DNA from: Candidatus Saccharimonadales bacterium
Lineage (GTDB): Bacteria > Patescibacteriota > Saccharimonadia > Saccharimonadales > UBA4665
DNA: 64,000 nucleotides
NCBI GenBank assembly: GCA_035690865.1
Contig: DASSKE010000004.1
Span: forward strand, 67,503 to 131,502
Direction of reading: 5' to 3'
Below the pieces are notes generated by a model. The model worked only from the letters and a program-made list of their open reading frames with translations. It was not told where the DNA came from and ran no database searches. The number at the start of each line of letters is the position of its first letter. Positions within the stretch are counted from its first letter, which is position 1. Of this stretch, positions 1 through 64,000 are shown piece after piece. A program made the position numbers and the translations under genes.

Positions 1-964
<964 letters not shown>

Positions 965-965
<1 letters not shown>

Positions 966-1480
966 TGGCCCACCCCTTTGAGCCTACAGGCCGCCGATTT
1001 GTAGCCTCCGAAGAGGTCGTGCCCGGCCCTGCGTTGCAGGGAGGTTCAATGCTGTCTGAGTTGTGGGGTGTGTATAAGGCACTTTTGCCGGAAGAATCGT
1101 TGGGTAAGTCGGTGCTAGGCACCCGTCCTGATATGGTGAATCCCGGTTCTTTTACGAGCCTTGCAAATCTTGCTGAGTCCACTGCGGGGTATGACGATGA
1201 TGGCCGTGTCGTGAACATTAGTCGTGGCACACGGCAGGTACGGGCAGTAGCTGATGGCTTGCGTCCCTTTCTTGGTGTTGTGACCGAGGGCGAGTTATCC
1301 GATAGCTCACTTGCGCCAACGTTGCCGTCGGGCGCCTTTCGTTTGATTCTCGTTGACGAGGCACACCGCCCCGGGGAAAGCCCCCGCTACCAAGGGATCC
1401 ACGATATCCAGGGCGGCCAGAGTAATTTTCGCCTGGCAAGTTTAGATTCACGGCCCGAAGTAGGTCCAGATTGTGAGTAA
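965..1480 (+). CDS. Hypothetical 171-aa ORF exactly filling the atpD-atpC gap (coding status uncertain)
   Basis: The ATG overlaps the atpD stop (TAATG). GAGG at 954-957 lies 7 nt upstream. The stop at 1478-1480 overlaps or abuts the atpC start. Codon first positions are G-rich. No recognisable family, and Gly/Pro/Ser/Arg-rich composition. Confidence 0.4.
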
Positions 1481-1919
1481 AGATATGATGGAATTAGAAT
1501 TAGTATCACTTGACGGCGTTAAGTTTAAGGCGCAAGCCTACTCTATTGTGTTGCCAACAGCCAGCGGCGAAATTACTATTTTGCCTGGCCATGAGCCGCT
1601 TTTGAGTTTGCTGGTACCTGGTGTTATTACGATCCGCAAAAAAAAGGATGACCCAGACTACCATTTAGAGCACTACGCAACCTTTGGCGGTGTACTGGAG
1701 ATTCGCCCTGATGTAACGCGCGTATTGGTTGACGAAGCCACGCATGGCGACGAAGTAAACGAGTCCGAAGCACAAAAAGCCCACGACAAAGCGGTTGAAA
1801 TGCGTAAGGCCGCCAAGAACCAGGTTGAGCTCGAAAAAGCCCAGTCATTGGTTGACCGCCAGCGCGTTCGCCTGCAGGTGGCTGGCTTGCGCCGCAAACA
1901 CCGCGACCACCGTTCTTAA
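1473..1919 (+). CDS. atpC: F1Fo ATP synthase subunit epsilon
   Basis: MELELVSLDGVKF...ITILPGHEPLLSLL gives the N-terminal beta-sandwich signature, followed by a C-terminal helical hairpin. The position after atpD fits. The start may be GTG 1473 or ATG 1485/1488. Confidence 0.9.
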   Translation: MSKDMMELELVSLDGVKFKAQAYSIVLPTASGEITILPGHEPLLSLLVPGVITIRKKKDDPDYHLEHYATFGGVLEIRPDVTRVLVDEATHGDEVNESEAQKAHDKAVEMRKAAKNQVELEKAQSLVDRQRVRLQVAGLRRKHRDHRS

Positions 1920-2755
1920 GCGATATCTTTGACTACATGCAGCTGGAGCTTTGGAGTCCCAGCTGGTTTGGGCAACGCGAGCGCTGTTAATGCGCCATGG
2001 CGTACGGCCGATACTTGCACAAAACTTTCGGTGCCTATTTTACCCAGGTAAGTGTTCATTCTTTGATTGATTAATTCAAATTGACCAATGCCAATGCCAT
2101 AGGCTGGCTGTCCGTCGTTCCACGAACGCCGGCTATCCAGCAAATGATGCGGCGTTTGATTAACGACTACGTCGGGCGCTTCGTGGTCTGCCTCGGTAAG
2201 CGCTACACGTTTGGGCGGAACAAATAAATAGTGTGAGGCTTTGGTCATGCCGCCTTTGGCGTCATCTTCAAAAAGGTCGGCTTCTGCTATGCTATGACTA
2301 ACAATACCCTCAGTTGCTCGCCGTTGAGCACGCAAGGCAGGCATAAAACGGGTGTAATACCCCTTGTCGTCAGACATGCCGGCGTAGCCAGGGTCGATCT
2401 GTTTTGTATCAGCAAAAATCACTTCCTCGTTAGCCGTATTATGCAATATGTCGCTAATCGGTTCGGCTAATTCAAACGAAGCGCATTGTTCGTGAAACAC
2501 CATTTCTAGCCCTTGTTGGCGGCAGGCACCGATGGCCATGCCAGCCAAGACGTGGGTTTCGATACCGAGCCTGGTAAAACTGCCAGGCTTTTGTAGTTCC
2601 ATGGCGGCCGTACGGTCAATAGTTGCTCCATGTGCACCGCCGGCAATTTGGAGCCAGGGCCGCTCCCACGGCCGGTCGTCCATACATCCAACGACAAGGT
2701 TCCGTGAAGGTATGGGGGCGTAGAGTTCAGATTGTGAATATGGTGCGTGTGTCAT
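1916..2755 (-). CDS. Hypothetical protein with CxDxR...HxxC motif (distant paralog of 2886..3758)
   Basis: 279-aa ORF with motifs VVGCMDDRP, IAGGAHG and FHEQCASF. Shares ordered motifs with the divergently transcribed neighbour. Confidence 0.6.
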   Translation of the reverse strand: MTHAPYSQSELYAPIPSRNLVVGCMDDRPWERPWLQIAGGAHGATIDRTAAMELQKPGSFTRLGIETHVLAGMAIGACRQQGLEMVFHEQCASFELAEPISDILHNTANEEVIFADTKQIDPGYAGMSDDKGYYTRFMPALRAQRRATEGIVSHSIAEADLFEDDAKGGMTKASHYLFVPPKRVALTEADHEAPDVVVNQTPHHLLDSRRSWNDGQPAYGIGIGQFELINQRMNTYLGKIGTESFVQVSAVRHGALTALALPKPAGTPKLQLHVVKDIA

Positions 2756-2885
2756 ATGCAGAGGCCATTTATATCATCAAATTTGCAGTATAGCACTTTT
2801 ATGCAAAAATAGTGTAGGTATCTTTCGCAACATCGCAGAATGCGGTATGATAACGCTCTAGACATGTTTGGGATAAGGAGAGAAG

Positions 2886-3758
2886 ATGACTTTGCAGTAT
2901 ACAAAAATCGCTGATGGGTTAGGTTTTGGCGATGGCGCGATATCAGGTGCATATCTGGCGGATGGCAGCGTTCAGCAACTCGAAGCGCTCTTGAATAGTG
3001 ATGATCTGCTGGTGCCGGTTGTGGCGCCCGCCGGTAAGCCAATGGATGATGGCTGTGGCGACGGCCGCCCGGTGACGGTGGTGCCCGCCACTGGACTACG
3101 CCAGCGGCCAAAGGTATTTGGCGGCGGTGCATGTATGGCTGTAGCGGCCATGATTGCCACCGGGCAGGCTGCAAGCCAAGCACTCCCCACTCTTTTTGAT
3201 AGAGCCATCCAAACGTTACAAGAAGCTGGCTTGTTCTTTGGCGGTCATACCGATGACGCTGCTGAAGCTCCCATGAGCGGTTGCGGCGCTATTGACCAAG
3301 CCCCACATATAATTGCAGCCTGCGTTGCCTACCGCCAGCAGATCACCCACTCGCTCGAGGCCTTAGGGGTGGACCTTACTGACATCGACGATGTATTTAC
3401 TGCCTTTGAGAAGTATCTTAAGGCCCTAACGCAAACAGAAGAGGCTTACAGTGGTCGCCAGATAATTGACATGCTCCGCCAACGAGGGGCTGAAGTTCGT
3501 CAACTTACCGGCAGGCACGCAGAGGGCTGTATTATCCTTAACACTGTCGCTGATATGGCCGTTAACCAGTCGGCTGTTCGCACTATGGACGAACAGGGCG
3601 TGCAGGCATTTACGGTGGATGTTTGGCGGCTCGACGTGTTGGCATCAGCCTTTGCTGATACGCACAAGGCATTGCTTGGCGAACTTATTTACACTCTAGG
3701 CACGGCAGCTGTTCTTACCAAGGGCGACCTTCCTGTATATGTAGTGTCTGCAGCGTAA
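2886..3758 (+). CDS. Hypothetical protein (distant paralog of 1916..2755)
   Basis: 290-aa ORF preceded by a strong SD (AAGGAGAG) 5 nt upstream. Motifs DDGCGDGRP, VFGGGAC and GGHTDD...SGCGAID appear in the same order as in the neighbour. Confidence 0.65.
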   Translation: MTLQYTKIADGLGFGDGAISGAYLADGSVQQLEALLNSDDLLVPVVAPAGKPMDDGCGDGRPVTVVPATGLRQRPKVFGGGACMAVAAMIATGQAASQALPTLFDRAIQTLQEAGLFFGGHTDDAAEAPMSGCGAIDQAPHIIAACVAYRQQITHSLEALGVDLTDIDDVFTAFEKYLKALTQTEEAYSGRQIIDMLRQRGAEVRQLTGRHAEGCIILNTVADMAVNQSAVRTMDEQGVQAFTVDVWRLDVLASAFADTHKALLGELIYTLGTAAVLTKGDLPVYVVSAA

Positions 3759-3836
3759 CCGCAGCACAATGTGAGACTTTACAACAGTTGCAACATACAG
3801 TACATTAAAGGTAATAAGTAAATATACGGAGGGTAT

Positions 3837-4490
3837 ATGTTCGGAAGAAAAAAAATCGCCATGGTTGTGGCGGAGTTTTTGGGGACCGGCGTTCTTACAC
3901 TTGTCGTTTTGGGCGTAAGTAAGTCAACAATTGGTATTCCATACTTTATCGCTATCGCAGCTGGTTTGGCTGTAGCTGCTATGACGCTCGCTTTAGGAAG
4001 TGTGTCAGGTGCACACCTTAACCCAGCTATCACACTTGGTCTTTGGACTACTCGTAAGGTAAAAACGCTACCTACTATTGTGTACATTGCCGCACAGCTT
4101 CTGGGCGCTTTTGCTGCCTACTGGTTGTACACGTACTTTATCGGCCAAACCTGGGCAAACACCTCGGGTGCCTTCCAGGGCCGTGTATTGGCCGGTGAAG
4201 TTGCCGGTACCTTTATCTTTAGTATGGCGTGGGCTGCCGCAGCTTACCAAAAGCTTTCTATCGGCCAGGCTGCTGCTGTTATCGGTATGGGGCTAACATT
4301 GGGTATTATCGCTGTAGCTGCTGCTTCTGGCGGTCTATTGAACCCAGCACTAGCGCTCGGTACCCGCATGTGGGTTTGGAGCACATACGTGCTTGGCCCA
4401 GTTCTTGGTGCGGTTATTGGCTTTAACCTCTATGCCCTGCTTTTTGCACCGGCATCCGGGCTACTCGAAGGCAGTAAAAAGAAGAAATAG
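3837..4490 (+). CDS. MIP-family channel (aquaporin/glycerol facilitator)
   Basis: Two NPA boxes (HLNPAITLG and LLNPALALG), six predicted TM segments and a typical 217-aa length. SD GGAGGG upstream. Confidence 0.93.
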   Translation: MFGRKKIAMVVAEFLGTGVLTLVVLGVSKSTIGIPYFIAIAAGLAVAAMTLALGSVSGAHLNPAITLGLWTTRKVKTLPTIVYIAAQLLGAFAAYWLYTYFIGQTWANTSGAFQGRVLAGEVAGTFIFSMAWAAAAYQKLSIGQAAAVIGMGLTLGIIAVAAASGGLLNPALALGTRMWVWSTYVLGPVLGAVIGFNLYALLFAPASGLLEGSKKKK

Positions 4491-4513
4491 TCAACAATGT
4501 AGAAAAAACGAAG

Positions 4514-4549
4514 GACCCCGATCAGCATTCCTGCAGCGGGGTCTTTTTG
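4514..4549 (+). terminator. Rho-independent terminator after the aquaporin gene
   Basis: GACCCCG ... CGGGGTC stem followed by TTTTTG. The loop is rather long (16 nt). Confidence 0.6.
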
Positions 4550-4569
4550 TTACCCCAAAGGTGAATAGA

Positions 4570-5070
4570 ATGGACGATGCAGAATTTAGGAACGTAATGG
4601 AGGGGGCGGGCTTTATGGAATCAGGACCGACCGACGACCCGCACGCGCGTGCCACAGGTTATCTTTCGAACTTTATCCTAGCGTGTATCAAAGACGACCT
4701 TGAGCAGCAGCGCGATGTGTACAACGAGATAATTGACGCCACTATGGGGGATAATGAGGTTGCCTATCAAGCGGTAGAGCTTTTTAGCGAGAGCACTATT
4801 AATAAGGCGCGCATTGTTGCAGCGGTAGTTATTAAGTATCGGCTATTGCAGGCGCCTACTATGGAGACATGGGATATGTATCGCCAAACCTTGATGATGC
4901 TTACCGAGGACTACGATCCTAATGTAGCTCTAAAAGCGGCTCAAGCTCGCCAGCAGTGGCGCAAGGCGGCTCTTGAGACGGCTACAAGCTCAGCTGATCG
5001 GGAGCAGATTCTTGTAGCAGGAACGCTTCAAACGCCGTCATTCCTGCCAGACTGGGTGCAAACGCGCTGA
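4570..5070 (+). CDS. Hypothetical protein
   Basis: In-frame ATG (MDDAEFRNVMEG...) downstream of the terminator. The longer ORF from 4393 would overlap the aquaporin gene and cross its terminator. The 3' end overlaps the convergent helicase gene by 89 nt. Confidence 0.5.
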   Translation: MDDAEFRNVMEGAGFMESGPTDDPHARATGYLSNFILACIKDDLEQQRDVYNEIIDATMGDNEVAYQAVELFSESTINKARIVAAVVIKYRLLQAPTMETWDMYRQTLMMLTEDYDPNVALKAAQARQQWRKAALETATSSADREQILVAGTLQTPSFLPDWVQTR

Positions 5071-8000
5071 TATCAGGCAGATCGAGGGCCTGTATGCGTC
5101 GCCACATACATTGTACGAGCTGGTGAATCGTACGCTCGGTATCGGCGTCAAATGTAAGATGCAGTTCATGAATGGCGCCTTCGTCGTCAGGCACAATAAA
5201 CTCCAGATAGGCGTCGGTTACCCGGTAATCTTTAAAGCGGCTTGAGCGCTCAACAAGCGTTTTATACAGATATAGTTGCTGGCGGTATTTGTGCAGTTGG
5301 CTGGTGGCCGCCCAACGTTGGTGACTGTGGCCGGTCTTATAATCTACAATCGTGATAGTTCGTTCTTGTTTGTTGATGATAAGCTTGTCGATTTTACCCG
5401 TAAGATGGGCCTCACCAATAAATATGCCGTCATTTCTAAAGTCGGACTCACAGAGGTCGTCGGCGTGAATAGTGTGCGCTCTTTGCTGCAAATACGCTCG
5501 CAAGCTGTGTTTGCCTTTGTCGATGAGCTGCATAGTATCGCGACGACTGAGACGCTTTAAGAGCATTTGCCGCTCAAAAAATGCCAGGACTGCTTCTTCG
5601 GAGGGGATGCTTCCCTCTTTTTTGTTCTGAACATGTATCCATTCCATAGTTTCGTGCATGGCATTTCCGAACTGCCCTTCTTTGGTGGGACTTTGCGGGA
5701 ATCGCAGAATCGTCTGTAAAAAGAATTGCTGCGGCCCGCCGTGCTCAATGTCTATAAAAGCATTGAGATGTGTCGGGCTGAGCTGATAGGTGCTGAGCCG
5801 ATTGTGCAAAAGATCTTTGGCTTGCGGGAGTTGTGATGAGGCAATGTGGCGCTGTTGCCAAAAAGCCTCTAAACTGGTTTCTTCGGCGGCGGCTATTGGC
5901 CCCTCTTCGGCTGGCAAGACCACTTGGGTGGCTGGTGGCAAGAGCGGACTCAGGACCTGTCCGTCTTGATCGACTTCGTTAAGATACTGCAGACGCGTGG
6001 TATGCTTGCCGGCATAGGTGGATTGGTAGCTTACCAGGTACAATTTGGTTTTGGCTCGCGTGAGCGCCACATAAAACAAACGGAGGCGTTCATCATTGGT
6101 GGCGCCAGCGTAACGGATGTGTGCAAGGTTTGGCGGTAGTGGCAAGCGGCTACTCTGACTGGCGGTGCGCCCGCCCCAGGCTTCGTCAGTAGTAGCCAGC
6201 ACAAACACGGCATCAAACTCCATGCCTTTTGCTTTGTAAGCAGTCATAAGTTGCACGGCATCATCGCCATTTTGGTACGGGCTGGTATTTTGGATTTTAA
6301 TATTCGCGGCACGGTGCGCTTCTACAAAAGCAATAAAATCAGATAGATGCAACGTGTCAGCCGTTTCAGGAATATGGTGCCGCAACCGCGTACGCAGAAC
6401 GGTCAGGTTACTCAATGTGTTCCAAAAACTGCCCAGCGAAGCGACGGGGCTTTTGGACTGTTCAAAATAGTAGGCCCTAAGCGGACAGCGGTAAGGCTCC
6501 TGGCCAGGCTCCTGCAGATCGAGTGGCGTCGTGCCAATAAGGTAGTCCAGCACGGTTTCCATTGTCTCAGTTTTGGCCAGCATGCTGAGGCGCATAAAAA
6601 ACAATGCAATCGGCCGCAGCTGCTCGTGTTCAAGTAGAATATCGCTCCACTCTGTGCGTTGGCTACTTGCCTGCCAGCTGACTTTCCAGATGAGTGAGGT
6701 AGGTAACTGCCAAAACGGAAAGCTCAGTACCTCGCTCCATAATTGGTTGCTCCCGGGGTCTTTGGCGGCCAACCGCAGGCAAAGCGAACTCATGGTAATC
6801 AGCTGGGCCACGGCCGGATCGTCGAGTACATTCTCGCGTTTGTCGTAATGTACAGCAATGCCGGCTTGCTGTAGATACGGTACGAGCGGCTCCAGATATT
6901 TGTGCTGTGGTGCCAACACGGCAATCTCGTGCGCCGGCGTTCCAGCAGCGATAAGTGTCGTAATTTGGTGCGCAGTCCAGGCATAATGGCCCATGTCGCT
7001 TTGCGCATGGTGTCGCTCAATGGTGGCAGTGGCGGGCAATTTTTTATTGCATGCCTCCAGCGTTTTTTCTATTTGTGGAAAATGGTGGTGGAGTCGTTCT
7101 TCGATTTGCTCGGCAATGCCCCGCGCAGTGTGGAGTACATCGGCGTGCGAGCGATAGTTTTTGGTAAGCGCCACCGGCAGCACATCGCGATATAGCTTTT
7201 GGAACTTGAGCATATGTGAGTAATCAGCACCTTGAAAAGCGTAAATGGCTTGGTCGTCATCGCCTACGGCAAGCACGTTGGGGCGCCCTTCGAGTATGGG
7301 GTTGTCGGTAAGCAGCTCAACGAGCCGCAGCTGAGCACCGTTGGTGTCCTGGAATTCATCGAGCAGAATATACTGATATTGTTCTTGCAAGGTAAAGCGC
7401 AGGTCATCGTTTTGCTGCAGGGCGGTAATGGCTCGCAGAATCATGTCGTCGTAGTCAAACAGCTGTCGTTGCTCTAGGCTTTGCAAATACGACTCATATA
7501 TGTCTGCGCAGGCTAGCAAGCGCTGGTTTGTCCGCACGCCATCGAGCGTAAATGTGCCGCTCGTATCTTTAACGAGCCAGGTGTTTTTCCATTTGGTGAG
7601 CGGCGTGGTTTTGCCGGTTTCTTCTACCTGGCTTAGTGCTTCGTTAAGCTGCGTATGTGCCATGACAATCAGCGGTGTGATCTCCTGGGAGTCACCCTGC
7701 TTGGTAAGCGAGCGTAAATCATGAGCCAGCGCCTCAAAGAGGGGGACACTTTTGGCGCCCATGCGCGTAAAATTGCCAAGATGCTCGGCAATAAGAGGTT
7801 TTACGGCTTCTATGCTGGCCAGGTTGAGGTGAGCTATGCGCCGTACATCGTCAGGAGTGAGCAAGGCGCGCTTAGCGTCGCTAATAAAGGTGATGACATC
7901 GCGCAAGTAACTGTCGGCAAACTTGAGCGGATTACCATAGGGCAAGTCACCAATGATGTTGCGAAGCGTTGCGTCTATACCCAGGTCGTCAATGGGCTGG

Positions 8001-8338
8001 AGATCACCGCCTTGTCCGGCAAAATAGTCCGGAAAGCGCTTAATAAGATCGCTACCAAAAGCGTGATAGGTGCTGATGGTAATTTTGTAGGCCGCCTGCC
8101 CGATCATATTGCTGAGGCGCTGGCGCATATTCTGTGCCGCAGAGTCGGTAAAAGTAAGACACAGAATATTTTCTGGCAACGTGTCGGTAGTGCTCAAAAT
8201 ATAGGCGATGCGTGTGCTGAGCAGCTGTGTTTTGCCCGTTCCTGGCCCGGCAATAACCAGTACAGGACCATCAATAGCCGTTACGGCCTGCCGCTGCGCA
8301 TCATTTAAACTAGCAAGTGCCGATTCGTACGTTCCCAT
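4982..8338 (-). CDS. UvrD/PcrA-type SF1 helicase fused to a C-terminal RecB-family (PD-(D/E)xK) nuclease (AddA-like)
   Basis: Helicase motifs: AGPGTGKT (motif I), LLDEFQDTN (II), VGDDDQAIYAFQGA (III), KAKGMEFDAVFV and YVALTRAK (VI). The C-terminus carries GKIDKL...TIVDYKTG, the RecB nuclease signature. Confidence 0.9.
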   Translation of the reverse strand: MGTYESALASLNDAQRQAVTAIDGPVLVIAGPGTGKTQLLSTRIAYILSTTDTLPENILCLTFTDSAAQNMRQRLSNMIGQAAYKITISTYHAFGSDLIKRFPDYFAGQGGDLQPIDDLGIDATLRNIIGDLPYGNPLKFADSYLRDVITFISDAKRALLTPDDVRRIAHLNLASIEAVKPLIAEHLGNFTRMGAKSVPLFEALAHDLRSLTKQGDSQEITPLIVMAHTQLNEALSQVEETGKTTPLTKWKNTWLVKDTSGTFTLDGVRTNQRLLACADIYESYLQSLEQRQLFDYDDMILRAITALQQNDDLRFTLQEQYQYILLDEFQDTNGAQLRLVELLTDNPILEGRPNVLAVGDDDQAIYAFQGADYSHMLKFQKLYRDVLPVALTKNYRSHADVLHTARGIAEQIEERLHHHFPQIEKTLEACNKKLPATATIERHHAQSDMGHYAWTAHQITTLIAAGTPAHEIAVLAPQHKYLEPLVPYLQQAGIAVHYDKRENVLDDPAVAQLITMSSLCLRLAAKDPGSNQLWSEVLSFPFWQLPTSLIWKVSWQASSQRTEWSDILLEHEQLRPIALFFMRLSMLAKTETMETVLDYLIGTTPLDLQEPGQEPYRCPLRAYYFEQSKSPVASLGSFWNTLSNLTVLRTRLRHHIPETADTLHLSDFIAFVEAHRAANIKIQNTSPYQNGDDAVQLMTAYKAKGMEFDAVFVLATTDEAWGGRTASQSSRLPLPPNLAHIRYAGATNDERLRLFYVALTRAKTKLYLVSYQSTYAGKHTTRLQYLNEVDQDGQVLSPLLPPATQVVLPAEEGPIAAAEETSLEAFWQQRHIASSQLPQAKDLLHNRLSTYQLSPTHLNAFIDIEHGGPQQFFLQTILRFPQSPTKEGQFGNAMHETMEWIHVQNKKEGSIPSEEAVLAFFERQMLLKRLSRRDTMQLIDKGKHSLRAYLQQRAHTIHADDLCESDFRNDGIFIGEAHLTGKIDKLIINKQERTITIVDYKTGHSHQRWAATSQLHKYRQQLYLYKTLVERSSRFKDYRVTDAYLEFIVPDDEGAIHELHLTFDADTERTIHQLVQCMWRRIQALDLPDISAFAPSLAGMTAFEAFLLQESAPDQLSL

Positions 8339-8407
8339 TTATTACAGTATAGCACTTGAGGCGACGGTGTTGCCAAAAACGCAATAAAGTTGTAAAATAT
8401 ATACTTT

Positions 8408-9241
8408 ATGAGTACACAACAAGCACAATGGGTGCCAATGTCAGAACTTGGCGCACAGACCCCATCTGTCACCTGGAGACTTAACGAGTATCTCTCGGAA
8501 TATACGCCGACTGATAATCTCTTGGTGAACCCAGACCGCCTAAGCCGTTTGGCGATGTGGGGTAGTTTTAAGCCGAATGTTGTGGTAACTGGCGAAGCGG
8601 CTCCGGAGGCGGCTGACGAGAGCGACCGGCCTACCAAAGACCACGATACTCCCTCAGTAAACGGGATTAATGCCGATGGCTCGGCTATTGCCGGCCTGAG
8701 CCTTAACCGCCGCAAACAGCCCGAGCTTGGACGCGCTGCACTTACCGGCCGTATCGATAAAGATGGCGACGTCATTGATCCACAGAGCGATGCACTGAGC
8801 TGTCGCCGCGTAGATTTGGCACTGCACCTTGATGTGCCAGCTATTGAAGCAACACTCACCGAGCAGCGCAGTTTACGCGACCCGGGTGCCTGGGCAGCGG
8901 CGCTCGATACTACCTTGCGCCGGCAAACGGTGGAAGCAACCAAAGAGCATCTTATGGGAGGGGCGATCACCAAGTTCATGCTTGGCGCACCACGCGCGGG
9001 CCTTATGGCATGGGCGCTAGTACTTAGCGAGAAGTTTGATACGCCGCTTGGTTGGCAGTATGCTGCCCTGGAGAGCTTGCCCATCCTTGCTGGCATCGCC
9101 AAAAAGACCAGCGATATGAAGCGCAATGGTTTGCACAGTTCTGATAAGTGTTATTCACTCTTTTGGCCGCAAATTGATCGTATTCCGGCAACGGCGCTGT
9201 TGGCCCGCCTGCCAATGAGCCGCATCGTAAAACCAGCCTAA
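8408..9241 (+). CDS. Hypothetical protein
   Basis: 277-aa ORF with balanced composition. The antisense 273-aa ORF is Ser/Ala/Arg/Cys-rich and looks like a shadow ORF. Confidence 0.55.
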   Translation: MSTQQAQWVPMSELGAQTPSVTWRLNEYLSEYTPTDNLLVNPDRLSRLAMWGSFKPNVVVTGEAAPEAADESDRPTKDHDTPSVNGINADGSAIAGLSLNRRKQPELGRAALTGRIDKDGDVIDPQSDALSCRRVDLALHLDVPAIEATLTEQRSLRDPGAWAAALDTTLRRQTVEATKEHLMGGAITKFMLGAPRAGLMAWALVLSEKFDTPLGWQYAALESLPILAGIAKKTSDMKRNGLHSSDKCYSLFWPQIDRIPATALLARLPMSRIVKPA

Positions 9242-9245
9242 GTAG

Positions 9246-10430
9246 TTAGTTGTCGCAAGTTTTGCAATCTTCTTCGTGGCCGAACTCGGTCATCCATTGT
9301 TGGCTGGCCTTCCACCAAGGCTGAAAATCGTGAAAGCCGACCCAGTCGGCAGCTTGGCGTAAGAACCAACCCACAACGCCCGAAAAGGTCATTTTGCCCC
9401 ACTCCACTGCTGCCCAACCATGGCCTACCGGAATAACGGTAATCGGCTTTTTGGGCTGGTATGCAACTGGCGTGTGGCCAGCATGGCGCTTGGCGATGTC
9501 GTTGGCCACAAACACGGCATCATGGAGTGCTGTTTGAGCCTGGCCACTGAACTGTGTATTAGCATTGTCGCCAATAACATATACATTTTCGCTGCTGCGC
9601 AGGAATTCATCCACATCTACTTTACCGCGTTCGACAATAGTAAAATTGTTGTGCGAAAAGAACGGATTATTGGCAGTGCCTGCCGTCCAAATAACCGTCT
9701 GGCTTTTAATTTCTTTACCGTTAACCATTAAGGCGTCGCTGCTCTGCCCTTCTACTTTTTGGTCAAGACGTAGCTCGACGCCAAGTTTTTGGAGCCGTTT
9801 TTGAACTGCGCTCGAGATATTCTGAGGCGAGTGCGGTAACAGGCGCGGCGCAGCTTCTATGATAGTCACTTTTGGCTGGCGGTCTTCTATGCCGTGGTTG
9901 CGCATAATCTTGGTAAGATATGCGGGCAATGCTCCGGCCAGCTCAATTCCGGTGGGGCCGGCGCCGACAATAATATAATTGAGGTCGGCCTTACGGTCGT
10001 TTTCCATTTGGCCATGCAAGTGGTTTTTGAACTCGCGTATTTGCTCGATAGATTTAATGCCGTACGAGAATTCTTCAAGGCCCTCAATACCAAAATAGTT
10101 TGTAACAACGCCAAGCGCCAAAATGACAATATCATAGCTGTAGGTTTCACCTTCTTCGGTCGTAACAGTGCGCGCCTTTTGGTCTATCTTTTTGGCGGTG
10201 CCCGTGGCTAGCCGCACGCGTTTTTCTGGCAGAATGTTGTGCAGCGGAATGCTTGATTGGGCATACAGCCCCCCTGTTGCGGTATGAAACAGCGTGGGAT
10301 AATATCGAAATGAAGTCCGGTCGGATAGGAGTGTTATTTCAAAGTCTTTGTGTTTGGCCAGCTCCAGCGCTGCTTTGATGCCGCCAAAGCCGCCGCCTAC
10401 AACGAGGATGTGTTTTTTTGATGTGCTCAT
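9246..10430 (-). CDS. ndh: Type II NADH dehydrogenase (NDH-2), FAD-dependent pyridine nucleotide-disulfide oxidoreductase
   Basis: ILVVGGGFGGIKAA and IIVGAGPTGIELAG dinucleotide-binding folds, plus YVIGDNA. Start chosen at MSTSKKHILVVGGG, the second Met of the ORF. Confidence 0.88.
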   Translation of the reverse strand: MSTSKKHILVVGGGFGGIKAALELAKHKDFEITLLSDRTSFRYYPTLFHTATGGLYAQSSIPLHNILPEKRVRLATGTAKKIDQKARTVTTEEGETYSYDIVILALGVVTNYFGIEGLEEFSYGIKSIEQIREFKNHLHGQMENDRKADLNYIIVGAGPTGIELAGALPAYLTKIMRNHGIEDRQPKVTIIEAAPRLLPHSPQNISSAVQKRLQKLGVELRLDQKVEGQSSDALMVNGKEIKSQTVIWTAGTANNPFFSHNNFTIVERGKVDVDEFLRSSENVYVIGDNANTQFSGQAQTALHDAVFVANDIAKRHAGHTPVAYQPKKPITVIPVGHGWAAVEWGKMTFSGVVGWFLRQAADWVGFHDFQPWWKASQQWMTEFGHEEDCKTCDN

Positions 10431-10436
10431 GGCCTG

Positions 10437-10466
10437 ATTATAGCGCGGCCTGGGCCTTAGGTGCAA
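10437..10466 (-). promoter_or_regulatory. Candidate sigma70-type promoter for ndh giving a leaderless transcript
   Basis: On the minus strand: TTGCAC (10466-10461), an 18-nt spacer, TATAAT (10442-10437), 6 nt, then ATG (10430). No SD. Confidence 0.45.
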
Positions 10467-10518
10467 AGCTCTTGTGCTAAGACTTGTGGGATTATCGCAT
10501 TCCCGTTAAGCTTATACT

Positions 10519-12168
10519 ATGAATGATATTATTGATGCTCTTAAAAAGCGGGGTTTTAAGGGCGATGTGGATACAAGCGATGCGACGCTTGAAACGTATA
10601 GCCACGACGCCTCAATGTTCGAGATTGTGCCACAGTTGGTTGTGGCGCCCAAAACGGCTGGTGATGTCGAAAAACTTGTTGCAGTTGTTAGCGAGCGCAA
10701 GGCGCAGCAGCATGATTTGTCCCTAACCGCCCGTTCGGCCGGCACTGATATGTCTGGCGGGGCCATTAACGACTCCATTATCGTTGACTTTAAGCGGTAC
10801 TTTACGACAATCAGCAAAGTAACTGCTGACGCTGCTCATGCGCAGCCCGGCGTATTCTACCGCGACTTTGAAAAACAAACTCTCAAGCACAAGGCGCTCC
10901 TGCCGAGTTATCCAGCCAGTCGCGACCTTTGCACCATAGGCGGCATGATTAACAATAACTCCGGCGGCGAAAAATCTTTGGAATTTGGCAAAACCCAAAA
11001 TTTTGTAACCGAGCTGAGCGTTGTATTTGCCGACGGCAAAGAGCGGATCGTGAAGCCACTTACTAAAAAGCAGCTGGTGGCCAAAATGGCCCAGAAAGAT
11101 TTTGAGGGCACGGTATATAAAGAGTTGTTTGAGCTGATTGAGGCGCATTACGACCAAATTAAAGCCGCCAAGCCCGCGGTGAGCAAGAACTCAACCGGCT
11201 ACAATCTGTGGGATGTGTGGGATCGCCAGACCGGCATTTTTGACCTGACCAAACTTATTGTTGGCGCCCAGGGTACGCTCGGTTTTGTAACTGATATTCA
11301 TGTTAATTTAGTGCCCACGCGCCCCTATACTGGCTTGCTGGTGTGCTTTATGAAGGACATTAGCCCGCTGGGTGAAATTATTAATAAAGTGCTGGAGCAC
11401 AAACCCGCTACATTTGAGTCATTTGATGACGCGACCCTTTGGCTTTCTATCCGCTTTATGCCCAGCTTTTTAAAGCTCCTCGGGCCAGCCGGATTTATTA
11501 AGCTCCTGATTAGCCTGATACCTGATGGGGCGATGTTGCTGAGGGGTGTTCCCAAGCTCATCTTAATGGTGGAATTTAACGGCCAGACGCAGCAAGAAGT
11601 AGACGACAAGATCAATGCCCTACACCGTGACTTGCGGCATTATGGCATGGCCATGGAACGCACTGACACAGCCCAAAAGAGCGAAAAGTTCTGGCTTATG
11701 CGCCGCTACAGCTTTCAGCTCCTTCGCAGCAAAGTTAAAGATAAGCACACAGCGCCGTTTATTGACGACCTTGTGGTAAATCCACCGCATTTGGTGGAGT
11801 TTTTACCGCGCCTGCGCAAGATTATCAAAAAGTACAGCCTAATGGCGACTATTGCCGGCCATATGGGCGACGGGAACTTTCATATTATTCCTCTTATGAA
11901 GCTCGAAGATAGACGTGACCGCAAAAAGATCTTGCCCGCCATGAAAGAAGTAAACGAGCTGGTGCTGAAATATAAAGGATCGTTGAGCGGCGAGCACAAC
12001 GACGGGCTGGTTCGTGGGCCGTGGCTCGAAGAAATGTATGGCCGCGACGTACTGGTGCTGTTTAAAAAGACCAAGCACATCATGGACCCCAAGGGCATTT
12101 TTAACCCGCATAAAAAGGCCGATGCCGACTGGGATTATAGCTTTAGCCATATCCGCGAAAGTTTTTAA
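10519..12168 (+). CDS. FAD-linked oxidase/dehydrogenase (GlcD / D-lactate dehydrogenase-like)
   Basis: N-terminal FAD_binding_4-like region (VVAPKTAGDVEKLV, ARSAGTDMSGGAI) and C-terminal GSLSGEHNDGLVRG, typical of FAD-linked oxidase C-terminal domains. Confidence 0.8.
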   Translation: MNDIIDALKKRGFKGDVDTSDATLETYSHDASMFEIVPQLVVAPKTAGDVEKLVAVVSERKAQQHDLSLTARSAGTDMSGGAINDSIIVDFKRYFTTISKVTADAAHAQPGVFYRDFEKQTLKHKALLPSYPASRDLCTIGGMINNNSGGEKSLEFGKTQNFVTELSVVFADGKERIVKPLTKKQLVAKMAQKDFEGTVYKELFELIEAHYDQIKAAKPAVSKNSTGYNLWDVWDRQTGIFDLTKLIVGAQGTLGFVTDIHVNLVPTRPYTGLLVCFMKDISPLGEIINKVLEHKPATFESFDDATLWLSIRFMPSFLKLLGPAGFIKLLISLIPDGAMLLRGVPKLILMVEFNGQTQQEVDDKINALHRDLRHYGMAMERTDTAQKSEKFWLMRRYSFQLLRSKVKDKHTAPFIDDLVVNPPHLVEFLPRLRKIIKKYSLMATIAGHMGDGNFHIIPLMKLEDRRDRKKILPAMKEVNELVLKYKGSLSGEHNDGLVRGPWLEEMYGRDVLVLFKKTKHIMDPKGIFNPHKKADADWDYSFSHIRESF

Positions 12169-12210
12169 TACAACAGCAGGAACACCATAATTATGGTATA
12201 ACATGGCGAT

Positions 12211-12897
12211 ATGAAAACGCCTGCATCGCCTAATATTATTTTGCCTGCCGTAAGCGAGTCAGTAATGACTACGGTAAGCGCTGAATACGTACAAAATCCT
12301 ACCGCATTGCGCGCCCGCCAATTTGATAGCTTGCGGTTTTTTGACGGCTTGCTTATGAAAATGGCTGGCTGCATCGCCGAACCGGAGCGGTTTGTGAATG
12401 CTCCTTCGCTTCCGCTTGATAGCCCGGAGCGCCGCGTGCCGTTAGAGCGCGAGATTCATTTTTCAATGGTCTATGACCTGCTTAATCGCCAGGCGGCACA
12501 CAATAAGGGTACCGACCTTTCTGATCTGCATGAGGCACTCGCTCAAAGCCGCCAGCTAACTAAGAGGCAGCATCAGCTCCTTTTGACTAATCCTCACGAA
12601 TGGTTGCTTGGTGCCCAAGGCTTGAACGACGATACTCTCGTTCGGCTGGATGCCCAGCGCCCGCTGCCACAGTTTGAAATAAACACTGCAAGCAGTGCAT
12701 TTATAGAGAGCTTTAGCTCCGATACCGAGGAATGGCGTACGGCGGTTGCGCATCACGACCCCGCTTTGTACGAAGTTATGAGCAGCCAAAACATGCCTTT
12801 GGGTGAAGTAGCAGTCGAAGAGCAGGAACGGCGCGAAGTAGGTTCACTTGCACTCTATGCGCTTACCAACCAAGCGGCTATGCAGGCACGGCAATGA
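12211..12897 (+). CDS. Hypothetical protein, tandem paralog A
   Basis: Shares PNIILP, F/YFD, SMVYDLLNR and W..A.A.HDPA blocks with the next gene. Confidence 0.6.
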   Translation: MKTPASPNIILPAVSESVMTTVSAEYVQNPTALRARQFDSLRFFDGLLMKMAGCIAEPERFVNAPSLPLDSPERRVPLEREIHFSMVYDLLNRQAAHNKGTDLSDLHEALAQSRQLTKRQHQLLLTNPHEWLLGAQGLNDDTLVRLDAQRPLPQFEINTASSAFIESFSSDTEEWRTAVAHHDPALYEVMSSQNMPLGEVAVEEQERREVGSLALYALTNQAAMQARQ

Positions 12898-13439
12898 GCC
12901 ATCCTAATATCATTTTGCCGCCGGTAGACGGAGAGGTGTTGGTGGACGTGGACGCCGCTTTCCAAAAAGATGCGGCCCAGCTTCGCCAGGAACAGCTTGA
13001 TAGAATGGATTATTTTGACCCTGCTCTTCTTGCCCTGGCAACCGTGATGGACAGGCACGATTTTGAAACTGATGCCGATCCGCTTGGCCAACGCATCAGA
13101 ACCTTTAACCGCCAGCAAAGCTCAATGGTTTACGACTTGCTTAACCGTGACGCGGCCCGCCGACAAGGTATAGAACTACGCATGGATGAGGATAGTGCGC
13201 ATCCCCTGCCGCCATACCGTATTACGTTGGCGCTCAGTGAGCTTGTTAACAACTTTGATGTTGATTCCTGGCAAGAGGCCATTGCCGCCCACGATCCGGC
13301 CATGGCAGCAATTATCGAAGGGCGCTTATTCCCAACCGGGGCAGAAACAGAATATGAAACGCATCAGGCGCAAATACTTGGCTCAACGGCTACGTACGCT
13401 GTTGTAAATTATTTGGTATCCACTACTCCTACCCTATAA
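12894..13439 (+). CDS. Hypothetical protein, tandem paralog B
   Basis: ATGA overlap with paralog A. Same ordered motif blocks (MSHPNIILPPV, MDYFDP, SMVYDLLNRDAARRQG, WQEAIAAHDPAM). Confidence 0.6.
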   Translation: MSHPNIILPPVDGEVLVDVDAAFQKDAAQLRQEQLDRMDYFDPALLALATVMDRHDFETDADPLGQRIRTFNRQQSSMVYDLLNRDAARRQGIELRMDEDSAHPLPPYRITLALSELVNNFDVDSWQEAIAAHDPAMAAIIEGRLFPTGAETEYETHQAQILGSTATYAVVNYLVSTTPTL

Positions 13440-16400
13440 CGGTGCGTAAGTGGTAATTGAGGATGCGTGTGGTCAGCGCCGGCGAGCAGAATAAAAGAGT
13501 GCTCCGGTAGCGCCCAATATACATGCCCTGGCGGTGCTCGTCGCTAAAGTTCCCGTCCATGATATTCTTTTTGAGCGTGGCTGGTTCCATATGGAGATAA
13601 CGGGCGATATCGTCGCAGAAAGACCAGGTATATGGAATGGGCGAAGGGTTGGTGCCATACTCGCGAAGGACTTCAGAAAGTGCATCGAAAACAATTGAGC
13701 TTACGCCTATATCACCGTTAGATAGCGTGCCAACGGGTGGTGTGCTGCCGACGTCAACCGGGCCATTACAGCTGATAATAGCTAGCAACGTGGGCATGGA
13801 GTGTGTTTGTGCGCTGGCGTAGCGCGATAGATTTACGGCGTTAATGCGCCTGCTTGGGGCGAGTGGCGTAAGCTCAACAAGACTATTACTATTGAGGTGA
13901 TGCAGCTGGTTGCACGTAGACACAATACGCCCGGTATCCACCTTTTTAGCAACAGGAATAGCGTACTCAAAAGCGACTGGCTTACCTTTTTCTTGGCGAC
14001 GCCTTGGAGTTGTCTTGGGTGGTGCGGCGGCTGTTCGTGGCACGGGGTGCACGCCTGTTTCTTCTTCAAATTCCTCCGCATAAGCTAGGTCTTTTGGCGG
14101 ATCTGGCGGCGCGGCAGTCTCGGGTAATTCCAATTCCTCGGCTACCGGCTCCTCGTTTGTCGCTTCTTCTTCGGCTGGCTTGAGTTCTTGACATGGCGGC
14201 TGCGCTTCGCCGGGAGTGTACACCCGATAGTACGGCGGGCCTGACGGCGCATACAAATCAGGATCGGCAATGTAGGCTTCAAGAGCGGTCAAAAAGGCTT
14301 CATGATGTTCTGTTGAAATATACTCCACTCTGCGGCTTGCACGAGTGGTAAAATAATACACTGGCATTTGAATGAGGCTGGCTACCGTAAAGAGCTCCTC
14401 GATAGTTGGGGGCCGATGTTCGTAGCTGCGGATGGTGTAACCCTGAAGCTGCGAGAACCCTTCGTAGGGCGCTGGCCGCGCCTGCATAAAAGCGTGTTCC
14501 CACGGTTCTATTTCGGCACGCAAAAATGTTGGCTGCGGGTGGCCGCTCTCCCCCTTAACTGGTTGACACAGTACCGAAAAGCCGCGCAAAGTGAAGAAAT
14601 CACGAAGACTCACACGACTGCTGCTGATACGCTTGCGAAGCTCTTTGTTGCTAATGCGCTCGTCGGACACGGTCTGGCGAACACCATGCTTATTCTTGAA
14701 TGCGGCAAATTGTTCGGCAGTAAAATGAGGCAGTTTTTGTGTTGTGCCTGGCAGATACGAATGCAGACGGGCCAGCGTTAGGCCATCCTCCTTTATCCAT
14801 TTAATAATTGGGGCTTTACCAATTCCCAATTGTTGAGAAGCCATAGTAAGCGTAACATCATCTGCACTAGCGACCTCATTTTGCAGGATATCCTGCGCGC
14901 GTTGGCTAAAATGCGGCTCTACTTCTCCCTGACTATTTATTTCTAATCGTGCCCGCATGCCTCGGCTAAAGAGAATACGCTGCGCCCACGAATGCGATAG
15001 ATCGGTAGCATCGCACATATCAAAAAGGCCTTTGCTAAGAGATGCGGCCTCGGATGAAGATTGTCCGCGGAACGCCTCAAAATAAAACTTTGCGCGGTTC
15101 TCTTGGTCGGGCAACGGGGCTTGGCGTAAGAATGCTGGCAGTTCGGGCCCAACAAAGCGGGTGTCTGATGGACGCGCGCCCTGAGTGGGGGTGCTGATGC
15201 CTTTTTTGCTTATCATAATACCCTGCTGCATTGGCAGCCCAAAAACGTCCCAGATATGCTTTTGGCGTTCTGGCTCGTGCAGCTCGTCGTCTATAAGCTC
15301 AAAGGCGGTAAAAACCTTACCATCTCCATCGAGCCGCCCGCCCCTGCCAAGCAGCTGAGTAATAATGCCCAAGGTGCGCACTGGCCGAGCCAGTATCGCC
15401 CATCTGAACCGCGGTGTATCGTAGCCTTCTTCGAGGTAGCGAATTTGAGTTAATACATCACCGGTTCCGGCGCGAAAGTTCTCGCTTACGCTACGACTAT
15501 CCTTGCGGGCGGTGCCGACCCCTTCCACGCAGATAGGACGTGTTACGCCGTCAGTATCTGTTATGTCACCGCTGGCGGCCAGAAGCTTCGCGATGGTAAA
15601 AGCGTGTTCCTGCTTGTTTCCGGGGATACAGCTAATGAGTCCCGGCCCCAGGTTCTCGATACAAAAGCGCGCAGTGTCGACGATAATTTTGTTACGAGCA
15701 TTGCTGCGCGCCAACAGCCGTGTGTCAGTTATTTGGTAATCGCGTCCGCCATGAGCGGCGGTAAAGGTTTCGCCTGTTTGTATGCCGTAAAATTGCATGC
15801 TGCACAAAAAACCATAGGTCATTATGCCCTGTGCCATAGTGACACGATCTATAACTCTGGGTATAAAACGCTTGGCATCATCAGTGGTCGCGCTGACTCC
15901 AAAAACAACAGCACCCTTACTTTCCTTTTTGATAGTGGCGGCCCGTTCTCTGCCCACATTGTGCACTTCGTCAAGCAGAATGCCGCTCATCTGGCCAGGC
16001 TCAAAATCGTGTCGCGTGTATGCCGGCAGCAAGGAATGGTACGAGGTAATTACCACGTCGCCGGTAGCATCTTTGCTATCCACGTTGTAGATGCTTGGCT
16101 TAAGACGTGGTGCGAACGCGTTAAGCCCCCCTCCATCGGCGGCAATTTGGTTTAAAAGGATTGTCCTGGAGGTTGCGTAAGCTACCTGACGCCTTTTGCC
16201 GTCAACGCGTGGCCTGCCGGCTCCCATTGCATCAGCAATGCAAGAAAGCAGCGCAGTTTTGCCATAGCTGCACGCCAGGTCTGCGAGTGCTCCAGCTATC
16301 TCTGTGTCTCCATTCGGATGTATGCTGCCTAAGAAATCTCTGAACTTATAGAAGGTCGTGGTTTGTTCGGGACGCAGTGGCCCTACTGTCCCATCGGGGT

Positions 16401-16494
16401 TGCTGTGGGTATCAATATAAGCATTAACAGAGTAAAGAATGGAGGCATGTTCCTGGGGTCGTAGCTTATCCGCAAGCGGTCCGATATCTTCCAT
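13429..16494 (-). CDS. SF2 DEAD/DEAH-box (ResIII-like) helicase with a ~590-aa C-terminal extension
   Basis: The N-terminal ~430 aa carry CSYGKTALL (motif I), LLDEVHNV (II), VSATT (III) and QLLGRGGR (VI). The remainder holds repeated ~50-aa HTH-like modules and an acidic/Pro-rich linker. Confidence 0.8.
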   Translation of the reverse strand: MEDIGPLADKLRPQEHASILYSVNAYIDTHSNPDGTVGPLRPEQTTTFYKFRDFLGSIHPNGDTEIAGALADLACSYGKTALLSCIADAMGAGRPRVDGKRRQVAYATSRTILLNQIAADGGGLNAFAPRLKPSIYNVDSKDATGDVVITSYHSLLPAYTRHDFEPGQMSGILLDEVHNVGRERAATIKKESKGAVVFGVSATTDDAKRFIPRVIDRVTMAQGIMTYGFLCSMQFYGIQTGETFTAAHGGRDYQITDTRLLARSNARNKIIVDTARFCIENLGPGLISCIPGNKQEHAFTIAKLLAASGDITDTDGVTRPICVEGVGTARKDSRSVSENFRAGTGDVLTQIRYLEEGYDTPRFRWAILARPVRTLGIITQLLGRGGRLDGDGKVFTAFELIDDELHEPERQKHIWDVFGLPMQQGIMISKKGISTPTQGARPSDTRFVGPELPAFLRQAPLPDQENRAKFYFEAFRGQSSSEAASLSKGLFDMCDATDLSHSWAQRILFSRGMRARLEINSQGEVEPHFSQRAQDILQNEVASADDVTLTMASQQLGIGKAPIIKWIKEDGLTLARLHSYLPGTTQKLPHFTAEQFAAFKNKHGVRQTVSDERISNKELRKRISSSRVSLRDFFTLRGFSVLCQPVKGESGHPQPTFLRAEIEPWEHAFMQARPAPYEGFSQLQGYTIRSYEHRPPTIEELFTVASLIQMPVYYFTTRASRRVEYISTEHHEAFLTALEAYIADPDLYAPSGPPYYRVYTPGEAQPPCQELKPAEEEATNEEPVAEELELPETAAPPDPPKDLAYAEEFEEETGVHPVPRTAAAPPKTTPRRRQEKGKPVAFEYAIPVAKKVDTGRIVSTCNQLHHLNSNSLVELTPLAPSRRINAVNLSRYASAQTHSMPTLLAIISCNGPVDVGSTPPVGTLSNGDIGVSSIVFDALSEVLREYGTNPSPIPYTWSFCDDIARYLHMEPATLKKNIMDGNFSDEHRQGMYIGRYRSTLLFCSPALTTRILNYHLRTVIG

Positions 16495-16514
16495 TGCCCC
16501 ACCCTATAATGCTG

Positions 16515-17564
16515 TTACTGGCGTATGAGCTTACGGGGTTGTACCTTTTTAGCGATTGCTTTAGGTCGCGGTGTTGCCACCCCGGCTAGAGATAGTCGGC
16601 GATGACTGTTGGGCAGCTTAGTGGCATTCTTTACTGTGCGAGCAAAGCCTTTTTCTGCTTCGGCATCTGCGTATCGGGCAACCGGGTCGTGCAATAGAAC
16701 CGGCTTCTTTTTATTAAGCTTTTCATCTATTTCTTTAGCGACCTTAACGGCATATTCTTCCAGAACCCATTCGCGGCCGGGCACAATCTGGCCAAGTACG
16801 GTAATGTGCCAGACGTTTTTGCTGAGCTCCTGCTTAGCGGCAATACTCAGGTCGCGGGGGAGCATCAGCGGGTTGCGCGGAAGCCGCAAATTCATCTCGC
16901 GAATAATATGCATGCCCTTTTCAAAGTCGCTTACCAAAAAGTCGATAGCCAAGGTGCGCACACCTTTTGGTGTTATCCGTACACCTTGAATATTCTGGTT
17001 GTTAACCCATACTACTTCGCCGCTGATTGTTCGAATACGCGTCGAGCGCAATGTTACGCGATCTACAATACCCTCTACCTCGCCGTAGGGAACGATCTTA
17101 ACGTAGTCTCCAACACCAAACCAATGCTCGGCCATCATAATGCTTCCGTATGTCAGGTCGCGAATGATTGGGTTGAGCGAGCCAATAACAAATATCGAGA
17201 GCAATGCGCTGCTAGCCACGAATGCGGTTGGCTGGGCGCCGGCGTGAATGTAGACCCACCAAAAGTAAAATGCGGCAAATACGAATAGGCCGCGAATAAT
17301 GGCAATCGAAAGCACGATAAATGTTTCAACGCGCCGTAAGCTGTTAACCTTGTTAAGGTCGTCTGTTTGATCGGCCCGTTTACTTACTATGCGGTTTACG
17401 CGCCGCAGAAATGCCGCAGCAATACGGCCGGCAACCAGCGCAATGAGCAAAACAATAATAAGGGCAAAAACTGACTTTGGATTGAAGAATGATTGCGCGG
17501 ATTTAAAGAAGCTCTCTCCAGCTACTTCAAGATTACTCTGTTGAGCGGCGACTATGAATGACAT
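16515..17564 (-). CDS. Small-conductance mechanosensitive channel (MscS family)
   Basis: N-terminal TM helices, then GDYVKIVPYGEVEGIVDRVTLRSTRIRTISGEVVWVNN, the typical MscS beta-domain. Confidence 0.85.
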   Translation of the reverse strand: MSFIVAAQQSNLEVAGESFFKSAQSFFNPKSVFALIIVLLIALVAGRIAAAFLRRVNRIVSKRADQTDDLNKVNSLRRVETFIVLSIAIIRGLFVFAAFYFWWVYIHAGAQPTAFVASSALLSIFVIGSLNPIIRDLTYGSIMMAEHWFGVGDYVKIVPYGEVEGIVDRVTLRSTRIRTISGEVVWVNNQNIQGVRITPKGVRTLAIDFLVSDFEKGMHIIREMNLRLPRNPLMLPRDLSIAAKQELSKNVWHITVLGQIVPGREWVLEEYAVKVAKEIDEKLNKKKPVLLHDPVARYADAEAEKGFARTVKNATKLPNSHRRLSLAGVATPRPKAIAKKVQPRKLIRQ

Positions 17565-17675
17565 GCAAATCCTTTATGCTTATTATATAGAAACCACCCC
17601 CAAAATAAAAATACTGCCCGTTTCTTATAAAGCAGAAACGTGACATACGTATATATTATGCTATAATACCCAACT

Positions 17676-18227
17676 ATGTCAAAGGTCGCCATACAAGGGT
17701 TCGCGGCTTCGTTCCACGAAGTTGCCGCTAACACACTTCTCGCCAAACAACCGCACTCATTTATCTATTGCGAAACATTTGCAGATGTTTTTGCGGCGGT
17801 TGCCCAAGGCCGGGCGACATACGGGGTAGTAGCGATTCAAAATAGCAACTATGGCCCTATCGCCGAGAGTCGAGCGCTTTTGGCGCGGCCATCAGTCCGC
17901 CAAATACAAACCCTTACTATGCGCATTAAACAGTGCTTGCTAGTTGTGCCGGGAACGACGCCAGACGAAATTACAGAAGTATACTCACATCCAATTGCGC
18001 TGGTGCAATGCAGCCGCTATTTAAAGCAGTTTCTGCCGCACGCGAAACTGGTTGAGCACGCCGATACTGCGGGCAGTGCCGAAGATGTGGCTGGGTGGGG
18101 TGACAAAAGCAAAGCGAGCATTGCAAGCAGTGCCGCAGCTGATCTGTACGGTTTAGAAGTGCTCGAAGATGGCATCGAAAACGATAAGAACAACGCAACG
18201 ACGTTTACTCTTTTTCGGGCTGCATAG
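17676..18227 (+). CDS. Prephenate dehydratase catalytic (PDT) domain only; no ACT domain
   Basis: KVAIQGFAASFHE, YGVVAIQNSNYGPI, VYSHPIALVQCSRYL and NNATTFTLF (the T-R-F region). The ORF stops right after the PDT domain, and the next gene's stop is 9 nt away. Confidence 0.7.
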   Translation: MSKVAIQGFAASFHEVAANTLLAKQPHSFIYCETFADVFAAVAQGRATYGVVAIQNSNYGPIAESRALLARPSVRQIQTLTMRIKQCLLVVPGTTPDEITEVYSHPIALVQCSRYLKQFLPHAKLVEHADTAGSAEDVAGWGDKSKASIASSAAADLYGLEVLEDGIENDKNNATTFTLFRAA

Positions 18228-18235
18228 CCCAAAGG

Positions 18236-19930
18236 CTAGTTTGTGCCAGCCGCGGGCGCTTGTTGGTTTGTGCCCAGAATAACAATAAAGTCAGTCGTAT
18301 ATTGTTGAGACAGGGTTTGGTCGGTTACGAAAGCACTGTTCTTAAAAGTGTCTTTAAGAAGTTGTTTTGTAGCTTTCTTTTTGCCCTTGGTGTTGTCGAT
18401 AATTGTTGTTTTGTCGTATGCCTTGGGCGCGTCAGAAACGGCGGTAATAATTGCGCCCTTTTCGCTTAAAAAGTCTCCGGTTTGTTTGGCAAGACCGGCT
18501 ACCTGGCCGCTATTAAGAATAGTCATGCTCGCTGCTTCTTTTGTGACGGGTGTAGCGTTGATGGTCTTTTTAAGATACGCCTGGATAGCAGTAAAATCAG
18601 TAATACCAGCAGCGGGAACGAGCGCAGACTGCTCTTGCGCCGTCGTGTAATTACTGAGGAGGTTGTGACCATCGGCGTCATTAAGGCCAATGGACTGAAT
18701 CTTTGAACTATCGACTTTTTTACCCATGTGGTACAGGCTGAGCAGCTCGTTTAACTGAAAGTCTGTTTTAACATTATTGCCAATAGCATCCATAAGCTTG
18801 CCAAGCTTGGTCGGGTTGGCAAGTGTACTCGAGCTGGCGGCTTTTTCTTTAAGTGCTACCATCATCTGCCGTTGGTGCGTTGTGCGGTCGAAATCGCTTT
18901 GCGGAAAACCGTAGGCGCCGTATACACCGTTAAAAGGGTCGCCGCGGGCGCGGGCTAAGTTGAGTGCTGTTTGTCCGTTTAAGTGGTTAACGCCGTTCGG
19001 CAGCTTAAGCGCCCCACCTTCGTTCGGCCTAAAGCTTGGGTCATAGAGGCCGCGCGGATCAGTACTCTGAATATTCACGTCAATGCCGCCTACGGTGTTG
19101 ACGGCATCTTTAAAGGCGGTGTAGTTAACGAGTGCATAATAATTAATAGGAATACCGAGCGTGTCAGACACGGTCTTTTCTAGAGCACCCATGCCACCCT
19201 TGGGGTAGCCAGCTTCGGCAAAGTCTTGGTATGTATTAGCGGCGTTAATTTTGGTATAGCCAATACCGGGCGCATTAACCCACAGGTCGCGTGGAATGCT
19301 CACCATGTAGGCATCGTGTGTTTTGGTATTGATACTTACCACCATTATTGAGTCGGTTAGCAGACCGCCACCGCCATCAGCGCGGTCTTCGGAGTTGCCG
19401 GCAAGCAGAATATTGACATGGCCGGTAGCCTCACCTTTAAGAGGAACGGGCTTGAAGGCGCTCAGTACATGCAGTGGATTATTATTACCAAAGACCTTAG
19501 AGGTATTGCGGTATACTTTCCAGCCTAGCCAACCGCCCGCTACAACAAAAAGCGCCAGCATAACAAGAGCTGAGCGCTTAGTAAGAATCTTCCAGCGTTT
19601 CTGCACTTTTTTAGCAGCAGTTTCGGTAGCCTTGCCTGGCCGTTGCCGTCCAACAGCGTGTAGCCTAGAGCGATTACTTGGCGATGGTATTGCACTGGAT
19701 GCGGGTTGCGGACGTGCAGCAGATGGCTGAGCACTGGCCGACGTAGGGCGCTGAGGGGTGGGTGGCGCCTGCGGCCGAACGACCGGTGGCTTTGCCTGTG
19801 CCAGACTTGGCATGGCAGTAGCGCCGCTAGTGGCACCGGTTCGTAAACGACTTCCAATAGAGGCGCTCGGCCGACGATTGGTGATAAAGCCATCAATATA
19901 TTGCTGGGGTTTGGCGTGTTTGTCTTGCAC
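18236..19930 (-). CDS. LytR-CpsA-Psr (LCP) family cell-wall polymer ligase
   Basis: TM anchor, then NILLAGNSEDRADGGGGLLTDSIMVVSIN...MVSIPRDLWV, the LCP core. Start uncertain: the ORF extends to 20029, but the W/F-rich N-terminus looks non-genuine, so GTG at 19930 was chosen. Confidence 0.82.
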   Translation of the reverse strand: MQDKHAKPQQYIDGFITNRRPSASIGSRLRTGATSGATAMPSLAQAKPPVVRPQAPPTPQRPTSASAQPSAARPQPASSAIPSPSNRSRLHAVGRQRPGKATETAAKKVQKRWKILTKRSALVMLALFVVAGGWLGWKVYRNTSKVFGNNNPLHVLSAFKPVPLKGEATGHVNILLAGNSEDRADGGGGLLTDSIMVVSINTKTHDAYMVSIPRDLWVNAPGIGYTKINAANTYQDFAEAGYPKGGMGALEKTVSDTLGIPINYYALVNYTAFKDAVNTVGGIDVNIQSTDPRGLYDPSFRPNEGGALKLPNGVNHLNGQTALNLARARGDPFNGVYGAYGFPQSDFDRTTHQRQMMVALKEKAASSSTLANPTKLGKLMDAIGNNVKTDFQLNELLSLYHMGKKVDSSKIQSIGLNDADGHNLLSNYTTAQEQSALVPAAGITDFTAIQAYLKKTINATPVTKEAASMTILNSGQVAGLAKQTGDFLSEKGAIITAVSDAPKAYDKTTIIDNTKGKKKATKQLLKDTFKNSAFVTDQTLSQQYTTDFIVILGTNQQAPAAGTN

Positions 19931-20021
19931 GTGCGATAACAAATTTTCTAGTAAGCATAAGTGATTATATAGTAGTTCCGGCCATATGAACAGCCAAAAA
20001 TGAGCTTTAGCGTGATACCAT

Positions 20022-20927
20022 ATGAACATGCATATGCTGTATCAAGCAGGCACACTCAATCGCAGGCGTCCATACTGGCACGTTGATATGAAATGGGTGG
20101 CGAGCCTGTTTTGCATGCTGGCAATTATTGTAACACTGCCCGTAGCGGCGCTCACTCTTTTGTCGGAGCGATCCACGGCGACTAATATTGTTACGTACAG
20201 TCTTGTAGGCCTCACAAGCCCTGAAGGGATAGATAGCGCTAGGGGCTTGGAAGATTTACAGACCCAAGTCGCTCAACAAGGCGCCAAAACACTTTCGGTA
20301 GGCGGCGCTAAAGTTACTTTTACGGCGCAGGACGTGCAAACGCTGACTCCCCGCGAATTGCGCCTTAAAGCTTTTGGCGGTTTTGCCAACAAGTTTTACG
20401 ATCTTGGCCCGTATGCCCTTGCCAAAGAAACCGGCGCCACCGAAGACGCAGCCAAAAAGTTCCAAAATGAGGCAACATCAATTAGCGTGCTTACGGCAAA
20501 GTGGCATACAAATGCTAAACGCATCTTGATTTGGATGGTGCTCGCTGACCTCTTTTTGCTGGCGATAGCCGTGCTCTTTAGCTACCGTTTTGGTCGTTTG
20601 GCTACCCCTGGAGTCATTTTAGTAACGGTAGGCGCCCCGGCTCTTCCTTTGCTTGCATGGGCGCACCAGCATCCGCAGCCAATGGGAACGGCGCGCGCCA
20701 ATGTTGCCGCCTCCACGCTTGACGCTGCCGAAACCTTTGCCAATTACATTGCCCCGCTTGCCGTTCCATCTGTTGCCCGCGTATATCAAGTAGTATTTGT
20801 TGCGGGCAGCATATTGCTTGCGGCGGCTTTTTGCAGCGCGCTGACCTACCATTTTCTGCGCCGCCACCGAAGAATAAAAAACCGCCAAGCTGACCGGCCT
20901 GGGGAGGACCATCATGCTGGAATTTAA
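20022..20927 (+). CDS. Hypothetical integral membrane protein
   Basis: 301-aa ORF with several hydrophobic helices. Its 3' end overlaps the pgl start by 14 nt. Confidence 0.55.
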   Translation: MNMHMLYQAGTLNRRRPYWHVDMKWVASLFCMLAIIVTLPVAALTLLSERSTATNIVTYSLVGLTSPEGIDSARGLEDLQTQVAQQGAKTLSVGGAKVTFTAQDVQTLTPRELRLKAFGGFANKFYDLGPYALAKETGATEDAAKKFQNEATSISVLTAKWHTNAKRILIWMVLADLFLLAIAVLFSYRFGRLATPGVILVTVGAPALPLLAWAHQHPQPMGTARANVAASTLDAAETFANYIAPLAVPSVARVYQVVFVAGSILLAAAFCSALTYHFLRRHRRIKNRQADRPGEDHHAGI

Positions 20928-21573
20928 GAAAATACACGACCCCGAAGAAGCCGCAACGCTCCTTGCCAGCGCCTTGAATGAGCGTCTGGTGCACGGCAAG
21001 CGGGTATTGTGGTTAGTGTCGGGCGGCTCGGCTGTGAGGTGTGCCGCCGAAGCGCAACGTTTGTTGGCACACACGAGCCACGGCCTGATTGTTATGCAGG
21101 TTGATGAGCGATTTGGCCCTCCTGGCCACCCAGATAGTAATTGGCAAAAGCTCCTCGATGCCGGCTTCTCTTTAAGAGGTGTAAAATGCTATCCCGTGTT
21201 GGCTGGCGCAGGCTTACAAGAAACGGTGGATCGTTACGAAGAACGTTTAGCCGCGGAGCTGGCTGCCGCCGATGAGGTGGTGGCCTTGTTGGGAGTTGGC
21301 GCGGATGGGCACACGGCCGGCATTTTGCCGGACAGCCCGGCGGTTACGGCTACAAGTCTGGTTAAGGCCTATCGTGGCCCCGACTTTGAGCGCATTACAT
21401 TGACGCCGCCCGCGCTTAAGCGCATTACGTGGGCGCTGGTATATGCTGTGAGTCCGGATAAACAGGAAGTGCTGCATAGTCTGCAACATAGCGCCCCCGT
21501 TGCCAAGCAGCCGATGCAGCTTTTAAAATCAATACCGCACGTAGTTGTCTGCAACACAGAGCTAGAGAGTTAG
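20914..21573 (+). CDS. pgl: 6-phosphogluconolactonase
   Basis: VLWLVSGGSA, QVDERFGP and LLGVGADGHTAGILP, which are SugarP_isomerase/6PGL family signatures. Confidence 0.85.
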   Translation: MLEFKKIHDPEEAATLLASALNERLVHGKRVLWLVSGGSAVRCAAEAQRLLAHTSHGLIVMQVDERFGPPGHPDSNWQKLLDAGFSLRGVKCYPVLAGAGLQETVDRYEERLAAELAAADEVVALLGVGADGHTAGILPDSPAVTATSLVKAYRGPDFERITLTPPALKRITWALVYAVSPDKQEVLHSLQHSAPVAKQPMQLLKSIPHVVVCNTELES

Positions 21574-21590
21574 AAATGGAGGATATATAA

Positions 21591-22532
21591 GTGAAAATCG
21601 GATTTATTGGTCTTGGAAAAATGGGTATGCAAATGACGCGCCGTTTACAGAGTGCAGGCTTTGAGGTAGTGGCCACCGACCCAAATGCTGATGCGCTTGA
21701 AGAAGCGCATTCCTATGGCATAACTGCCGTGCCTACACGTGACGAAATGGTCAGCCTGCTCCCCGCTCCGGCTGTTATCTGGCTGATGATTCCGGCCCAC
21801 GTTGTACGCGCCGAACTTGAATTGTTAGTGCCATTGCTCGCGCCCGAAAGCATCGTCGTAGACGGCGGCAACAGTGACTTTAGGGACACGCAGCAGAACG
21901 CTGTTTTGTGCCGCGAACACAATGTAACACTTATGGATGTGGGCACAAGTGGTGGTGTGCACGGTTTGGCGCATGGCTTTTCGATGATGATTGGCGGCGA
22001 CGAAATGGCCTACCCGCACATTGAGCCGCTCATTGAAGCACTGGCACAGCCGCACGGCTATCATTACTTTGGCCCCAGTGGTAGTGGGCATTACGTAAAA
22101 ATGGTGCACAATGCTATTGAATACGGCGTTATGGAGACCTATGCCGAAGGGTACAGGCTGCTCAAGGAGTCATCTGACTACCCGGCACTCGATTTAGCAG
22201 CTGTAGCCAGTGTTTGGCAACACGGTAGCATCATTTCCAGTAATCTGAACGGCATGACCGCAGAAGTGTTGCGGGCCAATCCTACTCTCGACCAAGTGGA
22301 AGGAATTGTGGCCCACTCCGGCGAAGCTGACTGGGCATTACAGGTGGCTCAAAAGCTCAATATTCCCTTGCCCGCCGTGCAAGTAGCGGTGGATGCCAGA
22401 CTGGCCTCTTCGAAGGGACAGATCACGTTTGGTACTAAGCTACAGGCAGCATTGCGGACTGCCTTTGGCGGGCATCCGCTCAATCCGGCTCCCGACGACG
22501 CTCGTTCGCCAGAATCAGGAGCAGCCGCATGA
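21591..22532 (+). CDS. gnd: 6-phosphogluconate dehydrogenase (decarboxylating, short form)
   Basis: KIGFIGLGKMGMQM Rossmann fold, DGGNS and GHYVKMVHNAIEYG. GTG start preceded by GGAGGA. Confidence 0.88.
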   Translation: MKIGFIGLGKMGMQMTRRLQSAGFEVVATDPNADALEEAHSYGITAVPTRDEMVSLLPAPAVIWLMIPAHVVRAELELLVPLLAPESIVVDGGNSDFRDTQQNAVLCREHNVTLMDVGTSGGVHGLAHGFSMMIGGDEMAYPHIEPLIEALAQPHGYHYFGPSGSGHYVKMVHNAIEYGVMETYAEGYRLLKESSDYPALDLAAVASVWQHGSIISSNLNGMTAEVLRANPTLDQVEGIVAHSGEADWALQVAQKLNIPLPAVQVAVDARLASSKGQITFGTKLQAALRTAFGGHPLNPAPDDARSPESGAAA

Positions 22533-23998
22533 CCCGCAACGTTTTGCGAGAAGTGGCCGAGGCTGGCCCGGCAACCTTGACGATATTTGGTATTACCGGC
22601 GATTTATCGCGTCGCATGATTCTGCCTGCCTTGTACCATCTGGTGCGGCAAAATCTATTGCCCGACTCCTACAAGATTGTGGGAATCTCGCGCCGCAAAG
22701 GAGAAGTGAACACTCTTTTAGACGCTATAAAAAAGTCACTTAAAGCTCGCGGCGAACAGTGTGACGCTAAGGCTCTGCGCAAACTCGGTGATGCGATGGA
22801 GCTTTTGGCGCTCGACAATACTGAGCCAGACAGCTACGAGGCGCTGCGTAAACGGCTTGATGCTATCGAAGACGAGTCGAAGGTATGTATGAACCGCCTC
22901 TTTTACTTGGCCGTGCCTCCGGAGCTATTCCCTACTATCGTGTCTCATTTAGGCACAAACGGCCTGGCAGAATCCTGCCAGCACGGCACCGGCCAGTCGC
23001 GCCTGTTAATAGAAAAGCCCTTCGGAAGCGATTTGGCGTCGGCGAAACACCTTATTAATATGTTACAACGACATTTTGCCGAGGAGCAGCTGTACCGCAT
23101 CGACCACTTTTTGGCTAAAGAGACCGTGCAGAATCTACTAACTTTCCGCTTGCGTAACCCTATCTTTCAAACCATTTGGAACGCATCGGCCATTAACCGC
23201 ATTGTGGTGTCGGCAACCGAAACGCTCGATATCGAAGGCCGGGTGGCTTTTTATGAGCAAACCGGCGCTTTGCGCGATATGATTCAGAGCCATGTTTTGC
23301 AAGTGCTGAGCGTTGTTATGATGGAATTGCCGGGGATGCCTTCTGCCAAGCAGATTCACGAAGAAAAAGCGGCACTGCTCGAATCGTTGCGGCCCGCTAC
23401 GGCGAGCGGTGTGGTGCGTGGCCAGTACGAGGGCTATCGGCACGAGGTTAAAAACCCTCACTCGCAGACAGAAACGTTTGTGGCCTTGGAACTCGAGGCG
23501 GCCAACAACCGCTGGCGTGGCGTGCCGATTTTTATGCGCTCCGGCAAAGCGCTACACGAAAAGCTTACCGAGGTCTCTCTGCATTTTAAAGCTCAGGCCA
23601 CGGGTAACGATGACAATATTCTGGTATTCAGCTTAGCACCCAACGAGGGTATAACACTGCGTTTGCTGGCCAAAAAACCTGGTTTTGCCGACGCTATGCA
23701 AGATGTAAATATGTCATTTTGCTACAATCGCGACTTTGCCGATGAGCGCCAGCCCAGCGCTTACGAACGTGTACTACTTGACGTTTTTAGGGGTGACCAA
23801 ACGCTGTTTGCCTCCAGTCGAGAAGTATTGGCAAGTTGGCGGGTCATAGACGACCTGCTTAAAACATGGCATAGAACCGCGCCACTCCATATGTACCGCA
23901 AGGGTTCTGATGGCCCAGAGGCCGCCCACGAACTCATCTCAAAACATGGCGGAGTGTGGGAGCATGTGGCCAGTAATGTCTGTCAGCCTATGCAATAG
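22529..23998 (+). CDS. zwf: Glucose-6-phosphate 1-dehydrogenase
   Basis: IFGITGDLSRRMILPALY (NADP site), RIDHFLAKETVQNL (active-site motif) and the EKP motif region. ATGA overlap with gnd. Confidence 0.95.
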   Translation: MTRNVLREVAEAGPATLTIFGITGDLSRRMILPALYHLVRQNLLPDSYKIVGISRRKGEVNTLLDAIKKSLKARGEQCDAKALRKLGDAMELLALDNTEPDSYEALRKRLDAIEDESKVCMNRLFYLAVPPELFPTIVSHLGTNGLAESCQHGTGQSRLLIEKPFGSDLASAKHLINMLQRHFAEEQLYRIDHFLAKETVQNLLTFRLRNPIFQTIWNASAINRIVVSATETLDIEGRVAFYEQTGALRDMIQSHVLQVLSVVMMELPGMPSAKQIHEEKAALLESLRPATASGVVRGQYEGYRHEVKNPHSQTETFVALELEAANNRWRGVPIFMRSGKALHEKLTEVSLHFKAQATGNDDNILVFSLAPNEGITLRLLAKKPGFADAMQDVNMSFCYNRDFADERQPSAYERVLLDVFRGDQTLFASSREVLASWRVIDDLLKTWHRTAPLHMYRKGSDGPEAAHELISKHGGVWEHVASNVCQPMQ

Positions 23999-24049
23999 GC
24001 GCTCCAACCCTTATACTGTAACCATAATGCGGAGGAATAGGAGGAACCC

Positions 24050-25357
24050 ATGCTAACATTTCGATACGACCATGCCGGCGTGCCGGAGGCAGCACTGGCT
24101 TCTTCTGCTCCTTCAACAGAAGAGTACACCGCCTACCTTAAAGATGTGCTCCGTAGTGGCCGTTACGAGGCACCCGAAAGTTCACTACTGCTCGCTGACG
24201 ATGAAGCGTTGTTGGCTTCTGTGCAAGAATTGGTACGCGCAAAAGTCACGAGCCGTTTGCGTTTTCATATAGTAGTTGGCATTGGCGGTTCTAATCTGGG
24301 CACAAAAGCGGTTTATGATGCGCTATTGGGCTACCGCGATGTTTTGCAGCCGGCTCACACCCAGCCCCGTCTTTTGTTTGCCGAAACCACCAACCCGGAG
24401 TGGCTTACGCTGGCTGGTGAATTGCTTACTGCCATTACCGATCCGGCAGAAATTTTGATTAGTGTTATCAGCAAATCTGGTGGCACCACCGAAACAATGG
24501 CAAACTTCGAAATACTTGCGGCGGCTGCCGCTCACCTGCCAAATCTTAATGAGCGTATTGTGGCGATTACAGATGAAGGATCTGAGCTGTGGGACCAAGC
24601 AGCGCAAAAGAGCTTCGCCCGTCTGAGCTTACCCTCTCCAGTGGGTGGCCGTTACAGTGTACTAAGTAGCGTAGGGCTTTTTCCGCTGGCAACAGTCGGG
24701 ATTGATATTGCAACTTTGCGCGGCGGCGCGGCAGCAGAGCGTGACCTCTGCTTACGCGACGATTCCCTGAACGCTGCTGCAGTATCCGCGCAGCTTTTGG
24801 CAATTCAAAAAGAGCGTGGCCATACCATTAACGACAACTTCTTTTTTGCCGCGCAGCTTGAATCGCTTGGCAAATGGTATCGCCAGCTCATGGGCGAAAG
24901 CATTGGCAAGGCACAGTCGCTGGATGGTCAAGACGTGCACCAAGGAATAACTCCTACCGTATCACTTGGTTCAACCGATCTGCATTCTGTTGGGCAGTTA
25001 TATCTGGGCGGCCCCAAGGACAAGTTTACGACGTTTGTGTCGTGCGTTAATCAGCCTGCCATTGCTCTGCCATCGCAGCGGCTCATGCCCGAACTCGTAC
25101 CGGCGCTACGCGGCAAAACGGCCGCCAATATTACAGAGGCCATTTTGCAGGGGGTACAAATTGCCTACCAAAAAGCCGACCTGCCCTTTATGGAGCTGCT
25201 GCTAGATGCCATTGACGAAGAATCAATCGGAGCCTACCTGCAGTTTAAGATGCTCGAAATGATGTATTTGGGCAAGCTTTTACAAGTCAATAGCTTTGAC
25301 CAGCCCAGCGTTGAGTCATACAAAATTGAAACCAAACGTATTCTAGGGGGAAGTTAG
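24050..25357 (+). CDS. pgi: Glucose-6-phosphate isomerase
   Basis: VGIGGSNLGTKAVYDAL and ISKSGGTTETMANF (PGI signatures). SD GGAGGA upstream. Confidence 0.9.
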   Translation: MLTFRYDHAGVPEAALASSAPSTEEYTAYLKDVLRSGRYEAPESSLLLADDEALLASVQELVRAKVTSRLRFHIVVGIGGSNLGTKAVYDALLGYRDVLQPAHTQPRLLFAETTNPEWLTLAGELLTAITDPAEILISVISKSGGTTETMANFEILAAAAAHLPNLNERIVAITDEGSELWDQAAQKSFARLSLPSPVGGRYSVLSSVGLFPLATVGIDIATLRGGAAAERDLCLRDDSLNAAAVSAQLLAIQKERGHTINDNFFFAAQLESLGKWYRQLMGESIGKAQSLDGQDVHQGITPTVSLGSTDLHSVGQLYLGGPKDKFTTFVSCVNQPAIALPSQRLMPELVPALRGKTAANITEAILQGVQIAYQKADLPFMELLLDAIDEESIGAYLQFKMLEMMYLGKLLQVNSFDQPSVESYKIETKRILGGS

Positions 25358-27039
25358 TGCACGGCGACGCATTTTTACAACTAAGCTTAGTTATTGTGCT
25401 CGCTGCCGTGGTCTCGGTAGCGATGCGATGGCTCAGGCAGCCACTAATTATTGGCTACATTATCACCGGAATCATAGCCGGCCCTTCCTTTTTGAGTCTT
25501 TTGCATGACCGTAGCGCGTTTGACACGTTCAGCGAGATCGGCATTGTGCTGCTGCTGTTTATTATTGGCCTGGAATTAAACGCCCGCGTTGTGCGCCAGC
25601 TCGGTAAAGTGGCTTTTTTTACGGCATTTGTGTCGTTGATACTTATGATGAGCTTGGGCTTTACCGCCGCTACGCTACTACATTTTACAAAAACCGAAGC
25701 GGTGCTTACCGGCTTAGCGCTATTCTTTAGCAGCACCATTATTATTGCCAAAGTTTTGAGTGATAAAAATGAGCTGACCCGCCTGCACGGTCGTATCGCT
25801 GTGGGTGTTATCCTTATTGACGACTTGGTGGCAACCATCGCTCTGCTGTTTGTGGCGGCTAATTCTGGCCATTCGCTGAGCGCCGGTGAGGTTGGCTGGC
25901 TCTTTGCCAAGGGAGCGGCGCTGCTTATCGGCTTTGGTTTTTTGGGCGCCAAAGTGCTTCCGGCGGTCACCCGTTTTGTGGCCTCTTCGCAGGAGCTGCT
26001 CTTTTTGTTCGCTCTCGCTTGGGGCTTTGGTGTAGCTACGCTGGTAAATAAGGCTGGTTTTTCGGTAGAGATTGGTGCATTGTTTGCGGGTGTAACGCTG
26101 GCGCATCTGCCGTATGCACACGAGATTGGGTCACACCTAAAACCGCTACGTAACTTCTTTATTGTGCTGTTCTTTATTACGCTTGGCGAGAATCTTAACC
26201 TGGGACATCTAGAGTCGGCGCTCGTTCCGGCATTGGTTTTGTCGGCACTGGTTATTATCGCTAAGCCCTTTGCGGTAATGAGCGCTCTTGGGTTCTTGCG
26301 CTATACCAAGCGCACCGGTTTTAAGGCGGCCATTAACTTGTCGCAGATTAGTGAGTTCTCTATTATCCTCATTGTTTTGGCTCAGCAATCAGGTCTGGTG
26401 AGCGAAAAATTGAGCGCTGTAACGACCATCGTAGCTTTTATAACCATCGCCGTTTCGACCTATCTGATGCAATACGACAACAGCCTGTACGCTAAGCTTG
26501 AGAAAGTGTTGCGAATATTTGAACGCCGCGAAACGCGGGAGCACGAGTCTCGTGTTAATACCCATCCGCTCATTTTGTTTGGCTACAAAAAAGGCGGCCA
26601 TGAATTTGTTAAAACCTTTCGGGCAATGAAGAAGCCCTTCTTGGTAGTTGATTATAACCCTGACGTCATTGAGCTGCTTGACCGGCTGCATATCGAATCG
26701 TTGTACGGCGATGCCACAGATGGTGAGTTGCTGGCCGAACTCCATCTGTCTAAAACCAAACTAGCCGTGAGTACTATCACCGATTTTCAGACAAACCGGA
26801 CGCTGGTACGGCATTTACATCATCACAACAAAGAAATGGTCATTCTATGCCACGCCGACGACTACAACCAGGCCGCTGAGCTGTATCAACTTGGTGCGAC
26901 GTACGTTATGCTGCCGCATTTTATTGGCAGCGAGCGCATGAGTATGTTCATTCACCGTAACGGCTTGCGTAAGAAGAGCTTTGATATTTATCGCGAAAAG
27001 CATTTTATAGATGCCAAAAAACACATTGCCGGAGCCTAG
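25357..27039 (+). CDS. CPA2-family monovalent cation:proton antiporter with C-terminal TrkA-N/RCK domain (Kef-type)
   Basis: About 12 TM helices with the typical PLIIGYIITGIIAGPS start, then the Rossmann-like LILFGYKKGGHEFV...LYGDATD. GTG start overlaps the pgi stop. Confidence 0.85.
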   Translation: MHGDAFLQLSLVIVLAAVVSVAMRWLRQPLIIGYIITGIIAGPSFLSLLHDRSAFDTFSEIGIVLLLFIIGLELNARVVRQLGKVAFFTAFVSLILMMSLGFTAATLLHFTKTEAVLTGLALFFSSTIIIAKVLSDKNELTRLHGRIAVGVILIDDLVATIALLFVAANSGHSLSAGEVGWLFAKGAALLIGFGFLGAKVLPAVTRFVASSQELLFLFALAWGFGVATLVNKAGFSVEIGALFAGVTLAHLPYAHEIGSHLKPLRNFFIVLFFITLGENLNLGHLESALVPALVLSALVIIAKPFAVMSALGFLRYTKRTGFKAAINLSQISEFSIILIVLAQQSGLVSEKLSAVTTIVAFITIAVSTYLMQYDNSLYAKLEKVLRIFERRETREHESRVNTHPLILFGYKKGGHEFVKTFRAMKKPFLVVDYNPDVIELLDRLHIESLYGDATDGELLAELHLSKTKLAVSTITDFQTNRTLVRHLHHHNKEMVILCHADDYNQAAELYQLGATYVMLPHFIGSERMSMFIHRNGLRKKSFDIYREKHFIDAKKHIAGA

Positions 27040-27040
27040 C

Positions 27041-28138
27041 ATGGGGGAGCTTTTATACACGCCACCTATCATTGAGCCAGGAAGCGATTTACTCACCCCT
27101 GCCCTAATTCACGATGCAGCCAACAGCATTACGGAGGCTGGCCATCCGGCCGAAGGTTATCCTGGCTTTATTCCTGGCGAAGGGCCCACTCGCTTGTTTA
27201 TGCACCCAAGCGAAGTGCATGCCATAACAACTTTTGACGAAACGTATCTGCGTAGCAGCGGCTGTCCGGTAACGATTAACCGTGTCTGTTTGCCTGGCGG
27301 CCATGATGCCGTAAGCCCCGGCCGCAGCGCCTTTTTACACGATGCCGTCGATCTTTTGTATACCCCGCAACCAGATATTGCCACCGGCGGCGAAGAGCAA
27401 GTGCCGGAAGAAGATTTTCAGCAGTATATTGATGCGGGCTATACTGTCTTTGATCAGCACAATCGTCCGATGCCCGGGACGTACGACCGGGTCGTGCAAC
27501 TGTTGGGGTTGCGCAGTAACGGTCGCCCCATAGGTATGCCCACGGGGAACGGTAGTTTTGTAGCTCCAGGAAATCATCCGGCAGTAGATGTATTTGCTCT
27601 CAGGCCGGGTGCATCTGGTAGTCAGGACCTTGCGGTGTTATTGTATGGGCGTCCGCGGAGCGATCAATCTCCGGCAGTTTGGGCACCTCCTGGCGGCTTT
27701 GGAAATGCCAGCGATATCGGCCCTATCTCATCCAGGTACGATGCCAAGCAATCCGCCAAGCGCCATGCCCAAAACCCAGATAAGGCTGGTGAAGCGCTCA
27801 AAGACCTCGACGTGCGACACTTGCGTCATGTGCATACCGAATATGCTATCAGCTCGCACACAACTATAAACGCTAATCTGGTGACGCAGAACTTTTTGTA
27901 CCGTGTGCCGTACAGCCGTAGTAATGGCGAGGACACAATGCACGAGGTGCCAACCGGCGAAGCGATACGGGGCGTGGCTTGGATCGCCGTTTCGGCGCTC
28001 ATTAAGGCCGATACCGAGATGCGCAAAAAAGCTGCGCGTGGCTCATTCGAGGAGCCGTATATTATGTGGTCGGCCCATATGCGTGGCTTAATTGCAGCGG
28101 TCAATACCTATCGTTCTATGACTAAAAAAAGGAGTTAA
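27041..28138 (+). CDS. Hypothetical protein (C-terminal half possibly a degenerate Nudix-like fold)
   Basis: The ATG lies 1 nt after the kef stop, with GGAG 6 nt upstream. VWAPPGGFGNASD resembles the start of a Nudix box, but the REx2EE residues are absent. Confidence 0.5.
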   Translation: MGELLYTPPIIEPGSDLLTPALIHDAANSITEAGHPAEGYPGFIPGEGPTRLFMHPSEVHAITTFDETYLRSSGCPVTINRVCLPGGHDAVSPGRSAFLHDAVDLLYTPQPDIATGGEEQVPEEDFQQYIDAGYTVFDQHNRPMPGTYDRVVQLLGLRSNGRPIGMPTGNGSFVAPGNHPAVDVFALRPGASGSQDLAVLLYGRPRSDQSPAVWAPPGGFGNASDIGPISSRYDAKQSAKRHAQNPDKAGEALKDLDVRHLRHVHTEYAISSHTTINANLVTQNFLYRVPYSRSNGEDTMHEVPTGEAIRGVAWIAVSALIKADTEMRKKAARGSFEEPYIMWSAHMRGLIAAVNTYRSMTKKRS

Positions 28139-28144
28139 TACCAC

Positions 28145-29032
28145 GTGGCCAAACGATTTATTACCCATTCCGAAGATTTTCACACCGACGACGTCTTTGC
28201 GACAGCACTTCTTTTAAGCCTTTTTCCTGATGCCGAGATTATTCGTTCGCGGGACGAGCAAGTGCTGGCCACCGGCGACATCGTGTACGATGTTGGGCGC
28301 ATATACGACCCTGGTAAAGGTCGTTTTGACCATCATCAGTTAGGGAGTATGACGCGGCCCAGCGGTATCACTTATTCGGCATTTGGGCTACTCTGGAAGG
28401 AGTATGGCTTACGTTACTGCGAGGACGATCAGGAGCTTTTTGCCATGATCGACGCTAAGCTTGTAGAGCCAATTGACGCAACCGACAATGGCCAACAGCT
28501 TGTAGAGCCAAAATTTGAAGGCGTGCGTCCATTTGTTATAGAAGACGTTATCAGCCAGCTGAATCCGCTTGAGTGGGTAGCCCCAGACGAAACCTATGAC
28601 GCGCAGTTTATGGAGGCAGTAACGCTGGCTACGCGCATTTTAGACCGTACACGCCAAGCTTGCCGTGACAAACTACGCGCTAAGGAATATGTTTTGCAAC
28701 GGTATGCTGCGGCCGAAGATAAGCGCATGATTGTGCTCGACCGCCACGCCTCAATTACTGAGTGCATCGAACGTTGCCCCGAATTATTGTATGTGGTGTC
28801 GCCGCGTGCTGATAAAACCTGGGGTGTGCTGGCTGTTTCGGTGGCTCCCGGCTCGTTTGAAACCCGTCGGCCTTTTCCCAAGGAGTGGCGCGGCCAGCCG
28901 GCTGCTGAGTTGCCCAAACTCACCGGAGTTCCTGATATAACATTTTGTCACACCACAGGCTTTTATGCTGCGGCAAACAGCCGCGAAGGGGCAATTGCCG
29001 TTGCCCAAAAAGCTCTGCCCAAGCCTGCCTAA
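28145..29032 (+). CDS. MYG1/UPF0160 family metal-dependent hydrolase
   Basis: ITHSEDFHTDDVFATALL and GRFDHHQ motifs. Typical length of about 295 aa. Confidence 0.82.
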   Translation: MAKRFITHSEDFHTDDVFATALLLSLFPDAEIIRSRDEQVLATGDIVYDVGRIYDPGKGRFDHHQLGSMTRPSGITYSAFGLLWKEYGLRYCEDDQELFAMIDAKLVEPIDATDNGQQLVEPKFEGVRPFVIEDVISQLNPLEWVAPDETYDAQFMEAVTLATRILDRTRQACRDKLRAKEYVLQRYAAAEDKRMIVLDRHASITECIERCPELLYVVSPRADKTWGVLAVSVAPGSFETRRPFPKEWRGQPAAELPKLTGVPDITFCHTTGFYAAANSREGAIAVAQKALPKPA

Positions 29033-30096
29033 GCACCAACTGATAACACGGCCATGGCATGTACGGCGGTTCGGCCGGGCCTATCGTATATAATGTCTGG
29101 CTTGCGCCGCTGTTCGGGGTTTTCTGGCAGGCGCCAAGCATACAAAAAACCATCGCTGCCACCGCTTAATACACAGCGCTCTCCTTGCAAATCGGCAATG
29201 TCAACGGTTCTGCTATGAACAGCCCTTTGCTTACCTTTTTCTCGTATAGACGGAATATCAAGCAGCGACTCAGCGAGGTCGGCGACTTCCGCCGGCAATA
29301 CCGAGAGCAGCGATGCGCGCCCTACCGATCCCGACTCGCGGACGGTAGCCAACACTTCTTGCCCCTGTGCGGTCCTTCCGACGGCTATGTTGCGGTAAAA
29401 GCTCTGCTGGTCGTTGGCGTACACGGTTCTTACCAATTCATCGCCGCATATGTAATGTAGAGCGCCCGTTGCATCAGTAGCGTATATGTCGCCATTTTCA
29501 CGCTGAGCCAAGCATGGGGCACCAAAAGGACGACGCGCAGTGTAGCGGTAGCTTGGCAGCCATATTTCTTTGCGCGGTGCGTTGCTCTCGGCAATCTCGC
29601 CAAGGTTCCATTTGTATACGACGCCGTTGCTTGCGCCAGCATATAGTTCGTGGCCGGAGGCTACCATGCCAATAGTGCGGACGTCGTCAAGGGCAATGCC
29701 ACCGGGTAAAGAAAGTGTTTCCATTGGCTTGCCAGTGCCTGAGTCGAGCCGGCGCAAGCCCAGTGAATAATCGGTATTTTGAGTTATAGAATAGAGCCAT
29801 TGGCCGCGTTTGAGCAGCTGTACTGGCGCAAAAAGTGAGACTTCGCAGTCCTGGCCGGTTAGCACCGCTTGCTTTTCGCTAAACAGCGCCTGTCCGGAAT
29901 TAAGATTCCAGGCCTGCATGCTGTACGTACCCTCCGTACGAACAATTGCCACGAGGTGTGGCGTCTCTTGCTGCATGCCCATAGCTATATCCAGCACTGG
30001 GCCGCCCACCGACAATTCGTGGAGCACTTCGTCAACATCATTCTGAACCAGTATAGTGCCGCGCAAGTCAGCGGTTGCCATGAGTGTTTCGGCCAT
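29029..30096 (-). CDS. Hypothetical protein, possibly beta-propeller repeat
   Basis: 355-aa ORF with recurring ~45-aa segments ending in aromatic/Gly-rich strands (e.g. GGSDGFLYAWRL, SNGVVYKWNL). No firm family assignment. Confidence 0.45.
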   Translation of the reverse strand: MAETLMATADLRGTILVQNDVDEVLHELSVGGPVLDIAMGMQQETPHLVAIVRTEGTYSMQAWNLNSGQALFSEKQAVLTGQDCEVSLFAPVQLLKRGQWLYSITQNTDYSLGLRRLDSGTGKPMETLSLPGGIALDDVRTIGMVASGHELYAGASNGVVYKWNLGEIAESNAPRKEIWLPSYRYTARRPFGAPCLAQRENGDIYATDATGALHYICGDELVRTVYANDQQSFYRNIAVGRTAQGQEVLATVRESGSVGRASLLSVLPAEVADLAESLLDIPSIREKGKQRAVHSRTVDIADLQGERCVLSGGSDGFLYAWRLPENPEQRRKPDIIYDRPGRTAVHAMAVLSVGA

Positions 30097-30141
30097 TGTT
30101 TCCCCTTCTTATATACTTGATCTATTGTACTTTATTTACGC

Positions 30142-30167
30142 AAAAACCGCCCCCATAAAGGAGGCGG
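30142..30167 (-). terminator. Rho-independent terminator downstream of 30218..30748
   Basis: The minus strand reads CCGCCUCC-UUUAU-GGGGGCGG followed by UUUUU. Confidence 0.7.
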
Positions 30168-30217
30168 CTAAGGTGTAAGAGAGTTTTGTAAGGGTGTAAA
30201 ATAAGAAGTAAGAGAGC

Positions 30218-30748
30218 CTAGCTTTGCTGGCTAGCTGGAGCATCTTGGTCTCCGTCATTGGCCGGTGTGCCCATGCCGTGATCGTGGCCGGGTCCGCCCA
30301 TCATCAAATACTCCATAGGAATATTGTTTTGCTTGGCCCACGTTTGCAAATCAGTTCGTTCCTGCTCCATAGCGGCTTTGCGCTCGGCGGCGGTCATGTC
30401 CTTGAACTTGTCCTTGTTGGCTTCGCGTTGTTTTTGTAGCTCGTCAAGCTTGGTAAGAATGGCCTGTTTTTGATCGGCGGTAATCTTGCCGTCGCTCACC
30501 GCCTGGGTGAGGCGCTCTTCGAGTTTCGCCTTGCGGTCGGCTTCGTGCTCTTGCCTATCCTGATCAAAAACCTGTTGCACCTGGTCTTTGTTCAGATTAA
30601 ACTTTGTAGCAATCTTGTCTACGATGCTTGCTTTGCTACTGCCGTCACTTGTTTCGGCTGCCGAGGCCATATTTGGCACCATTGCGGCAGTGAGCCCAAG
30701 TGATGAAGTAACGATTCCAGCAACAATCAGTGATTTCTTGCTTGCCAT
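30218..30748 (-). CDS. Secreted charged/coiled-coil protein with His/Met/Gly-rich C-terminus
   Basis: Signal peptide MASKKSLIVAGIVTSSLGLTAAMVPNMASA, a K/E/Q-rich helical body, and the C-terminal MMGGPGHDHGMGTP. Confidence 0.6.
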   Translation of the reverse strand: MASKKSLIVAGIVTSSLGLTAAMVPNMASAAETSDGSSKASIVDKIATKFNLNKDQVQQVFDQDRQEHEADRKAKLEERLTQAVSDGKITADQKQAILTKLDELQKQREANKDKFKDMTAAERKAAMEQERTDLQTWAKQNNIPMEYLMMGGPGHDHGMGTPANDGDQDAPASQQS

Positions 30749-30862
30749 TACGTCTCCTTTCGGTTAATGGTACACTTAATTGTAGACAGCAAGGCTGCGG
30801 AAGTGCTGAATATACTTCCATGTTCTTGCCGAGCATGCAAATGTAATATAAAGGTAAAAGAT

Positions 30863-31096
30863 ATGCCCAAAACGAAAAAACGCCCTGCAAGCAAAAATAG
30901 CCCAAAACGGCTGTATCTATCTAATGACAAGAAGCTAGCCGGCGTGTGCGGCGGTATTGCCGAGTATATAGACGTTGACCCAACAATCATCCGTCTGGCC
31001 TTTGTATTTCTGACTGTCGTATCAGGTATAGTTCCTGGAGTGCTAGCCTATATTATCGCCGCGGCCATTATGCCAAGCCGCCCTGGCCGTTCGTAG
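30863..31096 (+). CDS. PspC domain-containing membrane protein
   Basis: LYLSNDKKLAGVCGGIAEYIDVDPTIIRLAFVFLTV is a PspC domain followed by a TM helix. Start placed at ATG 30863, not the 30767 ORF start. Confidence 0.8.
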   Translation: MPKTKKRPASKNSPKRLYLSNDKKLAGVCGGIAEYIDVDPTIIRLAFVFLTVVSGIVPGVLAYIIAAAIMPSRPGRS

Positions 31097-31138
31097 TATC
31101 CTTGTGCCCGTAACACAAAGCTGCTACAGTACCAGGCT

Positions 31139-32404
31139 ATGACGGTGCCAGAGAGACCCCTCATTGATTCATTTTATGAAGTTGCAGACCTATGCAGGCA
31201 GCGTCCGCCCTATGCTATTTTGGCGCGCATGTGCGATACCGATGATCCCACTATTAAGTTTGCCGAAGAAGTGGGCGGTGCCCGTGAGTGGAAGATGTGG
31301 ACTGAGCGTCAGCCGTATGATAGCGCTTCTGTGGTTGATCCTACACGCCTTCTGGGTTCTAGAGATGAATCCCTCGAATATTATTCTGGCTTGCACCTTC
31401 CCCGCCTTGTTGCGCTTTTTGCTCGGCGCTTTGCTGCCCCCGAAGACTTGAGCGCTGGAGCTGCGACGCTAAGTGCCTGGCTTGGCGAAAGAAGCTGTTT
31501 GTCAGCCAGCGAAAAGACCAGCGTTGAACATGCGGTAGCTAATAGTATCGTCAAATGGCTGCAGGTTGGCCCTGATCCGGTTAATCCCCTGCTGGAACAA
31601 TGGGCAGAGGTTAATGAGCCACGTTTGCGGTCAGCAACCTCACGGACTCTCGGCAAACTCCTTATAAAAGGCAGCATAAGCAGCTACGGTAATCGGCCCA
31701 TTTCACTTGACGACACCAGAATAGTTAATGCCATTACTGCCGCCGACAGTCTGGCAATGCTCGAAGATGGTTTTTGGGTAGACTTTGGTGTACGCGCTGC
31801 GGGCGGTATTTGCCGTCCGGCTTTTTTGCCGCCTCTGGTTGAAAAACTGACCGAACATGCGGAAGAAACTGGGATGCAAGGGCGGTACGACATGCAGCTA
31901 TTATCGCGGGCATACATGACGGCAGTGTTGCAGGCGCATCAAAAAAATCCCGACCGCCACAGCGCAAATACCACACGCATACTAGAAACCACGCGACCCA
32001 AAAAAGGCACGCAACGAGCAATAGATCTGGGCGCACTGGTAAATGTCTCAAACGTTGTGGCTAAACAAATGACGCAGCGCATGCCTCAAGAGCAGAAAGA
32101 CGAAGCTATGCTGGAGGCCCTTCGTCCGGCAGATATGATGCATATTAGTGATGCTTTTTTACGGGTTTTGCATGTAACCCGCCGCAGTGATATGCCTGCG
32201 CGCATGCAAGCCAAACAGTTTGAAGAAGATGTTTACCATGCAGAGGTCGTCGCATTGCTTCGTGAAGGAGTTATTAATCCATTACGAGTGGCTGGCCATG
32301 CCGTATTATCACGAGCACCTCAGGCAGCCGTGCTGCAAGCTCATCTAAAAGCTGGTACATCACTTACCGAAACTCTTCGTCTTTTGCGCCTCGAAGCTCT
32401 TTAA
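31139..32404 (+). CDS. Hypothetical protein (predominantly helical)
   Basis: 421-aa ORF with no signal peptide or TM segment and no recognisable motifs. Confidence 0.5.
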   Translation: MTVPERPLIDSFYEVADLCRQRPPYAILARMCDTDDPTIKFAEEVGGAREWKMWTERQPYDSASVVDPTRLLGSRDESLEYYSGLHLPRLVALFARRFAAPEDLSAGAATLSAWLGERSCLSASEKTSVEHAVANSIVKWLQVGPDPVNPLLEQWAEVNEPRLRSATSRTLGKLLIKGSISSYGNRPISLDDTRIVNAITAADSLAMLEDGFWVDFGVRAAGGICRPAFLPPLVEKLTEHAEETGMQGRYDMQLLSRAYMTAVLQAHQKNPDRHSANTTRILETTRPKKGTQRAIDLGALVNVSNVVAKQMTQRMPQEQKDEAMLEALRPADMMHISDAFLRVLHVTRRSDMPARMQAKQFEEDVYHAEVVALLREGVINPLRVAGHAVLSRAPQAAVLQAHLKAGTSLTETLRLLRLEAL

Positions 32405-32461
32405 CATGACACATGGAATAGTCAGTAGCAATATCATGTAATTGACTAAATATCACAAGCC

Positions 32462-33028
32462 ATGTATAAAAGGTCTATGCAAGATATCCTCTTTCAGCGT
32501 TTCGAAGGTTATCAGGATAACGATATATTTCCCGAAAATAGGCCTATTCCTGCCGGTGAACCTGTTGCGCTGCGGCAACGACTCATCGCACATAAGATTG
32601 GTGAATATGTTGGTGGTACAGCGGGTGTTATGACCAACTTGGGGTATTCTTTTGAAGCCGGCAGCGTCATGTCGGAGTGGACATTTGCCCAGAACGCGTA
32701 CCATAAAGATATTATTGACCATGAGTTTCACCGCATGCGCAACGCAGAGCGACAGGGCCACCTATGTTTGCTCCGCACACCTTTAAATGAGCATGTCTTT
32801 AAGGTGGGCGCACGTTGCGTAACAGACACCCAAGACAGAGTATTGCATATTGAAGGTGTGGGAAATTACCGTGAACCGCGTTCTATTGCTTTGATTCAGG
32901 GAATTGTCCACGCCGTGGCACCGGTGATATTTGCAGACTCTGGTAACACCGTCACGCTGAGCTTGAGCCTAAATGATCTTGGCAGGCACCTTGGCGATGG
33001 CGGCAGGCTTACGCCACTACGCCGCTAG
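32462..33028 (+). CDS. Hypothetical protein
   Basis: 188-aa ORF with no recognisable motifs. Confidence 0.45.
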   Translation: MYKRSMQDILFQRFEGYQDNDIFPENRPIPAGEPVALRQRLIAHKIGEYVGGTAGVMTNLGYSFEAGSVMSEWTFAQNAYHKDIIDHEFHRMRNAERQGHLCLLRTPLNEHVFKVGARCVTDTQDRVLHIEGVGNYREPRSIALIQGIVHAVAPVIFADSGNTVTLSLSLNDLGRHLGDGGRLTPLRR

Positions 33029-33160
33029 CATCTCCGAAGCCAAAAGACGCAAATTTGTCACTTGAGGTTATCCACATGAGCCGCGCATGCACCACCCCAG
33101 GTAATTTTTGAGGAGTATGTTATTCACAAGAATTATGTTAGCTAAATTATCATTTTGTTG

Positions 33161-33188
33161 TTGAAATTGCTAAGATTTACGCTACTAT
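33161..33188 (+). promoter_or_regulatory. Candidate sigma70-type promoter of the sorting-signal protein / exosortase-fusion pair
   Basis: TTGAAA (33161-33166), a 16-nt spacer, then TACTAT (33183-33188), in an AT-rich 180-nt intergenic region. GGAGGG SD at 33214-33219. Confidence 0.45.
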
Positions 33189-33225
33189 TGAGTAGTAATA
33201 ACAACTACAAATGGAGGGAAATGCT

Positions 33226-33705
33226 ATGTTTACACGGGTCAAAAAATGGTCAGGTACTACCACGGCCATTGTGATAGCCGCACTGGCCGCACTTATGCTT
33301 ATGGTAGCCCCAGCTACAAGGGCGGGCGCACTCCCTCCCCTCACCGACGTAACAGGTGTTGTAACTGACGAGAACGGCGACGCTGTAGGTAACGCACAGG
33401 TTTCAGTAACCTGTGGCACAAAAAACACTATGGACATGACCGACGCTAAGGGTGCATATCTGGTGAGCTTTAGTGCTATTGACTGCCCATTTGGCGCAAC
33501 CGTTAAGGTAGTTGCCACCAAGAATGGCAAGACTGGCAAGGCAACCGGTACGGTGCATGGCATAACAACCAAACTTAATATTGCTATCGTAAATGTTCAG
33601 ATTCCTGAATATGGTCTGATTGGCAGTCTCGTGGCTGGCGGCCTTGGTATTGGTGCAATCAGCTTTTACCGTCGCCGAGCAGTAACCAATGGCTCTACTA
33701 TATAA
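33226..33705 (+). CDS. Secreted Ig/CarboxypepD_reg-like protein with a C-terminal PEYG-TM-RRR (PEP-CTERM-like) sorting signal
   Basis: Signal peptide (TTTAIVIAALAALMLMVAPATRA). The GVVTDENGDAVGNAQVSV...TDAKGAYL segment is beta-sandwich-like. The tail is IPEYG + LIGSLVAGGLGIGAISFY + RRR. Start placed 6 nt after GGAGGG. Confidence 0.7.
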   Translation: MFTRVKKWSGTTTAIVIAALAALMLMVAPATRAGALPPLTDVTGVVTDENGDAVGNAQVSVTCGTKNTMDMTDAKGAYLVSFSAIDCPFGATVKVVATKNGKTGKATGTVHGITTKLNIAIVNVQIPEYGLIGSLVAGGLGIGAISFYRRRAVTNGSTI

Positions 33706-33722
33706 ATGAAGAGGACCAACCG

Positions 33723-35933
33723 TTGAGATTTGTGTCTAAGGCTACCGCTCCGCTTATTTGGCGGACGGTAGCTTTTATTGGTATTTTTGGGATACTTTCG
33801 GGAGTCTTGGGCTCGCAAATTATTGCCGGAGGCATCGTTAATCGCGATGGCTTCGCGATATATGGCGGCCTTGGCAAAGCGATGATTTTTGGTGTCATCG
33901 CTTTTCTGTTGGTAATACGGGGACATCGCGCGATAGGTCTAGAGGAATGGAGGCGCCAGCTTTTTGGCTGGCTGTTGTTGAGCATTCTTTGCGGGCTAGC
34001 GGCCTGGCAAGGCATACAAATGTTACTTGTTCAACAAAGTACTGCGGCAACGTTTCTGGTGCACACCAGTATAGTGGTCGCCATTGCTTGTGCATTCCTT
34101 GGAGTTTTTGGATTGCCAAACACCCGAAGGCTTGTGCGCGGCTACCAAAAGGAGTTATGGCAGGCTGCGGGTATTGCAGTTGGATTTTATGTGCTTTTGC
34201 AGTTGGTATATAGCTTATGGCGGCCGTTAGCTGGTGTTGTTATCCATAGCGTGGCCTGGCTATTGAGTAGCAGTCACGTACCCGTTGATATAATTGCCTC
34301 AAACGTCCTTGTAACGGATAAGTTTGGCGTAACTGTCGCGCAGTATTGTTCTGGTGTAGAATCCATTGCCTTATTTAGCGGCTTGTATGCAGTCGTGGGC
34401 CTCCTTGACCGCCCTCGACTGAATGTGCGTCGTTATATAGGTGTATTTCCTATTGCTCTGCTAGGATTGTTCCTGCTAAATATCATAAGAGTGTATGCAT
34501 TAATTGCGGCAGGCTACTATTATAACCCTGAAATTGCGTTTAGCCTCTTTCATAGTTATGCGGGGACGCTCTTTTTTGTGCTTTATAGTATTGCATTTTG
34601 GGCAGTTGCTTACAGGTATATTACGAACAGAAGCATAAAACCGGTTCCTGATAGCCGAGGTGGCACTGGAGGTGACCCACAAAGAGTGCTTATTTCGCAT
34701 GTATATTCGAGCGACAATAAGGGCGATGCGGCACTCACCAGCGTGCTGATTGCTGATATACGCCGTATATTCCCCACAGCGACTATAACAATTGCAAGCC
34801 TGGAGGGCACTTCGGGGCAGACATTTGAGGGTGTGCCTGTAGAGACATCATTTATGGCCTACGCTCTTAGTGGCTACAGGAACAACATAGCAAAGCTAGC
34901 ATACACAGCGTACATGGTGCCAGCCACAATGCTCTGGGCGGTTCTGTATAGGCTAACAAAACATGATATGTGGTTACCCAGCCATATCCGTCGCGTAACA
35001 CGCCTGTACGCCAATGCTGACCTTATTGTACCTGTGGGCGGAGGGTATTTGCGTAGTCGCCCGGGGTTACGTAACCGGCTAAACGTTCCCCTATTGCTCC
35101 ATCCGTTGATTATTGGTCGCCTGCTGCAAAAGCCTACTGTGCTGTACGCTCAGTCGGTGGGGCCTTTTCAAAATCGTGCCGAGGAGCAGCTCGTTGCGTG
35201 GGTGTTGCGTCGGATGTCGTGTATTTTGTTGCGCGAAGATCGCTCGCTAGAGCTCTTGCGTAAGCTTGGCGTGCATCGGGGAGTCCACCGTGCCGTGGAT
35301 TCTGGTTTTTTACTGCAAAGTACCGCTCCATCACGAGTTCGTGAGCAATACCATGTCCCTAAGAATAAAAGACTTTTGGGTGTTACGGTGCGCTCATGGC
35401 TCAGTGGTAGAGCTCAACAGCGCTACGAAAAGGCAGTAGCAAGTGCGCTGGACGTTTTTATAAAGGAGTATGATGCGCATGTCATTTTTATCCCGCAAGT
35501 TACAGCTGCCAAGGGTGATGATGATCGAATTGTCGCCCGGCGCGTGCAAAAGGCAATGCGTCGCAAAAAGAACGTTACCGTCGTTGAAGAAACGCCCGAT
35601 CACCACGCTATAAAAACCATGTACGATGGTTTGGATATACTTCTAGGCACGAGATTTCACTCGGTTATTTTCTCACTTACTTCGTTAGTACCTGTGGTGG
35701 CCATTGAGTACGAGCACAAAACAAGCGGCATCATGCACGATCTGGCCCTCGATAAATGGGTTCTCCCTATTGAGGAGGTTACCAGGGATAAACTGCTTCT
35801 TCTTTTGCGAAACGTGGTTACAGATTACCAAGCCTATCAAGCAATCCTCCGCAAACGCGTCCCGCCCTACCAGGACGAGGCGCGTCAAACGGCAGAACAT
35901 CTACGAGAGACATACCAGCAAGCTATCCTATGA
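33723..35933 (+). CDS. Fusion protein: exosortase/archaeosortase-like polytopic domain + polysaccharide pyruvyl transferase domain
   Basis: aa 1-300 contain about 8 TM helices with YCSGVES (Cys209), NIIRVY (Arg256) and FHSYAG (His277), in the order expected for the exosortase catalytic triad. aa 320-736 carry SSDNKGDAALTS and GTRFHSVIF...VVAIEYEHK, typical of CsaB/WcaK-type pyruvyl transferases. Confidence 0.7.
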   Translation: MRFVSKATAPLIWRTVAFIGIFGILSGVLGSQIIAGGIVNRDGFAIYGGLGKAMIFGVIAFLLVIRGHRAIGLEEWRRQLFGWLLLSILCGLAAWQGIQMLLVQQSTAATFLVHTSIVVAIACAFLGVFGLPNTRRLVRGYQKELWQAAGIAVGFYVLLQLVYSLWRPLAGVVIHSVAWLLSSSHVPVDIIASNVLVTDKFGVTVAQYCSGVESIALFSGLYAVVGLLDRPRLNVRRYIGVFPIALLGLFLLNIIRVYALIAAGYYYNPEIAFSLFHSYAGTLFFVLYSIAFWAVAYRYITNRSIKPVPDSRGGTGGDPQRVLISHVYSSDNKGDAALTSVLIADIRRIFPTATITIASLEGTSGQTFEGVPVETSFMAYALSGYRNNIAKLAYTAYMVPATMLWAVLYRLTKHDMWLPSHIRRVTRLYANADLIVPVGGGYLRSRPGLRNRLNVPLLLHPLIIGRLLQKPTVLYAQSVGPFQNRAEEQLVAWVLRRMSCILLREDRSLELLRKLGVHRGVHRAVDSGFLLQSTAPSRVREQYHVPKNKRLLGVTVRSWLSGRAQQRYEKAVASALDVFIKEYDAHVIFIPQVTAAKGDDDRIVARRVQKAMRRKKNVTVVEETPDHHAIKTMYDGLDILLGTRFHSVIFSLTSLVPVVAIEYEHKTSGIMHDLALDKWVLPIEEVTRDKLLLLLRNVVTDYQAYQAILRKRVPPYQDEARQTAEHLRETYQQAIL

Positions 35934-37947
35934 CAGAATAGTTGAAGTTTAGAATAGCTCCGCCTTGCAACGCTTTACGCGTGGATATGGTAAAGGAAGC
36001 TTCACTGCGTGCGGAAATATAGAGGTCGGCAGCCACAGCAGAATGGTCGGCAATGGTAATAAAAAGCGGAGGACTCGCAAAAGGTCGCGAAAAGGTGACG
36101 GTTGCGATGGTGCCGGCGGCGGTAGGACTTGGCTTAACTGCCGCCGAAATTGATCCAGCAATATCCCTCACTTGCGGCATTGGATTGGCATAGCTTACCT
36201 GTTGGCCGGCCGTTACAACCGGCGGCGTTCCTACAGCCAACGGTCGCCCGTGGGAATCAATAGCTACTCCCTGAATGTTGTATGCTTGGTCCTGAAATTC
36301 AAGCAATCGAAGGTTAGAGGTATTTGTCGGCCGTACAATTGCCAGACCCCGATCGCCTTCTTGCGCGGGCTTAATGAGCATGGCAATCTTGTCGTAGGGC
36401 GCCGTATTGAGGCCCACATAGCCTTTGGCGCCATCAATTTTGAACTTGCCGCCAGCAAAACGAGCTGAGCCAGTTGATCCGATAATGCGCCAACTTTCGG
36501 TTTTATAATTATCGGCGTAACCAACGATATCCATGGCGTTAAGAGCATGTATGGCCGGCCGGGTATCGTTGTTGTCAATCTTAAAGAGGTCCTCGTGGGT
36601 TATGTCATCACGAACCCTAAAGATGCCGGTCTTGTTGATATTTAAGGTAATACCTACGCTGGGGTTGGGCGACAAATCTTCGGAGACCTCGCCTTTTGTT
36701 CGGCGTCCGCGGTTGGTAACATGAGACGCCACAAACACATTGCTGGACTCAGGTTCGGCAACCACTGCCGCTTCAATAGGATCCTGCGTCGGATAATACG
36801 TGCTAAGCTTGTGGTACATATGCGGCCCGCCCTGAAAAATATGCACCAACGAATTTGCCAAGTTTACCTCAGCGCCCCATTGCATGTAAATATCGGTCAT
36901 AAAAACGTGCGTTCCCCAGTCTTCGATAGCATCCAGTGGTTTTACAACATCGGGGTCGGCGGCCATGAGCGCCATATATAACTGGCTCACATATATAAGA
37001 GTGCTCCCTGGCATGATCTGAAAAGCTGATCCCGACAGGCGTCGACTCTCCATTTTGCATGAAACAAAAAAGAAGCCGTTAAGCAGATGCGGCGATCCAT
37101 TAGCCGCACCGTGTAAACAAATGGCACCGTTGCGGAACCCTTCCCAGCGGCAACCCAAAAAGTGGATCTGATTACAGTTATCTTCTCCGTAGCCAAAGGT
37201 ACCCTTTGGCAAACTATTGCGAAAGAGTGTGGCCGGCTCGGTCACGGAGCCGCAGTTCTCCCAGCTACAGTTATAGAATCGGGTGTCCCAAACCTCTACA
37301 AAGTCCATGGCAGTACCGTTGGCATACCGAAAACTTACGTCGCGAAATACGAAGTTATCTGCAAAGTATACGCGGAGAAGTACGCCGGGCTGATAGTCGC
37401 CTGTGAGCATAATATTGGTGAGCGAACCAAACTTAACATGTCCGTCTACACTAAAGCTGCCGCTAAAGTCGATGAGAGGCTCGCTACCACTAAGCCGGGC
37501 AATTCGTGAGCCCCAACGGGCCTCGCCGGTAATAGTAATACCATGCCGGCGCACTTTAAGCGTGGTTACTTTGTAGGTGCCACGCGGCACTTCAATAACA
37601 CCACCATTCTCTACGGAGTCAATAGCTGCCTGGATTGCGGCTGTATCATCTGTTACGCCATCACCCTTGGCTCCAAAATCCAGCACGTTGACGCGTAGTC
37701 GAGATTTAGCACGTAAAACACTACCCACGTCTTTCCAGACTAATCGGTCATCCTCATTGGTAAGCACGAGGTCGCTGATATCTTGTGTTGTGGCATTCTT
37801 TACATCGAGATCCCAAAGTGTAACAGAGTGAGCGGGAATGCTCTCGGTGCGCTGCGTTCCATCTGGATTGTGCGAGACCAGCAAATATTCATTTAATAGT
37901 TCCGCCCATATATTATCGTCACTCCCCGGTTGCGGCAATCTTGCCAT
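35923..37947 (-). CDS. Right-handed beta-helix protein (pectate-lyase superfamily / GH28-related, depolymerase- or tailspike-like)
   Basis: VNVLDFGAKGDGVTDDTAAIQAAIDSVENGGVIEVPRGTYKV is the Pectate_lyase_3 N-terminal signature. The N-terminus NIWAELLNEYLLVSHNPDGT resembles tail-fibre-type heads. No signal peptide. Confidence 0.75.
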   Translation of the reverse strand: MARLPQPGSDDNIWAELLNEYLLVSHNPDGTQRTESIPAHSVTLWDLDVKNATTQDISDLVLTNEDDRLVWKDVGSVLRAKSRLRVNVLDFGAKGDGVTDDTAAIQAAIDSVENGGVIEVPRGTYKVTTLKVRRHGITITGEARWGSRIARLSGSEPLIDFSGSFSVDGHVKFGSLTNIMLTGDYQPGVLLRVYFADNFVFRDVSFRYANGTAMDFVEVWDTRFYNCSWENCGSVTEPATLFRNSLPKGTFGYGEDNCNQIHFLGCRWEGFRNGAICLHGAANGSPHLLNGFFFVSCKMESRRLSGSAFQIMPGSTLIYVSQLYMALMAADPDVVKPLDAIEDWGTHVFMTDIYMQWGAEVNLANSLVHIFQGGPHMYHKLSTYYPTQDPIEAAVVAEPESSNVFVASHVTNRGRRTKGEVSEDLSPNPSVGITLNINKTGIFRVRDDITHEDLFKIDNNDTRPAIHALNAMDIVGYADNYKTESWRIIGSTGSARFAGGKFKIDGAKGYVGLNTAPYDKIAMLIKPAQEGDRGLAIVRPTNTSNLRLLEFQDQAYNIQGVAIDSHGRPLAVGTPPVVTAGQQVSYANPMPQVRDIAGSISAAVKPSPTAAGTIATVTFSRPFASPPLFITIADHSAVAADLYISARSEASFTISTRKALQGGAILNFNYSVIG

Positions 37948-39208
37948 ATAAGGCCTCCTTTACTATGTTTACCTTGGGTTGCTTAGCGAATATAAGTCCA
38001 GTAACAATAGAGCCAATATTTCCGGCCAACCAGGCCCAACCAATTGCCGAAACGCCCAAACTGGGCAAGCCTACATACGAAATACTGAGTATCAGAAGGG
38101 CATAGACGGTATTCATAGCAATAATCCCGCGCAGGTTCCTGGTTATTTTAAAGATAACGCCCAGGGCGGAATAAGCGGCAACGGGCAATGCACTAAGCGT
38201 AAGAAGCTGCAATATGCCCCTACCCTGTTCGGCATAATCCTTGCCGAAGAATCCAAGCACAAAGCTGCTGCTTGCAAACAAAATTACCATAGCGGGTACA
38301 AGAAGTACGCCGATAAGTTTAGCTGCTTTGCGTAAATGTAACGAAAAAGCTGCTTCGTTATGCGAGCCTTCGGCAAAAGCAGACTGCATGGCTGCATACG
38401 AAATGGTATAGAGTACGCTTGCGATGGTAAAGCTGATGTAATAATAAGCCGCGTTGTCGGGGCGGAGTGAATGGACGATAATAAGCGGCACCAGCGTTGG
38501 CGGCAGTAGGTTAAGCAAGCTTGATATATAGACCGAGAACGAATATCGCTGCACTTTTTTTAAGATTGCACTGTCGATACCAAAAGTTGGCTTGTAGCCA
38601 AATTGCCGCCACAACGCAGCGAGGCTGCATAACAGCCCTACTAGTTGCGATATGCCTGCGAGCAGAAAAATGTGCATAGCACTGGGGTGTATCCAGAGTA
38701 AAGGTAGTACCACTTTAGCTGCGCCAAAGAGAATATTGATCGATAGAATAGTCAGCGCTTTTTTGTGGGCTAAGAAAATGGCATTAGTCAGAGTGTTCAA
38801 CGATGTAATAACGGTAAAGAAAACGAAACTAGCACCATACCACCAATGATGCGTCACGAAGGAAAGGCTAGAACTGACTGCCGGAAGGATAAAGACACAA
38901 CCCGCTGATAGCACAGCGCTCGTAACGGACACTACTGTTAAGCTACTGCGAACGTGCGCCTGTGGGTTCTGGGCTCCGGGCAAAAAACGCACCAATGTTG
39001 TATCAAATCCTGCCAGTCCAAGCAGTGAGACCAGGCTAGAGACAGCAAGCAGTGTTGTGGCGACGCCTACTGTACTGCTAGAGTACGCGTGAGCGACAAT
39101 TGTCCAAAAAACAAAACCAAAGCCGGCCAATGCGCCCGTGGCTAGGAGCAAGAGGAGCGAATTTGTCAGCTGGGTGCTGTTACGCAACTCTGTCCATATG
39201 CGCATCAT
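37919..39208 (-). CDS. Oligosaccharide/polysaccharide flippase (Wzx-like, MOP superfamily)
   Basis: 429 aa, about 12-14 TM helices, N-terminal pattern typical of polysaccharide biosynthesis (Wzx) proteins. Overlaps both neighbouring genes. Confidence 0.75.
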   Translation of the reverse strand: MMRIWTELRNSTQLTNSLLLLLATGALAGFGFVFWTIVAHAYSSSTVGVATTLLAVSSLVSLLGLAGFDTTLVRFLPGAQNPQAHVRSSLTVVSVTSAVLSAGCVFILPAVSSSLSFVTHHWWYGASFVFFTVITSLNTLTNAIFLAHKKALTILSINILFGAAKVVLPLLWIHPSAMHIFLLAGISQLVGLLCSLAALWRQFGYKPTFGIDSAILKKVQRYSFSVYISSLLNLLPPTLVPLIIVHSLRPDNAAYYYISFTIASVLYTISYAAMQSAFAEGSHNEAAFSLHLRKAAKLIGVLLVPAMVILFASSSFVLGFFGKDYAEQGRGILQLLTLSALPVAAYSALGVIFKITRNLRGIIAMNTVYALLILSISYVGLPSLGVSAIGWAWLAGNIGSIVTGLIFAKQPKVNIVKEALYGKIAATGE

Positions 39209-41448
39209 TGGAAGACTCCAGTATTACCGGTACTGTAAATTTGATTTCGTAGTTGTTGGTAATACTCAAGTGGAAAAGTCATTACAATCGGACTACTGTC
39301 GTAATAAACATAAAACTTTTTTTGCTGCATTTGTGCCTGGTCGAGGTACACATAGCTTGACGGTAGTAACTGACTGGGCAAAATATCTTTATCACGATAG
39401 GGATAAAGCGGCGTATGCATCGCTGCCTTGGCGAAGTTTGCAGCCCGTACATCATCACTTGGGGCAAGTGAACTTTGCAGCCAGGCGTATGCCTGGAGAT
39501 CGGCCTGCGTCGTGTAATAAAGTCCGTAATACAAACCGTAATTATTGAGGCTGAGGTTAGGACTTGTACCGCCTAGGCATTGCGAGAACCAGTTAGTGAA
39601 TAGTAAGAAAAGAAACACCACAAAAATGCTGGTTGCAGAAGTTCGTACTCTGCGTGATGCCCTTTGTCCTGCATACATAATGAGGAGTATCATCGGTACG
39701 ATGAGAATAATCATTCCCTGCTGAAAAGCCCGCAGCACGCCATAGTTAACCGAAATAGTCGGCATAGCAACCATAAGGCCAATAAGGGCGAGGCTTGCTA
39801 TGCTCAAGAACAACATGTCCTGAGGAATAATCGTAGTCCTCTTTACTACCGTCCTATACCACAACAGCACGGCGCCCCCTACGGCGAGCAGCTGTAGCAC
39901 TTTAGCAAAGGATTGCCGAAGTATGGGTATGCTGCTGGCATTAATGCCTACTCGGCGTAAATCCTTCCCGAGCCTCGTGAGCGGAATGGTGTCGTTAGTA
40001 ATTTGAGGCATATATTCGGCGGCCAAATTCGACTGCTGCGAACGTGATATATAGTCATCGTAAAGATCTACCAGTGAACGGTTATTGGGCAAGAATAACG
40101 AGGTCGAGACGTCGACCGACCTATTATCGTCCGAAAGCATAGTAGGGATATTCTTAATTGAGCTGGTTAGGGTGCTAGTTAGGGCGCCAGAAGTGGCGGT
40201 GATGTGTGCATTCCAAATAAATGCCATGGCAATGAGCATTACAATGACTGAAAACGAAAAAACACTTTCTTCGTCAGGAAGAGGTTGCTGCTTGCGCCGC
40301 AGCCAGGCTTGCAGCAGGCACTTAGCGCCGTACGCCACGGCAGCTATCCCTACAAGTAAGTACGCCGTGGAGTAATGCGAAACGATAACGCCAAACGATA
40401 AAAGTAAAAAGAGCTGTTTAGAGCGCCCCGTCTTGCGGGGATGAAGTGCTACATATACCGCCAATGCTAAGAAAAAGTATGCCAGGCCCTGGCGCGTGAG
40501 CATAGCAGCATCGTTGATAAAGGTTGGATAGCAAATAAAAAGCGCTACCCCAAGCAACGCTCCTAGCTTTGGAACATACCGCCGTAATAGCATAAATACG
40601 GTGACGGCACAAAGAGCAAACGGTACCTGCATAAAAACTTTAAATACCATTTGACCGGATACGTGTAGTAATGTTGTAAGCGTATGAGGCAAAATGGTAA
40701 TACTCAAACAAGAATTATATGGGTCGCGGTACATGGTAATATCCCAGTGCTTTAGAATATTTGTCATGGCAAACACATGAAATTCTCGGGCAATATCATG
40801 TCCGCTAATGTCCCAGCTTCGCAAAGAAGTCATGAGCAAGATGCCGAGACCTATGGCAAATATCCCGATTGCTAAGCTGGCATCACTTATGTGCCGCCGC
40901 TGTATACACGCGTATAGCAAAAGGAGTGCCATAACGAGTATGGCTAACATTGCAACAGCGTTGTCGCCACCGTTATTGAGTCTATTGGCGCCAAACATTG
41001 CTAATAGTGGTACCGTACATGCTGCAATTGCAAAGATAGCTGTGGGCCGAGAGACAGTGGGTCGGGGCCGCGTGGTGAGTGTAAGAAGCCCCTGTCTTTG
41101 TATCCCATAACAGATGCAGCCAATGGTCAGTAAGTTCCAGCTTATCCACAGAGTTGATAGAGTTAGGGGCTGCTCTACGCCAAGGCTGAACAATAGTTGG
41201 TTAACAACAAAACCACATAGCAAAAGCAAAAAGAATCCCAGGCCCGCCCCAAACAGACACACCTCCAGCGGCGAGCGCAGGGGCAGCCGCAAGCCATACA
41301 GCAAAGCAAATCCTGGTAGTAATACAAGGCTTACAAAGCCCAATATCTGCGCCGGCCAAATGCCAGATTGCGCTGCCCATAGCAGCAAGTTTGCTATTAA
41401 AAGCCAGATGCCAGCAATCAGCCCTTGCCCTTTTATATTTACTTGCAC
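39205..41448 (-). CDS. Large polytopic membrane protein, GT-C/DUF2206-like (candidate glycan polymerase or glycosyltransferase)
   Basis: About 750 aa with more than 14 TM helices, a soluble loop and a C-terminal soluble region. The GTG at 41448 overlaps the upstream gene's stop; the ORF track extends to 41499. Family assignment is from recollection only. Confidence 0.6.
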   Translation of the reverse strand: MQVNIKGQGLIAGIWLLIANLLLWAAQSGIWPAQILGFVSLVLLPGFALLYGLRLPLRSPLEVCLFGAGLGFFLLLLCGFVVNQLLFSLGVEQPLTLSTLWISWNLLTIGCICYGIQRQGLLTLTTRPRPTVSRPTAIFAIAACTVPLLAMFGANRLNNGGDNAVAMLAILVMALLLLYACIQRRHISDASLAIGIFAIGLGILLMTSLRSWDISGHDIAREFHVFAMTNILKHWDITMYRDPYNSCLSITILPHTLTTLLHVSGQMVFKVFMQVPFALCAVTVFMLLRRYVPKLGALLGVALFICYPTFINDAAMLTRQGLAYFFLALAVYVALHPRKTGRSKQLFLLLSFGVIVSHYSTAYLLVGIAAVAYGAKCLLQAWLRRKQQPLPDEESVFSFSVIVMLIAMAFIWNAHITATSGALTSTLTSSIKNIPTMLSDDNRSVDVSTSLFLPNNRSLVDLYDDYISRSQQSNLAAEYMPQITNDTIPLTRLGKDLRRVGINASSIPILRQSFAKVLQLLAVGGAVLLWYRTVVKRTTIIPQDMLFLSIASLALIGLMVAMPTISVNYGVLRAFQQGMIILIVPMILLIMYAGQRASRRVRTSATSIFVVFLFLLFTNWFSQCLGGTSPNLSLNNYGLYYGLYYTTQADLQAYAWLQSSLAPSDDVRAANFAKAAMHTPLYPYRDKDILPSQLLPSSYVYLDQAQMQQKKFYVYYDSSPIVMTFPLEYYQQLRNQIYSTGNTGVFQ

Positions 41449-42545
41449 GCTAGAACCTCTTGATAGAGCGAAGTATAGGTGTGCTTTAGCACACTCCACC
41501 GCAGGTTATTTGCTTTCTGAAAGCCTTGTTCTACCTGCGTTTGTAGCTGCTCGGGTGTGGTGCCGAATTGCTCAATTGCTTCGTGAAGGGCTTTTTCTGT
41601 GGGCGAAACAAGTATGCCACAGTTTTGCAAATGCTCCCCCACGCCCACTACGTCTGTCCCAATTATAGGAATACGTGCCGCCATGGCCTCCAAAAGTACC
41701 AACGGTTGAGCTTCGTATAGCGAAGGCATGACAAGTACGTCGCAGTCTTTGTAAAAATCGAGGACCACCTGTCGTGGTTGCTTGCCATGTAGGGTGACCT
41801 TGCCGGCAAGCTCAAGCGTGTCGCGAAGTGCGTGCAGCTGTGCAGACTGTTCGCCATGGCCCACAACATCGAGGTGTACCGAGCGTTTGCAGCGTGCTAT
41901 GGCGCGCAACAGAGTGCCGATATTTTTCTGCTCGGTAAGTCGCCCAACTGTCAGGAGCCGTAATTGGTCGCCGTGGCCCAGGTAACGTCGCTTGCGCTGG
42001 ACCTTAAAAAAAGCTTCATCAATACCATTGCTCATAATTTGAGCATCAGCAATATTGTATAGCGACCGGACTCTCTGCTGCATAGCTTTATTGAGCACCA
42101 CCACGCGGTCTGCCCGGCGCAATACTGGCCCCAGAATATGCTTCTTGTAAAATGGCAAGAGCGCTGCCGCCGGCCCAGAAGGCTGAAAGTCAATGTGCAA
42201 CTCGGCAATAAATGGTGCATGCCGCAACATGCTGGCAAGAGCAGTTATTTCGGGGGTGAATGCCTGGCCAATATGCAGATGTACAATAGTGTGCTCATCT
42301 ATCTCGCGGCAAAGCGTCGCAAAAAAGCCTGGCATAATGGCGGCGTGACCAAACTCAAACGCAGATAGCCGTATAACTCGCACACCGCCTTCGACGGTAA
42401 CTCCCGCTGCTCCCCCTCCGACAGCCGAAGTGATAACCGTTACCTGATGTCCCCCTTTAGCAAGATGGCATGCTAGATCTTGCACAACATTCTCCTGACC
42501 ACCGAGGTGAGGCGGGTAATACGCTGTTACCTGCACAATCTTCAC
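41439..42545 (-). CDS. Glycosyltransferase family 4 (GT-B)
   Basis: VKIVQVTAYYPPHLGGQENVV and the C-terminal EAQPLVLLEAMAARIPIIGTD (EX7E region). GTGA overlap with the upstream gene. Confidence 0.85.
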   Translation of the reverse strand: MKIVQVTAYYPPHLGGQENVVQDLACHLAKGGHQVTVITSAVGGGAAGVTVEGGVRVIRLSAFEFGHAAIMPGFFATLCREIDEHTIVHLHIGQAFTPEITALASMLRHAPFIAELHIDFQPSGPAAALLPFYKKHILGPVLRRADRVVVLNKAMQQRVRSLYNIADAQIMSNGIDEAFFKVQRKRRYLGHGDQLRLLTVGRLTEQKNIGTLLRAIARCKRSVHLDVVGHGEQSAQLHALRDTLELAGKVTLHGKQPRQVVLDFYKDCDVLVMPSLYEAQPLVLLEAMAARIPIIGTDVVGVGEHLQNCGILVSPTEKALHEAIEQFGTTPEQLQTQVEQGFQKANNLRWSVLKHTYTSLYQEVLACK

Positions 42546-43645
42546 AAGACCCTCCGGTAAAGGTCGAGTGCTGTCTGCGCCACCGACGGCCAGGCAAAGC
42601 GCTCTGCATGTGCCCTGCCTTTTTCTTGTTTTTGCACGCGCAACTCTTTGTTGGCCATACAAGCGAGCATGGCCTGCTTGAGTGATTCAGCATCGGCGAC
42701 GGCAGCGCTAAAAACAGCATCCTTAAAATAATCACTGCGCGCTAAGCCTACGGATGTAATAACTACTGGAAGCTGGCAAGCCCAAGCCTCTAAAAGCGTT
42801 AGAGGAGTAGTTTCGTAGAGCGCTGGAAACACGGCCGCATCTGCCGTGTTAAAGAGTCTCCGCACTTCTTTGGGGTCTTGTTGACCTATGTACTGAATGT
42901 GCTCACTCAGGCCGTATGACGTAATGGCTGATTCTATCTGCTGTTGTAGTGACCCGCTGCCTATAATGAGTACGCGAAAAGGCTGGTCGGTAGAAGCGGC
43001 GAGTAAACTTACCGCCTGGATAAGATACAAATAACCCTTTTGCTTCTCAAGCCTTCCTACGCTAACAAACGTAAATACCGCGTTCTCTTTTGGTCGAGCC
43101 TTACCATGCCAAAATGCTAGATCGATGCCATTTGGCAAAAGCTGAGCGGGCAAACCGCGCTTATTAAGCATCTGTACGTCATGCGAGTTTGGGGCAGTTA
43201 TTACCTTGGCACCGCTAAGCCGCACTAGCAAAAGCTCGCTTAAACGGCGCAATCTTGACTGCTCAGCATCGTAAAAAGTAACAATATGAAAAGTATGAAC
43301 AATCGGAATGCCCAGGCTTTTGGCGGCAAATGAGACAACGAAGGCCATATCCACTGAATGAGTATGAATAACCTGTGGCCGTTCTTTTAACAGAACCAAA
43401 AACGCTTTCCAGCCGAGCATTAATAGAGAAATAAGCCTCCGAATGGTAATGGCATCTAGTGCGCTGGATGCATCTTGCAGGCCAAAAGTGTAGACTCCCG
43501 CTGCCGGTAAAAGCTCGCGGCAGCGCGAAGTGAGAACTCGCACCTCATGCCCTGCAGCTTCTTCCTGTTCTTTGAGCTGGGATACAACAACAGCGTCTCC
43601 TCCAAGTGCCCCAGGATATTTCTTTACCACATGCAGAACTTTCAT
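42542..43645 (-). CDS. Glycosyltransferase family 4 (GT-B)
   Basis: MKVLHVVKKYPGALGGDAVVV and ETTPLTLLEAWACQLPVVITS (EX7E region). Confidence 0.85.
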   Translation of the reverse strand: MKVLHVVKKYPGALGGDAVVVSQLKEQEEAAGHEVRVLTSRCRELLPAAGVYTFGLQDASSALDAITIRRLISLLMLGWKAFLVLLKERPQVIHTHSVDMAFVVSFAAKSLGIPIVHTFHIVTFYDAEQSRLRRLSELLLVRLSGAKVITAPNSHDVQMLNKRGLPAQLLPNGIDLAFWHGKARPKENAVFTFVSVGRLEKQKGYLYLIQAVSLLAASTDQPFRVLIIGSGSLQQQIESAITSYGLSEHIQYIGQQDPKEVRRLFNTADAAVFPALYETTPLTLLEAWACQLPVVITSVGLARSDYFKDAVFSAAVADAESLKQAMLACMANKELRVQKQEKGRAHAERFAWPSVAQTALDLYRRVL

Positions 43646-45483
43646 AAATTATAGATCTCCACTTGGTCCTGCGCTAAGTTGCGCCAGTCATATTGTGTTA
43701 CTTCAGGAATGGAAACCCGGCCGGCCTGATCAATCCAAAAAGAGAGCGCTTGGGCAATATGCTTAGGGTCGCAAGGAACAATACTACCATTTTTATTTGG
43801 CTCTATGAGATGACGAGCGGCATTTGCCTCTGCATTTGTGGTGACCACAGGCGTCCCACAGCCTAGAGCTTCGAGCGTAACGATGCTAAAACCCTCCCGC
43901 ACCGATGGCAGGCAAAATACGCGGGCAGCTTTCATGTAGGCGTATATATCCTCAGCCCGCGCGAGCGGTTTCAAGAAAGTAACGTTGTCCGCAATACCTT
44001 GTTTTTTTGCTTGCTTGCGAAGCCGTTGCTCTTCCAGACCGTGGCCAATAATGGTGCAGCGTACCCCCGGATTACGCCCGGCAATGATGGATACGGCGTC
44101 AAATAACCGATCTATATTCTTGTCTTTTACCAGTCGGCCAACATATAAAATATCTGTTTTTGTATCCGCCGGCTCAATGTCTTCAAGTAATTGCAGGTCG
44201 AGGCCTGACGCAACAAGCCCCACGCGATCGATGCGTCCATGAATATTTGCCAGTTTTTCTTTAGTATGGAGTGAAGCAGCGGTTATAGCATGGGGGAGCC
44301 GGACACTCATCCGCTCAATGAGTGCTGCAATGTAGCCGCTTTTTCCCATGTACTCAGTCCAATCTTTGGATGACAGAGCTTCGTGCCACGTGCCGTAAAG
44401 ACGCAATCTCCTTAATTTGCAAACGATCCAAGTAGTTAAAATAGGAAAGAACGGCATGTGGTCGACATCAAGAACATCGAAACGCACCCGGAATAAACGG
44501 AAACAAGCTAGGCTAAACATACAAGCCTCCCGAATGGTGCGTCGATTACCATGATACATCTCGTAATGTTTACAGAGTGCATGCAGCTTGACGCCATGCT
44601 CAATTCGGGTCTTTTCGGGTTGCTTCCACCACTTCATGGTGTAAATATGTACGTCGTATCCCATGCGGACAAGCTGTTTAGAAAGCTCATGTAGGCGTTT
44701 TTCTTTGCCGCCCTTAAAGTAGGGATAAATAGCATCGCTTACAAATACAATTTTGCGTATGGCAGAAATTTGCTTGGGGCGCCAGAACAAGTTCCCCATG
44801 AGCATATGTAGAATACGCGAGCCGTCATGTACTGGCCGAAGGTTTGATTCTCCGGCACGAGGATGATAACTCACAGGGACAGAGGTCATGCTTAGGTTGA
44901 GCCTGGCCATTTTAGTGACCATTTCCATCTCTATAGCAAAGCCGCTACTCGTAAGGTGCGGATAAATAATGTCGAGGGCTTCTTTTTTCCACGCAAAATA
45001 ACCAGTTAAAACGTCTGTTACGTTTGCCCTGTACAGCGTTCGTACGGCATTGGTAAAAAACCAGTTGCCCAGGCGATTAAATGTATTCATGGCATTATCA
45101 CATATATGACCGCCCAAACGCGTGCCAACAACAACGTCACAAAACTGATTTTGCAATGGCTCAACCATGCGTGGTAGTTCCGAAGAGCTGTAGGTGTCGT
45201 CGCCATCCAGCATAACAACGTAATCAACTGTTTTAGGAAGCGCCCGGAAACCTGCTCGCAGGGCGTAGCCCTTGCCTTTTTGCCGCTCAACGATTACGGT
45301 GGCCCCGGCGTCCTGCGCAACCTGTGCCGTATTGTCGCTCGAGTTATTGTCAACGACATATACGGTAACGTCAAAGCCATCTTGCGCGAGTTTGCTGCGC
45401 GGTATTTTTTCGATTACCTGCCCAATGCCGGCTGCCTCATTGTGGCACGGTATAACCACTGCAATCATCTGCCTCTTGCTCAT
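43642..45483 (-). CDS. Bifunctional glycosyltransferase: N-terminal GT2 (GT-A) fused to C-terminal GT4 (GT-B)
   Basis: N-terminus: IAVVIPCHNEAAGI, VVDNNSSDNT, VVMLDGDDTY (DxD). C-terminus: IVFVSDAIYPYFKGGKEKRLHEL and REGFSIVTLEALGCGTPVVTT. Confidence 0.85.
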   Translation of the reverse strand: MSKRQMIAVVIPCHNEAAGIGQVIEKIPRSKLAQDGFDVTVYVVDNNSSDNTAQVAQDAGATVIVERQKGKGYALRAGFRALPKTVDYVVMLDGDDTYSSSELPRMVEPLQNQFCDVVVGTRLGGHICDNAMNTFNRLGNWFFTNAVRTLYRANVTDVLTGYFAWKKEALDIIYPHLTSSGFAIEMEMVTKMARLNLSMTSVPVSYHPRAGESNLRPVHDGSRILHMLMGNLFWRPKQISAIRKIVFVSDAIYPYFKGGKEKRLHELSKQLVRMGYDVHIYTMKWWKQPEKTRIEHGVKLHALCKHYEMYHGNRRTIREACMFSLACFRLFRVRFDVLDVDHMPFFPILTTWIVCKLRRLRLYGTWHEALSSKDWTEYMGKSGYIAALIERMSVRLPHAITAASLHTKEKLANIHGRIDRVGLVASGLDLQLLEDIEPADTKTDILYVGRLVKDKNIDRLFDAVSIIAGRNPGVRCTIIGHGLEEQRLRKQAKKQGIADNVTFLKPLARAEDIYAYMKAARVFCLPSVREGFSIVTLEALGCGTPVVTTNAEANAARHLIEPNKNGSIVPCDPKHIAQALSFWIDQAGRVSIPEVTQYDWRNLAQDQVEIYNL

Positions 45484-45992
45484 TGTGTCCCCCTCTCTTT
45501 GGACGCTAGGCTTTTGTTCGTTGTTATGTAATGAATCGTTTCAGTCTGCAAGTGTGATGGGTCCGATCGTGCCTGTTGTACCTGCACCGACACAAAAACT
45601 CGCTGCGCTTCTACAGATGGCATGACAACTTCTTTGACAAGAGATCTTTGCTGGCCTTGTGTCAATAGCAGACTGCCCGTTGTTGCTACGCGTGCGCCAA
45701 CGTTTGAACGTACCGTTACACGATAGGTGTATTGTTTGGTTGCATGCTCAAGGTTGCGAATAGTAAACTGTACTGTTTGCTTACCATCTGGCTCGAACGT
45801 CCGAGGAAGCTGGGCTGGGTTGGTAAAATATACCTGTGTGAATCGTTCCGGCTCTGGCAAAAGCTGCCAGCGATGGAGTTGCTGGGTAATGGGAGCTGCA
45901 AAAAAGTAGATGAGGCCAATACCCGTGAGGGTAGCACTGCCGAGGGCTGCATAATATGTTGGGCGGATGATCACGGCAACTCTCCTTGGCAC
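45480..45992 (-). CDS. Membrane-anchored hypothetical protein (DUF1616-like C-terminal domain)
   Basis: One TM helix, then FTQVYFTNPAQLPRTFEPDGKQTVQFTIRNLEHATKQYTYRV, which resembles the TEFY...V.N.E....Y pattern I recall for DUF1616. First gene of the minus-strand operon. Confidence 0.5.
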   Translation of the reverse strand: MPRRVAVIIRPTYYAALGSATLTGIGLIYFFAAPITQQLHRWQLLPEPERFTQVYFTNPAQLPRTFEPDGKQTVQFTIRNLEHATKQYTYRVTVRSNVGARVATTGSLLLTQGQQRSLVKEVVMPSVEAQRVFVSVQVQQARSDPSHLQTETIHYITTNKSLASKERGTQ

Positions 45993-46093
45993 AGTAGCTC
46001 AAGTTTAGCTTTATATTTTGTGCCAACTTTGTTTATGGTACAACGTTGAATAGAATATAACAATGTATATATAAAGAAAGTTCTATAATTTGT

Positions 46094-47263
46094 ATGAAAA
46101 AATATAGTATATGGGGAAAAGTCTGGGCCGTGTGCCTGCTTGCAATGATAGTAAGCAGCAGCAATCCCACAGTATATGCAGCAAATCCTAATGAAAGTGG
46201 CTTTGCCACCGGCACGACACTTTTGTGGCTTACACTCACTGAGCGCCAGGCGTATCTGGACGATGTCCAGGCACTCGGTGCAAAGTGGATACGTATAGAT
46301 TTTAGTTGGGCCGAGATACAGCCACAAAACAGAACGACGTACAAATGGCATGCCTACGATGCGGTGGTGCAAGCTGCGCACGCCCGGCACCTTAAGGTAC
46401 TAGCGACGCTTGCCTATACACCCGACTGGGCAAGCGATGCCAAATGCCGCGAGATATCGTCACAGAGTCCAGCATTGCGGCGCGCCTGCAAGCCTCGGGT
46501 TGCGGCAGACTTTGCTCGTTTTGCCCGGGCAGCCGTGCTGCGTTACAACCTGCAAGGTGTGTACGCCTGGGAGATTTGGAATGAGCCAAATCTAACCGGC
46601 TACTGGCGATCCATCGACCAGTCGGGACGTGTTGTAGTGAGTCCGGCAGACTATGCGGAGATGGCTAATTTAGCAGCTCTACAGATAAAACATTACGATC
46701 CTGGCGCGGTAGTCATTGCAGGAAGCCTGGCTCCATTGTTCGAGGCGCATCAGCAGATCGGCATGCGGCAAAGTGATTACCTCACGCAGCTTCTGCCTAA
46801 GTTGGAGCGCCGGCTTTTTGATGGCATTAGTGTTCATCCATACTGTTGGCCCAAGTCACCGGCCCGTCAGGCGATTTACAATGGTTTTTATACTGTTGAC
46901 AACGGCCCAATCTCATATAATTTACGCAAGATTATGGACCATAGCGGCTGGGGCAACGAAGCTATCTGGGCGACAGAGTTTGGAGCAAGCACGCGCGGCA
47001 AAATACCCGAAGGGGCAGCTGCGGCCGCCAAAGGGCACCCCCGCCCCGACCACGTTAGTGAGGCTAAGCAGGCGCAGATTATTGCTCAGGGCTTGCAGTT
47101 ATGGCGAACAAAACAACGCAACGGCCCCATCTTTTTATATTCACAGAGTGATGAATGGCTTACGCACGGCGGCAACAGTAACCAGCGAGGATATGGCCTG
47201 CGGCGCCAAGATGGCAGCAAAAAGCCCGCCTATACGGCTGTATACAGCGCCCTTCATCACTAG
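46094..47263 (+). CDS. Secreted glycoside hydrolase family 5-like (cellulase superfamily, clan GH-A)
   Basis: Signal peptide, then YAWEIWNEPN (acid/base NEP motif) and IWATEFGAS (nucleophile Glu). Confidence 0.8.
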   Translation: MKKYSIWGKVWAVCLLAMIVSSSNPTVYAANPNESGFATGTTLLWLTLTERQAYLDDVQALGAKWIRIDFSWAEIQPQNRTTYKWHAYDAVVQAAHARHLKVLATLAYTPDWASDAKCREISSQSPALRRACKPRVAADFARFARAAVLRYNLQGVYAWEIWNEPNLTGYWRSIDQSGRVVVSPADYAEMANLAALQIKHYDPGAVVIAGSLAPLFEAHQQIGMRQSDYLTQLLPKLERRLFDGISVHPYCWPKSPARQAIYNGFYTVDNGPISYNLRKIMDHSGWGNEAIWATEFGASTRGKIPEGAAAAAKGHPRPDHVSEAKQAQIIAQGLQLWRTKQRNGPIFLYSQSDEWLTHGGNSNQRGYGLRRQDGSKKPAYTAVYSALHH

Positions 47264-47748
47264 TTTGTGCAAGCCTGAAGGTCGTCAAAAAAGCCACCCA
47301 CAAAACCTAGCTCACCGCTTTGTGCTTTGCTGTAGAGTTCGGCCTGATGCACGTAATCGGTCCAGGCTACTTCGCGCGGATTTTGCACAGTAGGTGCCTC
47401 AGTTGCCTCGCCAACAAACAGGTAACGATAACGCCCATACTCATTTAGCCCCTGGCCTACCAGCCGAAGATTAGTAGGCGTAACGCCGGTTTCTTCTTGT
47501 GATTCACGGAGTGCAGCTTGCTGGGGACTCTCGCCCGACGTAATGCTACCGCACACATGATCAATATCACCAGGATTAACTTTTTTGTGGTGCGAGCGGG
47601 CATGCACAAGCACATGGTCATCTTTAAGTATCACCACAATCACAATCGGCATATAAAGGTTGGTATACTGAGCGGCGTCGTCCCGTGCTATATGCGTACG
47701 TACGATTTGCCCTTTGTCGTTCACCAGGTCGATATATTCAGCCACCAC
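47260..47748 (-). CDS. NUDIX hydrolase
   Basis: Canonical Nudix box GSITSGESPQQAALRESQEETGV. Confidence 0.88.
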   Translation of the reverse strand: MVAEYIDLVNDKGQIVRTHIARDDAAQYTNLYMPIVIVVILKDDHVLVHARSHHKKVNPGDIDHVCGSITSGESPQQAALRESQEETGVTPTNLRLVGQGLNEYGRYRYLFVGEATEAPTVQNPREVAWTDYVHQAELYSKAQSGELGFVGGFFDDLQACTN

Positions 47749-47823
47749 TAGTCCCTCTATTACTCCATCACTATAACAAAGTGCGGCTGTTCGTAAAAAG
47801 CATAAGCGGGTATACTGAAGTCC

Positions 47824-48888
47824 ATGATAGCAACCTCAGAGATACCACGCACAACAATAACCATGCATCAAGTAGGCAGCTTTCCGGCTGCAACAGTAGA
47901 AGAAGGTTTACAACGAACCCTGAACCGGCAAACGCGTACGGTTTTAGATTCTGCTACCGACTGCGAAACCGGCTCGCGAGCCAACTGGGTTGTAGATCTT
48001 ATAGACTCCTACCGCCGTAATCCAGCATTTGAGCTTGTAGAAGATGGTGACTGGTCGGGATACGACCACTGCCCTCGCTTTAAGGTGGCCGAAGGTCACA
48101 CGCTAGTGCCGGACGATTTTGCCTTGCCCTACCATCAGTTTGCGCTTGATTCCTGGCCCGCTTTTGACGCTGCCCGCCAGCGAATCGGCCGCCCGGATCT
48201 GCTCATGCAGGTTGGTTCGCCTAGCGGCCTTGATTTGTCACTTTTCACCCTTGGGGAGCAGCAAGGCTTTGACGAGGAACATGTTGACGCAGCCACCCAA
48301 GCCGTAGCTGATCAAATTACTGCCGTCCATAATGAGCCGTTTGGCGACCAGGTAGTGTATCAGTTAGAGACGCCGGCCAGTTTGAGTTTGGCACTGGCTG
48401 TGGAAGACCCTGCTTTTCGACAGGGATTGTCCAGCCGCTTGCTTGATTTAGTGTCGCGTTGCCCCGAAGGTGCTCAGTTTGGTATTCACTTGTGCGTGGG
48501 CGACCTTGGCAACGAGGCCCGTATGCAGCCGCCAAATCGCAAAGCATCCGTGGAACTCATGAACGCCATTGGCAGTGATCCCCGCTGGGAGGGCCGCAAG
48601 CTGCGCTACATTCATGAGCCAATTGCCGCAGGTCACGATGTACCAACGCTAGAAAGTAGCATGTACGAAGATTTGCAGGATCTGCGTCTGCCTCCCGGTG
48701 TGCGCTACATAGCTGGCATGCTTCACGAGCGCCAGTCGTTGCGCCGTCAGCGAAAGGTGCTGGAGCTGGTTAAGGAGAACTTGCCACAGGGACAGGCTTT
48801 AGGTATTGCAGCGGCTTGCGGTCTGGGCCGTCGTTCGCGCAATGCGGCTAAGCGTATCCGCAACCGCGGCGTACTTCTTGCTTCTTAG
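47824..48888 (+). CDS. Hypothetical protein, possibly MetE-like (cobalamin-independent methionine synthase / UROD-type) TIM barrel
   Basis: FGIHLCVGD (His-x-Cys) and AAACGLGRRS (Cys-Gly-Leu) mirror the spacing of the MetE C-terminal domain zinc ligands. Otherwise unassigned. Confidence 0.4.
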   Translation: MIATSEIPRTTITMHQVGSFPAATVEEGLQRTLNRQTRTVLDSATDCETGSRANWVVDLIDSYRRNPAFELVEDGDWSGYDHCPRFKVAEGHTLVPDDFALPYHQFALDSWPAFDAARQRIGRPDLLMQVGSPSGLDLSLFTLGEQQGFDEEHVDAATQAVADQITAVHNEPFGDQVVYQLETPASLSLALAVEDPAFRQGLSSRLLDLVSRCPEGAQFGIHLCVGDLGNEARMQPPNRKASVELMNAIGSDPRWEGRKLRYIHEPIAAGHDVPTLESSMYEDLQDLRLPPGVRYIAGMLHERQSLRRQRKVLELVKENLPQGQALGIAAACGLGRRSRNAAKRIRNRGVLLAS

Positions 48889-48921
48889 GGCAATCCCCCG
48901 TATGCTAAGCGTACATAAGCC

Positions 48922-49494
48922 ATGACGAAAGCTAAGCTATTGACCACCGAAAAAGATATTGCCGCTCTGGTTGCCGCAGATGATTGGATGATGCGCGTGC
49001 TGCGGGCGGCGCAAACGCTTGCCTTGCCTGATTGGTGGATCGGCGCAGGCTTTTTGCGCAACAAAGTGTGGGATGCTCTGGAGGGTAATGCTTCTCAGCC
49101 AAGTAAAGATGTCGATTTGGTATATTTTAACGCGCAGGATGTAGCCCCCGAAACTGATTGGCACTATGACGAACAGCTTAAGACGCAGTTCCCGTTTGCC
49201 GAATGGGAAGTTCGCAACCAGGCGCGGATGCATTACGTAAACGATTTTGCGCCGTACACCTCAACCGCAGACGGCATTTCGCATTGGGTCGAAACAGCTA
49301 CCTGCGTGGCGGTGCGTCTGAACATGCAAAACGAACTGGAATTTCTATTTTGCTATGGCACAAAAGATTTATTGGGCTTGGTAGCGCGGCCAACGGAGTA
49401 TTTTGTTGGCGATATGAGCACATTGTTTTATGAGCGTGTGAGCAAAAAACGCTGGCAAGAACGCTGGCCACACTTGCGGGTTGAGCCTTTATAG
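48922..49494 (+). CDS. Nucleotidyltransferase family protein (NTP_transf_6/DUF925-like)
   Basis: WWIGAGFLRNKVWD and KDVDLVYF motifs, about 190 aa. Confidence 0.65.
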   Translation: MTKAKLLTTEKDIAALVAADDWMMRVLRAAQTLALPDWWIGAGFLRNKVWDALEGNASQPSKDVDLVYFNAQDVAPETDWHYDEQLKTQFPFAEWEVRNQARMHYVNDFAPYTSTADGISHWVETATCVAVRLNMQNELEFLFCYGTKDLLGLVARPTEYFVGDMSTLFYERVSKKRWQERWPHLRVEPL

Positions 49495-49500
49495 CACGTA

Positions 49501-50103
49501 TTATGGCCAGAGATACGACTGTACATCGCGGACGATTTGTTCTGGGCTGGTTGCTAACACCGTTGTAAAACCCATCACAATAGCCGGATCAAGGCAGCGC
49601 TGCTGGTCGTCAATAAAGATTGACTGTTCCGCCGTAGCGCCGGTTCGTTCTAGCGCCAGGCGATATATTCCCTCTTCCGGCTTAGCCATGCCTACCTGAA
49701 ACGACGCGATAACCTCATCAAACATATCATAGTAGCCCGAAGCTTTGATGGCATTGTAGGTCGGCTCAATAACATTGGATAAGACAGCAATTGTGTAACC
49801 CGCTTTTTTAGCGCTTTGGGCGAGGTTGAGCACGTCTTTATTCGCCACCAAGCCGCGCCACTTTTTAAATTCCTCCGAGATATTGTCCTGTATGCTGAGG
49901 CCGTAGCGGCTCTGCAGCTCCTGCCAATAGGCTTGCTCGGTGAGCTCGCCGCGCATAAAGCGCTTCATGTAGGTTTCAAATATTTCGCCAATCTGTTGCT
50001 CTGTAGCGCCGATGCTCCGTAAAAGGTCGCTTAAAAAACGGTCGCCCGGGTCGGTAGCGATCACCCCTCCCCAGTCAAAAAAGATCGTTGTGTAGTGCTT
50101 CAT
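49501..50103 (-). CDS. HAD-superfamily hydrolase (subfamily IA)
   Basis: IFFDWGGVI (motif I variant), VLSN (motif II) and FIDDQ (motif IV). Confidence 0.8.
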   Translation of the reverse strand: MKHYTTIFFDWGGVIATDPGDRFLSDLLRSIGATEQQIGEIFETYMKRFMRGELTEQAYWQELQSRYGLSIQDNISEEFKKWRGLVANKDVLNLAQSAKKAGYTIAVLSNVIEPTYNAIKASGYYDMFDEVIASFQVGMAKPEEGIYRLALERTGATAEQSIFIDDQQRCLDPAIVMGFTTVLATSPEQIVRDVQSYLWP

Positions 50104-50119
50104 AGGAGCATTGTATCAC

Positions 50120-51151
50120 CTATGAACTGCTATCGGGGTGAAGCTTGGCCAAAATGCGCTCGCCAACTTTTGTAGAGAGGTCAGCAAAGTCAACGCGGGT
50201 TTTGCCTAATAGCGCACGGGCTTCCATTTTGTATTGCAACGTCATTTGAGAAGTGTGTTCGCTGGCGGCACCGGCAACCTTTCCGGCGCCGTGCATTTTA
50301 ATGCGCTGCATTTGTTTTGCGGCAATGAGTCCCGGCCACGGTATGGCTTTTTCTTGCGAGCTACCCTTTCTGATACGTACCGATTTGACATTGCCTAAAT
50401 CGGTGATGCCGTCGATAAACATGATGCGGCTGTGGTCGGCCGTCTCAAGATCTTTGGGCATGACCCGAGGCCGGATGCGCACTCCAGCGATATCGTTGGT
50501 GGCGGTGTCGAGCACTAAAAAGTTAGCGTTCAGGCCTCTTTCTGGGCCAGCCCGGAATTGCAGCGGTGCCGGTATAACCGTTAATTCCTGACGTCGTCGC
50601 GCCACTTCAAGGAGGACAATGGCCGCGTCAAGCTCCTGCATTCTTCCGGTAAGCGCCCTAAAGGGGGCGTGCGCGGGAGTATTCTGACCAAAAAGGTCCT
50701 CAGTGCCAAACTCTTTAACAATCTTATGGCGCAACATGCTGTGCTTGACTCCGCTTACCGCCAGCAACCCCTGGGCGTTATTTATAGCGTCGCGGCGTTC
50801 TGCGGCATTCCACTCTGTTGGTGGGTTAAAAAGAGGCCGCCACATATCAATCATGGCGGCATTGAGTTCGTGAAAATGCAGGTCGGTATAGGCCGAGGAT
50901 TCTTCTTCAAAGTTGCCCGCCACGCTTTTGATAACGGCGCCACTTTTGGCGTAGCTACGAATATTCCAGGCATCATAGCGCTCGATAACCTCTTGGTTAA
51001 CCAGCTCACCTTGCGTGAGCGCTGTATGTAATGCCTCCCCGAGCTGTAACGACCACCCTTGGTGTTCATGTACCGCTTGCGCGTAGCGATCGCTGATATG
51101 ATAAGGCGTTATGGTAGGCTGGTAGGCCGTGACAAATTCTTTATATTGCAT
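50120..51151 (-). CDS. Hypothetical protein
   Basis: 343-aa ORF with no recognisable motifs. Confidence 0.5.
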   Translation of the reverse strand: MQYKEFVTAYQPTITPYHISDRYAQAVHEHQGWSLQLGEALHTALTQGELVNQEVIERYDAWNIRSYAKSGAVIKSVAGNFEEESSAYTDLHFHELNAAMIDMWRPLFNPPTEWNAAERRDAINNAQGLLAVSGVKHSMLRHKIVKEFGTEDLFGQNTPAHAPFRALTGRMQELDAAIVLLEVARRRQELTVIPAPLQFRAGPERGLNANFLVLDTATNDIAGVRIRPRVMPKDLETADHSRIMFIDGITDLGNVKSVRIRKGSSQEKAIPWPGLIAAKQMQRIKMHGAGKVAGAASEHTSQMTLQYKMEARALLGKTRVDFADLSTKVGERILAKLHPDSSS

Positions 51152-51192
51152 TAGCTACAGATTGTAGGTGCAAAAAACCACCAGCGCAACCG

Positions 51193-51221
51193 TTGAAAAA
51201 ATGCGGTAATTGCGGTAGAAT
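51193..51221 (+). promoter_or_regulatory. Candidate sigma70-type promoter for tRNA-Gln
   Basis: TTGAAA (51193-51198), a 17-nt spacer, then TAGAAT (51216-51221), about 48 nt upstream of the tRNA. Confidence 0.55.
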
Positions 51222-51269
51222 ATGCTCTGTTACCAAAAGCTGCTCTAATTGCGCTACCGGCAACGCTAA

Positions 51270-51344
51270 TGGGATGTCGCCAAGTGGTAAGGCACCGGGT
51301 TTTGGTCCCGGCATTCGGGGGTTCGAATCCCTCCATCCCAGCCA
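51270..51344 (+). tRNA. tRNA-Gln (anticodon UUG), CCA encoded
   Basis: Hand-folded cloverleaf: acceptor TGGGATG/CATCCCA, D arm GCC-AAGTGGTAA-GGC, anticodon arm CCGGG-TTTTGGT-CCCGG, T arm GGGGG-TTCGAAT-CCCTC (one G-T pair), discriminator G, then CCA. Confidence 0.9.
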
Positions 51345-51352
51345 AGTAAAAA

Positions 51353-51377
51353 GCACCGACATTTGTCGGTGCTTTTT
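51353..51377 (+). terminator. Rho-independent terminator after tRNA-Gln
   Basis: GCACCGAC-ATTT-GTCGGTGC followed by TTTTT. Confidence 0.8.
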
Positions 51378-51452
51378 ATTAATTCCAAAGCAGTCTACTA
51401 CCCTGCACTCTTTGCAGTTGTGTTTGAGGGCATGCTTTTTTACAATGAGCTT

Positions 51453-52079
51453 ATGAATAAATATAAGCGTCATTTTATAGCCTACCTTCGCATAGGCTTT
51501 GGCCTTCTGGTGGCGGCAGCAATTGTCACGCAACTTTCCGGCACATTTGAGCACGGGCGGAGCGTAGCGAACTTCTTTAGCTTCTTTACCATTCAAAGTA
51601 ATGTGATTGCGGGCGCTGTTCTGTTGGTAGTGGGTGTCGGGTCGCTGCTGAACGCAAAGGCTAACCGCCAGTTTGCGTTCATCCGTGGGGCGGCCACTTT
51701 ATATATGGTAATCACAGGCATAGTCTTTGCGTTACTTTTGTCCGGCCTGTCGGAGCGTTTGCAGCTAACCGTGCCGTGGGTGAATATGGTCCTCCACTAC
51801 CTCATCCCAGTAGTAATGCTGGTAGACTGGCTGCTCTTTCCACCTACCTTTAAGTTTACTTTCCGTGATACCGTTTTGTGGCTTGCCTTTCCGCTCGGAT
51901 ATCTTGTTTATACGCTTATTCGCGGACCGTTGGTAAACTGGTACCCGTATCCCTTTCTTGATGTATCGCAGGCAGGGTGGCTACATGTTATTATTGTGAG
52001 CATTATGATCGCTTTTGGCGCGGCTGGCCTGGCCTGGTCGATGACGCTGCGCATAGGAGGTCAGACAAAACAACGCTAA
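51453..52079 (+). CDS. Integral membrane protein (6 TM; possibly Pr6Pr-type family)
   Basis: Start at MNKYKRHFIAYLRIGFG, because the longer ORF would run through the tRNA terminator. Six hydrophobic helices and a NWYPYPFLD motif. Confidence 0.6.
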   Translation: MNKYKRHFIAYLRIGFGLLVAAAIVTQLSGTFEHGRSVANFFSFFTIQSNVIAGAVLLVVGVGSLLNAKANRQFAFIRGAATLYMVITGIVFALLLSGLSERLQLTVPWVNMVLHYLIPVVMLVDWLLFPPTFKFTFRDTVLWLAFPLGYLVYTLIRGPLVNWYPYPFLDVSQAGWLHVIIVSIMIAFGAAGLAWSMTLRIGGQTKQR

Positions 52080-52186
52080 GTAGCTTTTTTGGCTTGCAGC
52101 TTTTGTTTGCGAGCTTTTTCGTACCGGGCGCGCTTTGTGGTTATTTTTTGCAGCTTCAACTGCTTTTTTGGGTCTCTCTTTTTCAT
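52076..52186 (-). CDS. Possible 36-aa highly basic small protein
   Basis: Hand translation: MKKRDPKKQLKLQKITTKRARYEKARKQKLQAKKAT. The ATG is 1 nt after the stop of the upstream 93-aa ORF. Below the ORF-track length cutoff and may be spurious. Confidence 0.25.
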   Translation of the reverse strand: MKKRDPKKQLKLQKITTKRARYEKARKQKLQAKKAT

Positions 52187-52187
52187 G

Positions 52188-52469
52188 CTATCTACCGTGT
52201 TTGCGAATATGTTGAATCATTTTTTCTAAAGAAGGCTCACTGTTGTGCTCGGCAAAGATGTACAGTTCCTTAAATGGAAGCGCTGGGTTGTGGCGGGATA
52301 CAATAGCTTCGCTTAGCTCCTTGGCAGCGTGTAGCTCGGCATCTGCATCGGCGAGCTGCCAAATCTTGGTGCGCAGCGTAAACGATAAGGCAATGGTAAA
52401 TTCGCCTCGTTTTGTAACGACCAGGAACTTTGACGAGTTTCCCTTTGGTGCAAGTGCAGTAACTATCAT
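52188..52469 (-). CDS. Hypothetical 93-aa protein
   Basis: ORF with balanced composition and no recognisable motif. Confidence 0.4.
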   Translation of the reverse strand: MIVTALAPKGNSSKFLVVTKRGEFTIALSFTLRTKIWQLADADAELHAAKELSEAIVSRHNPALPFKELYIFAEHNSEPSLEKMIQHIRKHGR

Positions 52470-52528
52470 GCATTACTTATATCATACTAACGCATATTGC
52501 TACACTCTTCTTTTGCTACAATGGGCAT

Positions 52529-52909
52529 ATGACACAAATTCAACAGACCTACATCATCAAGGCTCCCGTTTCTAAAGTTTGGAAGGCATTAACTGACGCC
52601 GCGGTAGCCGAGCAATGGGGTGCTGCCCCTGCAAAGGTGGATCCCCGCGAAGGCGGCGAGTTCAGCTACTGGAATGGTGACATTCATGGAATCTTTACTA
52701 AACTTGTACCGCAAGAACTTATTGAACAAGATTGGTACGGCCACGACAACCCTACCTGGAAGTACACAGTTGTCTTTGCGCTAGAGGGCGATGATACAAG
52801 CACAACGGTGCACATGGTGTATTCTGGCAATATTCTCAATGAGCAAAAAGATATCGCCGATTGGAAGGATTATTACTTTGATCCGATTAAAAAACTGCTG
52901 GAAAGCTAG
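52529..52909 (+). CDS. SRPBCC/AHSA1 (Aha1-like) domain protein
   Basis: YIIKAPVSKVWKALTD...EQWGAAPAKVDPREGGEFSYW is the typical AHSA1/START-like pattern. 126 aa. Confidence 0.75.
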   Translation: MTQIQQTYIIKAPVSKVWKALTDAAVAEQWGAAPAKVDPREGGEFSYWNGDIHGIFTKLVPQELIEQDWYGHDNPTWKYTVVFALEGDDTSTTVHMVYSGNILNEQKDIADWKDYYFDPIKKLLES

Positions 52910-54153
52910 TCTACAGAAATGTGAGCGTCCTTGTGCTTTAGTAAAAGGTATGCACAAACTGCCGCGCAAATAAGCACTGTCCAACCGAGCAAAAAGTAAC
53001 GTAGCTGCCCGTGTGTATTCAGCGCACCAATAAGCGGGGCCAGCGCCACGTAGGGCAATGTTTTAAAGAAGGAGGCAATAGATAAAACCGTTGCCCGTTG
53101 TTCTTCGGGCGCATGGTAATTAAGCACCTCGCTCATAAATGGTGACAAAATATGTTCGCCAGCGTACAGGGTTAGGATAACAATATAGCCCCAATGACCA
53201 ATAGGAGCCACAGAAAGCAGTAGCCCCATTGCCGCGGCCAAAGAAATACTAGTTAACACATGTTTTTCGCTCATCTTTTCGGCATGTTTGTGTAAGTACG
53301 AAAGAATGCCAACGGTAATAAGGCTGCAACTTGCAACAACGACAGAGCCCCAAAAAGGGCTAAAATGAAAGCGGCTCAACAGAATAAGCCGAAGTAGCCC
53401 ATATCCAGCGGTATAAAAAAGCCCCTGTACTGTTAGGATGATGGGTATATACAGCCGAAGCTGCGGCAACTTAAATTGCCTGAAGCCCGTTTTAATATCT
53501 TCTAAATAGTCGGTAACTTCTGGCAAGAAGGCCTGCCTGGCTCTGCGCGGCCGCCCATCTGTAACTGGCCATATCAACATGGCGGCAATAATAAATGATA
53601 CGCCCGTCAGTGCCCAAGGAAGACGCGGATTTATAGTATGCAGCCAGCCACCAACGACCGTAGCGCCCAACGTGCCCATGAGCGCTATTTGCGAGCCGCG
53701 CATTAATAGTTTGCGCCACGCTGCCGACTCGCGTTTAAAAGTAAGCCGTTCAAAAAAGAGTGCTTCGTCGGCGCCCGACACAAAAGAAACACCAATCATC
53801 ATAATTGCCTGTCCAACAAAGAACGGCACAAAGCTGCTGCCTGCCGCCTGAATCAAAAGGCCCGTCCCTGCCAGAATATGCCCGAGCCGCACCATTTTGT
53901 CCCGGCCGAATTTGTCGGCTAAAGCGCCTGAGGGTACTTCGGCAAGCAAACCAATGCTAAACGCCAGACCATCCAAAACACCAACTTGCTGGTCGGTAAT
54001 GAATATCCGGTAAAAGTAAAGCCACACTGCACCTAAGAACCATAAATTGGTCAAAAACTTATACACCAGGAACTTACGTACCAGCCAATGTTGTTTGTCG
54101 CTCATTCTTTTATCAGTATACAGTAGAGTGAGCTGCTCGGGCGCAGACTGCAT
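52906..54153 (-). CDS. MFS transporter
   Basis: 12 TM helices and the GALADKFGRDKM loop (MFS motif A-like). Confidence 0.8.
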   Translation of the reverse strand: MQSAPEQLTLLYTDKRMSDKQHWLVRKFLVYKFLTNLWFLGAVWLYFYRIFITDQQVGVLDGLAFSIGLLAEVPSGALADKFGRDKMVRLGHILAGTGLLIQAAGSSFVPFFVGQAIMMIGVSFVSGADEALFFERLTFKRESAAWRKLLMRGSQIALMGTLGATVVGGWLHTINPRLPWALTGVSFIIAAMLIWPVTDGRPRRARQAFLPEVTDYLEDIKTGFRQFKLPQLRLYIPIILTVQGLFYTAGYGLLRLILLSRFHFSPFWGSVVVASCSLITVGILSYLHKHAEKMSEKHVLTSISLAAAMGLLLSVAPIGHWGYIVILTLYAGEHILSPFMSEVLNYHAPEEQRATVLSIASFFKTLPYVALAPLIGALNTHGQLRYFLLGWTVLICAAVCAYLLLKHKDAHISVD

Positions 54154-54176
54154 AATGAAAGTGATATACTTCCTGT

Positions 54177-54845
54177 ATGAGTTTACGACGCATACTTTAC
54201 AGCAACAGTCTTGTAATAGCTATGTTTACTATCTTTCTGGCGTCAATTGTGGGGATGAGTTTTGCTGGTTGGCGATCAAATAATCAGGCAAATGCCGAGC
54301 ACGCAGCATCAGTACAGACGTATACCGAGTATATTGTTGGCGGTGATTTTATTGAAGGCGTGTTCGAAAACTGGGAAAGTGAATTCTTGCAAATGTGGGC
54401 GCTTGTTGTGCTCACGGTGTGGCTGCGTCAAAAAGGTTCTTCTGACTCTAAGCCAATGCGAGGACGAGCACCTGTTGACACGCTTTCCCGCTACTCAATA
54501 ATTAATTCCACTTCGTGGAAGAAGCGCTTTCGGGCACTCGGCCATACAATCTATGCTCACTCTTTAGGAGCAAGCTTGTTCGTTCTCTTTCTTATTTCGT
54601 TCTCGTTGCACGCAGTGGGCGGTGTAGCCGCGTTTAATGAGCAAAATGCACAGCATAACCAATCCCCTATGAGCGCCCGTCATTACATTACAACATCGCA
54701 TTTTTGGTATGAGTCGCTGCAGAACTGGCAAAGTGAATTTCTTGCTATTGGTACGCTATTGGTTTTGTCTATAAAGCTTCGGGAGCGCGGCTCACCAGAG
54801 TCTAAACCTATCGGCACACGCTACGATCGTCACACCGGCGATTGA
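54177..54845 (+). CDS. Membrane protein with internal duplication (DUF6766-like)
   Basis: Two copies of the module NW(E/Q)SEFL...(L)VL..(W/K)LR(Q/E)(K/R)GS.(D/E)SKP. Confidence 0.6.
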   Translation: MSLRRILYSNSLVIAMFTIFLASIVGMSFAGWRSNNQANAEHAASVQTYTEYIVGGDFIEGVFENWESEFLQMWALVVLTVWLRQKGSSDSKPMRGRAPVDTLSRYSIINSTSWKKRFRALGHTIYAHSLGASLFVLFLISFSLHAVGGVAAFNEQNAQHNQSPMSARHYITTSHFWYESLQNWQSEFLAIGTLLVLSIKLRERGSPESKPIGTRYDRHTGD

Positions 54846-54846
54846 T

Positions 54847-55233
54847 TTATGTATGTAGGCCTGCTGCGGCGCGCACAATATTCTGTAATGCCTGCTCGTG
54901 TAAAGGGCTATCTTTGTAAAAATCAATAGCGCGCACAACTTTACTGTCGAGTCGGGTATTAAAAACATGATTAGGGTCGGGTATGTTATTGCCACCGGTA
55001 AAGGTCAGGCGTACCGCCTCCTTCAAGATATCTGCTACGCAAACGTTTTTGCCGTTGAGCGTCCAAGTGGCGACTCCTTCGGGCTTCGAAGGTTTTTTCC
55101 ATTTAACCTCTTCGGTTAGTTCTGGCGCCGCGGCTGCAATAAGCGCCCGAAGGCGAGCTAAAAGCTCGCCCCGCCAATCACTATGCATGCTAATAATGTC
55201 ATCAATCTGTTCCGATGGCGTTTTTTCTTGCAT
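54847..55233 (-). CDS. DUF1801 (YdhG-like) domain protein
   Basis: LRALIAAAAPELTEEVKWKKP...TWTLNGKNVCV pattern, 128 aa. Confidence 0.65.
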   Translation of the reverse strand: MQEKTPSEQIDDIISMHSDWRGELLARLRALIAAAAPELTEEVKWKKPSKPEGVATWTLNGKNVCVADILKEAVRLTFTGGNNIPDPNHVFNTRLDSKVVRAIDFYKDSPLHEQALQNIVRAAAGLHT

Positions 55234-55241
55234 GACTTCCC

Positions 55242-55619
55242 TTACGCCTGCTCAACGTGAATCAGGTTGCCTTCGGTGTCGCTGAAATTAAACCATTTTG
55301 TGCCTGAGCCAGGGCCATGCAGGTCGTTTTGTATCTCGCTTACCTTAACGCCTTTTTGCTGTAAATCAGCGTGAGCGCTTTGGATATCTGTAGCGCCAAA
55401 ATAAAGAGTCAGCGCGCCCGGCTGCATGTGCGCATGATGTGTGGTAAGGGTAATTGCAACGCCGTTGCCTGGAACGGCAAGCTCTACCCACCAGTTTGCA
55501 TCATCGATACGAAAGTCCTTTGTTACTTCTAGACCCAGTTTGTCGGCGTAGAACTCCTTGGCTTTTGGCATGTCTGCGACCGCTACGTGAAGCATAGTAA
55601 AGGTGTTAAGTGTGTTCAT
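55242..55619 (-). CDS. VOC family protein (glyoxalase/bleomycin-resistance fold)
   Basis: HVAVADMPKAKEFYADKLGLEV and the C-terminal F.DTEGNLIHV pattern. SD AAAGGA upstream. Confidence 0.8.
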   Translation of the reverse strand: MNTLNTFTMLHVAVADMPKAKEFYADKLGLEVTKDFRIDDANWWVELAVPGNGVAITLTTHHAHMQPGALTLYFGATDIQSAHADLQQKGVKVSEIQNDLHGPGSGTKWFNFSDTEGNLIHVEQA

Positions 55620-55633
55620 ATCAGTCCTTTCTC

Positions 55634-55687
55634 TTGAAACTGTGTGTTATTTGCTATATAATAAAGTTACTTGAATTTAGAGTAACT
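55634..55687 (+). promoter_or_regulatory. Candidate marR promoter plus inverted-repeat operator
   Basis: TTGAAA (55634-55639), a 17-nt spacer, then TATAAT (55657-55662). Perfect inverted repeat AGTTACT-N9-AGTAACT at 55665-55687, just downstream of the -10 box. Confidence 0.55.
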
Positions 55688-55701
55688 GTCAAAGGTTTTT
55701 T

Positions 55702-56163
55702 ATGACTGCAAAACAAGATATGGTAAATCGGGTCCTGCTGGCCGCTAGCAAACAAGGCATTGCATCAGTATTATTTAGGAATGCTATCGGGCGCAAATTA
55801 CGCCTTAACGTAGCTGATAACGAATGCCTCAGTTTTATAAGCATGCACGGCACGGCCACTCCAACCGAAATAGCTCGTTACACTGGCCTGACATCGGGGT
55901 CAACGACAGCTATGCTCGATCGACTCCAAAATGCTGGTTATATTGTGCGCAAACCGAACCCTCACGACCGGCGCGGTGTTGTTATCGAGGCGGGATCGCA
56001 ATGGCGTGATGCAACAATGCCACTTGTCGCTGGTGTACAGGCAGCACATCGGGAATTCCTTGCAACCTACTCAGATGAAGAGCTTGCCCTAATAGAAGAC
56101 TTCTTAACGCGTTTTGCCCAGAACGTTTCTGAGCAAACCGACAAGATTAATCAGGCAGCATAA
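55702..56163 (+). CDS. MarR family transcriptional regulator
   Basis: Winged-helix region ECLSFISMHGTATPTEIARYTGLTSGSTTAMLDRLQNAGYIVRKPNPHDRRG. Confidence 0.88.
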   Translation: MTAKQDMVNRVLLAASKQGIASVLFRNAIGRKLRLNVADNECLSFISMHGTATPTEIARYTGLTSGSTTAMLDRLQNAGYIVRKPNPHDRRGVVIEAGSQWRDATMPLVAGVQAAHREFLATYSDEELALIEDFLTRFAQNVSEQTDKINQAA

Positions 56164-56172
56164 ACGTCTGGT

Positions 56173-56781
56173 TTAGCGACTTTGTAGGGCGTCAAGGCCT
56201 ACTGCCATGGCCGCCAACACTCGCCAATCTTCTTTTTGGTAGGCTTCTTGTGTCATAGAGAGCAAGTAGTGGTCGCGAAAAAGGGTCGTTTTTTGGTAGC
56301 GGCCTACTTCCGCATCGGTTGTTGCATCTGCAAATACAAAGTGGTAGCGCAAAAACAACGTAATAAGATCAATAATGTCGCCCACCACCGGAATCATGCC
56401 ACCAAAGCGGCGCATGATAGCAAGCAACTGGCTACTCTCCTTAAGGTTAAATACAACCTGGTCATCTTTATTAAGAACTTGCCACGAGCTATTGAGCAAC
56501 GACTTGGCAAACTGTTTTTTGAAGCTTCCGAGCAGTTTTCCTTGTGGATCTTCTACAGAATAACGACCGTGAATATCGAGCACTTTTTCGGCTTTAAAGG
56601 TAAAAGCAACCTCCGATTTGGTGTCGTCAGTATAAAAAGTGACCTTTTCTTTAAAGGCGAGCCGTTTTTGTTGGGCAAAGGCGAGCATGTCGCCTTTTTT
56701 GCCGTCGTCGGTTGCCTGGTAAATAGCGTATTTGTTAACAAAAGCGGTAATCTTTTGCTCAACGATAAGATGTGGTTTCAT
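56173..56781 (-). CDS. LURP-one-related/scramblase-like (tubby C-terminal fold) protein
   Basis: KITAFVNKYAIY...FKEKVTFYTD...FTFKAEKVLDIHGRYSVEDPQGKLLGSFKKQF pattern. Weak recollection-based call. Confidence 0.4.
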   Translation of the reverse strand: MKPHLIVEQKITAFVNKYAIYQATDDGKKGDMLAFAQQKRLAFKEKVTFYTDDTKSEVAFTFKAEKVLDIHGRYSVEDPQGKLLGSFKKQFAKSLLNSSWQVLNKDDQVVFNLKESSQLLAIMRRFGGMIPVVGDIIDLITLFLRYHFVFADATTDAEVGRYQKTTLFRDHYLLSMTQEAYQKEDWRVLAAMAVGLDALQSR

Positions 56782-56830
56782 TGACTAATAGTAGCATACT
56801 TTTTGACGATACGACATTTCGGTGCCCTGG

Positions 56831-57883
56831 TTAACTTTTGCGAGGCATGGCAAACACCATATGCGCCGTGTACAGGCTGGAGGCCCAGCGAGCTACAAAC
56901 TCATCACGGCCAAGTGTTTCGTTACTGCCGCCGGTTTGCCATGGGCTATTTTGAGGCTCAAACGATGTTCGATCTAAGGGATTATGAAAAGTTACTTTTT
57001 TGCCGTCAGCGTCAAGTAGTACTACCGCATGCAAATTGTCGCCCGAGTCTTCATCAAAACTCCTAATCCCCAGCATGGTATAGACGCTGGTCTCGGGTTG
57101 CGTTTGCTTAACTTTAGCAGCGCGCAACGCAATATCGTCAAAGGTTGCGCCGATGACAATGCGGTTGAGTACTTGCCGCCCGCTCAACTCCCTAAAAACG
57201 TCGGACGAAAAGGTGCGAAAAAGCGCACCTTCGTCAAAAGATGGATCGTTATGGGCTTGGGTGTTGAGTGTATGTTCTTTGGGAGGTTCCACCACGCCGT
57301 CCATAATGCCGCTAAATATCATGCGATAACAACTAACGCTACAGCTTGCACTGCCTATTTGTTTGATGTACGGTGGCTGATCGAGCGCAAATGGCCGCGT
57401 AACCTCAAAACGATGTGCATAGTCTGGCGCCAGATGCTTAATGTGACGTGCATAGCGCGGGGTTAGCGCACAACGATCTTCCTCGCTAATGCCGTGGCGG
57501 TCCATAGTACGCTGCATGGCCTCGGCATCTGTTAACAGAATCCACTTAGAGAACTCTGCAATCTCTTGGCGCGTAATATGCGGGAATGCGCCTTGCCAGT
57601 CGGCATCAGTACGGAGCAGCACCGATCGAGCAAAATCGTACACCGAACCTTTGGCCGCTTTTATAGCGGGAACATCTTTAGCGCCATTAGCTAGGGCTTC
57701 TACGCGCTCGGTATCCATATCGTCATACCGCTCATCATCACAAGGACGGTGATAGAGCATTTCATCTACAACTGCCGACGAATATTGTGCCGAGACAGCC
57801 AAAGCGCGTTCAATTACTCGCGGGTCGGGACGTAACTCCCCAAGGGGGATGCGGTGGCTCATAGTGTTGTAATAGTATGACAT
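56831..57883 (-). CDS. Hypothetical protein with a C-terminal papain-like (C39-like) cysteine peptidase signature
   Basis: QIGSASCSVSCYRMIF (candidate nucleophile Cys) and NLHAVVLLDADGKKVTFHNP (candidate His), in the usual order and spacing of about 115 aa. Confidence 0.4.
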   Translation of the reverse strand: MSYYYNTMSHRIPLGELRPDPRVIERALAVSAQYSSAVVDEMLYHRPCDDERYDDMDTERVEALANGAKDVPAIKAAKGSVYDFARSVLLRTDADWQGAFPHITRQEIAEFSKWILLTDAEAMQRTMDRHGISEEDRCALTPRYARHIKHLAPDYAHRFEVTRPFALDQPPYIKQIGSASCSVSCYRMIFSGIMDGVVEPPKEHTLNTQAHNDPSFDEGALFRTFSSDVFRELSGRQVLNRIVIGATFDDIALRAAKVKQTQPETSVYTMLGIRSFDEDSGDNLHAVVLLDADGKKVTFHNPLDRTSFEPQNSPWQTGGSNETLGRDEFVARWASSLYTAHMVFAMPRKS

Positions 57884-57911
57884 ATTTTTACCCCTTTGCT
57901 ACAATACCGTC

Positions 57912-58898
57912 ATGAAGATTATTGAGCAAAGCTCACTCACCCAGCTCTTGGGAGCCTTTTTTGAGAACCCGCAGGTTGTTGATTTTCGGCTTATCACACA
58001 AGGAAAAGAAAATACTACCATCAAAGTTGATCTGTCCGATGGTCCGATAATTGTCCGTATATGGGGTGAAACGCATGGTTATATGGGTGTACACTCTAAC
58101 GCTGATATTGCCGACGAAGTAGCATTTATGGATTTTTGCCGCCGCAATGGCGCACCTGTGCCGCGGCTCATGCCCGCTAAAGACGGTTCACTTTATCAAA
58201 AAACACCAGACAACTGCTGTTATGCGGTTATGGAATATGTAGATGGCGAAACGCCCCAGAACTTCACCGATGACATGGCCGCGCAGATAGCCAAAACTAT
58301 GGCGCAGATGCATGTGCGCACCGCGGATTTTACTTTTCCGGAGCCGCGCTCTTGGCCTGGCAGTGTGCTTGATATGACCAATGATCGCATTTCAAAGTAT
58401 GAGGCTGGCGAGCTTGCGGTTGATGACGACCAAACCATTACCGAGGCCATTGCACAGTACCGCACACTACTTGCAGCATGCGATCTTTCCGCCCTGCCCA
58501 AGGGTGTTATCCACGGCGATATTATGTGGGAGAATATCAAGTTCAAGAACGGCAAGCTCCATGGCATTTTTGACTTTGGTGACTGTCGCGAGAGCTATTT
58601 TGTAGAAGATATTGCCAAAACATTGTTATTTGTATTTGAGTCGCCCGAGCATTGTGTTTTTGGCCAGAATGGCCACACGGTGCCGGTATTCCTGCAGAAT
58701 TATCAAGCCGTGCGTCAACTTACCAAAGCCGAAGAGCACAGCCTTCCGCTCTTTTATATGAGCCGCTTCTTGTATCAGGTGCTCGGCTATTACATAAAAG
58801 CTGCCAAGGGCAAAACGGAATGTTTGGAATTAGCACGCAGCACAATAGCTCGCTACAACCAGCACCGCGCGTTCTTTATGACAGGTATAGTCGGTTAG
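57912..58898 (+). CDS. Aminoglycoside/homoserine-kinase-type phosphotransferase (APH family)
   Basis: VIHGDIMWENIKF (HxDxxxxN catalytic loop) and IFDFGD (DFG-like). Confidence 0.82.
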   Translation: MKIIEQSSLTQLLGAFFENPQVVDFRLITQGKENTTIKVDLSDGPIIVRIWGETHGYMGVHSNADIADEVAFMDFCRRNGAPVPRLMPAKDGSLYQKTPDNCCYAVMEYVDGETPQNFTDDMAAQIAKTMAQMHVRTADFTFPEPRSWPGSVLDMTNDRISKYEAGELAVDDDQTITEAIAQYRTLLAACDLSALPKGVIHGDIMWENIKFKNGKLHGIFDFGDCRESYFVEDIAKTLLFVFESPEHCVFGQNGHTVPVFLQNYQAVRQLTKAEEHSLPLFYMSRFLYQVLGYYIKAAKGKTECLELARSTIARYNQHRAFFMTGIVG

Positions 58899-59472
58899 CT
58901 TCGATATACGCTCGTGTGGCGTCTGGAATAAGCGACGATTGCCTGCCGGAGCGCAAATGCGTTGAATGCACCCGTTCGCTAACGAAGCCATTTTGCTCAA
59001 AATTGTAATTCATCATAGGAACAGCAGCTTCATCATAGTATGTATAGCGGATAGTTTGCTGTATGTCTGCCGGCAAGGCCGCGACTGCTTTGGTAAGGAG
59101 CTGCGGGGCTATGCCTGGAATAGAAAGCACAATCATAGGCCATTGCTGAGCCAGATGCAAACGCGAAGGGTCCTGTAGGTTATCTATCAAGGAATCAATA
59201 CCGCTAATTTTGAAGTCGGCCCGTATTTTTTGCGCACGCGAGTCCTCTACGGCCACCACTGTACAACTAAACGGCAGTGGCACCGCCTGAACGGCCAGGT
59301 TTGCCATATGGAGCCGGTGCTGCCAACTACTAGCTTGCGGTTTGTGGAGCGGGTGTTTATCAACACATACAATCAGCGCATCAAAGGGTTGGGCTTGATG
59401 AGCGCGGAGGGCCTGGCCGATATGGCCGCCGTGGAGCGGATCAAACGTTCCAATAAGTACAGCAGTTTTCAT
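58876..59472 (-). CDS. Cytidylyltransferase-fold protein, nicotinate/nicotinamide mononucleotide adenylyltransferase-like
   Basis: MKTAVLIGTFDPLHGGHIGQ ((T/H)xGH motif). Start set at the internal Met. The 3' end overlaps the kinase gene by 23 nt. Confidence 0.65.
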   Translation of the reverse strand: MKTAVLIGTFDPLHGGHIGQALRAHQAQPFDALIVCVDKHPLHKPQASSWQHRLHMANLAVQAVPLPFSCTVVAVEDSRAQKIRADFKISGIDSLIDNLQDPSRLHLAQQWPMIVLSIPGIAPQLLTKAVAALPADIQQTIRYTYYDEAAVPMMNYNFEQNGFVSERVHSTHLRSGRQSSLIPDATRAYIEANRLYLS

Positions 59473-59592
59473 AACAGTTCTAGTATACACAACTACCCCT
59501 AAAGGTCCCTTCAGCCAATCTTCAGAAAATGATTGCAAGCCGTTCACTGCTCATGTACAATCGCCCGTAATAAGCTAATGTGAAGGGACGCT

Positions 59593-62500
59593 ATGCAGAG
59601 GTTTTTGCAAAAGGTGGGGGACGCTCTATACCCTGCTTCTAAGCGCACGTTTTTACTACTATCGTGCGCTCTTTTAATATTTTCGGTTTCGCAGATGAGC
59701 ATTCTGCTTTATTTACAGGACAAGGCAGCAGCTCAAACAACTCGCGATCCACTGTCAGCGTTGGCCCAGGGGCGTACCCCGCAACCACTGCCTTCGGCGC
59801 AAAGTCCTAAGACTAAAGCGCTCGATACGGTAAGCCCAGAAGTGCGAGCGCAGGCCAATACTACAAATGTAAGGCCAAGTAAGCCCCAGGCGGGTGACTG
59901 GCAGGGTGCCTCCGAGAATACATCCGAACGAACCGAAAATAGCCGTACCTTTTCGCTCAAGAATGGCACAAAGGTACAGGAATATTACGGTCACGACGTT
60001 GCTTATAAAGATAACGGCACAATGCGCTCAATCTCCCCTTCACTATCTACCGATCAAACGTATGTCGATCATGCTAAGCAGCAACGTTCTTTGCTCCAAA
60101 AGCTCAAGTTCTGGGATCAGCCAAGAGCTTTTAACGGCAGTGGAGGCCCTCTCAAGGCTGGTTTCCAGCCCCTACAAAAAGGCAGCGGCGTTACCGTACA
60201 GTTAAACGGTCAGCGTATTGCAATGCAGCCCGTAGGCTCTAGCGGGAATGTACAGCCCAAACAGCTCAACAATGATGATGGCACTAAAGCTATCAGCTAT
60301 CCAGACGTATGGGATGGCGTTGATCTGGTGTACGAGTATCGGGGTGATACCGTAAAAGAAATGATAGTGTTGCGCAAGCCAACCCGCCAAACAGCTTTTG
60401 ATTTTACAGTAACGGGCGAAAAAGTTCAGCTCAAGCATGGCAAGAACGGCAGTGTTGATGTATGGCAAAACGGCAAGCCAGTATTTACTATCCCCGCCCT
60501 TACGGTGATGGCCACTGAGCGCGGCCCGGTTAGTAACAGCGGGGCAAAATATGTAATTCATGGGAATCACCTGAGCGTGTCACTGAGCGCCTCGTGGCTT
60601 TCTAGGCAAACAACAAAGAATTTTCCTATTACTATTGACCCTACCGTTAGTGTCCATGAGTCGTGGGAGGGCGTAAGCAACAACGGTGCTGATTACTGGA
60701 GTTATAAGAGTGATGGCTACCAGTGCCCCTCCTCAAGTTGCTACCAGAATATCGGCTGGCTTAACGACAATGGTACTAAAAAATGGCAAACTATGATGCG
60801 TATTCCCTTTGACCAAGCCATTAGTAAGGATTTGATTTACGCCCAGTTTAACGTCAAGAAAGTAAGTAATAGCTATGGCTATTATGGCACCGAGTCTGGC
60901 GCTCGCTATTGGGTAACGTGGGCGCCTTGCTTTGGATTTGGCTGCGTAAATGGCGGTGCCCCATGGATTCCCTTCACTATTACCGACCATGGCTGGATTG
61001 ATGTAACGTCACTGATTCAGTGGATGAAAGACCACGGCCAGACGGGTGGATGGCTCATGGTGCATGGTGATGACAGCCCATACAAAGCGCTCAACCCTGG
61101 TAACTCAACATTACAGCTGTACTATAACCGTAAGCCAAACAAGCCAACGCTCAATGCTCCGGGAAACACTACGACAGTAACGACAACAATGCCGCGCCTT
61201 ACTGCAAATACAGCCAGCGATCCGGACGGCGATGCTCTTTCGTACCAGTTTGAACTCTACGATGGCAATACCTTGATTTCCTCAAGTCCAACCTCTGCAT
61301 TAAATTTTTGGACTATTCCTGATGACATGCTCCAAGACGGCGGTACCTATCGCTGGCGGGTCGGGGTAAAGGACCAATGGGCCTGGACCTACAGCGACCT
61401 GGCAAGCTTTACCGTAGATATGCGCAGCGGCAATAAAGACAAAACGCAAGCATACGATCAGCTAGGCAACATTAGCACTAATCTGGCGAATGGTAATGCT
61501 TATACATCTGTGCAAAGTCACAATATTGATGCTTTAGGTGGTGATATCGGCCTGAACCTGGATTACAATTCACCTAAAATAGGTCAGCAGGGTCTTAGCG
61601 CTACATACTACAACGATGCTGGCGGCCGGAAGGAAGTGCTCAAGCGCACCGATCCTAATATTGAGTTTAACTGGGCGGGGAGTTCTCCGGCACCGGGTGT
61701 CGTTGACCAAGACAATTTCGCCGTTAAATGGGAAGGATATTTTATCGCCCCCAAGACCGGCACATATCAGTTTGGCGCTACCAATGACGATAAAATGAGT
61801 GCGAGTATTGACACCAATGGTGATGGTTCGTATGAAATGCTTTTTGACTACGGTTGTTGTCAGGCGCAAAAATGGTCCACCTCGACGGTTCAGCTGGAAG
61901 AGGGTAAAGCCTACCCGGTTCGAGCCTGGCTCTTAGAAGCTACCGGCAGTGCGTACGCAGAATTATGGGTTAAGGCACCGGGCCGCCTTGGTCAAATCGT
62001 GCCACAATCCTGGCTCCGTACACTTGATTTAGGTAAGGCAGTTGACGACAAGCAAGGCCTGCATGCGGAATTCTACAAAGACTACGACGGTTCGCGTACC
62101 TTTAAAGCTGGCCAGCAGCCCTACCTTGTTAAGAACTATAGCGAACTCAATTTATACTGGGGCACGGGATCTTCGGTAGAATATGATCCGGATGGCGACT
62201 ATAAAGATAACTTTTTAGGACGATTTAGCGGGTATATCACCATCCCTACAACCGGTGACTATACATTTGGCGTTGGTGCCGATGATGGTAAACGCCTGTT
62301 TATAAATGGCTCCAAAGTTGCTGAACAATGGAGTACGCTCGACCAGGCCTGGAGTGGCACATTACACTTCAATGCTGGTGATACCGTACCGGTTGTTGTT
62401 GAATACTACGAAGCCGGCGGATCGGCGGCCGTGCAGCTCAAATGGAACGGTCCGGCGGGTGCGGGCATTATTCCCGGTCAATATTTGAGCACAAGTTATC

Positions 62501-64000
62501 GTAACCTGCCTGCTGGGTGGGACCTGAGTGTGGACGCTTCTGGAACTATACAATATGAACGATTGCGTGTTCTTTCTGGGGGAAACGTGGCGTTGGTTGC
62601 CGGCAATGGAACGCAATATGTGTACACTGCGCAAGGCGGCGGGTATAATCCACCTACTGGCCAAGACGGCGTACTCTCTAAGAACAGCGACGGTAGCTTT
62701 ACACTCCAGGATGTGAGCGGCCAGGTATATGAATTTGATGTCCGTGGCGTACTTACGCGGGTGACCTCGCCAACCGACGATCGAAGTCCAGCTGCCTTGC
62801 GCTATGAATACCAGGACCAATCTGGCGTCCCTCGCATCAAAAAGATAGTTGATGGCCTCGATAGTGAGCGTTATGGTGAACTCTTTTATGGCGGCGACAG
62901 CCAGTGTCAGACCGACCAAGGCTTTAGCCCCGCGCCAGCTGGTTTCCTGTGTGCCTTTAAGACCTATGACGGCCAAATAACCTCGCTCCAGTATAACAAT
63001 GACAAACTATCACGTATTGTACGGCCCGGAGCTGAAATTACCGATCTCGGCAATGACAGCGATGGACGTTTGATTTCGATTCGCGATTCGCTAGCCAATG
63101 ACGCCATAGCCGCAGGCACACGCACCAATACGGATGAGCTTCTTACACAAATAACCTACGACCAACTTGGCCGCGTCAAAACAGTTAAATCCCCTGCTCC
63201 ACAGCCTGGTGAATGGCGGACTGAACACAGTGTGGATTATGGTTTCACAAGTACAAAACAACACATTGTAGGCGCGCCTGAGCCCAAGGGCTACTCGCAA
63301 TATATAGAGTACGATGACAAAGGTCGCACAACTAAAAGTTGTGGTGTTGAGGCATTGTGTACTGTCCAGGAATGGTATCCGTATAAAGATCTACTACTAA
63401 GCACCACTGATGCTCAGGGACTTAAGACGGTAACAATGTACGACGAAGAAGACCGCCCCGTAAGCAGCTATGGACCTGCTCCGCAGGACTGGTTCGATAG
63501 TTGGGATTGGACGTTGCCAGCCGGTATGAAGTTGCTGCGAGGCCAGTATATTAAGTCACCGGACGGTCGGTTTACTTTTACTTATCAAACAAATGGCAAC
63601 TTAGTGGTCCGAGAGGTTGCGAGCAATACACCAATTTGGTACACAAGTACCGATGGTAAGGCATCGGACCGCCTAGTGATGCAGGGCGATGGCAATCTCG
63701 TGCTGTACAACGGAAGTAGTGCCGTATGGGACACGCACACCGGGGGCCAAGGTGACTCAACGAGCTTTTTGTCAGTCCAAAATGACGGCAACCTGGTTAT
63801 ACGTATGCAGCGCCTCGATGGGTCTACGCCCGCCAAGTGGGCTAGCGGTGTCACGCGCACCTATGGCCAATATCTGTCTGCTACATATAACAAGCCTAAG
63901 GCGGGCTATGAGTCGCAAATGCTCCGTAGCGACTCAGCTTACGACGAAGGCATCTATGGCGCTGCTGTCGAATGGTACAATTTTAAAGACGGCAAGCTGT
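59593..64000 (+). CDS. Giant membrane-anchored RHS/YD-repeat protein with PA14 and bulb-type lectin domains (3' truncated by window edge)
   Basis: Hand-translated ORF, open from ATG 59593 to the window end and absent from the ORF track because it has no stop. Contains an N-terminal TM anchor and two complete PA14-like modules (ATYYND...DNFAVKWEGYFIAPKTGTYQFGATNDD; AEFYKDY...FLGRFSGYITIPTTGDYTFGVGADDG). YD repeats include ITYDQLGRVKTV, YDDKGRTTKS and MYDEEDRPVSSY. The bulb-lectin triplet is TNGNLVV / QGDGNLVLY / QNDGNLVI. Confidence 0.85.
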   Translation, partial: MQRFLQKVGDALYPASKRTFLLLSCALLIFSVSQMSILLYLQDKAAAQTTRDPLSALAQGRTPQPLPSAQSPKTKALDTVSPEVRAQANTTNVRPSKPQAGDWQGASENTSERTENSRTFSLKNGTKVQEYYGHDVAYKDNGTMRSISPSLSTDQTYVDHAKQQRSLLQKLKFWDQPRAFNGSGGPLKAGFQPLQKGSGVTVQLNGQRIAMQPVGSSGNVQPKQLNNDDGTKAISYPDVWDGVDLVYEYRGDTVKEMIVLRKPTRQTAFDFTVTGEKVQLKHGKNGSVDVWQNGKPVFTIPALTVMATERGPVSNSGAKYVIHGNHLSVSLSASWLSRQTTKNFPITIDPTVSVHESWEGVSNNGADYWSYKSDGYQCPSSSCYQNIGWLNDNGTKKWQTMMRIPFDQAISKDLIYAQFNVKKVSNSYGYYGTESGARYWVTWAPCFGFGCVNGGAPWIPFTITDHGWIDVTSLIQWMKDHGQTGGWLMVHGDDSPYKALNPGNSTLQLYYNRKPNKPTLNAPGNTTTVTTTMPRLTANTASDPDGDALSYQFELYDGNTLISSSPTSALNFWTIPDDMLQDGGTYRWRVGVKDQWAWTYSDLASFTVDMRSGNKDKTQAYDQLGNISTNLANGNAYTSVQSHNIDALGGDIGLNLDYNSPKIGQQGLSATYYNDAGGRKEVLKRTDPNIEFNWAGSSPAPGVVDQDNFAVKWEGYFIAPKTGTYQFGATNDDKMSASIDTNGDGSYEMLFDYGCCQAQKWSTSTVQLEEGKAYPVRAWLLEATGSAYAELWVKAPGRLGQIVPQSWLRTLDLGKAVDDKQGLHAEFYKDYDGSRTFKAGQQPYLVKNYSELNLYWGTGSSVEYDPDGDYKDNFLGRFSGYITIPTTGDYTFGVGADDGKRLFINGSKVAEQWSTLDQAWSGTLHFNAGDTVPVVVEYYEAGGSAAVQLKWNGPAGAGIIPGQYLSTSYRNLPAGWDLSVDASGTIQYERLRVLSGGNVALVAGNGTQYVYTAQGGGYNPPTGQDGVLSKNSDGSFTLQDVSGQVYEFDVRGVLTRVTSPTDDRSPAALRYEYQDQSGVPRIKKIVDGLDSERYGELFYGGDSQCQTDQGFSPAPAGFLCAFKTYDGQITSLQYNNDKLSRIVRPGAEITDLGNDSDGRLISIRDSLANDAIAAGTRTNTDELLTQITYDQLGRVKTVKSPAPQPGEWRTEHSVDYGFTSTKQHIVGAPEPKGYSQYIEYDDKGRTTKSCGVEALCTVQEWYPYKDLLLSTTDAQGLKTVTMYDEEDRPVSSYGPAPQDWFDSWDWTLPAGMKLLRGQYIKSPDGRFTFTYQTNGNLVVREVASNTPIWYTSTDGKASDRLVMQGDGNLVLYNGSSAVWDTHTGGQGDSTSFLSVQNDGNLVIRMQRLDGSTPAKWASGVTRTYGQYLSATYNKPKAGYESQMLRSDSAYDEGIYGAAVEWYNFKDGKL

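What the first reader, a model, noticed from the sequence alone, without database searches (positions are those of the whole stretch)
965..1480. Gene-sized insertion exactly filling the atpD-atpC junction
Seen in sequence:
- atpD and atpC are normally adjacent. Here 516 nt lie between them and are occupied end to end by a single ORF.
- Its ATG overlaps the atpD stop (TAATG), with GAGG 7 nt upstream.
- Its stop (1478-1480) overlaps or abuts the atpC start (GTG 1473 / ATG 1485).
- Codon first positions are G-rich, which is coding-like.
- The product is Gly/Pro/Ser/Arg-rich, unlike its neighbours, and both antisense frames are also fairly open, which would fit GC-rich structured RNA.

It is therefore either an undescribed, translationally coupled ATP-synthase-associated protein or a large structured RNA or insertion inside the operon.
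Basis: partly seen in the sequence, partly recalled or inferred. Interest (0 to 1): 0.6.

Follow-up and report, generated by a model that had tools for sequence, protein, structure and literature searches.

The report
Fast-evolving orphan gene between atpD and atpC
A real but rapidly changing, acidic and apparently unstructured 171-aa protein gene sits exactly between the beta and epsilon genes of the ATP synthase operon of a soil Saccharibacteria (TM7) bacterium. It is one example of a clade-wide habit of lodging variable small genes in the joints between the F1 subunit genes.

Summary
A 171-codon ORF (965-1480) fills the atpD-atpC gap, starts in a TAATG overlap with the atpD stop, and ends 4 nt before the atpC ATG (1485).

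It is a protein-coding gene, not a structured RNA or a recent insertion:
- dN/dS against a 66%-identical orthologue is 0.20 (core 0.06-0.08).
- Internal indels are in threes.
- The C-terminal GPDCE varies only synonymously.
- RNA folding is no better than shuffles (z = -0.52), and Rfam finds nothing.

The family has no Pfam, NCBIfam or PDB relative and no confident AlphaFold fold. A search of 1.84 billion representative proteins found four proteins. Every member whose locus I could read sits in this same slot.

Among close Saccharimonadales loci, 19 of 30 carry a 108-942 nt atpD|atpC insert. Each is filled by same-strand coupled ORFs that are acidic, disorder-rich and mostly unalignable; other relatives have none. 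Large inserts occur only at the three F1 junctions (A|G, G|D, D|C). This genome has a second one, 77 aa, at atpG|atpD.

Best reading: a dispensable, lineage-restricted accessory gene expressed by translational relay. A role on F1 is possible but unshown.

The parts
3..965 (+). 3' part of atpD (F1 beta subunit); the window starts inside the gene. Stop TAA at 963-965.
   Evidence: Pfam ATP-synt_ab E 4.5e-70 plus the C-terminal domain. The full gene is C4:67076-68467 in the genome.
954..957 (+). GAGG Shine-Dalgarno-like motif inside the atpD 3' end, 7 nt before the slot ORF's ATG. In relatives without an insert, the same motif precedes atpC.
   Evidence: Sequence; junction alignments.
963..967 (+). 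TAATG stop/start overlap between atpD and the slot ORF. In insert-free relatives the same TAATG joins atpD directly to atpC.
   Evidence: G007 and G001 have TAATG with atpC. In some searches, ORFs starting at offset +0 were seen in 10 or more genomes.
965..1480 (+). Slot ORF ('ORF X'): 171 aa, pI 4.9, net charge -8, no known domain, no confident fold. A real protein-coding gene under purifying selection.
   Evidence: ORF. dN/dS 0.20 vs L042. No Pfam, NCBIfam or PDB match. AF2 pLDDT 39 and 49. Only 4 hits among 1.84e9 representatives.
1124..1285 (+). Most conserved core (residues 54-107: RPDM..PGSFT.LA.LAES.AGYDDDGRVVNISRGTRQVRAVAD..RPFLGVVT). Predicted helices at about 62-72 and 89-98.
   Evidence: dN/dS 0.06-0.08 for alignment columns 60-110. 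Many synonymous-only changes are visible. Helices.
1073..1076 (+). Site (TATA) where the near-identical root-metagenome contig L043 lacks 2 nt. This splits the ORF into 37 aa plus a 136-aa piece that restarts at an overlapping GTG.
1337..1366 (+). FRLILVDEAH: a DEAH-box-like motif that gives a sub-threshold ResIII hit. Probably a chance resemblance.
   Evidence: Pfam ResIII E 0.047 and 0.036, 14 bits against a cutoff of 22.5. The motif is absent from P0003 and P0005.
1451..1480 (+). C-terminal motif RPEVGPDCE plus the stop. GPDCE is invariant in all five family members, conserved as a peptide.
   Evidence: Alignment A2. Codons differ only synonymously: GGT/GGA, CCA/CCG, TGT/TGC, GAG/GAA.
1485..1919 (+). 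atpC (F1 epsilon subunit). Start ATG 1485 (or 1488), 4 nt after the slot ORF's stop.
   Evidence: TIGR01216 E 2.2e-28 and PF02823. Start defined by alignment to relatives.

Best explanation
ORF 965-1480 is a genuine, lineage-restricted accessory gene occupying a 'slot' between atpD and atpC in a soil or rhizosphere Saccharimonadales (Candidatus Saccharibacteria, TM7) genome.

Shown:
- It encodes a 171-aa acidic protein with no known domain and no confident predicted fold.
- Its amino-acid sequence is under purifying selection, but it evolves more than 10 times faster than its neighbours.
- Its homologues are found in only a few related lineages, and always in this same slot.
- It is one case of a clade-wide pattern. 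The three F1 gene junctions (atpA|atpG, atpG|atpD, atpD|atpC) hold variable, acidic, disorder-rich ORFs. Each starts at or within a few nt of the upstream stop and ends at or within a few nt of the downstream start.

Inferred mechanism of expression:
- This is a translational relay by termination-reinitiation.
- Ribosomes finishing atpD at UAA restart on the overlapping AUG (UAAUG), helped by the GAGG inside atpD.
- Ribosomes finishing the slot ORF restart 4 nt downstream on the atpC AUG.
- The insert therefore has to stay open and in register for epsilon to be made. It is produced together with F1 subunits.

Inferred, weakest step:
- The product acts through short conserved motifs (the RPDM...GYDDDG core and the C-terminal RPDxGPDCE) as a dispensable modulator or partner of the F1 sector.
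- It is not a core subunit.
For: Coding:
- dN/dS 0.20 overall and 0.06-0.08 in the core, against 0.006 (atpD) and about 0.02 (atpC) at dS about 1.
- Differences by codon position are 40/42/82, and the indels inside the ORF are in multiples of 3.
- GPDCE varies only synonymously across 5 members.
- Open frame: 8 of 2000 shuffles reach the observed run.

Lineage restriction and fixed position:
- No hit in 60 relatives.
- 2 hits in 5.8e9 proteins and 4 hits in 1.84e9 representatives.
- All are located between atpD and atpC.

Native DNA:
- GC3 0.55, equal to the neighbours.
- No paralogue and no flanking repeats.

Same transcription unit:
- No plus-strand terminator-like site was found between atpD and atpC.

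Clade-wide slot:
- 19 of 30 close loci have 108-942 nt inserts, with 0.80-1.00 coverage by same-strand coupled ORFs.
- The ORFs are acidic and rich in disorder-promoting residues.
- Large inserts occur only at the A|G, G|D and D|C junctions. E|F, F|H and H|A never exceed 38 nt where they could be measured.
- This genome has a second slot ORF at atpG|atpD, with dN/dS 0.17.
- In this genome, the two atp slot ORFs are the only doubly coupled ORFs that are both acidic and disorder-rich.

Coupling precedent:
- 13 of 14 overlapping gene pairs tested were strictly coupled (Huber et al. 2019, PMC6728339).
Against:
- The gene is dispensable. Close relatives (G007, G001, G005) have no insert.
- A near-identical strain contig carries a 2-nt frameshift in the ORF.
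- Sister pairs at similar flank divergence (L044/L045, L066/L067) have unalignable slot ORFs. Product constraint is therefore weak or episodic across the clade.
- Nothing links the protein physically to F1. There is no fold (pLDDT 39-49) and no similarity to known ATP-synthase regulators.
- dS is near saturation (about 1-1.4), so the dN/dS values are approximate.
- The 3' junction is a 4-nt spacer, not an overlap.
Confidence: 0.7

Rival explanations
1. Relay or spacer ORF. DNA that became lodged between atpD and atpC is kept open only because ribosomes must traverse it to reach atpC. The peptide itself is an incidental, largely functionless by-product, possibly a proto-gene.
For: - Slot ORFs of sister genomes are unalignable, although the flanks differ only at dS about 0.9.
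- Most slot ORFs are singletons.
- Inserts are absent in many relatives.
- A frameshifted copy exists in a near-identical strain, with a restart codon overlapping the new stop.
- No fold.
- Frames are open far beyond chance in all inserts.
Against: - dN/dS is 0.20 for this ORF, with a 50-codon core at 0.06-0.08.
- Independent slot ORFs give 0.18 and 0.17.
- GPDCE is invariant with only synonymous codon changes in five lineages.
- A frame kept open only for ribosome transit would not constrain amino-acid identity.
Confidence: 0.2
2. A large structured RNA (riboregulator, ribozyme or intron-like element) that merely happens to be open in one frame.
For: GC is higher than the genome (0.57 vs 0.50). 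Antisense frames are also fairly open.
Against: - Minimum free energy is no better than dinucleotide shuffles: z = -0.52, and 31 of 100 shuffles fold at least as well.
- No Rfam match at E <= 1.
- The substitution pattern is codon-periodic (40/42/82) with 3n indels.
- The excess GC sits at codon position 2, so it reflects amino-acid composition.
Confidence: 0.02
3. A recent foreign insertion, mobile-element remnant, or degenerate fragment of an SF2/ResIII helicase gene (DEAH-like motif LILVDEAH).
For: - Weak ResIII hits on the DEAH-like motif in two orthologues: E 0.047 and 0.036.
- The insert is absent from several same-genus species.
- In G043 the same junction holds a 3.8-kb block of ordinary genes, so DNA can land there.
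Against: - The hits are below Pfam's cutoff (14 vs 22.5 bits) and cover one short motif that P0003 and P0005 lack.
- No Walker A motif is present.
- No paralogue or source sequence exists in the genome.
- No terminal direct or inverted repeats lie at the insert boundaries.
- GC3 equals the neighbours.
- The family is inherited in place across at least five diverged lineages.
Confidence: 0.04

Closest known systems
Termination-reinitiation (TeRe) coupled overlapping gene pairs (ATGA / TGATG-type; Huber et al. 2019, PMC6728339)
   Same: - Co-directed genes with a stop/start overlap (TAATG at atpD|ORF).
- An SD-like GAGG lies inside the upstream gene.
- ATGA or TAATG overlaps occur at both ends of many slot ORFs in relatives.
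   Different: - Here the coupled element is an extra, fast-evolving ORF wedged between two subunits of one enzyme, forming a two-step relay.
- The 3' junction in this genome is a 4-nt spacer, not an overlap.
- Coupling was not measured.
Small, partly disordered F1 inhibitor proteins: mitochondrial IF1, the alphaproteobacterial zeta subunit (DUF1476), cyanobacterial AtpTheta (from general knowledge)
   Same: A small, soluble protein, apparently largely unstructured and lineage-restricted, that would be made alongside F1. This is a plausible analogy for an accessory brake or modulator.
   Different: - No sequence similarity to anything in Pfam at E <= 1.
- From general knowledge, the genes for those inhibitors are not described between atpD and atpC.
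- No binding or inhibition has been shown.
- This protein is absent from close relatives.
Operon-encoded ATP synthase accessory genes: AtpI/AtpZ, and AtpQ/AtpR of N-type operons (from general knowledge)
   Same: A non-subunit gene embedded in an atp operon.
   Different: - From general knowledge, those are small membrane proteins encoded at the operon's 5' end, and they form conserved families.
- This protein is soluble and acidic, sits between F1 genes, and has only a handful of homologues.
Taxonomically restricted (orphan) genes in variable slots between conserved syntenic genes; phage 'morons' (from general knowledge)
   Same: - Fixed position with hypervariable content.
- Presence and absence vary among close relatives.
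- No homologues were found beyond a few related lineages.
   Different: - The slot lies inside an essential, translationally coupled operon for an enzyme complex.
- The inserts have no promoter or terminator of their own.
- The inserts share a composition (acidic, disorder-rich) despite having no sequence similarity.

Membership tests
Core F1Fo ATP synthase subunits (alpha, beta, gamma, delta, epsilon, a, b, c) | Sequence membership in a subunit family (Pfam or NCBIfam model above cutoff) | tested here: not met
   No Pfam or NCBIfam family passes for the ORF. The only Pfam line is ResIII at E 0.047, below cutoff. All eight canonical subunit genes are present separately in the operon.
Core F1Fo ATP synthase subunits (alpha, beta, gamma, delta, epsilon, a, b, c) | Conserved presence wherever the enzyme is present | tested here: not met
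   atpD and atpC are directly joined (TAATG, or a gap of 23 nt or less) in G007, G001, G005 and G010, and in 11 of 30 close loci.
Known ATP synthase regulators and accessory proteins (IF1, zeta/DUF1476, AtpI, AtpZ and others represented in Pfam, NCBIfam or PDB) | Detectable sequence similarity to the family model or to a solved structure | tested here: not met
   Pfam at E <= 1 for three members, NCBIfam and a PDB profile search at E <= 10: none. AtpTheta may not be represented in these libraries.
Known ATP synthase regulators and accessory proteins (IF1, zeta/DUF1476, AtpI, AtpZ and others represented in Pfam, NCBIfam or PDB) | Binding to F1, or inhibition of ATP hydrolysis | not testable with these tools
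   Needs biochemistry or a complex structure prediction. Only single-chain AF2 was available, and it gave pLDDT 39-49.
TeRe-coupled overlapping gene pairs (Huber et al. 2019) | Co-directed genes whose stop and start codons overlap (ATGA / TGATG-type) | tested here: met
   The 5' junction is TAATG at 963-967. The 3' junction is a 4-nt spacer here, but an ATGA or TAATG overlap in many relatives' slot ORFs.
TeRe-coupled overlapping gene pairs (Huber et al. 2019) | Downstream translation depends on upstream translation | not testable with these tools
   Requires reporter assays or ribosome profiling.
Taxonomically restricted (orphan) gene | A real coding gene with homologues only in a narrow lineage | tested here: met
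   dN/dS 0.20. 0 of 60 relatives. 4 hits in 1.84e9 representatives, all in related contigs at the same slot.
Intrinsically disordered protein | Lack of a stable fold; disorder-promoting composition | tested here: inconclusive
   pLDDT 39 and 49, pTM 0.16, but with only 3-5 sequences in the alignment. The disorder-promoting fraction is 0.63, against a genome median of 0.55 and a 95th percentile of 0.61. Three short helices are predicted consistently.
SF2 / ResIII helicase (fragment) | Pfam ResIII above the gathering score; Walker A plus DEAH motifs | tested here: not met
   14.1 and 14.4 bits against a cutoff of 22.5. There is no GxGKT motif, and the DEAH-like motif is missing in P0003 and P0005.
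Rfam structured RNA | Covariance-model match, or thermodynamic stability beyond shuffles | tested here: not met
   No Rfam match at E <= 1. z = -0.52.

The most novel reading that the evidence does not exclude
The three F1 gene junctions of Saccharimonadales atp operons are dedicated positions for a hyper-diverse class of small acidic, largely disordered proteins.
- These proteins would be co-translated with alpha, gamma, beta and epsilon, and would dock on the F1 head or on the basic C-terminal tail of epsilon through short linear motifs. Here the motifs would be the RPDM...GYDDDG core and the C-terminal RPDxGPDCE.
- They would tune assembly or brake ATP hydrolysis in a lineage- or niche-specific way.
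- They would be functional analogues of IF1, zeta or AtpTheta that evolve too fast to be recognised as one family.
Probability: 0.2. Interest if true: 0.8.

Novelty: new variant of a known kind. Interest (0 to 1): 0.55.

Why it matters
From general knowledge, the F1Fo operon is among the most conserved gene arrangements in bacteria, and atpD-atpC adjacency is nearly universal. In a whole clade of ultra-small, genome-reduced episymbionts, the three F1 junctions nonetheless carry real, selected, very fast-evolving protein genes. I found no description of this in the searchable literature.

If the products act on F1, they would be a new and diverse class of ATP synthase modulators. That would matter in organisms whose energy metabolism is poorly understood.

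If they do not act on F1, the slots are a natural system for studying two things. One is how obligatory translational coupling keeps inserted DNA open and expressed. The other is how that may nurse new genes.

For annotation, these ORFs should be called as genes rather than left as intergenic space.

Tried and rejected
1. Known families. Pfam, NCBIfam and a PDB profile search of the ORF and its homologues gave nothing above threshold. The sub-threshold ResIII/DEAH resemblance was considered and rejected, because the motif is not conserved in the family and there is no Walker A.
2. Structured RNA. Rfam and fold z-score were both negative.
3. Mobile element or duplication origin. There is no paralogue or source sequence in the genome and no boundary repeats.
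4. More family members. The search for related loci with the family alignment found none in genome contigs or metagenome contigs.
5. Structure. Two AF2 runs with 3 and 5 sequences gave pLDDT 39 and 49. No fold search was attempted because the models are not usable.
6. Unifying all slot ORFs into one family. phmmer and blastp all-vs-all gave only small clusters. Neither common ancestry nor independent origin could be established. A faint shared PD[MV]xxG[FL] motif between L044 and family A is suggestive only.
7. Sequencing reads.
8. Literature. Four searches found no prior description.

Full report
**Observation.** The window opens inside atpD (Pfam ATP-synt_ab, E 4.5e-70), which ends with TAA at 963-965. 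A 171-codon ORF starts at ATG 965-967, giving a TAATG overlap, with GAGG at 954-957. It ends with TAA at 1478-1480. atpC (TIGR01216, E 2.2e-28) follows. Alignment with relatives places the atpC start at ATG 1485/1488, not at GTG 1473. That GTG is destroyed by a synonymous TGT->TGC change in three family members. The composition claims hold: codon position 1 is 41% G, the same as the neighbours, and Gly+Pro+Ser+Arg make up 37% against 22-25%. The antisense frames are fairly open. Only 8 of 2000 shuffles of the insert give an equally long open run.

**Organism and context.** The window is C4:67503-131502 of a 1.19-Mb, 5-contig genome that is 98.6% complete. Relatives found through atpC are titled Candidatus Saccharibacteria or Saccharimonadales, mostly soil and rhizosphere MAGs. 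The operon is atpB-E-F-H-A-G-[77-aa ORF]-D-[171-aa ORF]-C. No plus-strand terminator-like site separates the ORF from its neighbours.

**It is a protein-coding gene.**
- The database of 5.8e9 proteins holds two homologues. One (P0002, 172 aa, 66% identical) lies on a contig with atpD-ORF-atpC (L042).
- Against it, indels inside the ORF are multiples of three, and differences by codon position are 40/42/82.
- NG86 dN/dS is 0.20 for the ORF. It is 0.06-0.08 in the core, RPDM...GYDDDGRVVNISRGTRQVRAVAD...RPFLGVVT.
- The neighbours give 0.006 (atpD) and about 0.02 (atpC), at dS about 1.
- The C-terminal GPDCE is invariant in five members, while its codons vary synonymously. The constraint is therefore on the peptide, not only on an atpC ribosome-binding site.
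- The RNA alternative fails. There is no Rfam hit at E <= 1, and the fold z-score is -0.52.
- The foreign or mobile-DNA alternative fails. GC3 is 0.55, equal to the neighbours, and the GC excess sits at codon position 2. There is no paralogue or source sequence in the genome and no boundary repeats.

**What the protein looks like.** It has no Pfam, NCBIfam or PDB relative. A sub-threshold ResIII hit rests on a DEAH-like 'LILVDEAH' motif that other members lack, so I treat it as chance. AlphaFold2 with 3 and then 5 sequences gives pLDDT 39 and 49 with pTM 0.16. Three short helices recur, at roughly residues 30-39, 62-72 and 89-98. The protein is acidic (pI 4.9, net charge -8). Its fraction of disorder-promoting residues is 0.63, against a genome 95th percentile of 0.61.

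**A tiny, position-bound family.**
- tblastn finds the ORF in none of 60 relatives.
- An exhaustive HMMER search of 1.84e9 representatives finds four proteins.
- These are the near-identical strain P0001, G004's ORF (P0003), P0004 and P0005.
- All whose loci I could read are encoded between atpD and atpC.
- The five-member alignment shows large indels. P0003 and P0005 carry an extra 4-Cys N-terminal segment.

**The clade-wide slot.**
- In insert-free relatives, atpD and atpC overlap as TAATG (G007, G001).
- Among 30 close Saccharimonadales loci, 19 carry inserts of 108-942 nt.
- One or two same-strand ORFs of 36-271 aa cover 99-100% of each insert (80% in one).
- These ORFs start 0-5 nt from the atpD stop and end -8 to +10 nt from the atpC start, most often as ATGA or TAATG overlaps.
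- Distant Patescibacteria and Gammaproteobacteria mostly have gaps under 50 nt. Their few larger gaps are AT-rich, and most have no ORF.
- The slot ORFs fall into a few small homology clusters and many singletons.
- Nearly all are acidic (pI 4-5.5, net charge -5 to -25) and disorder-rich.
- An independent cluster also shows purifying selection: L055 vs L059, dN/dS 0.18.
- Turnover is uneven. Sisters L044/L045 and L066/L067, with flank dS about 0.9, have unalignable ORFs. Homology stops at the atpD stop and resumes at the atpC ATG.
- At similar dS, the window and L042 keep 66% identity.

**Junction specificity.** In 21 operons the E|F, F|H and H|A junctions never exceed 38 nt wherever they could be measured. 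Inserts over 200 nt occur only at the three F1 junctions.

| Junction | Genomes with insert >200 nt |
|---|---|
| A\|G | 6 of 18 |
| G\|D | 13 of 19 |
| D\|C | 11 of 21 |

This genome's G|D junction holds a 77-aa acidic ORF with TAATG at both ends. It is conserved with L146 at dN/dS 0.17. A crude genome-wide scan finds 42 doubly coupled ORFs of 40-300 aa. Judged by their N-terminal sequences, most look like ordinary proteins, and only the two atp slot ORFs combine acidity with disorder-rich composition.

**Mechanism.** Best supported is expression by translational relay.
- Termination at the atpD UAA is followed by reinitiation at the overlapping AUG.
- Termination at 1480 is followed by reinitiation 4 nt downstream at the atpC AUG.
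- Such stop/start overlaps were strictly coupled in 13 of 14 pairs tested (Huber et al. 2019, PMC6728339).
- This explains why every insert stays open and in register.

The amino-acid-level constraint shows that the product matters in this lineage. The gene is nonetheless dispensable. Close relatives lack it, and a near-identical contig (L043) has a 2-nt deletion splitting it into 37 + 136 aa, with an overlapping GTG restart. An action on F1 is only inferred, from position and co-translation.

**Earlier scan notes.** Notes on other Saccharibacteria genomes describe the same pattern. I treated them as leads. In this genome and its relatives I reproduced the junction specificity, the acidity and the fast turnover independently. 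I did not see wedge ORFs in ribosomal-protein operons of this genome.

**Limits.** dS is near saturation. There are few orthologues.

Noticed in passing
Genome C4:66843-67076 (just upstream of the window; window coordinates about -660 to -427): A second slot ORF of 77 aa (pI 4.7, ends ...NENGEQQ) exactly fills the atpG|atpD junction, with TAATG overlaps at both ends. It is conserved with a 77-aa ORF in L146 (883-1116) at dN/dS 0.17.
   Followed up: partly
L043 (JGI 3300003323, root metagenome), positions 1-225 vs 226-2564; window 519-743 vs 744 onward: Sharp mosaic. The contig is only 69-72% identical to the window up to window position 743 inside atpD, then 95-99% identical. This is either recombination inside atpD or a chimeric assembly. 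The same contig has the 2-nt deletion in the slot ORF.
   Followed up: partly
G006 insert (L127 / L008; 685 nt between atpD and atpC): The insert holds two unrelated ~95-aa ORFs, separated by a degenerate copy of the atpC 5' end (MIELASIDGVKPKAKTCSILLPSA...). This suggests that slot content can be added by duplication or recombination, with the atpC 5' end acting as a homology arm.
   Followed up: no
L137 (G043:C10:22600-27680): Here atpD and atpC are 3.8 kb apart. Between them lie a same-strand Crp-family regulator and an opposite-strand block with an unknown 308-aa protein, a PAS histidine kinase and a response regulator. The operon is broken at this junction in that genome.
   Followed up: partly
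P0003 (L045 661-1251) and P0005 (L144 2501-3106): Two family members carry an extra N-terminal segment with four cysteines (CPR[YF]xxxC...C-x4-C), reminiscent of a small zinc-binding knuckle. The window's protein lacks it.
   Followed up: no
window 1916-2755 (-) and 2886-3758 (+): Downstream of atpC lie a 279-aa ORF with no domain hit and a divergently transcribed 290-aa ORF that hits the cadmium carbonic anhydrase repeat (PF18484, E 2e-9). This pair was already flagged by another first-stage note (e1-2984732). Orthologues of the pair follow atpC in L043 and L144.
   Followed up: no
window 1473-1919; atpC C-terminus: Epsilon has a strongly basic C-terminal tail (...QRVRLQVAGLRRKHRDHRS). It is a conceivable electrostatic partner for the acidic slot proteins. 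This is pure speculation and was not tested.
   Followed up: no

Follow-up and report, generated by a model that had tools for sequence, protein, structure and literature searches.

The window, a stretch of 64,000 nucleotides from the 1.19-Mb genome of a Saccharimonadales (CPR) bacterium, carries a gene cluster that we read as a surface-glycan pathway without a phosphoglycosyl transferase, in which the glycan would be built on a polyprenyl monophosphate carrier and handed over outside the cell by a GT-C enzyme. We hold this reading to be slightly better than an even bet (probability roughly 0.55). What was computed is the gene chain, the domain classes of its products, the GT-C_A fold of the large membrane protein, the synteny of the block, the lack of a starter in the locus and the linkage to an exosortase.

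According to the proposed scheme, the GT2 domain of a GT2-GT4 fusion would load a hexose onto undecaprenyl (polyprenyl) phosphate at the inner membrane face, the fused GT4 domain and two separate GT4 enzymes would lengthen the sugar to a short oligosaccharide, and a neighbouring pyruvyltransferase would add a pyruvate ketal. A Wzx-type flippase would then turn the lipid-linked glycan outward, where the DUF2206 GT-C protein would move it from the lipid to an acceptor, which might be a protein, a polymer of the wall or a chain still growing, with the bitopic Ig-like DUF1616 protein as a possible outside helper of this step. A secreted GH5 enzyme and a beta-helix protein would trim or remodel the product, and the exosortase would process one small IPEYG-CTERM beta-sandwich protein that is genomically tied to the glycan. 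We infer the carrier, the sugars, the acceptor, the sequence in which the steps follow one another and whatever covalent bond there may be to the sorted protein.

Layout and conservation of the cluster

The earlier note had claimed a chain of seven overlapping genes whose 3' end overlaps that of the exosortase-pyruvyltransferase gene, and the ORF coordinates agree with both claims. The seven minus-strand genes run from position 45992 down to 35923 (Table 1) with junction overlaps of 4, 4, 4, 10, 4 and 29 nt, and the stop of the last one, the beta-helix gene, overlaps the stop of the convergent plus-strand ORF by 11 nt. Six consecutive overlaps are unusual, because only about 23% of the 737 co-directional junctions overlap genome-wide (crude longest-ORF count), and the chain exceeds chance. 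A promoter and terminator scan of positions 33000-47500 gave counts no better than those from shuffles. The secreted GH5 gene is transcribed divergently from the operon, with a 100-bp AT-rich spacer between them. The domain calls made earlier were reproduced with Pfam and NCBIfam, the DUF1616 match of the 170-aa protein lying below the Pfam cut-off.

Table 1 Genes of the cluster and its neighbours, with positions in the window.
Feature	Position	Strand	Basis
DUF1616-like bitopic membrane protein, 170 aa, first operon gene	45480..45992	-	Pfam PF07760, AF2 model, Foldseek
GT2-GT4 fusion, 613 aa	43642..45483	-	NCBIfam, PDB sequence matches, motifs, TM scan
GT4 glycosyltransferase b, 367 aa, EX7E present	42542..43645	-	Pfam Glycos_transf_1 and Glyco_transf_4; motif
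GT4 glycosyltransferase c, 368 aa, EX7E present	41439..42545	-	Pfam; GTG start after GGAGG
GT-C_A-fold DUF2206-family membrane glycosyltransferase (predicted), 747 aa	39205..41448	-	Pfam, AF2 model, Foldseek
MOP/Wzx-type flippase, 429 aa	37919..39208	-	Pfam Polysacc_synt_3; TM scan
Tailspike/pectate-lyase-like beta-helix protein, 674 aa	35923..37947	-	Pfam PF12708; PDB; PHROGs
Exosortase fused to polysaccharide pyruvyltransferase, 736 aa	33723..35933	+	Pfam, NCBIfam, catalytic motifs
Sole exosortase substrate of the genome	33211..33705	+	Sequence; genome-wide motif census
Secreted GH5 glycoside hydrolase	46094..47263	+	Pfam Cellulase; signal peptide; NEP and TEFG catalytic motifs

The entire block is syntenic in relatives and its flanks are not; scattering of the genes in related genomes, which the earlier note had named as grounds for giving up its reading, was not seen in the synteny comparison. 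The chain is real, but the functional unit extends past the seven genes, since it takes in the pyruvyltransferase, the secreted GH5 and the exosortase with its substrate, which travel along. A 354-aa ORF (47824-48888) was considered as a synteny anchor for cluster replacement in same-genus genomes and was rejected, being itself accessory and unlinked to the cluster elsewhere.

Members of the GT-C family occur in Patescibacteria, Actinomycetota and Chloroflexota, in at least 176 GTDB species that include culturable Pseudonocardia strains. Of 54 long loci around such members, drawn from the same three phyla, 52 have Wzx, 51 have GT2, 44 have an ortholog of GT4 c (at least 140 bits) and 37 have a secreted GH5. 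Across phyla the GT4 c gene keeps its place immediately upstream of GT-C; it ends just ahead of the GT-C start in the long loci and is fused to GT-C in frame in protein P0103, while orthologs of GT4 b are found in close relatives at 48-52% identity. GT2-GT4 fusions occur in 15 of 61 GT2-bearing loci, and the fusions thus tie together consecutive players (GT2-GT4, GT4 c-GT-C and exosortase-pyruvyltransferase) in a gene set that is widely conserved and tightly packed.

The literature searched contained no mention of DUF2206, nor of Saccharibacteria together with exosortase. The present reading gives the DUF2206 GT-C family a testable role, and the Pseudonocardia strains carry the family. If the proposed pathway is true, many single-membrane bacteria use an archaeal/lactococcal-style lipid-monophosphate route to an envelope glycan, one that bypasses the phosphoglycosyl transferases commonly used to find glycan loci. 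In CPR episymbionts, whose surface mediates contact with the host, the cluster would also be an accessory surface locus that varies, being present in 7 of 41 relatives.

The GT2-GT4 fusion and the start of the glycan

The GT2-GT4 fusion contains no TM segment in the TM scan and falls into two parts: residues 1-230 are a GT2 domain like that of polyprenyl-phosphate hexosyltransferases, with a DxD motif at D93-D96, and residues 244-613 are a GT4 domain with an EX7E motif. The family closest to the GT2 domain in NCBIfam is AglJ (TIGR04182), scored at 177.1 bits with a cut-off of 325, so that it is no equivalog. Further NCBIfam matches to Dol-P hexose transferase (98 bits), PpgS and ArnC are all below equivalog cut-offs, and the best PDB sequence match is P. 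furiosus DPMS (5mlz), with ArnC (9bhc) also matched. Judged by sequence, the domain appears to belong to the polyprenyl-monophosphate hexosyltransferase class (AglJ, DPMS, ArnC, PpgS, Dol-P hexose transferase), and an enzyme of this predicted class would either prime a chain on lipid monophosphate or else supply the donor for the GT-C step.

The locus itself contains neither a phosphoglycosyl transferase nor a Wzy or nucleotide-sugar gene. The earlier note had already pointed out the lack of a WbaP- or WecA-type starter there, and profile searches of both locus and genome confirmed it; the pathway does not appear simply short of a starter, however, as the class of the GT2 domain offers a candidate answer. 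The search through the rest of the genome that had been suggested returned a single PF02397 (WbaP) gene on contig C3 (C3:34777) and a single PF00953 gene on C1, and the sole Wzy_C gene (C3:61936) is likewise on another contig than the operon. For sugar-donor supply the genome has, elsewhere, one GDP-mannose-pyrophosphorylase-like gene and two GalU-like genes.

WbaP was found in 39 of 41 relatives, Wzy_C in 40 and GT-C in 7. WbaP and Wzy_C do not co-vary with GT-C, because they are near-universal in the order with or without the cluster, and, judged by coordinates, at least six relatives have them about 2 kb apart as a unit of their own. Among 80 GT-C loci, a WbaP-like gene was seen within 10 kb of only one, and MraY/WecA-like and Wzy_C-like genes near none, the Wzy_C search being a single-query tblastn of limited sensitivity. 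An overlooked local starter is ruled out by this neighbourhood search together with the genome searches for PF02397 and PF00953. Set beside a Wzx/Wzy-dependent pathway, the cluster has the Wzx component, while the initiating transferase and Wzy_C are neither in the locus nor co-varying with it.

The distant genes do enter a different model, of the GacIJKL/Gtr type, in which GT2, a flippase and GT-C would add a single side-chain sugar, while the GT4 enzymes and Wzx would build an Und-PP backbone started by the distant WbaP and polymerised by the distant Wzy_C. That the genome has one gene of each kind and encodes three LCP ligases speaks for it, as does the frequent occurrence of decoration systems with three or four components among monoderm bacteria (PMC10821137). 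We still find such a decoration role very unlikely, given that WbaP and Wzy_C occur in about 40 of the 41 relatives irrespective of the cluster and in several of them as their own unit, that 79 of the 80 GT-C loci are without a nearby starter, and that the gene welded to GT-C is GT4 c, no backbone polymerase.

The known systems that come closest in their logic to the proposed monophosphate route are the lactococcal pellicle (Wps), the streptococcal GacIJKL system and the Agl pathway of Haloferax. In Lactococcus, WpsA/B produce GlcNAc-P-C55 and cytoplasmic GTs then lengthen it, and the lactococcal model proposes flipping by the Wzx-type WpsG and GT-C transfer, with GacIJKL as a second example (PMC10821137). 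The likeness to these systems of Lactococcus cremoris/lactis and Streptococcus pyogenes lies in a TM-less DPMS-like GT2, which there loads undecaprenyl monophosphate, and in a branch for which no phosphoglycosyl transferase is needed (PMC10821137). The present cluster differs in that its GT2 is nearest to archaeal AglJ and fused to a GT4, that it has a single GT-C, of the DUF2206 family, that it has additional modules, namely GH5, pyruvyltransferase, beta-helix and exosortase, and that the host is a CPR bacterium. It also has no polytopic activator of the GacJ/WpsB kind, and the bitopic Ig-like DUF1616 protein stands in its position.

In Haloferax volcanii, AglJ/G/I/E assemble a tetrasaccharide on Dol-P (PMC3871713). 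This pathway shares with our scheme an AglJ-like start on polyprenyl monophosphate, cytoplasmic extension on the same carrier, participation of a Wzx-like protein (AglR) in flipping and a GT-C transfer outside (PMC3871713). Unlike the Haloferax set (AglJ/G/I/E, AglR, AglS, AglB), the cluster has a bacterial host, a GT-C that by sequence is not STT3/AglB, GT4 instead of GT2 extenders and a GH5 partner that suggests a polymer.

In the AF2 model of the DUF1616-like protein (pLDDT 90.6), residues 11-41 form a single TM helix, after which comes an extracellular Ig-like beta-sandwich of 7 strands, and Foldseek returned only generic Ig/Fn3/MG domains for it. Its score against PF07760 is 21.3 bits (cut-off 31.6); 18 of 24 aligned family members match the profile, at best with an E-value of 7e-11, only the beta-sandwich part being covered. 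The gene adjoins the GT2 gene in the 24 aligned loci and lies directly upstream of it in most of those compared by coordinates. A role as a GacJ/WpsB-type activator was ruled out by the architecture of one TM helix plus an Ig-like domain; WpsB is a 3-TM helical protein (PMC10821137).

The DUF2206 protein, the flippase and the acceptor

The GT-C protein has about 13 or more TM helices and a small C-terminal alpha/beta domain, and its start agrees with the one called in the public protein P0001. It passes the Pfam DUF2206 cut-off (PF09971; 42.3 bits, cut-off 35.6), aligned only over profile positions 3-87 of 368, and matches PMT_2 weakly; among 14 control genomes DUF2206 was matched only in the archaeon Methanosarcina acetivorans. 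The protein is a divergent bacterial branch of this archaeal-seeded family. A PDB sequence search gave no match, and the fold search alone was informative: with the AF2 model (pLDDT 77, pTM 0.81), Foldseek returned AftA at the top, with STT3, DPY19, AglB, ArnT and ALG9 also matched, and all of the top 20 matches, 14 of them at E<=0.001, are GT-C_A enzymes using polyprenyl-(P/PP)-linked donors, at moderate TM-scores of 0.36-0.47.

D218 and E222 are invariant and D213 nearly so in alignment A1, within a motif WDIxGHDIxRE that lies in the first long loop, placed outside by the positive-inside rule. The protein is therefore modelled as a GT-C-fold transferase with an outward-facing site and a putative catalytic role, and it very probably carries out the outside step. 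Of the polymerase or ligase role previously suggested, the GT-C fold and the outside step stand, but the model resembles GT-C_A enzymes (AftA, STT3, DPY19, ArnT) and not Wzy or WaaL.

The presence of STT3 and AglB among the best structural matches could also mean that the protein is a non-STT3 oligosaccharyltransferase acting on surface proteins, here on the IPEYG-CTERM protein; the archaeal AglJ as closest family of the GT2 domain and the small dedicated secreted protein and sortase embedded in the cluster would fit this. We consider it highly improbable. The likeness to STT3/AglB/PglB is at the fold level only, the Pfam and NCBIfam scans giving no STT3-family match and no WWDYG-type motif being seen, both sortase and substrate are missing from 48 of the 54 long loci, and the GH5 partner fits a polymer better.

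The top Foldseek match, AftA, uses a polyprenyl-P-monosaccharide donor, and this brings in another possibility, likened to actinobacterial lipomannan/arabinan assembly: the GT4 enzymes would glycosylate a glycerolipid anchor in the cytoplasm, the anchor would be flipped, GT-C would polymerise from polyprenyl-P-hexose made by GT2, and GH5 would trim. The best PDB matches of the GT4 enzymes are indeed PimA and PimB, NCBIfam lists glycolipid-anchor GT4 families for them, the near-constant GH5 partner suggests a polymer and the cluster is common in Actinomycetota. The machinery of mycobacteria and corynebacteria comprises Ppm1, PimA/PimB, AftA and the Mpt enzymes, and the cluster is like it in combining a GT2 polyprenyl-P-sugar synthase with cytoplasmic GT4 and outward GT-C enzymes. 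It differs in that its genes cluster with a Wzx flippase and GH5 and include no identified PI-anchor genes, and the PDB sequence search linked its GT-C neither to AftA nor to the Emb enzymes at the level of sequence. Moreover, the GT4 matches are of a kind general to that family, known glycolipid flippases are not MOP/Wzx, GT2-GT4 fusions better fit consecutive steps on one lipid, and CsaB-type pyruvyltransferases act on lipid-linked oligosaccharides. We regard assembly on a glycerolipid anchor as unlikely. The GT4 sequences themselves are compatible with either role, and the enzymes may lengthen the product of GT2 or assemble an acceptor apart from it.

The Wzx assignment made earlier was confirmed: the protein scores 39.3 bits against Pfam Polysacc_synt_3 (cut-off 23) and has at least 10 TM segments in the TM scan, while a PDB sequence search gave no match. 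Wzx flippases classically handle diphosphate-linked units, which counts against the monophosphate carrier of the preferred reading. Against that reading stand also the single GT-C, as compared with a separate polymerase and ligase in the lactococcal model, the GT2 score below the AglJ cut-off, the moderate TM-scores and the lack of a GacJ/WpsB-like polytopic activator.

The exosortase, its substrate and the beta-helix protein

Directly upstream of the exosortase gene lies the only substrate gene that the motif census found in the genome. Its product has a signal peptide, a beta-sandwich of about 100 aa and a C-terminal IPEYG motif with a TM helix and RRR, and the signal is kept in relatives as IPE[YF]G or VPELG. 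The exosortase carries the catalytic residues C209, R256 and H277 and the NCBIfam signature TIGR04178 (58 bits, cut-off 23), so that both the Cys/Arg/His core and a substrate bearing the motif, a TM helix and a basic tail are present; its best NCBIfam family is XrtE VPEID-CTERM, at 80.8 bits with a cut-off of 150. Known exosortase/PEP-CTERM systems have the same core, tripartite signal and adjoining polysaccharide genes. The differences are the monoderm CPR host, the single substrate, the IPE[YF]G motif, the fused or adjacent pyruvyltransferase and a partner pathway with GT-C, not Wzy or a synthase.

Every exosortase checked in relatives adjoins such a cluster, always with an IPE[YF]G-CTERM substrate and usually with a pyruvyltransferase, and this linkage supports a partnership with the glycan pathway. 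In most relatives the exosortase and pyruvyltransferase are separate adjacent genes; eight further fused protein clusters of 52-58% identity (nine in all) come from independent contigs, which rules out the fusion as an assembly artefact. Six of the seven GT-C-bearing relatives have the pyruvyltransferase within the cluster. This enzyme is CsaB/WcaK-like, its CsaB score of 118 bits missing the equivalog cut-off of 213, and as in CsaB/SLH S-layer anchoring it is found in a wall-glycan locus of a monoderm. The difference is that no SLH domain (PF00395) occurs anywhere in the host genome, which rules out CsaB/SLH anchoring here; one of 41 relatives has one.

The earlier note had proposed the glycan as acceptor or partner of the sorting system. 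The sortase is indeed a genuine genomic partner, but since an exosortase is lacking from most clusters (48 of the 54 long loci), the glycan pathway is autonomous and the sortase a lineage-specific add-on. As a speculation that we think quite unlikely to hold, the exosortase would join the cleaved C-terminus of the IPEYG-CTERM protein to a pyruvylated glycan or lipid-linked precursor, the fused or adjacent pyruvyltransferase marking the acceptor. If so, a monoderm CPR bacterium would have a surface protein anchored to glycan, and its 1.19-Mb genome, with a single sortase, a single substrate and a single pathway, would make a minimal system for the exosortase attachment target. The one-substrate linkage and the recurrent pyruvyltransferase fusion make the locus a compact system for the question of the exosortase acceptor.

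The beta-helix protein showed no TM segment in a hydropathy scan and no evident signal peptide. Its PDB matches include 7chu, as well as beta-1,3-glucanase and AlgE epimerases, with tailspike families in PHROGs, and by sequence it is probably a glycan hydrolase, lyase or epimerase. Its gene is lineage-specific, and relatives have 1-4 copies of it in tandem.

Gene chain and its conservation

The window was placed on contig 4 of a 1.19-Mb CPR/Patescibacteria genome that is 98.6% complete. An ORF map combined with a start-codon survey reproduced the chain of overlapping minus-strand genes described in the earlier note, and the domain calls made there for the seven genes were all confirmed by Pfam and NCBIfam, although the DUF1616-like protein itself scores below the Pfam cut-off (21.3 against 31.6 bits). 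The six junctions overlap by 4, 4, 4, 10, 4 and 29 nt, and the ORF coordinates bear out an 11-nt tail-to-tail overlap between the beta-helix gene and the exosortase-pyruvyltransferase gene. Since about 23% of 737 co-directional junctions overlap genome-wide (a crude count on longest ORFs), six consecutive overlaps represent a tight operon-type chain and not the genome norm. Promoter and terminator scans gave nothing informative for the operon; the seven genes are predicted to be carried, likely, on one transcript.

Table. Genes of the glycan operon and the convergent exosortase gene.
Feature	Coordinates	Strand	Basis or remark
DUF1616-like	45480-45992	-	ORF map and start-codon survey
GT2-GT4	43642-45483	-	ORF map and start-codon survey
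GT4b (free GT4)	42542-43645	-	ORF map and start-codon survey
GT4c (free GT4)	41439-42545	-	GTG start preceded by GGAGG
GT-C/DUF2206	39205-41448	-	747 aa; same start in public record P0001
Wzx	37919-39208	-	ORF map and start-codon survey
beta-helix	35923-37947	-	ORF map and start-codon survey
exosortase-pyruvyltransferase	33723-35933	+	convergent with operon

A 100-bp AT-rich spacer (45993-46093) separates the operon from a divergent GH5 gene, whose product carries a signal peptide as well as the catalytic motifs NEP and TEFG. TATAAT is found at 46084-46089, 4 nt upstream of the GH5 ATG, where a Shine-Dalgarno motif is absent, and the GH5 transcript may have little or no leader. The model of the DUF1616-like protein (pLDDT 90.6) shows a single TM helix and a 7-strand Ig-like sandwich with generic structural neighbours only; PF07760 is matched by 18 of 24 orthologs. 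For the beta-helix protein, similarity was found to pectate-lyase-like enzymes, AlgE epimerases and phage tailspikes; a hydropathy scan showed no TM segment in it, and no signal peptide is evident. The beginning of its beta-helix (residues about 75-145) has matches among phage tailspike, tail-fibre and pre-neck-appendage families, and 2-4 paralogs stand in tandem in relatives.

The genes are not scattered in relatives. Seven of the 41 nearest genomes contain the GT-C gene, and three of these keep the whole block in order: substrate (a small IPEYG-CTERM protein gene), exosortase, pyruvyltransferase, 1-3 beta-helix genes, Wzx, GT-C, GT4c, GT4b, GT2-GT4 and DUF1616-like, and also GH5 in those loci whose fetched sequence extends far enough. 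The genes flanking the block in our window are absent from the three syntenic loci. When one genome per GTDB species was scanned, at least 176 species turned out to have a GT-C relative, among them Patescibacteria (Saccharimonadia, Paceibacteria and others), Actinomycetota (including Pseudonocardia thermophila DSM 43832 and P. asaccharolytica) and Chloroflexota (Ktedonobacteraceae).

For the wider comparison 80 GT-C loci were analyzed, 54 of which are long (at least 20 kb). Near GT-C, these long loci carry Wzx in 52 cases, a GT2 of the polyprenyl-monophosphate class in 51, GH5 in 37, a DUF1616-like gene in 22, a pyruvyltransferase in 16, a beta-helix gene in seven and an exosortase with its substrate in six, while a GT4c ortholog lies directly upstream of GT-C in 44. 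Of all 80 loci, 61 bear a GT2, which is fused to a GT4 in 15 of them, and in the public protein P0103 GT4c and GT-C are joined in frame.

The GT-C protein and a proposed lipid-monophosphate pathway

The large membrane protein scored above the DUF2206 threshold, aligned only to profile positions 3-87 of 368, and a PDB sequence search with it returned zero matches. Its AF2 model, built with 30 homologs as input (pLDDT 77, pTM 0.81), in a structure search matched AftA, STT3, DPY19, AglB, ArnT and ALG9, with AftA on top and no transporter above noise. Because of these matches we take the protein, as modelled, to be a GT-C_A-fold glycosyltransferase and not of the Wzy/WaaL type, which upholds the GT-C-like assignment of the earlier note over a transporter. 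D218 and E222 in the first long loop are invariant and D213 is nearly so (motif WDIxGHDIxRE); the positive-inside pattern in the flanking loops suggests that this loop lies outside the cell.

The GT2 half of the GT2-GT4 fusion (residues 1-230, DxD at D93-D96) is without a TM segment. Its closest NCBIfam family is AglJ, at 177 bits and thus under the cut-off of 325, and it also matches a haloarchaeal Dol-P hexose transferase, mycobacterial PpgS and ArnC. The best solved relative is the P. furiosus dolichyl-phosphate mannose synthase (5mlz), and ArnC (9bhc) matches as well. Each of these enzymes transfers a sugar to a polyprenyl monophosphate carrier. The EX7E motif is kept in the fused GT4, GT4b and GT4c alike.

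In the pathway that we propose, GT2 would put a hexose on undecaprenyl phosphate, the GT4 domains would lengthen the lipid-linked hexose, the pyruvyltransferase would modify the glycan and Wzx would flip it; outside the cell GT-C would transfer it, and the GH5 and beta-helix proteins would process the product. Every proposed step has a precedent. In lactococci, WpsA/WpsB make GlcNAc-P-C55, which cytoplasmic GTs elongate, and it has been proposed that the Wzx-type WpsG flips the lipid and that GT-C enzymes polymerise and ligate; GacIJKL is a single-sugar version of this logic (PMC10821137). Haloferax volcanii assembles a tetrasaccharide on one dolichol phosphate by AglJ, AglG, AglI and AglE, and handles Dol-P-mannose by AglR and AglS (PMC3871713).

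That the GT4s would extend the GT2 product is our preferred reading from sequence, since both GT2-GT4 and GT4c-GT-C fusions exist. Alternatively, the GT4s may make a glycolipid anchor for GT-C to lengthen with single lipid-P-sugars as donors, in the manner of lipomannan synthesis, and the position of AftA as top structural match speaks for this variant. GT2, flippase and GT-C together may also do no more than decorate a polymer made elsewhere, and a role in protein glycosylation is the fourth option. Among the papers covered by a literature search, none mentions DUF2206 and none pairs Saccharibacteria with an exosortase, or with a flippase and glycosyltransferase. The logic of lipid-monophosphate priming, Wzx flippase and GT-C is already known; what is new here is the enzyme family, its DUF1616 and GH5 partners and the exosortase-pyruvyltransferase attachment.

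Starter and sugar supply

The locus had been noted to lack a WbaP/WecA-type starter (phosphoglycosyl transferase), and the genome-wide check agrees: the sole WbaP-type gene (C3:34777) and the sole Wzy_C gene (C3:61936) are on a contig other than the operon's. With or without the cluster, WbaP-type genes occur in 39 and Wzy_C genes in 40 of the 41 relatives, and as the two lie about 2 kb apart in at least six relatives by their coordinates, they constitute a separate housekeeping pathway. The one PF00953 gene of the genome (C1) presumably encodes MraY. By single-query tblastn, which has limited sensitivity, a WbaP-like gene is near one of the 80 GT-C loci, and MraY/WecA-like and Wzy_C-like genes are near none; the proposed pathway would thus do without a phosphoglycosyl transferase, and the polyprenyl-monophosphate GT2 is its near-constant companion. 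In one relative, G010, a second gene of the MraY/WecA type (PF00953) lies some 5 kb away from the GT-C cluster (C2:14879-15370, outside locus L013); nothing else in the relatives hints at a diphosphate-type starter close by. The operon's own genome encodes, at other sites, one GDP-mannose-pyrophosphorylase-like and two GalU-like proteins that can supply sugar nucleotides.

The sorting system beside the glycan genes

The exosortase domain keeps C209, R256 and H277. The gene directly upstream (33211-33705) encodes an IPEYG...RRR tail, and a genome-wide motif census found this product to be the only protein with such a motif-TM-basic tail; in relatives the signal is IPE[YF]G or VPELG. A GT-C cluster adjoins all five exosortases among the 41 relatives, and the substrate is present in 6/6 exosortase-bearing loci of the wider set. 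Three further exosortase contigs, picked for the very reason that no link had yet been established for them, showed the same layout, two with DUF2206 less than 10 kb away and the third with a beta-helix gene array extending past the fetched flank. This consistent linkage supports the earlier proposal of the sorting system as partner of the glycan locus. However, because the sortase is missing from 48 of the 54 long loci, the glycan pathway is autonomous, and the sortase is an addition in one Saccharimonadales lineage.

Exosortase and pyruvyltransferase are separate genes in most relatives; eight more fused protein clusters were found on independent contigs, so the fusion in the window is real. 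No SLH domain occurs in the genome, which thus lacks the classical reader of a pyruvylated wall polymer.

Two same-genus relatives, G003 (locus L011, about 300-760) and G004 (L012, about 17900-18400), have a second substrate gene between exosortase and pyruvyltransferase, encoding a small secreted protein with a SIPEYG/NIPEYG-TM-basic tail, so that two substrates flank the sortase there, in contrast to one substrate and a fused enzyme in our genome. On two other exosortase-bearing contigs (L098, 7155-9371; L100, 7133-9295) the substrate gene is immediately preceded, on the opposite strand, by genes for a histidine kinase and a response regulator (Response_reg and Trans_reg_C), which are not found at the corresponding position in the window; they are possibly a dedicated regulator of the sortase/glycan locus. 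On an exosortase/DUF2206 contig (L099, 10950-12337) a GtrA-like small flippase and a GT2 adjoin the exosortase and Wzx is also present, so some cluster variants combine both flippase types.

One of the genome's three LCP (LytR-CpsA-Psr) wall-polymer ligase genes is in the window (18236-20029, minus strand), at a distance of 16 kb from the cluster. Nearly all members of the order have LCP genes, and the presence of these genes does not follow that of the cluster. The neighbourhood has a further carbohydrate-binding envelope component: at 59593-63999 (plus strand) an ORF that runs off the end of the window encodes more than 1469 aa of a surface protein with two PA14 domains, with GLEYA domains and with a weak match to B_lectin.

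Follow-up and report, generated by a model that had tools for sequence, protein, structure and literature searches.

A predicted WapA-like RHS polymorphic toxin gene and its adjoining immunity gene in a Saccharibacteria (Saccharimonadia) bacterium

This study analyzed a 64,000-nucleotide stretch of DNA (the window) whose plus strand carries an ATG-initiated open reading frame (ORF) at position 59593. The original prediction had reported that this ORF stays open for 1,469 codons, up to the edge of the window (59593..64000). The genome sequence confirmed this and revealed that the frame runs on intact rather than meeting an early stop ahead of any RHS core or toxin; the complete gene encodes 2,440 uninterrupted amino acids (C4:127095-134417, corresponding to L003:95-7417 and to a window-equivalent end of 66915), with its stop codon at C4:134417. 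The product comprises, in order, an N-terminal hydrophobic export segment, beta-sandwich domains, two PA14 modules, YD repeats, a B-lectin, a third PA14 module, a YD shell with an RHS-associated core, a hydrophobic stretch, a Gly/Ser/Pro linker, and an Ntox21 tip. Matches to PA14 (three modules), RHS_repeat, Rhs_assc_core, and YD_repeat_2x exceeded the curated cutoffs, and the domain searches supported all of the PA14, B-lectin, and RHS assignments that had been made from the sequence.

Residues 19-41 (59647..59715, plus strand) form a hydrophobic segment with a Kyte-Doolittle (KD) 19-mer maximum of 2.22, with Lys/Arg before it and KAAAQ after it, and such a segment was common to most homologs. 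The stretch of approximately 21-23 residues is long for a cleaved signal peptide, and the segment may serve as a Sec signal peptide or as a signal anchor. Because the transmembrane anchor proposed at this position may instead be a cleaved signal, calling the product a "giant surface protein" is uncertain. The searches revealed no domain that would anchor it to the wall, so its retention at the surface is only a possibility.

The export segment is followed by a conserved all-beta region (residues approximately 100-510; 59890..61122, plus strand) that matched DUF7948 weakly and was modeled by AlphaFold with a pLDDT of 87.5; a Foldseek search with this model returned only generic Ig/FN3 arrays. 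The region includes the Cys-containing domain of the original prediction (residues approximately 351-510), which was kept in 114 of the 120 best homologs with Cys378, Cys383, and Cys451 near-invariant, and to which no Pfam family corresponded. Residues 517-607 (61141..61413, plus strand) form a PKD/Ig-like beta-sandwich. The FN3-like module suggested here was borne out as a beta-sandwich in the AlphaFold model, but Pfam gave only PKD/Ig-like matches below the cutoff (K319L-like_PKD, 21.9 bits; cutoff, 27).

Two PA14 modules were found at nearly the coordinates originally proposed, namely at residues 665-788 (61585..61956, plus strand; PF07691, 59.7 bits against a cutoff of 24; GLEYA, 41.3 bits) and residues 820-961 (62050..62475, plus strand; PF07691, 73.6 bits). 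The third, of which only the start had been visible at the window edge, begins at AAVEWYNFKDGKL (residues 1457-1469; 63961..64000, plus strand) and continues beyond the window to approximately residue 1596 (L003:4463-4882), scoring 48.2 bits. It sits between the two YD regions and was present in 119 of the 120 best homologs. The B-lectin, with the monocot mannose-binding lectin (beta-prism II) fold, spans residues 1308-1416 (63514..63840, plus strand). It scored 24.1 within the whole protein, below the cutoff of 32.4, and 34.4, above this cutoff, when the segment was scored alone. The segment also matched pyocin L1 in the PDB (E = 1.2e-21) and putidacin L1 in NCBIfam (E = 1.9e-17). The three-fold NGNLV/DGNLV/DGNLV pattern that had been read as a lectin corresponds to one canonical QxDxNxVxY motif (QGDGNLVLY) and two near-canonical motifs (QTNGNLVVR and QNDGNLVIR). 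The lectin was present in 29 of the 120 best homologs. The role originally proposed, an adhesin or toxin aimed at glycans on another cell, is plausible.

The N-terminal part of the YD/RHS shell (residues 966-1303; 62488..63501, plus strand) was kept in all 120 best homologs and appeared as beta-hairpins in the model; the YD repeats noted there yielded an RHS_repeat match above cutoff at residues 1266-1292 (23.7 bits; cutoff, 22). The C-terminal part of the shell with the RHS-associated core (residues 1601-2252; L003:4895-6850) lies beyond the window, where the core end had been expected, and was identified by TIGR03696 at residues 2187-2253 (36.1 bits; cutoff, 32.5). The core end runs DPIEGG...DYSG and retains both conserved Asp residues of the self-cleaving motif (D2228 and D2249); D2228, P2229, D2243, P2244, D2249, and G2252 were at least 90% conserved across 49 sequences. 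The AlphaFold model of residues 1060-2259 (pLDDT, 87.4; pTM, 0.79) best matched the solved Rhs cocoon 8QJC in Foldseek (E = 2.5e-34), followed by RhsA, Tse15, TcB-TcC, and teneurins.

The polymorphic tail of approximately 190 amino acids lies beyond the window. It begins with a hydrophobic stretch, continues with a flexible linker, and ends in a predicted Ntox21 RNase, which supplies the C-terminal toxin that had been anticipated there. The hydrophobic leader (residues 2253-2295) and the Gly/Ser/Pro-rich linker (residues 2296-2360) occupy L003:6851-7174. The leader reached a KD 19-mer maximum of 2.55, whereas residues 81-2252 reached at most 1.23, and 52 of 78 homolog tails had a leader of this type, as did 24 of 38 tails from Actinomycetota. 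The position and conservation of the leader suggest that it may serve in crossing a membrane. The Ntox21/CdiA-CT(ECL)-type tip (residues 2374-2439; L003:7214-7411) scored 26, barely above the cutoff of 25, and matched 4NTQ_A, the Enterobacter cloacae CdiA-CT 16S rRNase (E = 1.3e-9). In the alignment, all four catalytic residues of 4NTQ_A (D203, D205, H207, and K214) are retained unchanged, as D2404, D2406, H2408, and K2415.

After a gap of 6 nt, at the seventh nucleotide past the toxin stop codon, begins a 146-aa ORF (C4:134424-134864, corresponding to L003:7424-7864), in agreement with the small downstream immunity ORF that had been predicted. It scored 51.6 for CdiI_N against a cutoff of 25 and matched the cognate immunity protein 4NTQ_B with an E-value of 0.005, which is weak taken alone. 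A CdiI_N gene also follows each of two distant Ntox21-tipped homologs, P0003 (69% identical) and P0103 (35% identical), and none follows P0006, which carries another tip. The immunity orthologs of P0003 and P0103 are only 39% and 32% identical, whereas their tips are approximately 70% and 49% identical, respectively.

The overall architecture was common to all 120 best homologs. Identity persisted up to the DYSG motif, and past it only 4 of them shared the Ntox21-type tip; other homologs carried Tox-REase, barnase, HNH, GIY-YIG, or colicin-E5 tips. The family occurred in approximately 10% of the sampled genomes of the class, and it was absent from all four genomes sampled in the same taxonomic family. 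A sister clade lies in Actinomycetota. The source genome, streamlined to 1.19 Mb, holds at least three copies and an orphan core/tip cassette. One paralog (C5:313751-313506) stops directly past the core motif, without a tip.

We compared the gene with known systems. WapA of Bacillus subtilis is a Sec-dependent RHS polymorphic toxin of a monoderm bacterium, reportedly described by Koskiniemi et al. in 2013. Like WapA, the present protein starts with an N-terminal export signal instead of T6SS adaptor domains and has a YD/RHS shell that includes an RHS-associated core; its C-terminal RNase tip is polymorphic, the immunity gene follows directly, and the organism lacks an outer membrane. Unlike WapA, it lacks WapA-type wall-binding repeats and instead carries a stalk of beta-sandwich domains, three PA14 modules (one of them inside the shell region), and an optional B-lectin; its tail opens with a hydrophobic stretch, and it comes from a 1.2-Mb CPR bacterium. 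Streptococcus suis WapA is another Sec-dependent RHS polymorphic toxin (PMC12704120).

The tip shares its Pfam family (Ntox21) and identical D, D, H, and K residues with CdiA-CT of Enterobacter cloacae ATCC 13047 (PDB 4NTQ), and the immunity protein shares its family (CdiI_N) with the corresponding CdiI. ECL toxin activity and its active site have been reviewed (Beck et al. 2014, via PMC9086364), and by analogy the tip would be expected to perform a colicin-E3-like cleavage of 16S rRNA at A1493/G1494 (PMC9086364). The vehicle is of another kind altogether: an RHS cocoon, predicted to be exported by Sec, takes the place of CdiB/CdiA two-partner secretion. The CdiA entry domain is lacking, and the two proteins are alignable only over approximately 55 residues. 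The cocoon fold (Foldseek E-values, 1e-34 to 1e-26) and a C-terminal motif for aspartyl self-cleavage, in which the two conserved Asp lie approximately 21-23 residues apart, are shared with T6SS Rhs effectors (RhsA, Tse5, Tse15, and S. bongori Rhs) and TcB-TcC, which likewise encapsulate the toxin, as is predicted here. In contrast to those systems, the protein has no PAAR, VgrG, prePAAR, or TcA partner, is predicted to be exported by Sec, contains inserted glycan-binding modules, and has its hydrophobic segment behind the core instead of at the N-terminus. In sequence, the lectin module is closest to the lectin-like bacteriocins pyocin L1 and putidacin L1/LlpA (E = 1e-21 and 3e-18), whose sugar-binding QxDxNxVxY motif is retained. 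As in these bacteriocins, the lectin may dock a killing protein on a surface sugar of the target; however, it is one B-lectin domain instead of two in tandem, it forms part of a 2,440-aa RHS protein, and killing would be by an rRNase tip rather than through BamA.

Taken together, the domain and model evidence indicates that the gene probably encodes a Sec-exported, WapA-like RHS polymorphic toxin. A killing mechanism can be proposed, in which we infer both the target cell and the entry route. The toxin would be exported and then kept on the cell surface or released, and its PA14 and lectin modules would bind cell-wall glycans on a neighboring cell; the lectin and the third PA14 module may point away from the cocoon. 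Cleavage after ...DYSG (approximately residue 2252) would free the tail, held unfolded within the cocoon, and the hydrophobic leader may help it through the target's cytoplasmic membrane. The RNase would then cut 16S rRNA at the decoding site (A1493/G1494, E. coli numbering), stopping translation, and the immunity protein would shield the producer and its clonemates. Given the high polymorphism of the tips, each with a dedicated immunity gene, rival Saccharibacteria or other monoderm neighbors that compete for the niche would be the most probable targets.

Cultivated Saccharibacteria live on Actinomycetota (PMC10633639), and it is conceivable, albeit unlikely, that the protein is a weapon or tool mainly against the epibiont's own actinobacterial host; the lectin and PA14 modules might then recognize host wall glycans (mannans or rhamnose-containing polymers), the rRNase might weaken or kill the host and free nutrients, and the immunity gene might serve only against self-poisoning. 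Outside the CPR, the nearest relatives of the complete architecture belong to Actinomycetota, and the delivery parts therefore fit that envelope type; the 16S rRNA decoding site is universal; and the lectin's closest relatives are bacteriocins that dock on cell-surface sugars. Nevertheless, extreme tip polymorphism, matched immunity genes, and orphan cassettes are the hallmark of rivalry between close relatives and do not fit a fixed interaction with a host. Killing an obligate host would also be costly, and the absence of the family from approximately 90% of the sampled class genomes, including those of the same family, indicates that it is no core necessity for living as an epibiont. This patchy distribution likewise argues against a mainly adhesive protein, a still less probable reading in which the stalk, three PA14 modules, and lectin would fasten the cell to partner glycans, with a structural shell, as in teneurins, and a secondary tip. 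Four carbohydrate-binding-type modules on a long beta-rich stalk, the adhesive use of the same shell by the teneurins matched in Foldseek, and the need of a model Saccharibacterium for several glycan-binding surface proteins in epibiotic growth (PMC10633639) are consistent with adhesion. However, the catalytic residues, self-cleavage motif, and cognate immunity gene are all intact and covary across homologs, and the tips are swapped while the rest is conserved, a pattern that makes sense only if the tip is used. The tipless paralog would suit a decaying or silent relic without present function, but an uninterrupted 7.3-kb ORF in so streamlined a genome, with all motifs conserved and an intact immunity gene tightly coupled to it, makes this highly improbable.

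Such a gene is already known from Starr et al. 2018, who mentioned in one sentence a 2,487-aa "possible secreted toxin" of Candidatus Teamsevenus rhizospherense (PMC6031116). That protein belongs to the same phylum-level group, is about the same size, and shares RHS/YD repeats, PA14, polymorphic-toxin domains, and an adjoining immunity gene; the account includes no lectin, tip identity, family survey, or mechanism. The combination of modules is not unusual but the usual layout of a large family, whose members carry the lectin as an optional cassette, and the 2,440-residue RHS toxin is a well-supported but ordinary member of this widespread family.

The open reading frame at window position 59593 proved to be real: it begins with an ATG codon preceded by a Shine-Dalgarno-like stretch (GAAGGGA) and stays open as far as the window edge, a run of 1,469 codons. 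Past that edge, the frame extends to a total of 2,440 codons and a stop at position 134417 of contig DASSKE010000004.1 (C4), of which the window covers positions 67503-131502, and the encoded protein is designated P0002 (L003:95-7417 in its own locus). The original prediction had placed the end of an RHS core, a toxin tip, and an immunity ORF beyond the window, and extension of the contig revealed all three, namely the core end, an Ntox21 tip, and a downstream 146-aa CdiI_N ORF. The source genome comprises 1.19 Mb in five contigs (C1 to C5), with a GC content of approximately 50% and a completeness score of 98.6%. Two genes just upstream were named by reading their sequences: one is a putative aminoglycoside/homoserine kinase-like phosphotransferase (window 57912-58898, +), and the other is a putative nicotinate-nucleotide adenylyltransferase-like gene that is divergent from the RHS gene (window 58876-59547, -).

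We ran Pfam and NCBIfam on the whole of P0002 and on ten separate segments. A hydrophobic N-terminal segment (residues 19-41) is followed by a conserved all-beta region (residues ~100-510), which has a weak DUF7948 match and near-invariant Cys378, Cys383, and Cys451, and by a PKD/Ig-like sandwich (residues 517-607) that scored under the Pfam cutoff. The modules PA14-1 (residues 665-788, 59.7 bits) and PA14-2 (residues 820-961, 73.6 bits; PF07691, cutoff 24) precede the N-terminal part of the YD repeats (residues 966-1303). A B-lectin (residues 1308-1416) and PA14-3 (residues 1457-1596, PF07691 48.2 bits, same cutoff of 24) then separate this part from a second YD region ending in the RHS-associated core (residues 1601-2252; TIGR03696 36.1 bits, cutoff 32.5, at 2187-2253), and a 188-aa tail (residues 2253-2440) completes the protein. 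The RHS repeats of PF05593 reached 39.0 bits (cutoff 22), with four stretches in residues 1591-2260 and one over-cutoff stretch in the first YD part at 1266-1292, and the YD repeat model TIGR01643 reached 31 bits (cutoff 15.8).

The PA14, B-lectin, and RHS-repeat assignments that had been made by eye all passed their Pfam cutoffs, the B-lectin only as an isolated segment (PF01453, 34.4 bits, versus 24.1 bits in the whole protein; cutoff 32.4), and the coordinates first assigned to the PA14, YD, and lectin regions were off by no more than a few tens of bases. The lectin also matched the NCBIfam putidacin L1 model (E 1.9e-17) and, in the PDB, pyocin L1 (E 1.2e-21), putidacin L1 (E 2.9e-18), and many snowdrop-lectin-type plant lectins. 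Of its three sub-domain motifs, QGDGNLVLY has the canonical QxDxNxVxY form, and QTNGNLVVR and QNDGNLVIR are near-canonical. Judged by sequence, residues 1308-1416 are a member of the B-lectin/monocot mannose-binding lectin family with putative ligand binding, and the three PA14 modules are PF07691 members with putative sugar binding.

AlphaFold models were built from an alignment of 48-49 sequences. Residues 91-650 were modeled confidently as a chain of beta-sandwiches (pLDDT 87.5), for which Foldseek returned generic Ig/FN3 arrays only, with TM-scores of approximately 0.15 and no nameable domain. The model of residues 1060-2259 (pLDDT 87.4, pTM 0.79) matched solved Rhs cocoons, including 8QJC, the Rhs core of Salmonella bongori (E 2.5e-34), together with RhsA, Tse15, Tse5, RhsP, TcB-TcC, and teneurins; 7Q97, 8UY4, 6H6E, and 4IGL were also among the matched structures. 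The lectin part matched pyocin L1 separately. The YD shell of P0002 is thus modeled as a beta-cocoon fold. The two YD regions sum to approximately 990 aa, roughly one cocoon, and the lectin and PA14-3 therefore constitute, by sequence order, an insertion within the shell-forming region. This order and the summed YD length suggest that both modules protrude from the cocoon.

The core ends in a putative self-cleavage motif of the DPxG...DPxG type, here DPIEGG-x9 plus ten further residues, which contains two conserved aspartates, D2228 and D2249. Among 49 aligned family members, D2228, P2229, D2243, P2244, D2249, and G2252 were at least 90% conserved, and the spacing of the two aspartates is 21 residues here versus 22 in the Tse15 cleavage mutant (D1369N, D1391N). 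Past this motif, the sequences of the family diverge. The tail of P0002 begins with a strongly hydrophobic stretch (maximum Kyte-Doolittle 19-mer value of 2.55, whereas residues 81-2252 nowhere exceed 1.23), continues with a Gly-, Ser-, Pro-, Arg-, and Lys-rich linker, and ends in a small domain that matched Ntox21 (PF15526, 26.0 bits, cutoff 25) when the tail was scanned alone. A weak match to the YxzE 'bacteriocin' family (residues 2275-2327, 25 bits, cutoff 40) was dismissed as an artifact of the hydrophobic and Gly-rich composition of this region. The tip also matched 4NTQ_A, the CdiA-CT toxin of Enterobacter cloacae, at E 1.3e-9. Like colicin E3, that toxin cuts 16S rRNA between A1493 and G1494, and its active site consists of D203, D205, H207, and K214 (PMC9086364); these residues, a D-x-D-x-H ... 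K motif, align to the identical D2404, D2406, H2408, and K2415 of P0002. The tip is of the Ntox21/CdiA-CT(ECL) type by these matches, and 16S rRNase activity is predicted for it.

The 146-aa ORF begins 6-7 nt past the double stop codon of the toxin gene. It matched Pfam CdiI_N (PF18228) at 51.6 bits (cutoff 25) and, over residues 25-144, 4NTQ_B, the cognate immunity protein of the same CdiA-CT (E 0.0047). CdiI_N orthologs hold the same position, directly after the toxin gene, in the homologous loci L004 and L005. Two other members have an Ntox21 tip, P0003 (overall identity 69%) and P0103 (35%), and directly behind each lies a CdiI_N gene (143 or 147 aa); after P0006, which has a different tip, comes an unrelated 106-aa ORF. 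Across the three Ntox21 loci, identity is 39% and 32% between the immunity proteins and approximately 70% and 49% between the tips, a pattern that at the sequence level is as expected for co-diversifying, putative toxin-immunity pairs. At L005:11788-13974, in a distant relative, an RHS gene and CdiI_N are followed by a 728-aa PA14, GLEYA, and DUF1349 protein and a 143-aa ORF, which may represent a second glycan-binding toxin module in one locus.

A protein search (5.8 billion proteins) returned 495 matches to P0002, and the best 120 of these, all 2,000-2,800 aa long, were scored for module presence by module-by-module BLAST. Where names were given, these 120 were called 'PA14 domain-containing protein [Candidatus Saccharimonadales]' or 'RHS repeat-associated protein'. 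All three PA14 modules, both YD regions, PKD, and the N-terminal region were found in 114-120 of the 120, with the YD shell common to all; the lectin occurred in 29, at a constant position. The apparently unusual combination of modules is therefore the standard body plan of this PA14-RHS family, and the lectin is an optional cassette. The Ntox21 tip of P0002 was present in only 4 of these best 120, and the tips of other homologs included Tox-REase-7 or -9, barnase, HNH, GIY-YIG, and colicin-E5-type domains. A hydrophobic stretch lay within the first 70 tail residues in 52 of the 78 homologs with a locatable core motif. Among sampled genomes of the class, 12 of 121 had a family match, distributed over 10 of 85 genera, and none of the four sampled genomes from the source genome's own taxonomic family had one. 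The family is accessory and patchily distributed in the class.

Further RHS loci in the source genome were identified through tblastn and ORF reading. A second and a third full-length copy run off their contig ends at C2:239874-245702 (+) and C3:6699-1 (-). With at least two further full-length paralogs ending in this manner, the RHS genes probably account for the breaks in the assembly; an exact contig-end overlap test for rejoining split paralogs yielded none at the RHS ends. C4 and C5 begin with an identical 38-nt sequence that recurs at the reverse-complemented starts of C1 and C2; this repeat lies at assembly breakpoints and is unrelated to the RHS genes. A cluster at C4:255953-253333 (-) comprises a C-terminal fragment (C4:255953-255129, -) that has a different tip and a 142-aa ORF behind it, and an orphan core-plus-tip cassette (C4:254348-253782, -) that has a 153-aa ORF behind it. 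Pfam assigned no family to the other three tips of this genome or to their putative immunity proteins. On C5, a core end stops right after DYSGN without a tip (C5:313751-313506, -), and 20 nt farther on lies a 194-aa protein with approximately four TM segments (whole span C5:313751-312905, -); this core end could be a tip-less RHS protein, a split gene, or a remnant.

In a scan of one genome per species, a single-protein query found no relatives, whereas an alignment-based query found 454, the best being Saccharibacteria MAGs. The Actinomycetota relatives (L033-L086), from Amycolatopsis, Lentzea, Kutzneria, Saccharothrix, Cellulomonas, and Nocardia among many, share 31-40% identity, are approximately 2,100 aa long, and show the modules of the Saccharibacteria proteins (L007-L030) in the same order, with a PA14 likewise set between the YD regions. 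A FastTree phylogeny of the C-terminal shell region separated two clades with 100% local support: the clade with the query contains 26 rows, Saccharimonadota or unlabelled save four labelled as other phyla, and its sister clade contains 47 Actinomycetota rows. This tree and the names given to the homologs fit an assignment of the source genome to Saccharimonadia. Of those four, the low-GC L009 (Nevskiaceae MAG, GC 0.51) and L024 (Burkholderiales MAG, 0.46) look like misbinned Saccharibacteria contigs, and the high-GC L017 (Streptomyces sp. NPDC047072, 0.63) and L027 (Actinomycetota MAG, 0.70) could be real transfers into Actinomycetota. A hydrophobic leader was present in 24 of 38 actinobacterial tails, and several others were Arg/His-rich; in L034, L057, L058, L062, and L064, such a polycationic stretch replaces the hydrophobic leader, as in DRRHRVVRHRYTRHVRARYH, and it may be an alternative membrane-crossing leader. 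The animal-associated isolate Arcanobacterium pluranimalium DSM 13483 (L031, on a 2.1-Mb contig) carries a family member with the B-lectin cassette (46% identical), so the insertion of the lectin also occurs outside Saccharibacteria.

Among known delivery systems, a T6SS Rhs effector was rejected as a model, because Pfam and NCBIfam found no PAAR or VgrG match in P0002 and its N-terminus is a hydrophobic export segment. The two-partner CdiA/CdiB system was likewise rejected, for the same searches returned no TPS, FHA repeat, or CdiB match; P0002 has in common with it only the tip and immunity modules. The Sec-type N-terminus without PAAR, VgrG, or TPS, together with the envelope type of the organism, makes Bacillus subtilis WapA the closest functional analogue. 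The hallmarks of WapA are a Sec signal and wall-binding repeats ahead of the RHS region; P0002 has the N-terminal hydrophobic segment, but Pfam detected no wall-binding repeat family in it. By analogy, P0002 would work like WapA, with orthology not demonstrable. In a single sentence, Starr et al. (2018, PMC6031116) mentioned a Saccharibacteria protein of 2,487 aa that combines polymorphic-toxin, RHS, YD, and PA14 domains and has an adjoining immunity gene, and public annotations already name the PA14-RHS family. In the literature searched, we found no paper characterizing this family or identifying the Ntox21/CdiI pair in the Saccharibacteria lineage, and none describing its lectin cassette, hydrophobic leader, or Actinomycetota sister clade. 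P0002 itself is a well-supported, incremental, and unsurprising finding, as RHS polymorphic toxins are well known and the architecture is already in the literature.

In RHS polymorphic toxins, it is well established that a cocoon holds the tip unfolded, that the protein cleaves itself where the core ends, and that a cognate immunity protein accompanies it (e.g., PMC8636562, PMC4436062), and the parts of P0002 fit this logic. By analogy, the protein would be exported through its Sec-type N-terminus, with the tip enclosed unfolded in the cocoon and freed when the core end is cut. The PA14 and lectin modules would bind wall glycans of a neighbor, and the hydrophobic leader would aid membrane crossing. 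The target may be the actinobacterial host of the epibiont, which we consider a live alternative; cultivated Saccharibacteria have their hosts in the phylum Actinomycetota (PMC10633639). We favor rival relatives or neighbors as the targets, given the polymorphism of the tips and the pairing of each with an immunity gene of its own.

A broader and tentative proposal, which we hold to be rather unlikely, is that the PA14-RHS family of Saccharibacteria and Actinomycetota serves bacteria that lack an outer membrane as a self-contained device for toxin delivery, with a glycan-chosen target and a leader-borne tip. Interchangeable lectin and PA14 modules may pick the target by its wall glycans, and the hydrophobic leader between core and toxin (Arg/His-rich in some actinobacterial versions) may take the tip across the target membrane, a crossing for which no T6SS, T7SS, or CDI machinery may be needed. 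If this proposal is true, epibionts would use the device in an arms race with their host or with other epibionts.

The genomes of Saccharibacteria and other CPR bacteria are tiny. Three RHS genes of 7 kb each nevertheless occupy approximately 2% of the genome studied here, which suggests that antagonism between bacteria is important even to obligate epibionts. The family offers a clean toxin-immunity pair, a predicted colicin-E3-like rRNase with a CdiI-type antidote, and its defined, putative glycan-binding modules may show which cell-surface sugars Saccharibacteria recognize. The Actinomycetota sister clade and the recurrent post-core hydrophobic leader provide leads on how toxins pass through monoderm envelopes.
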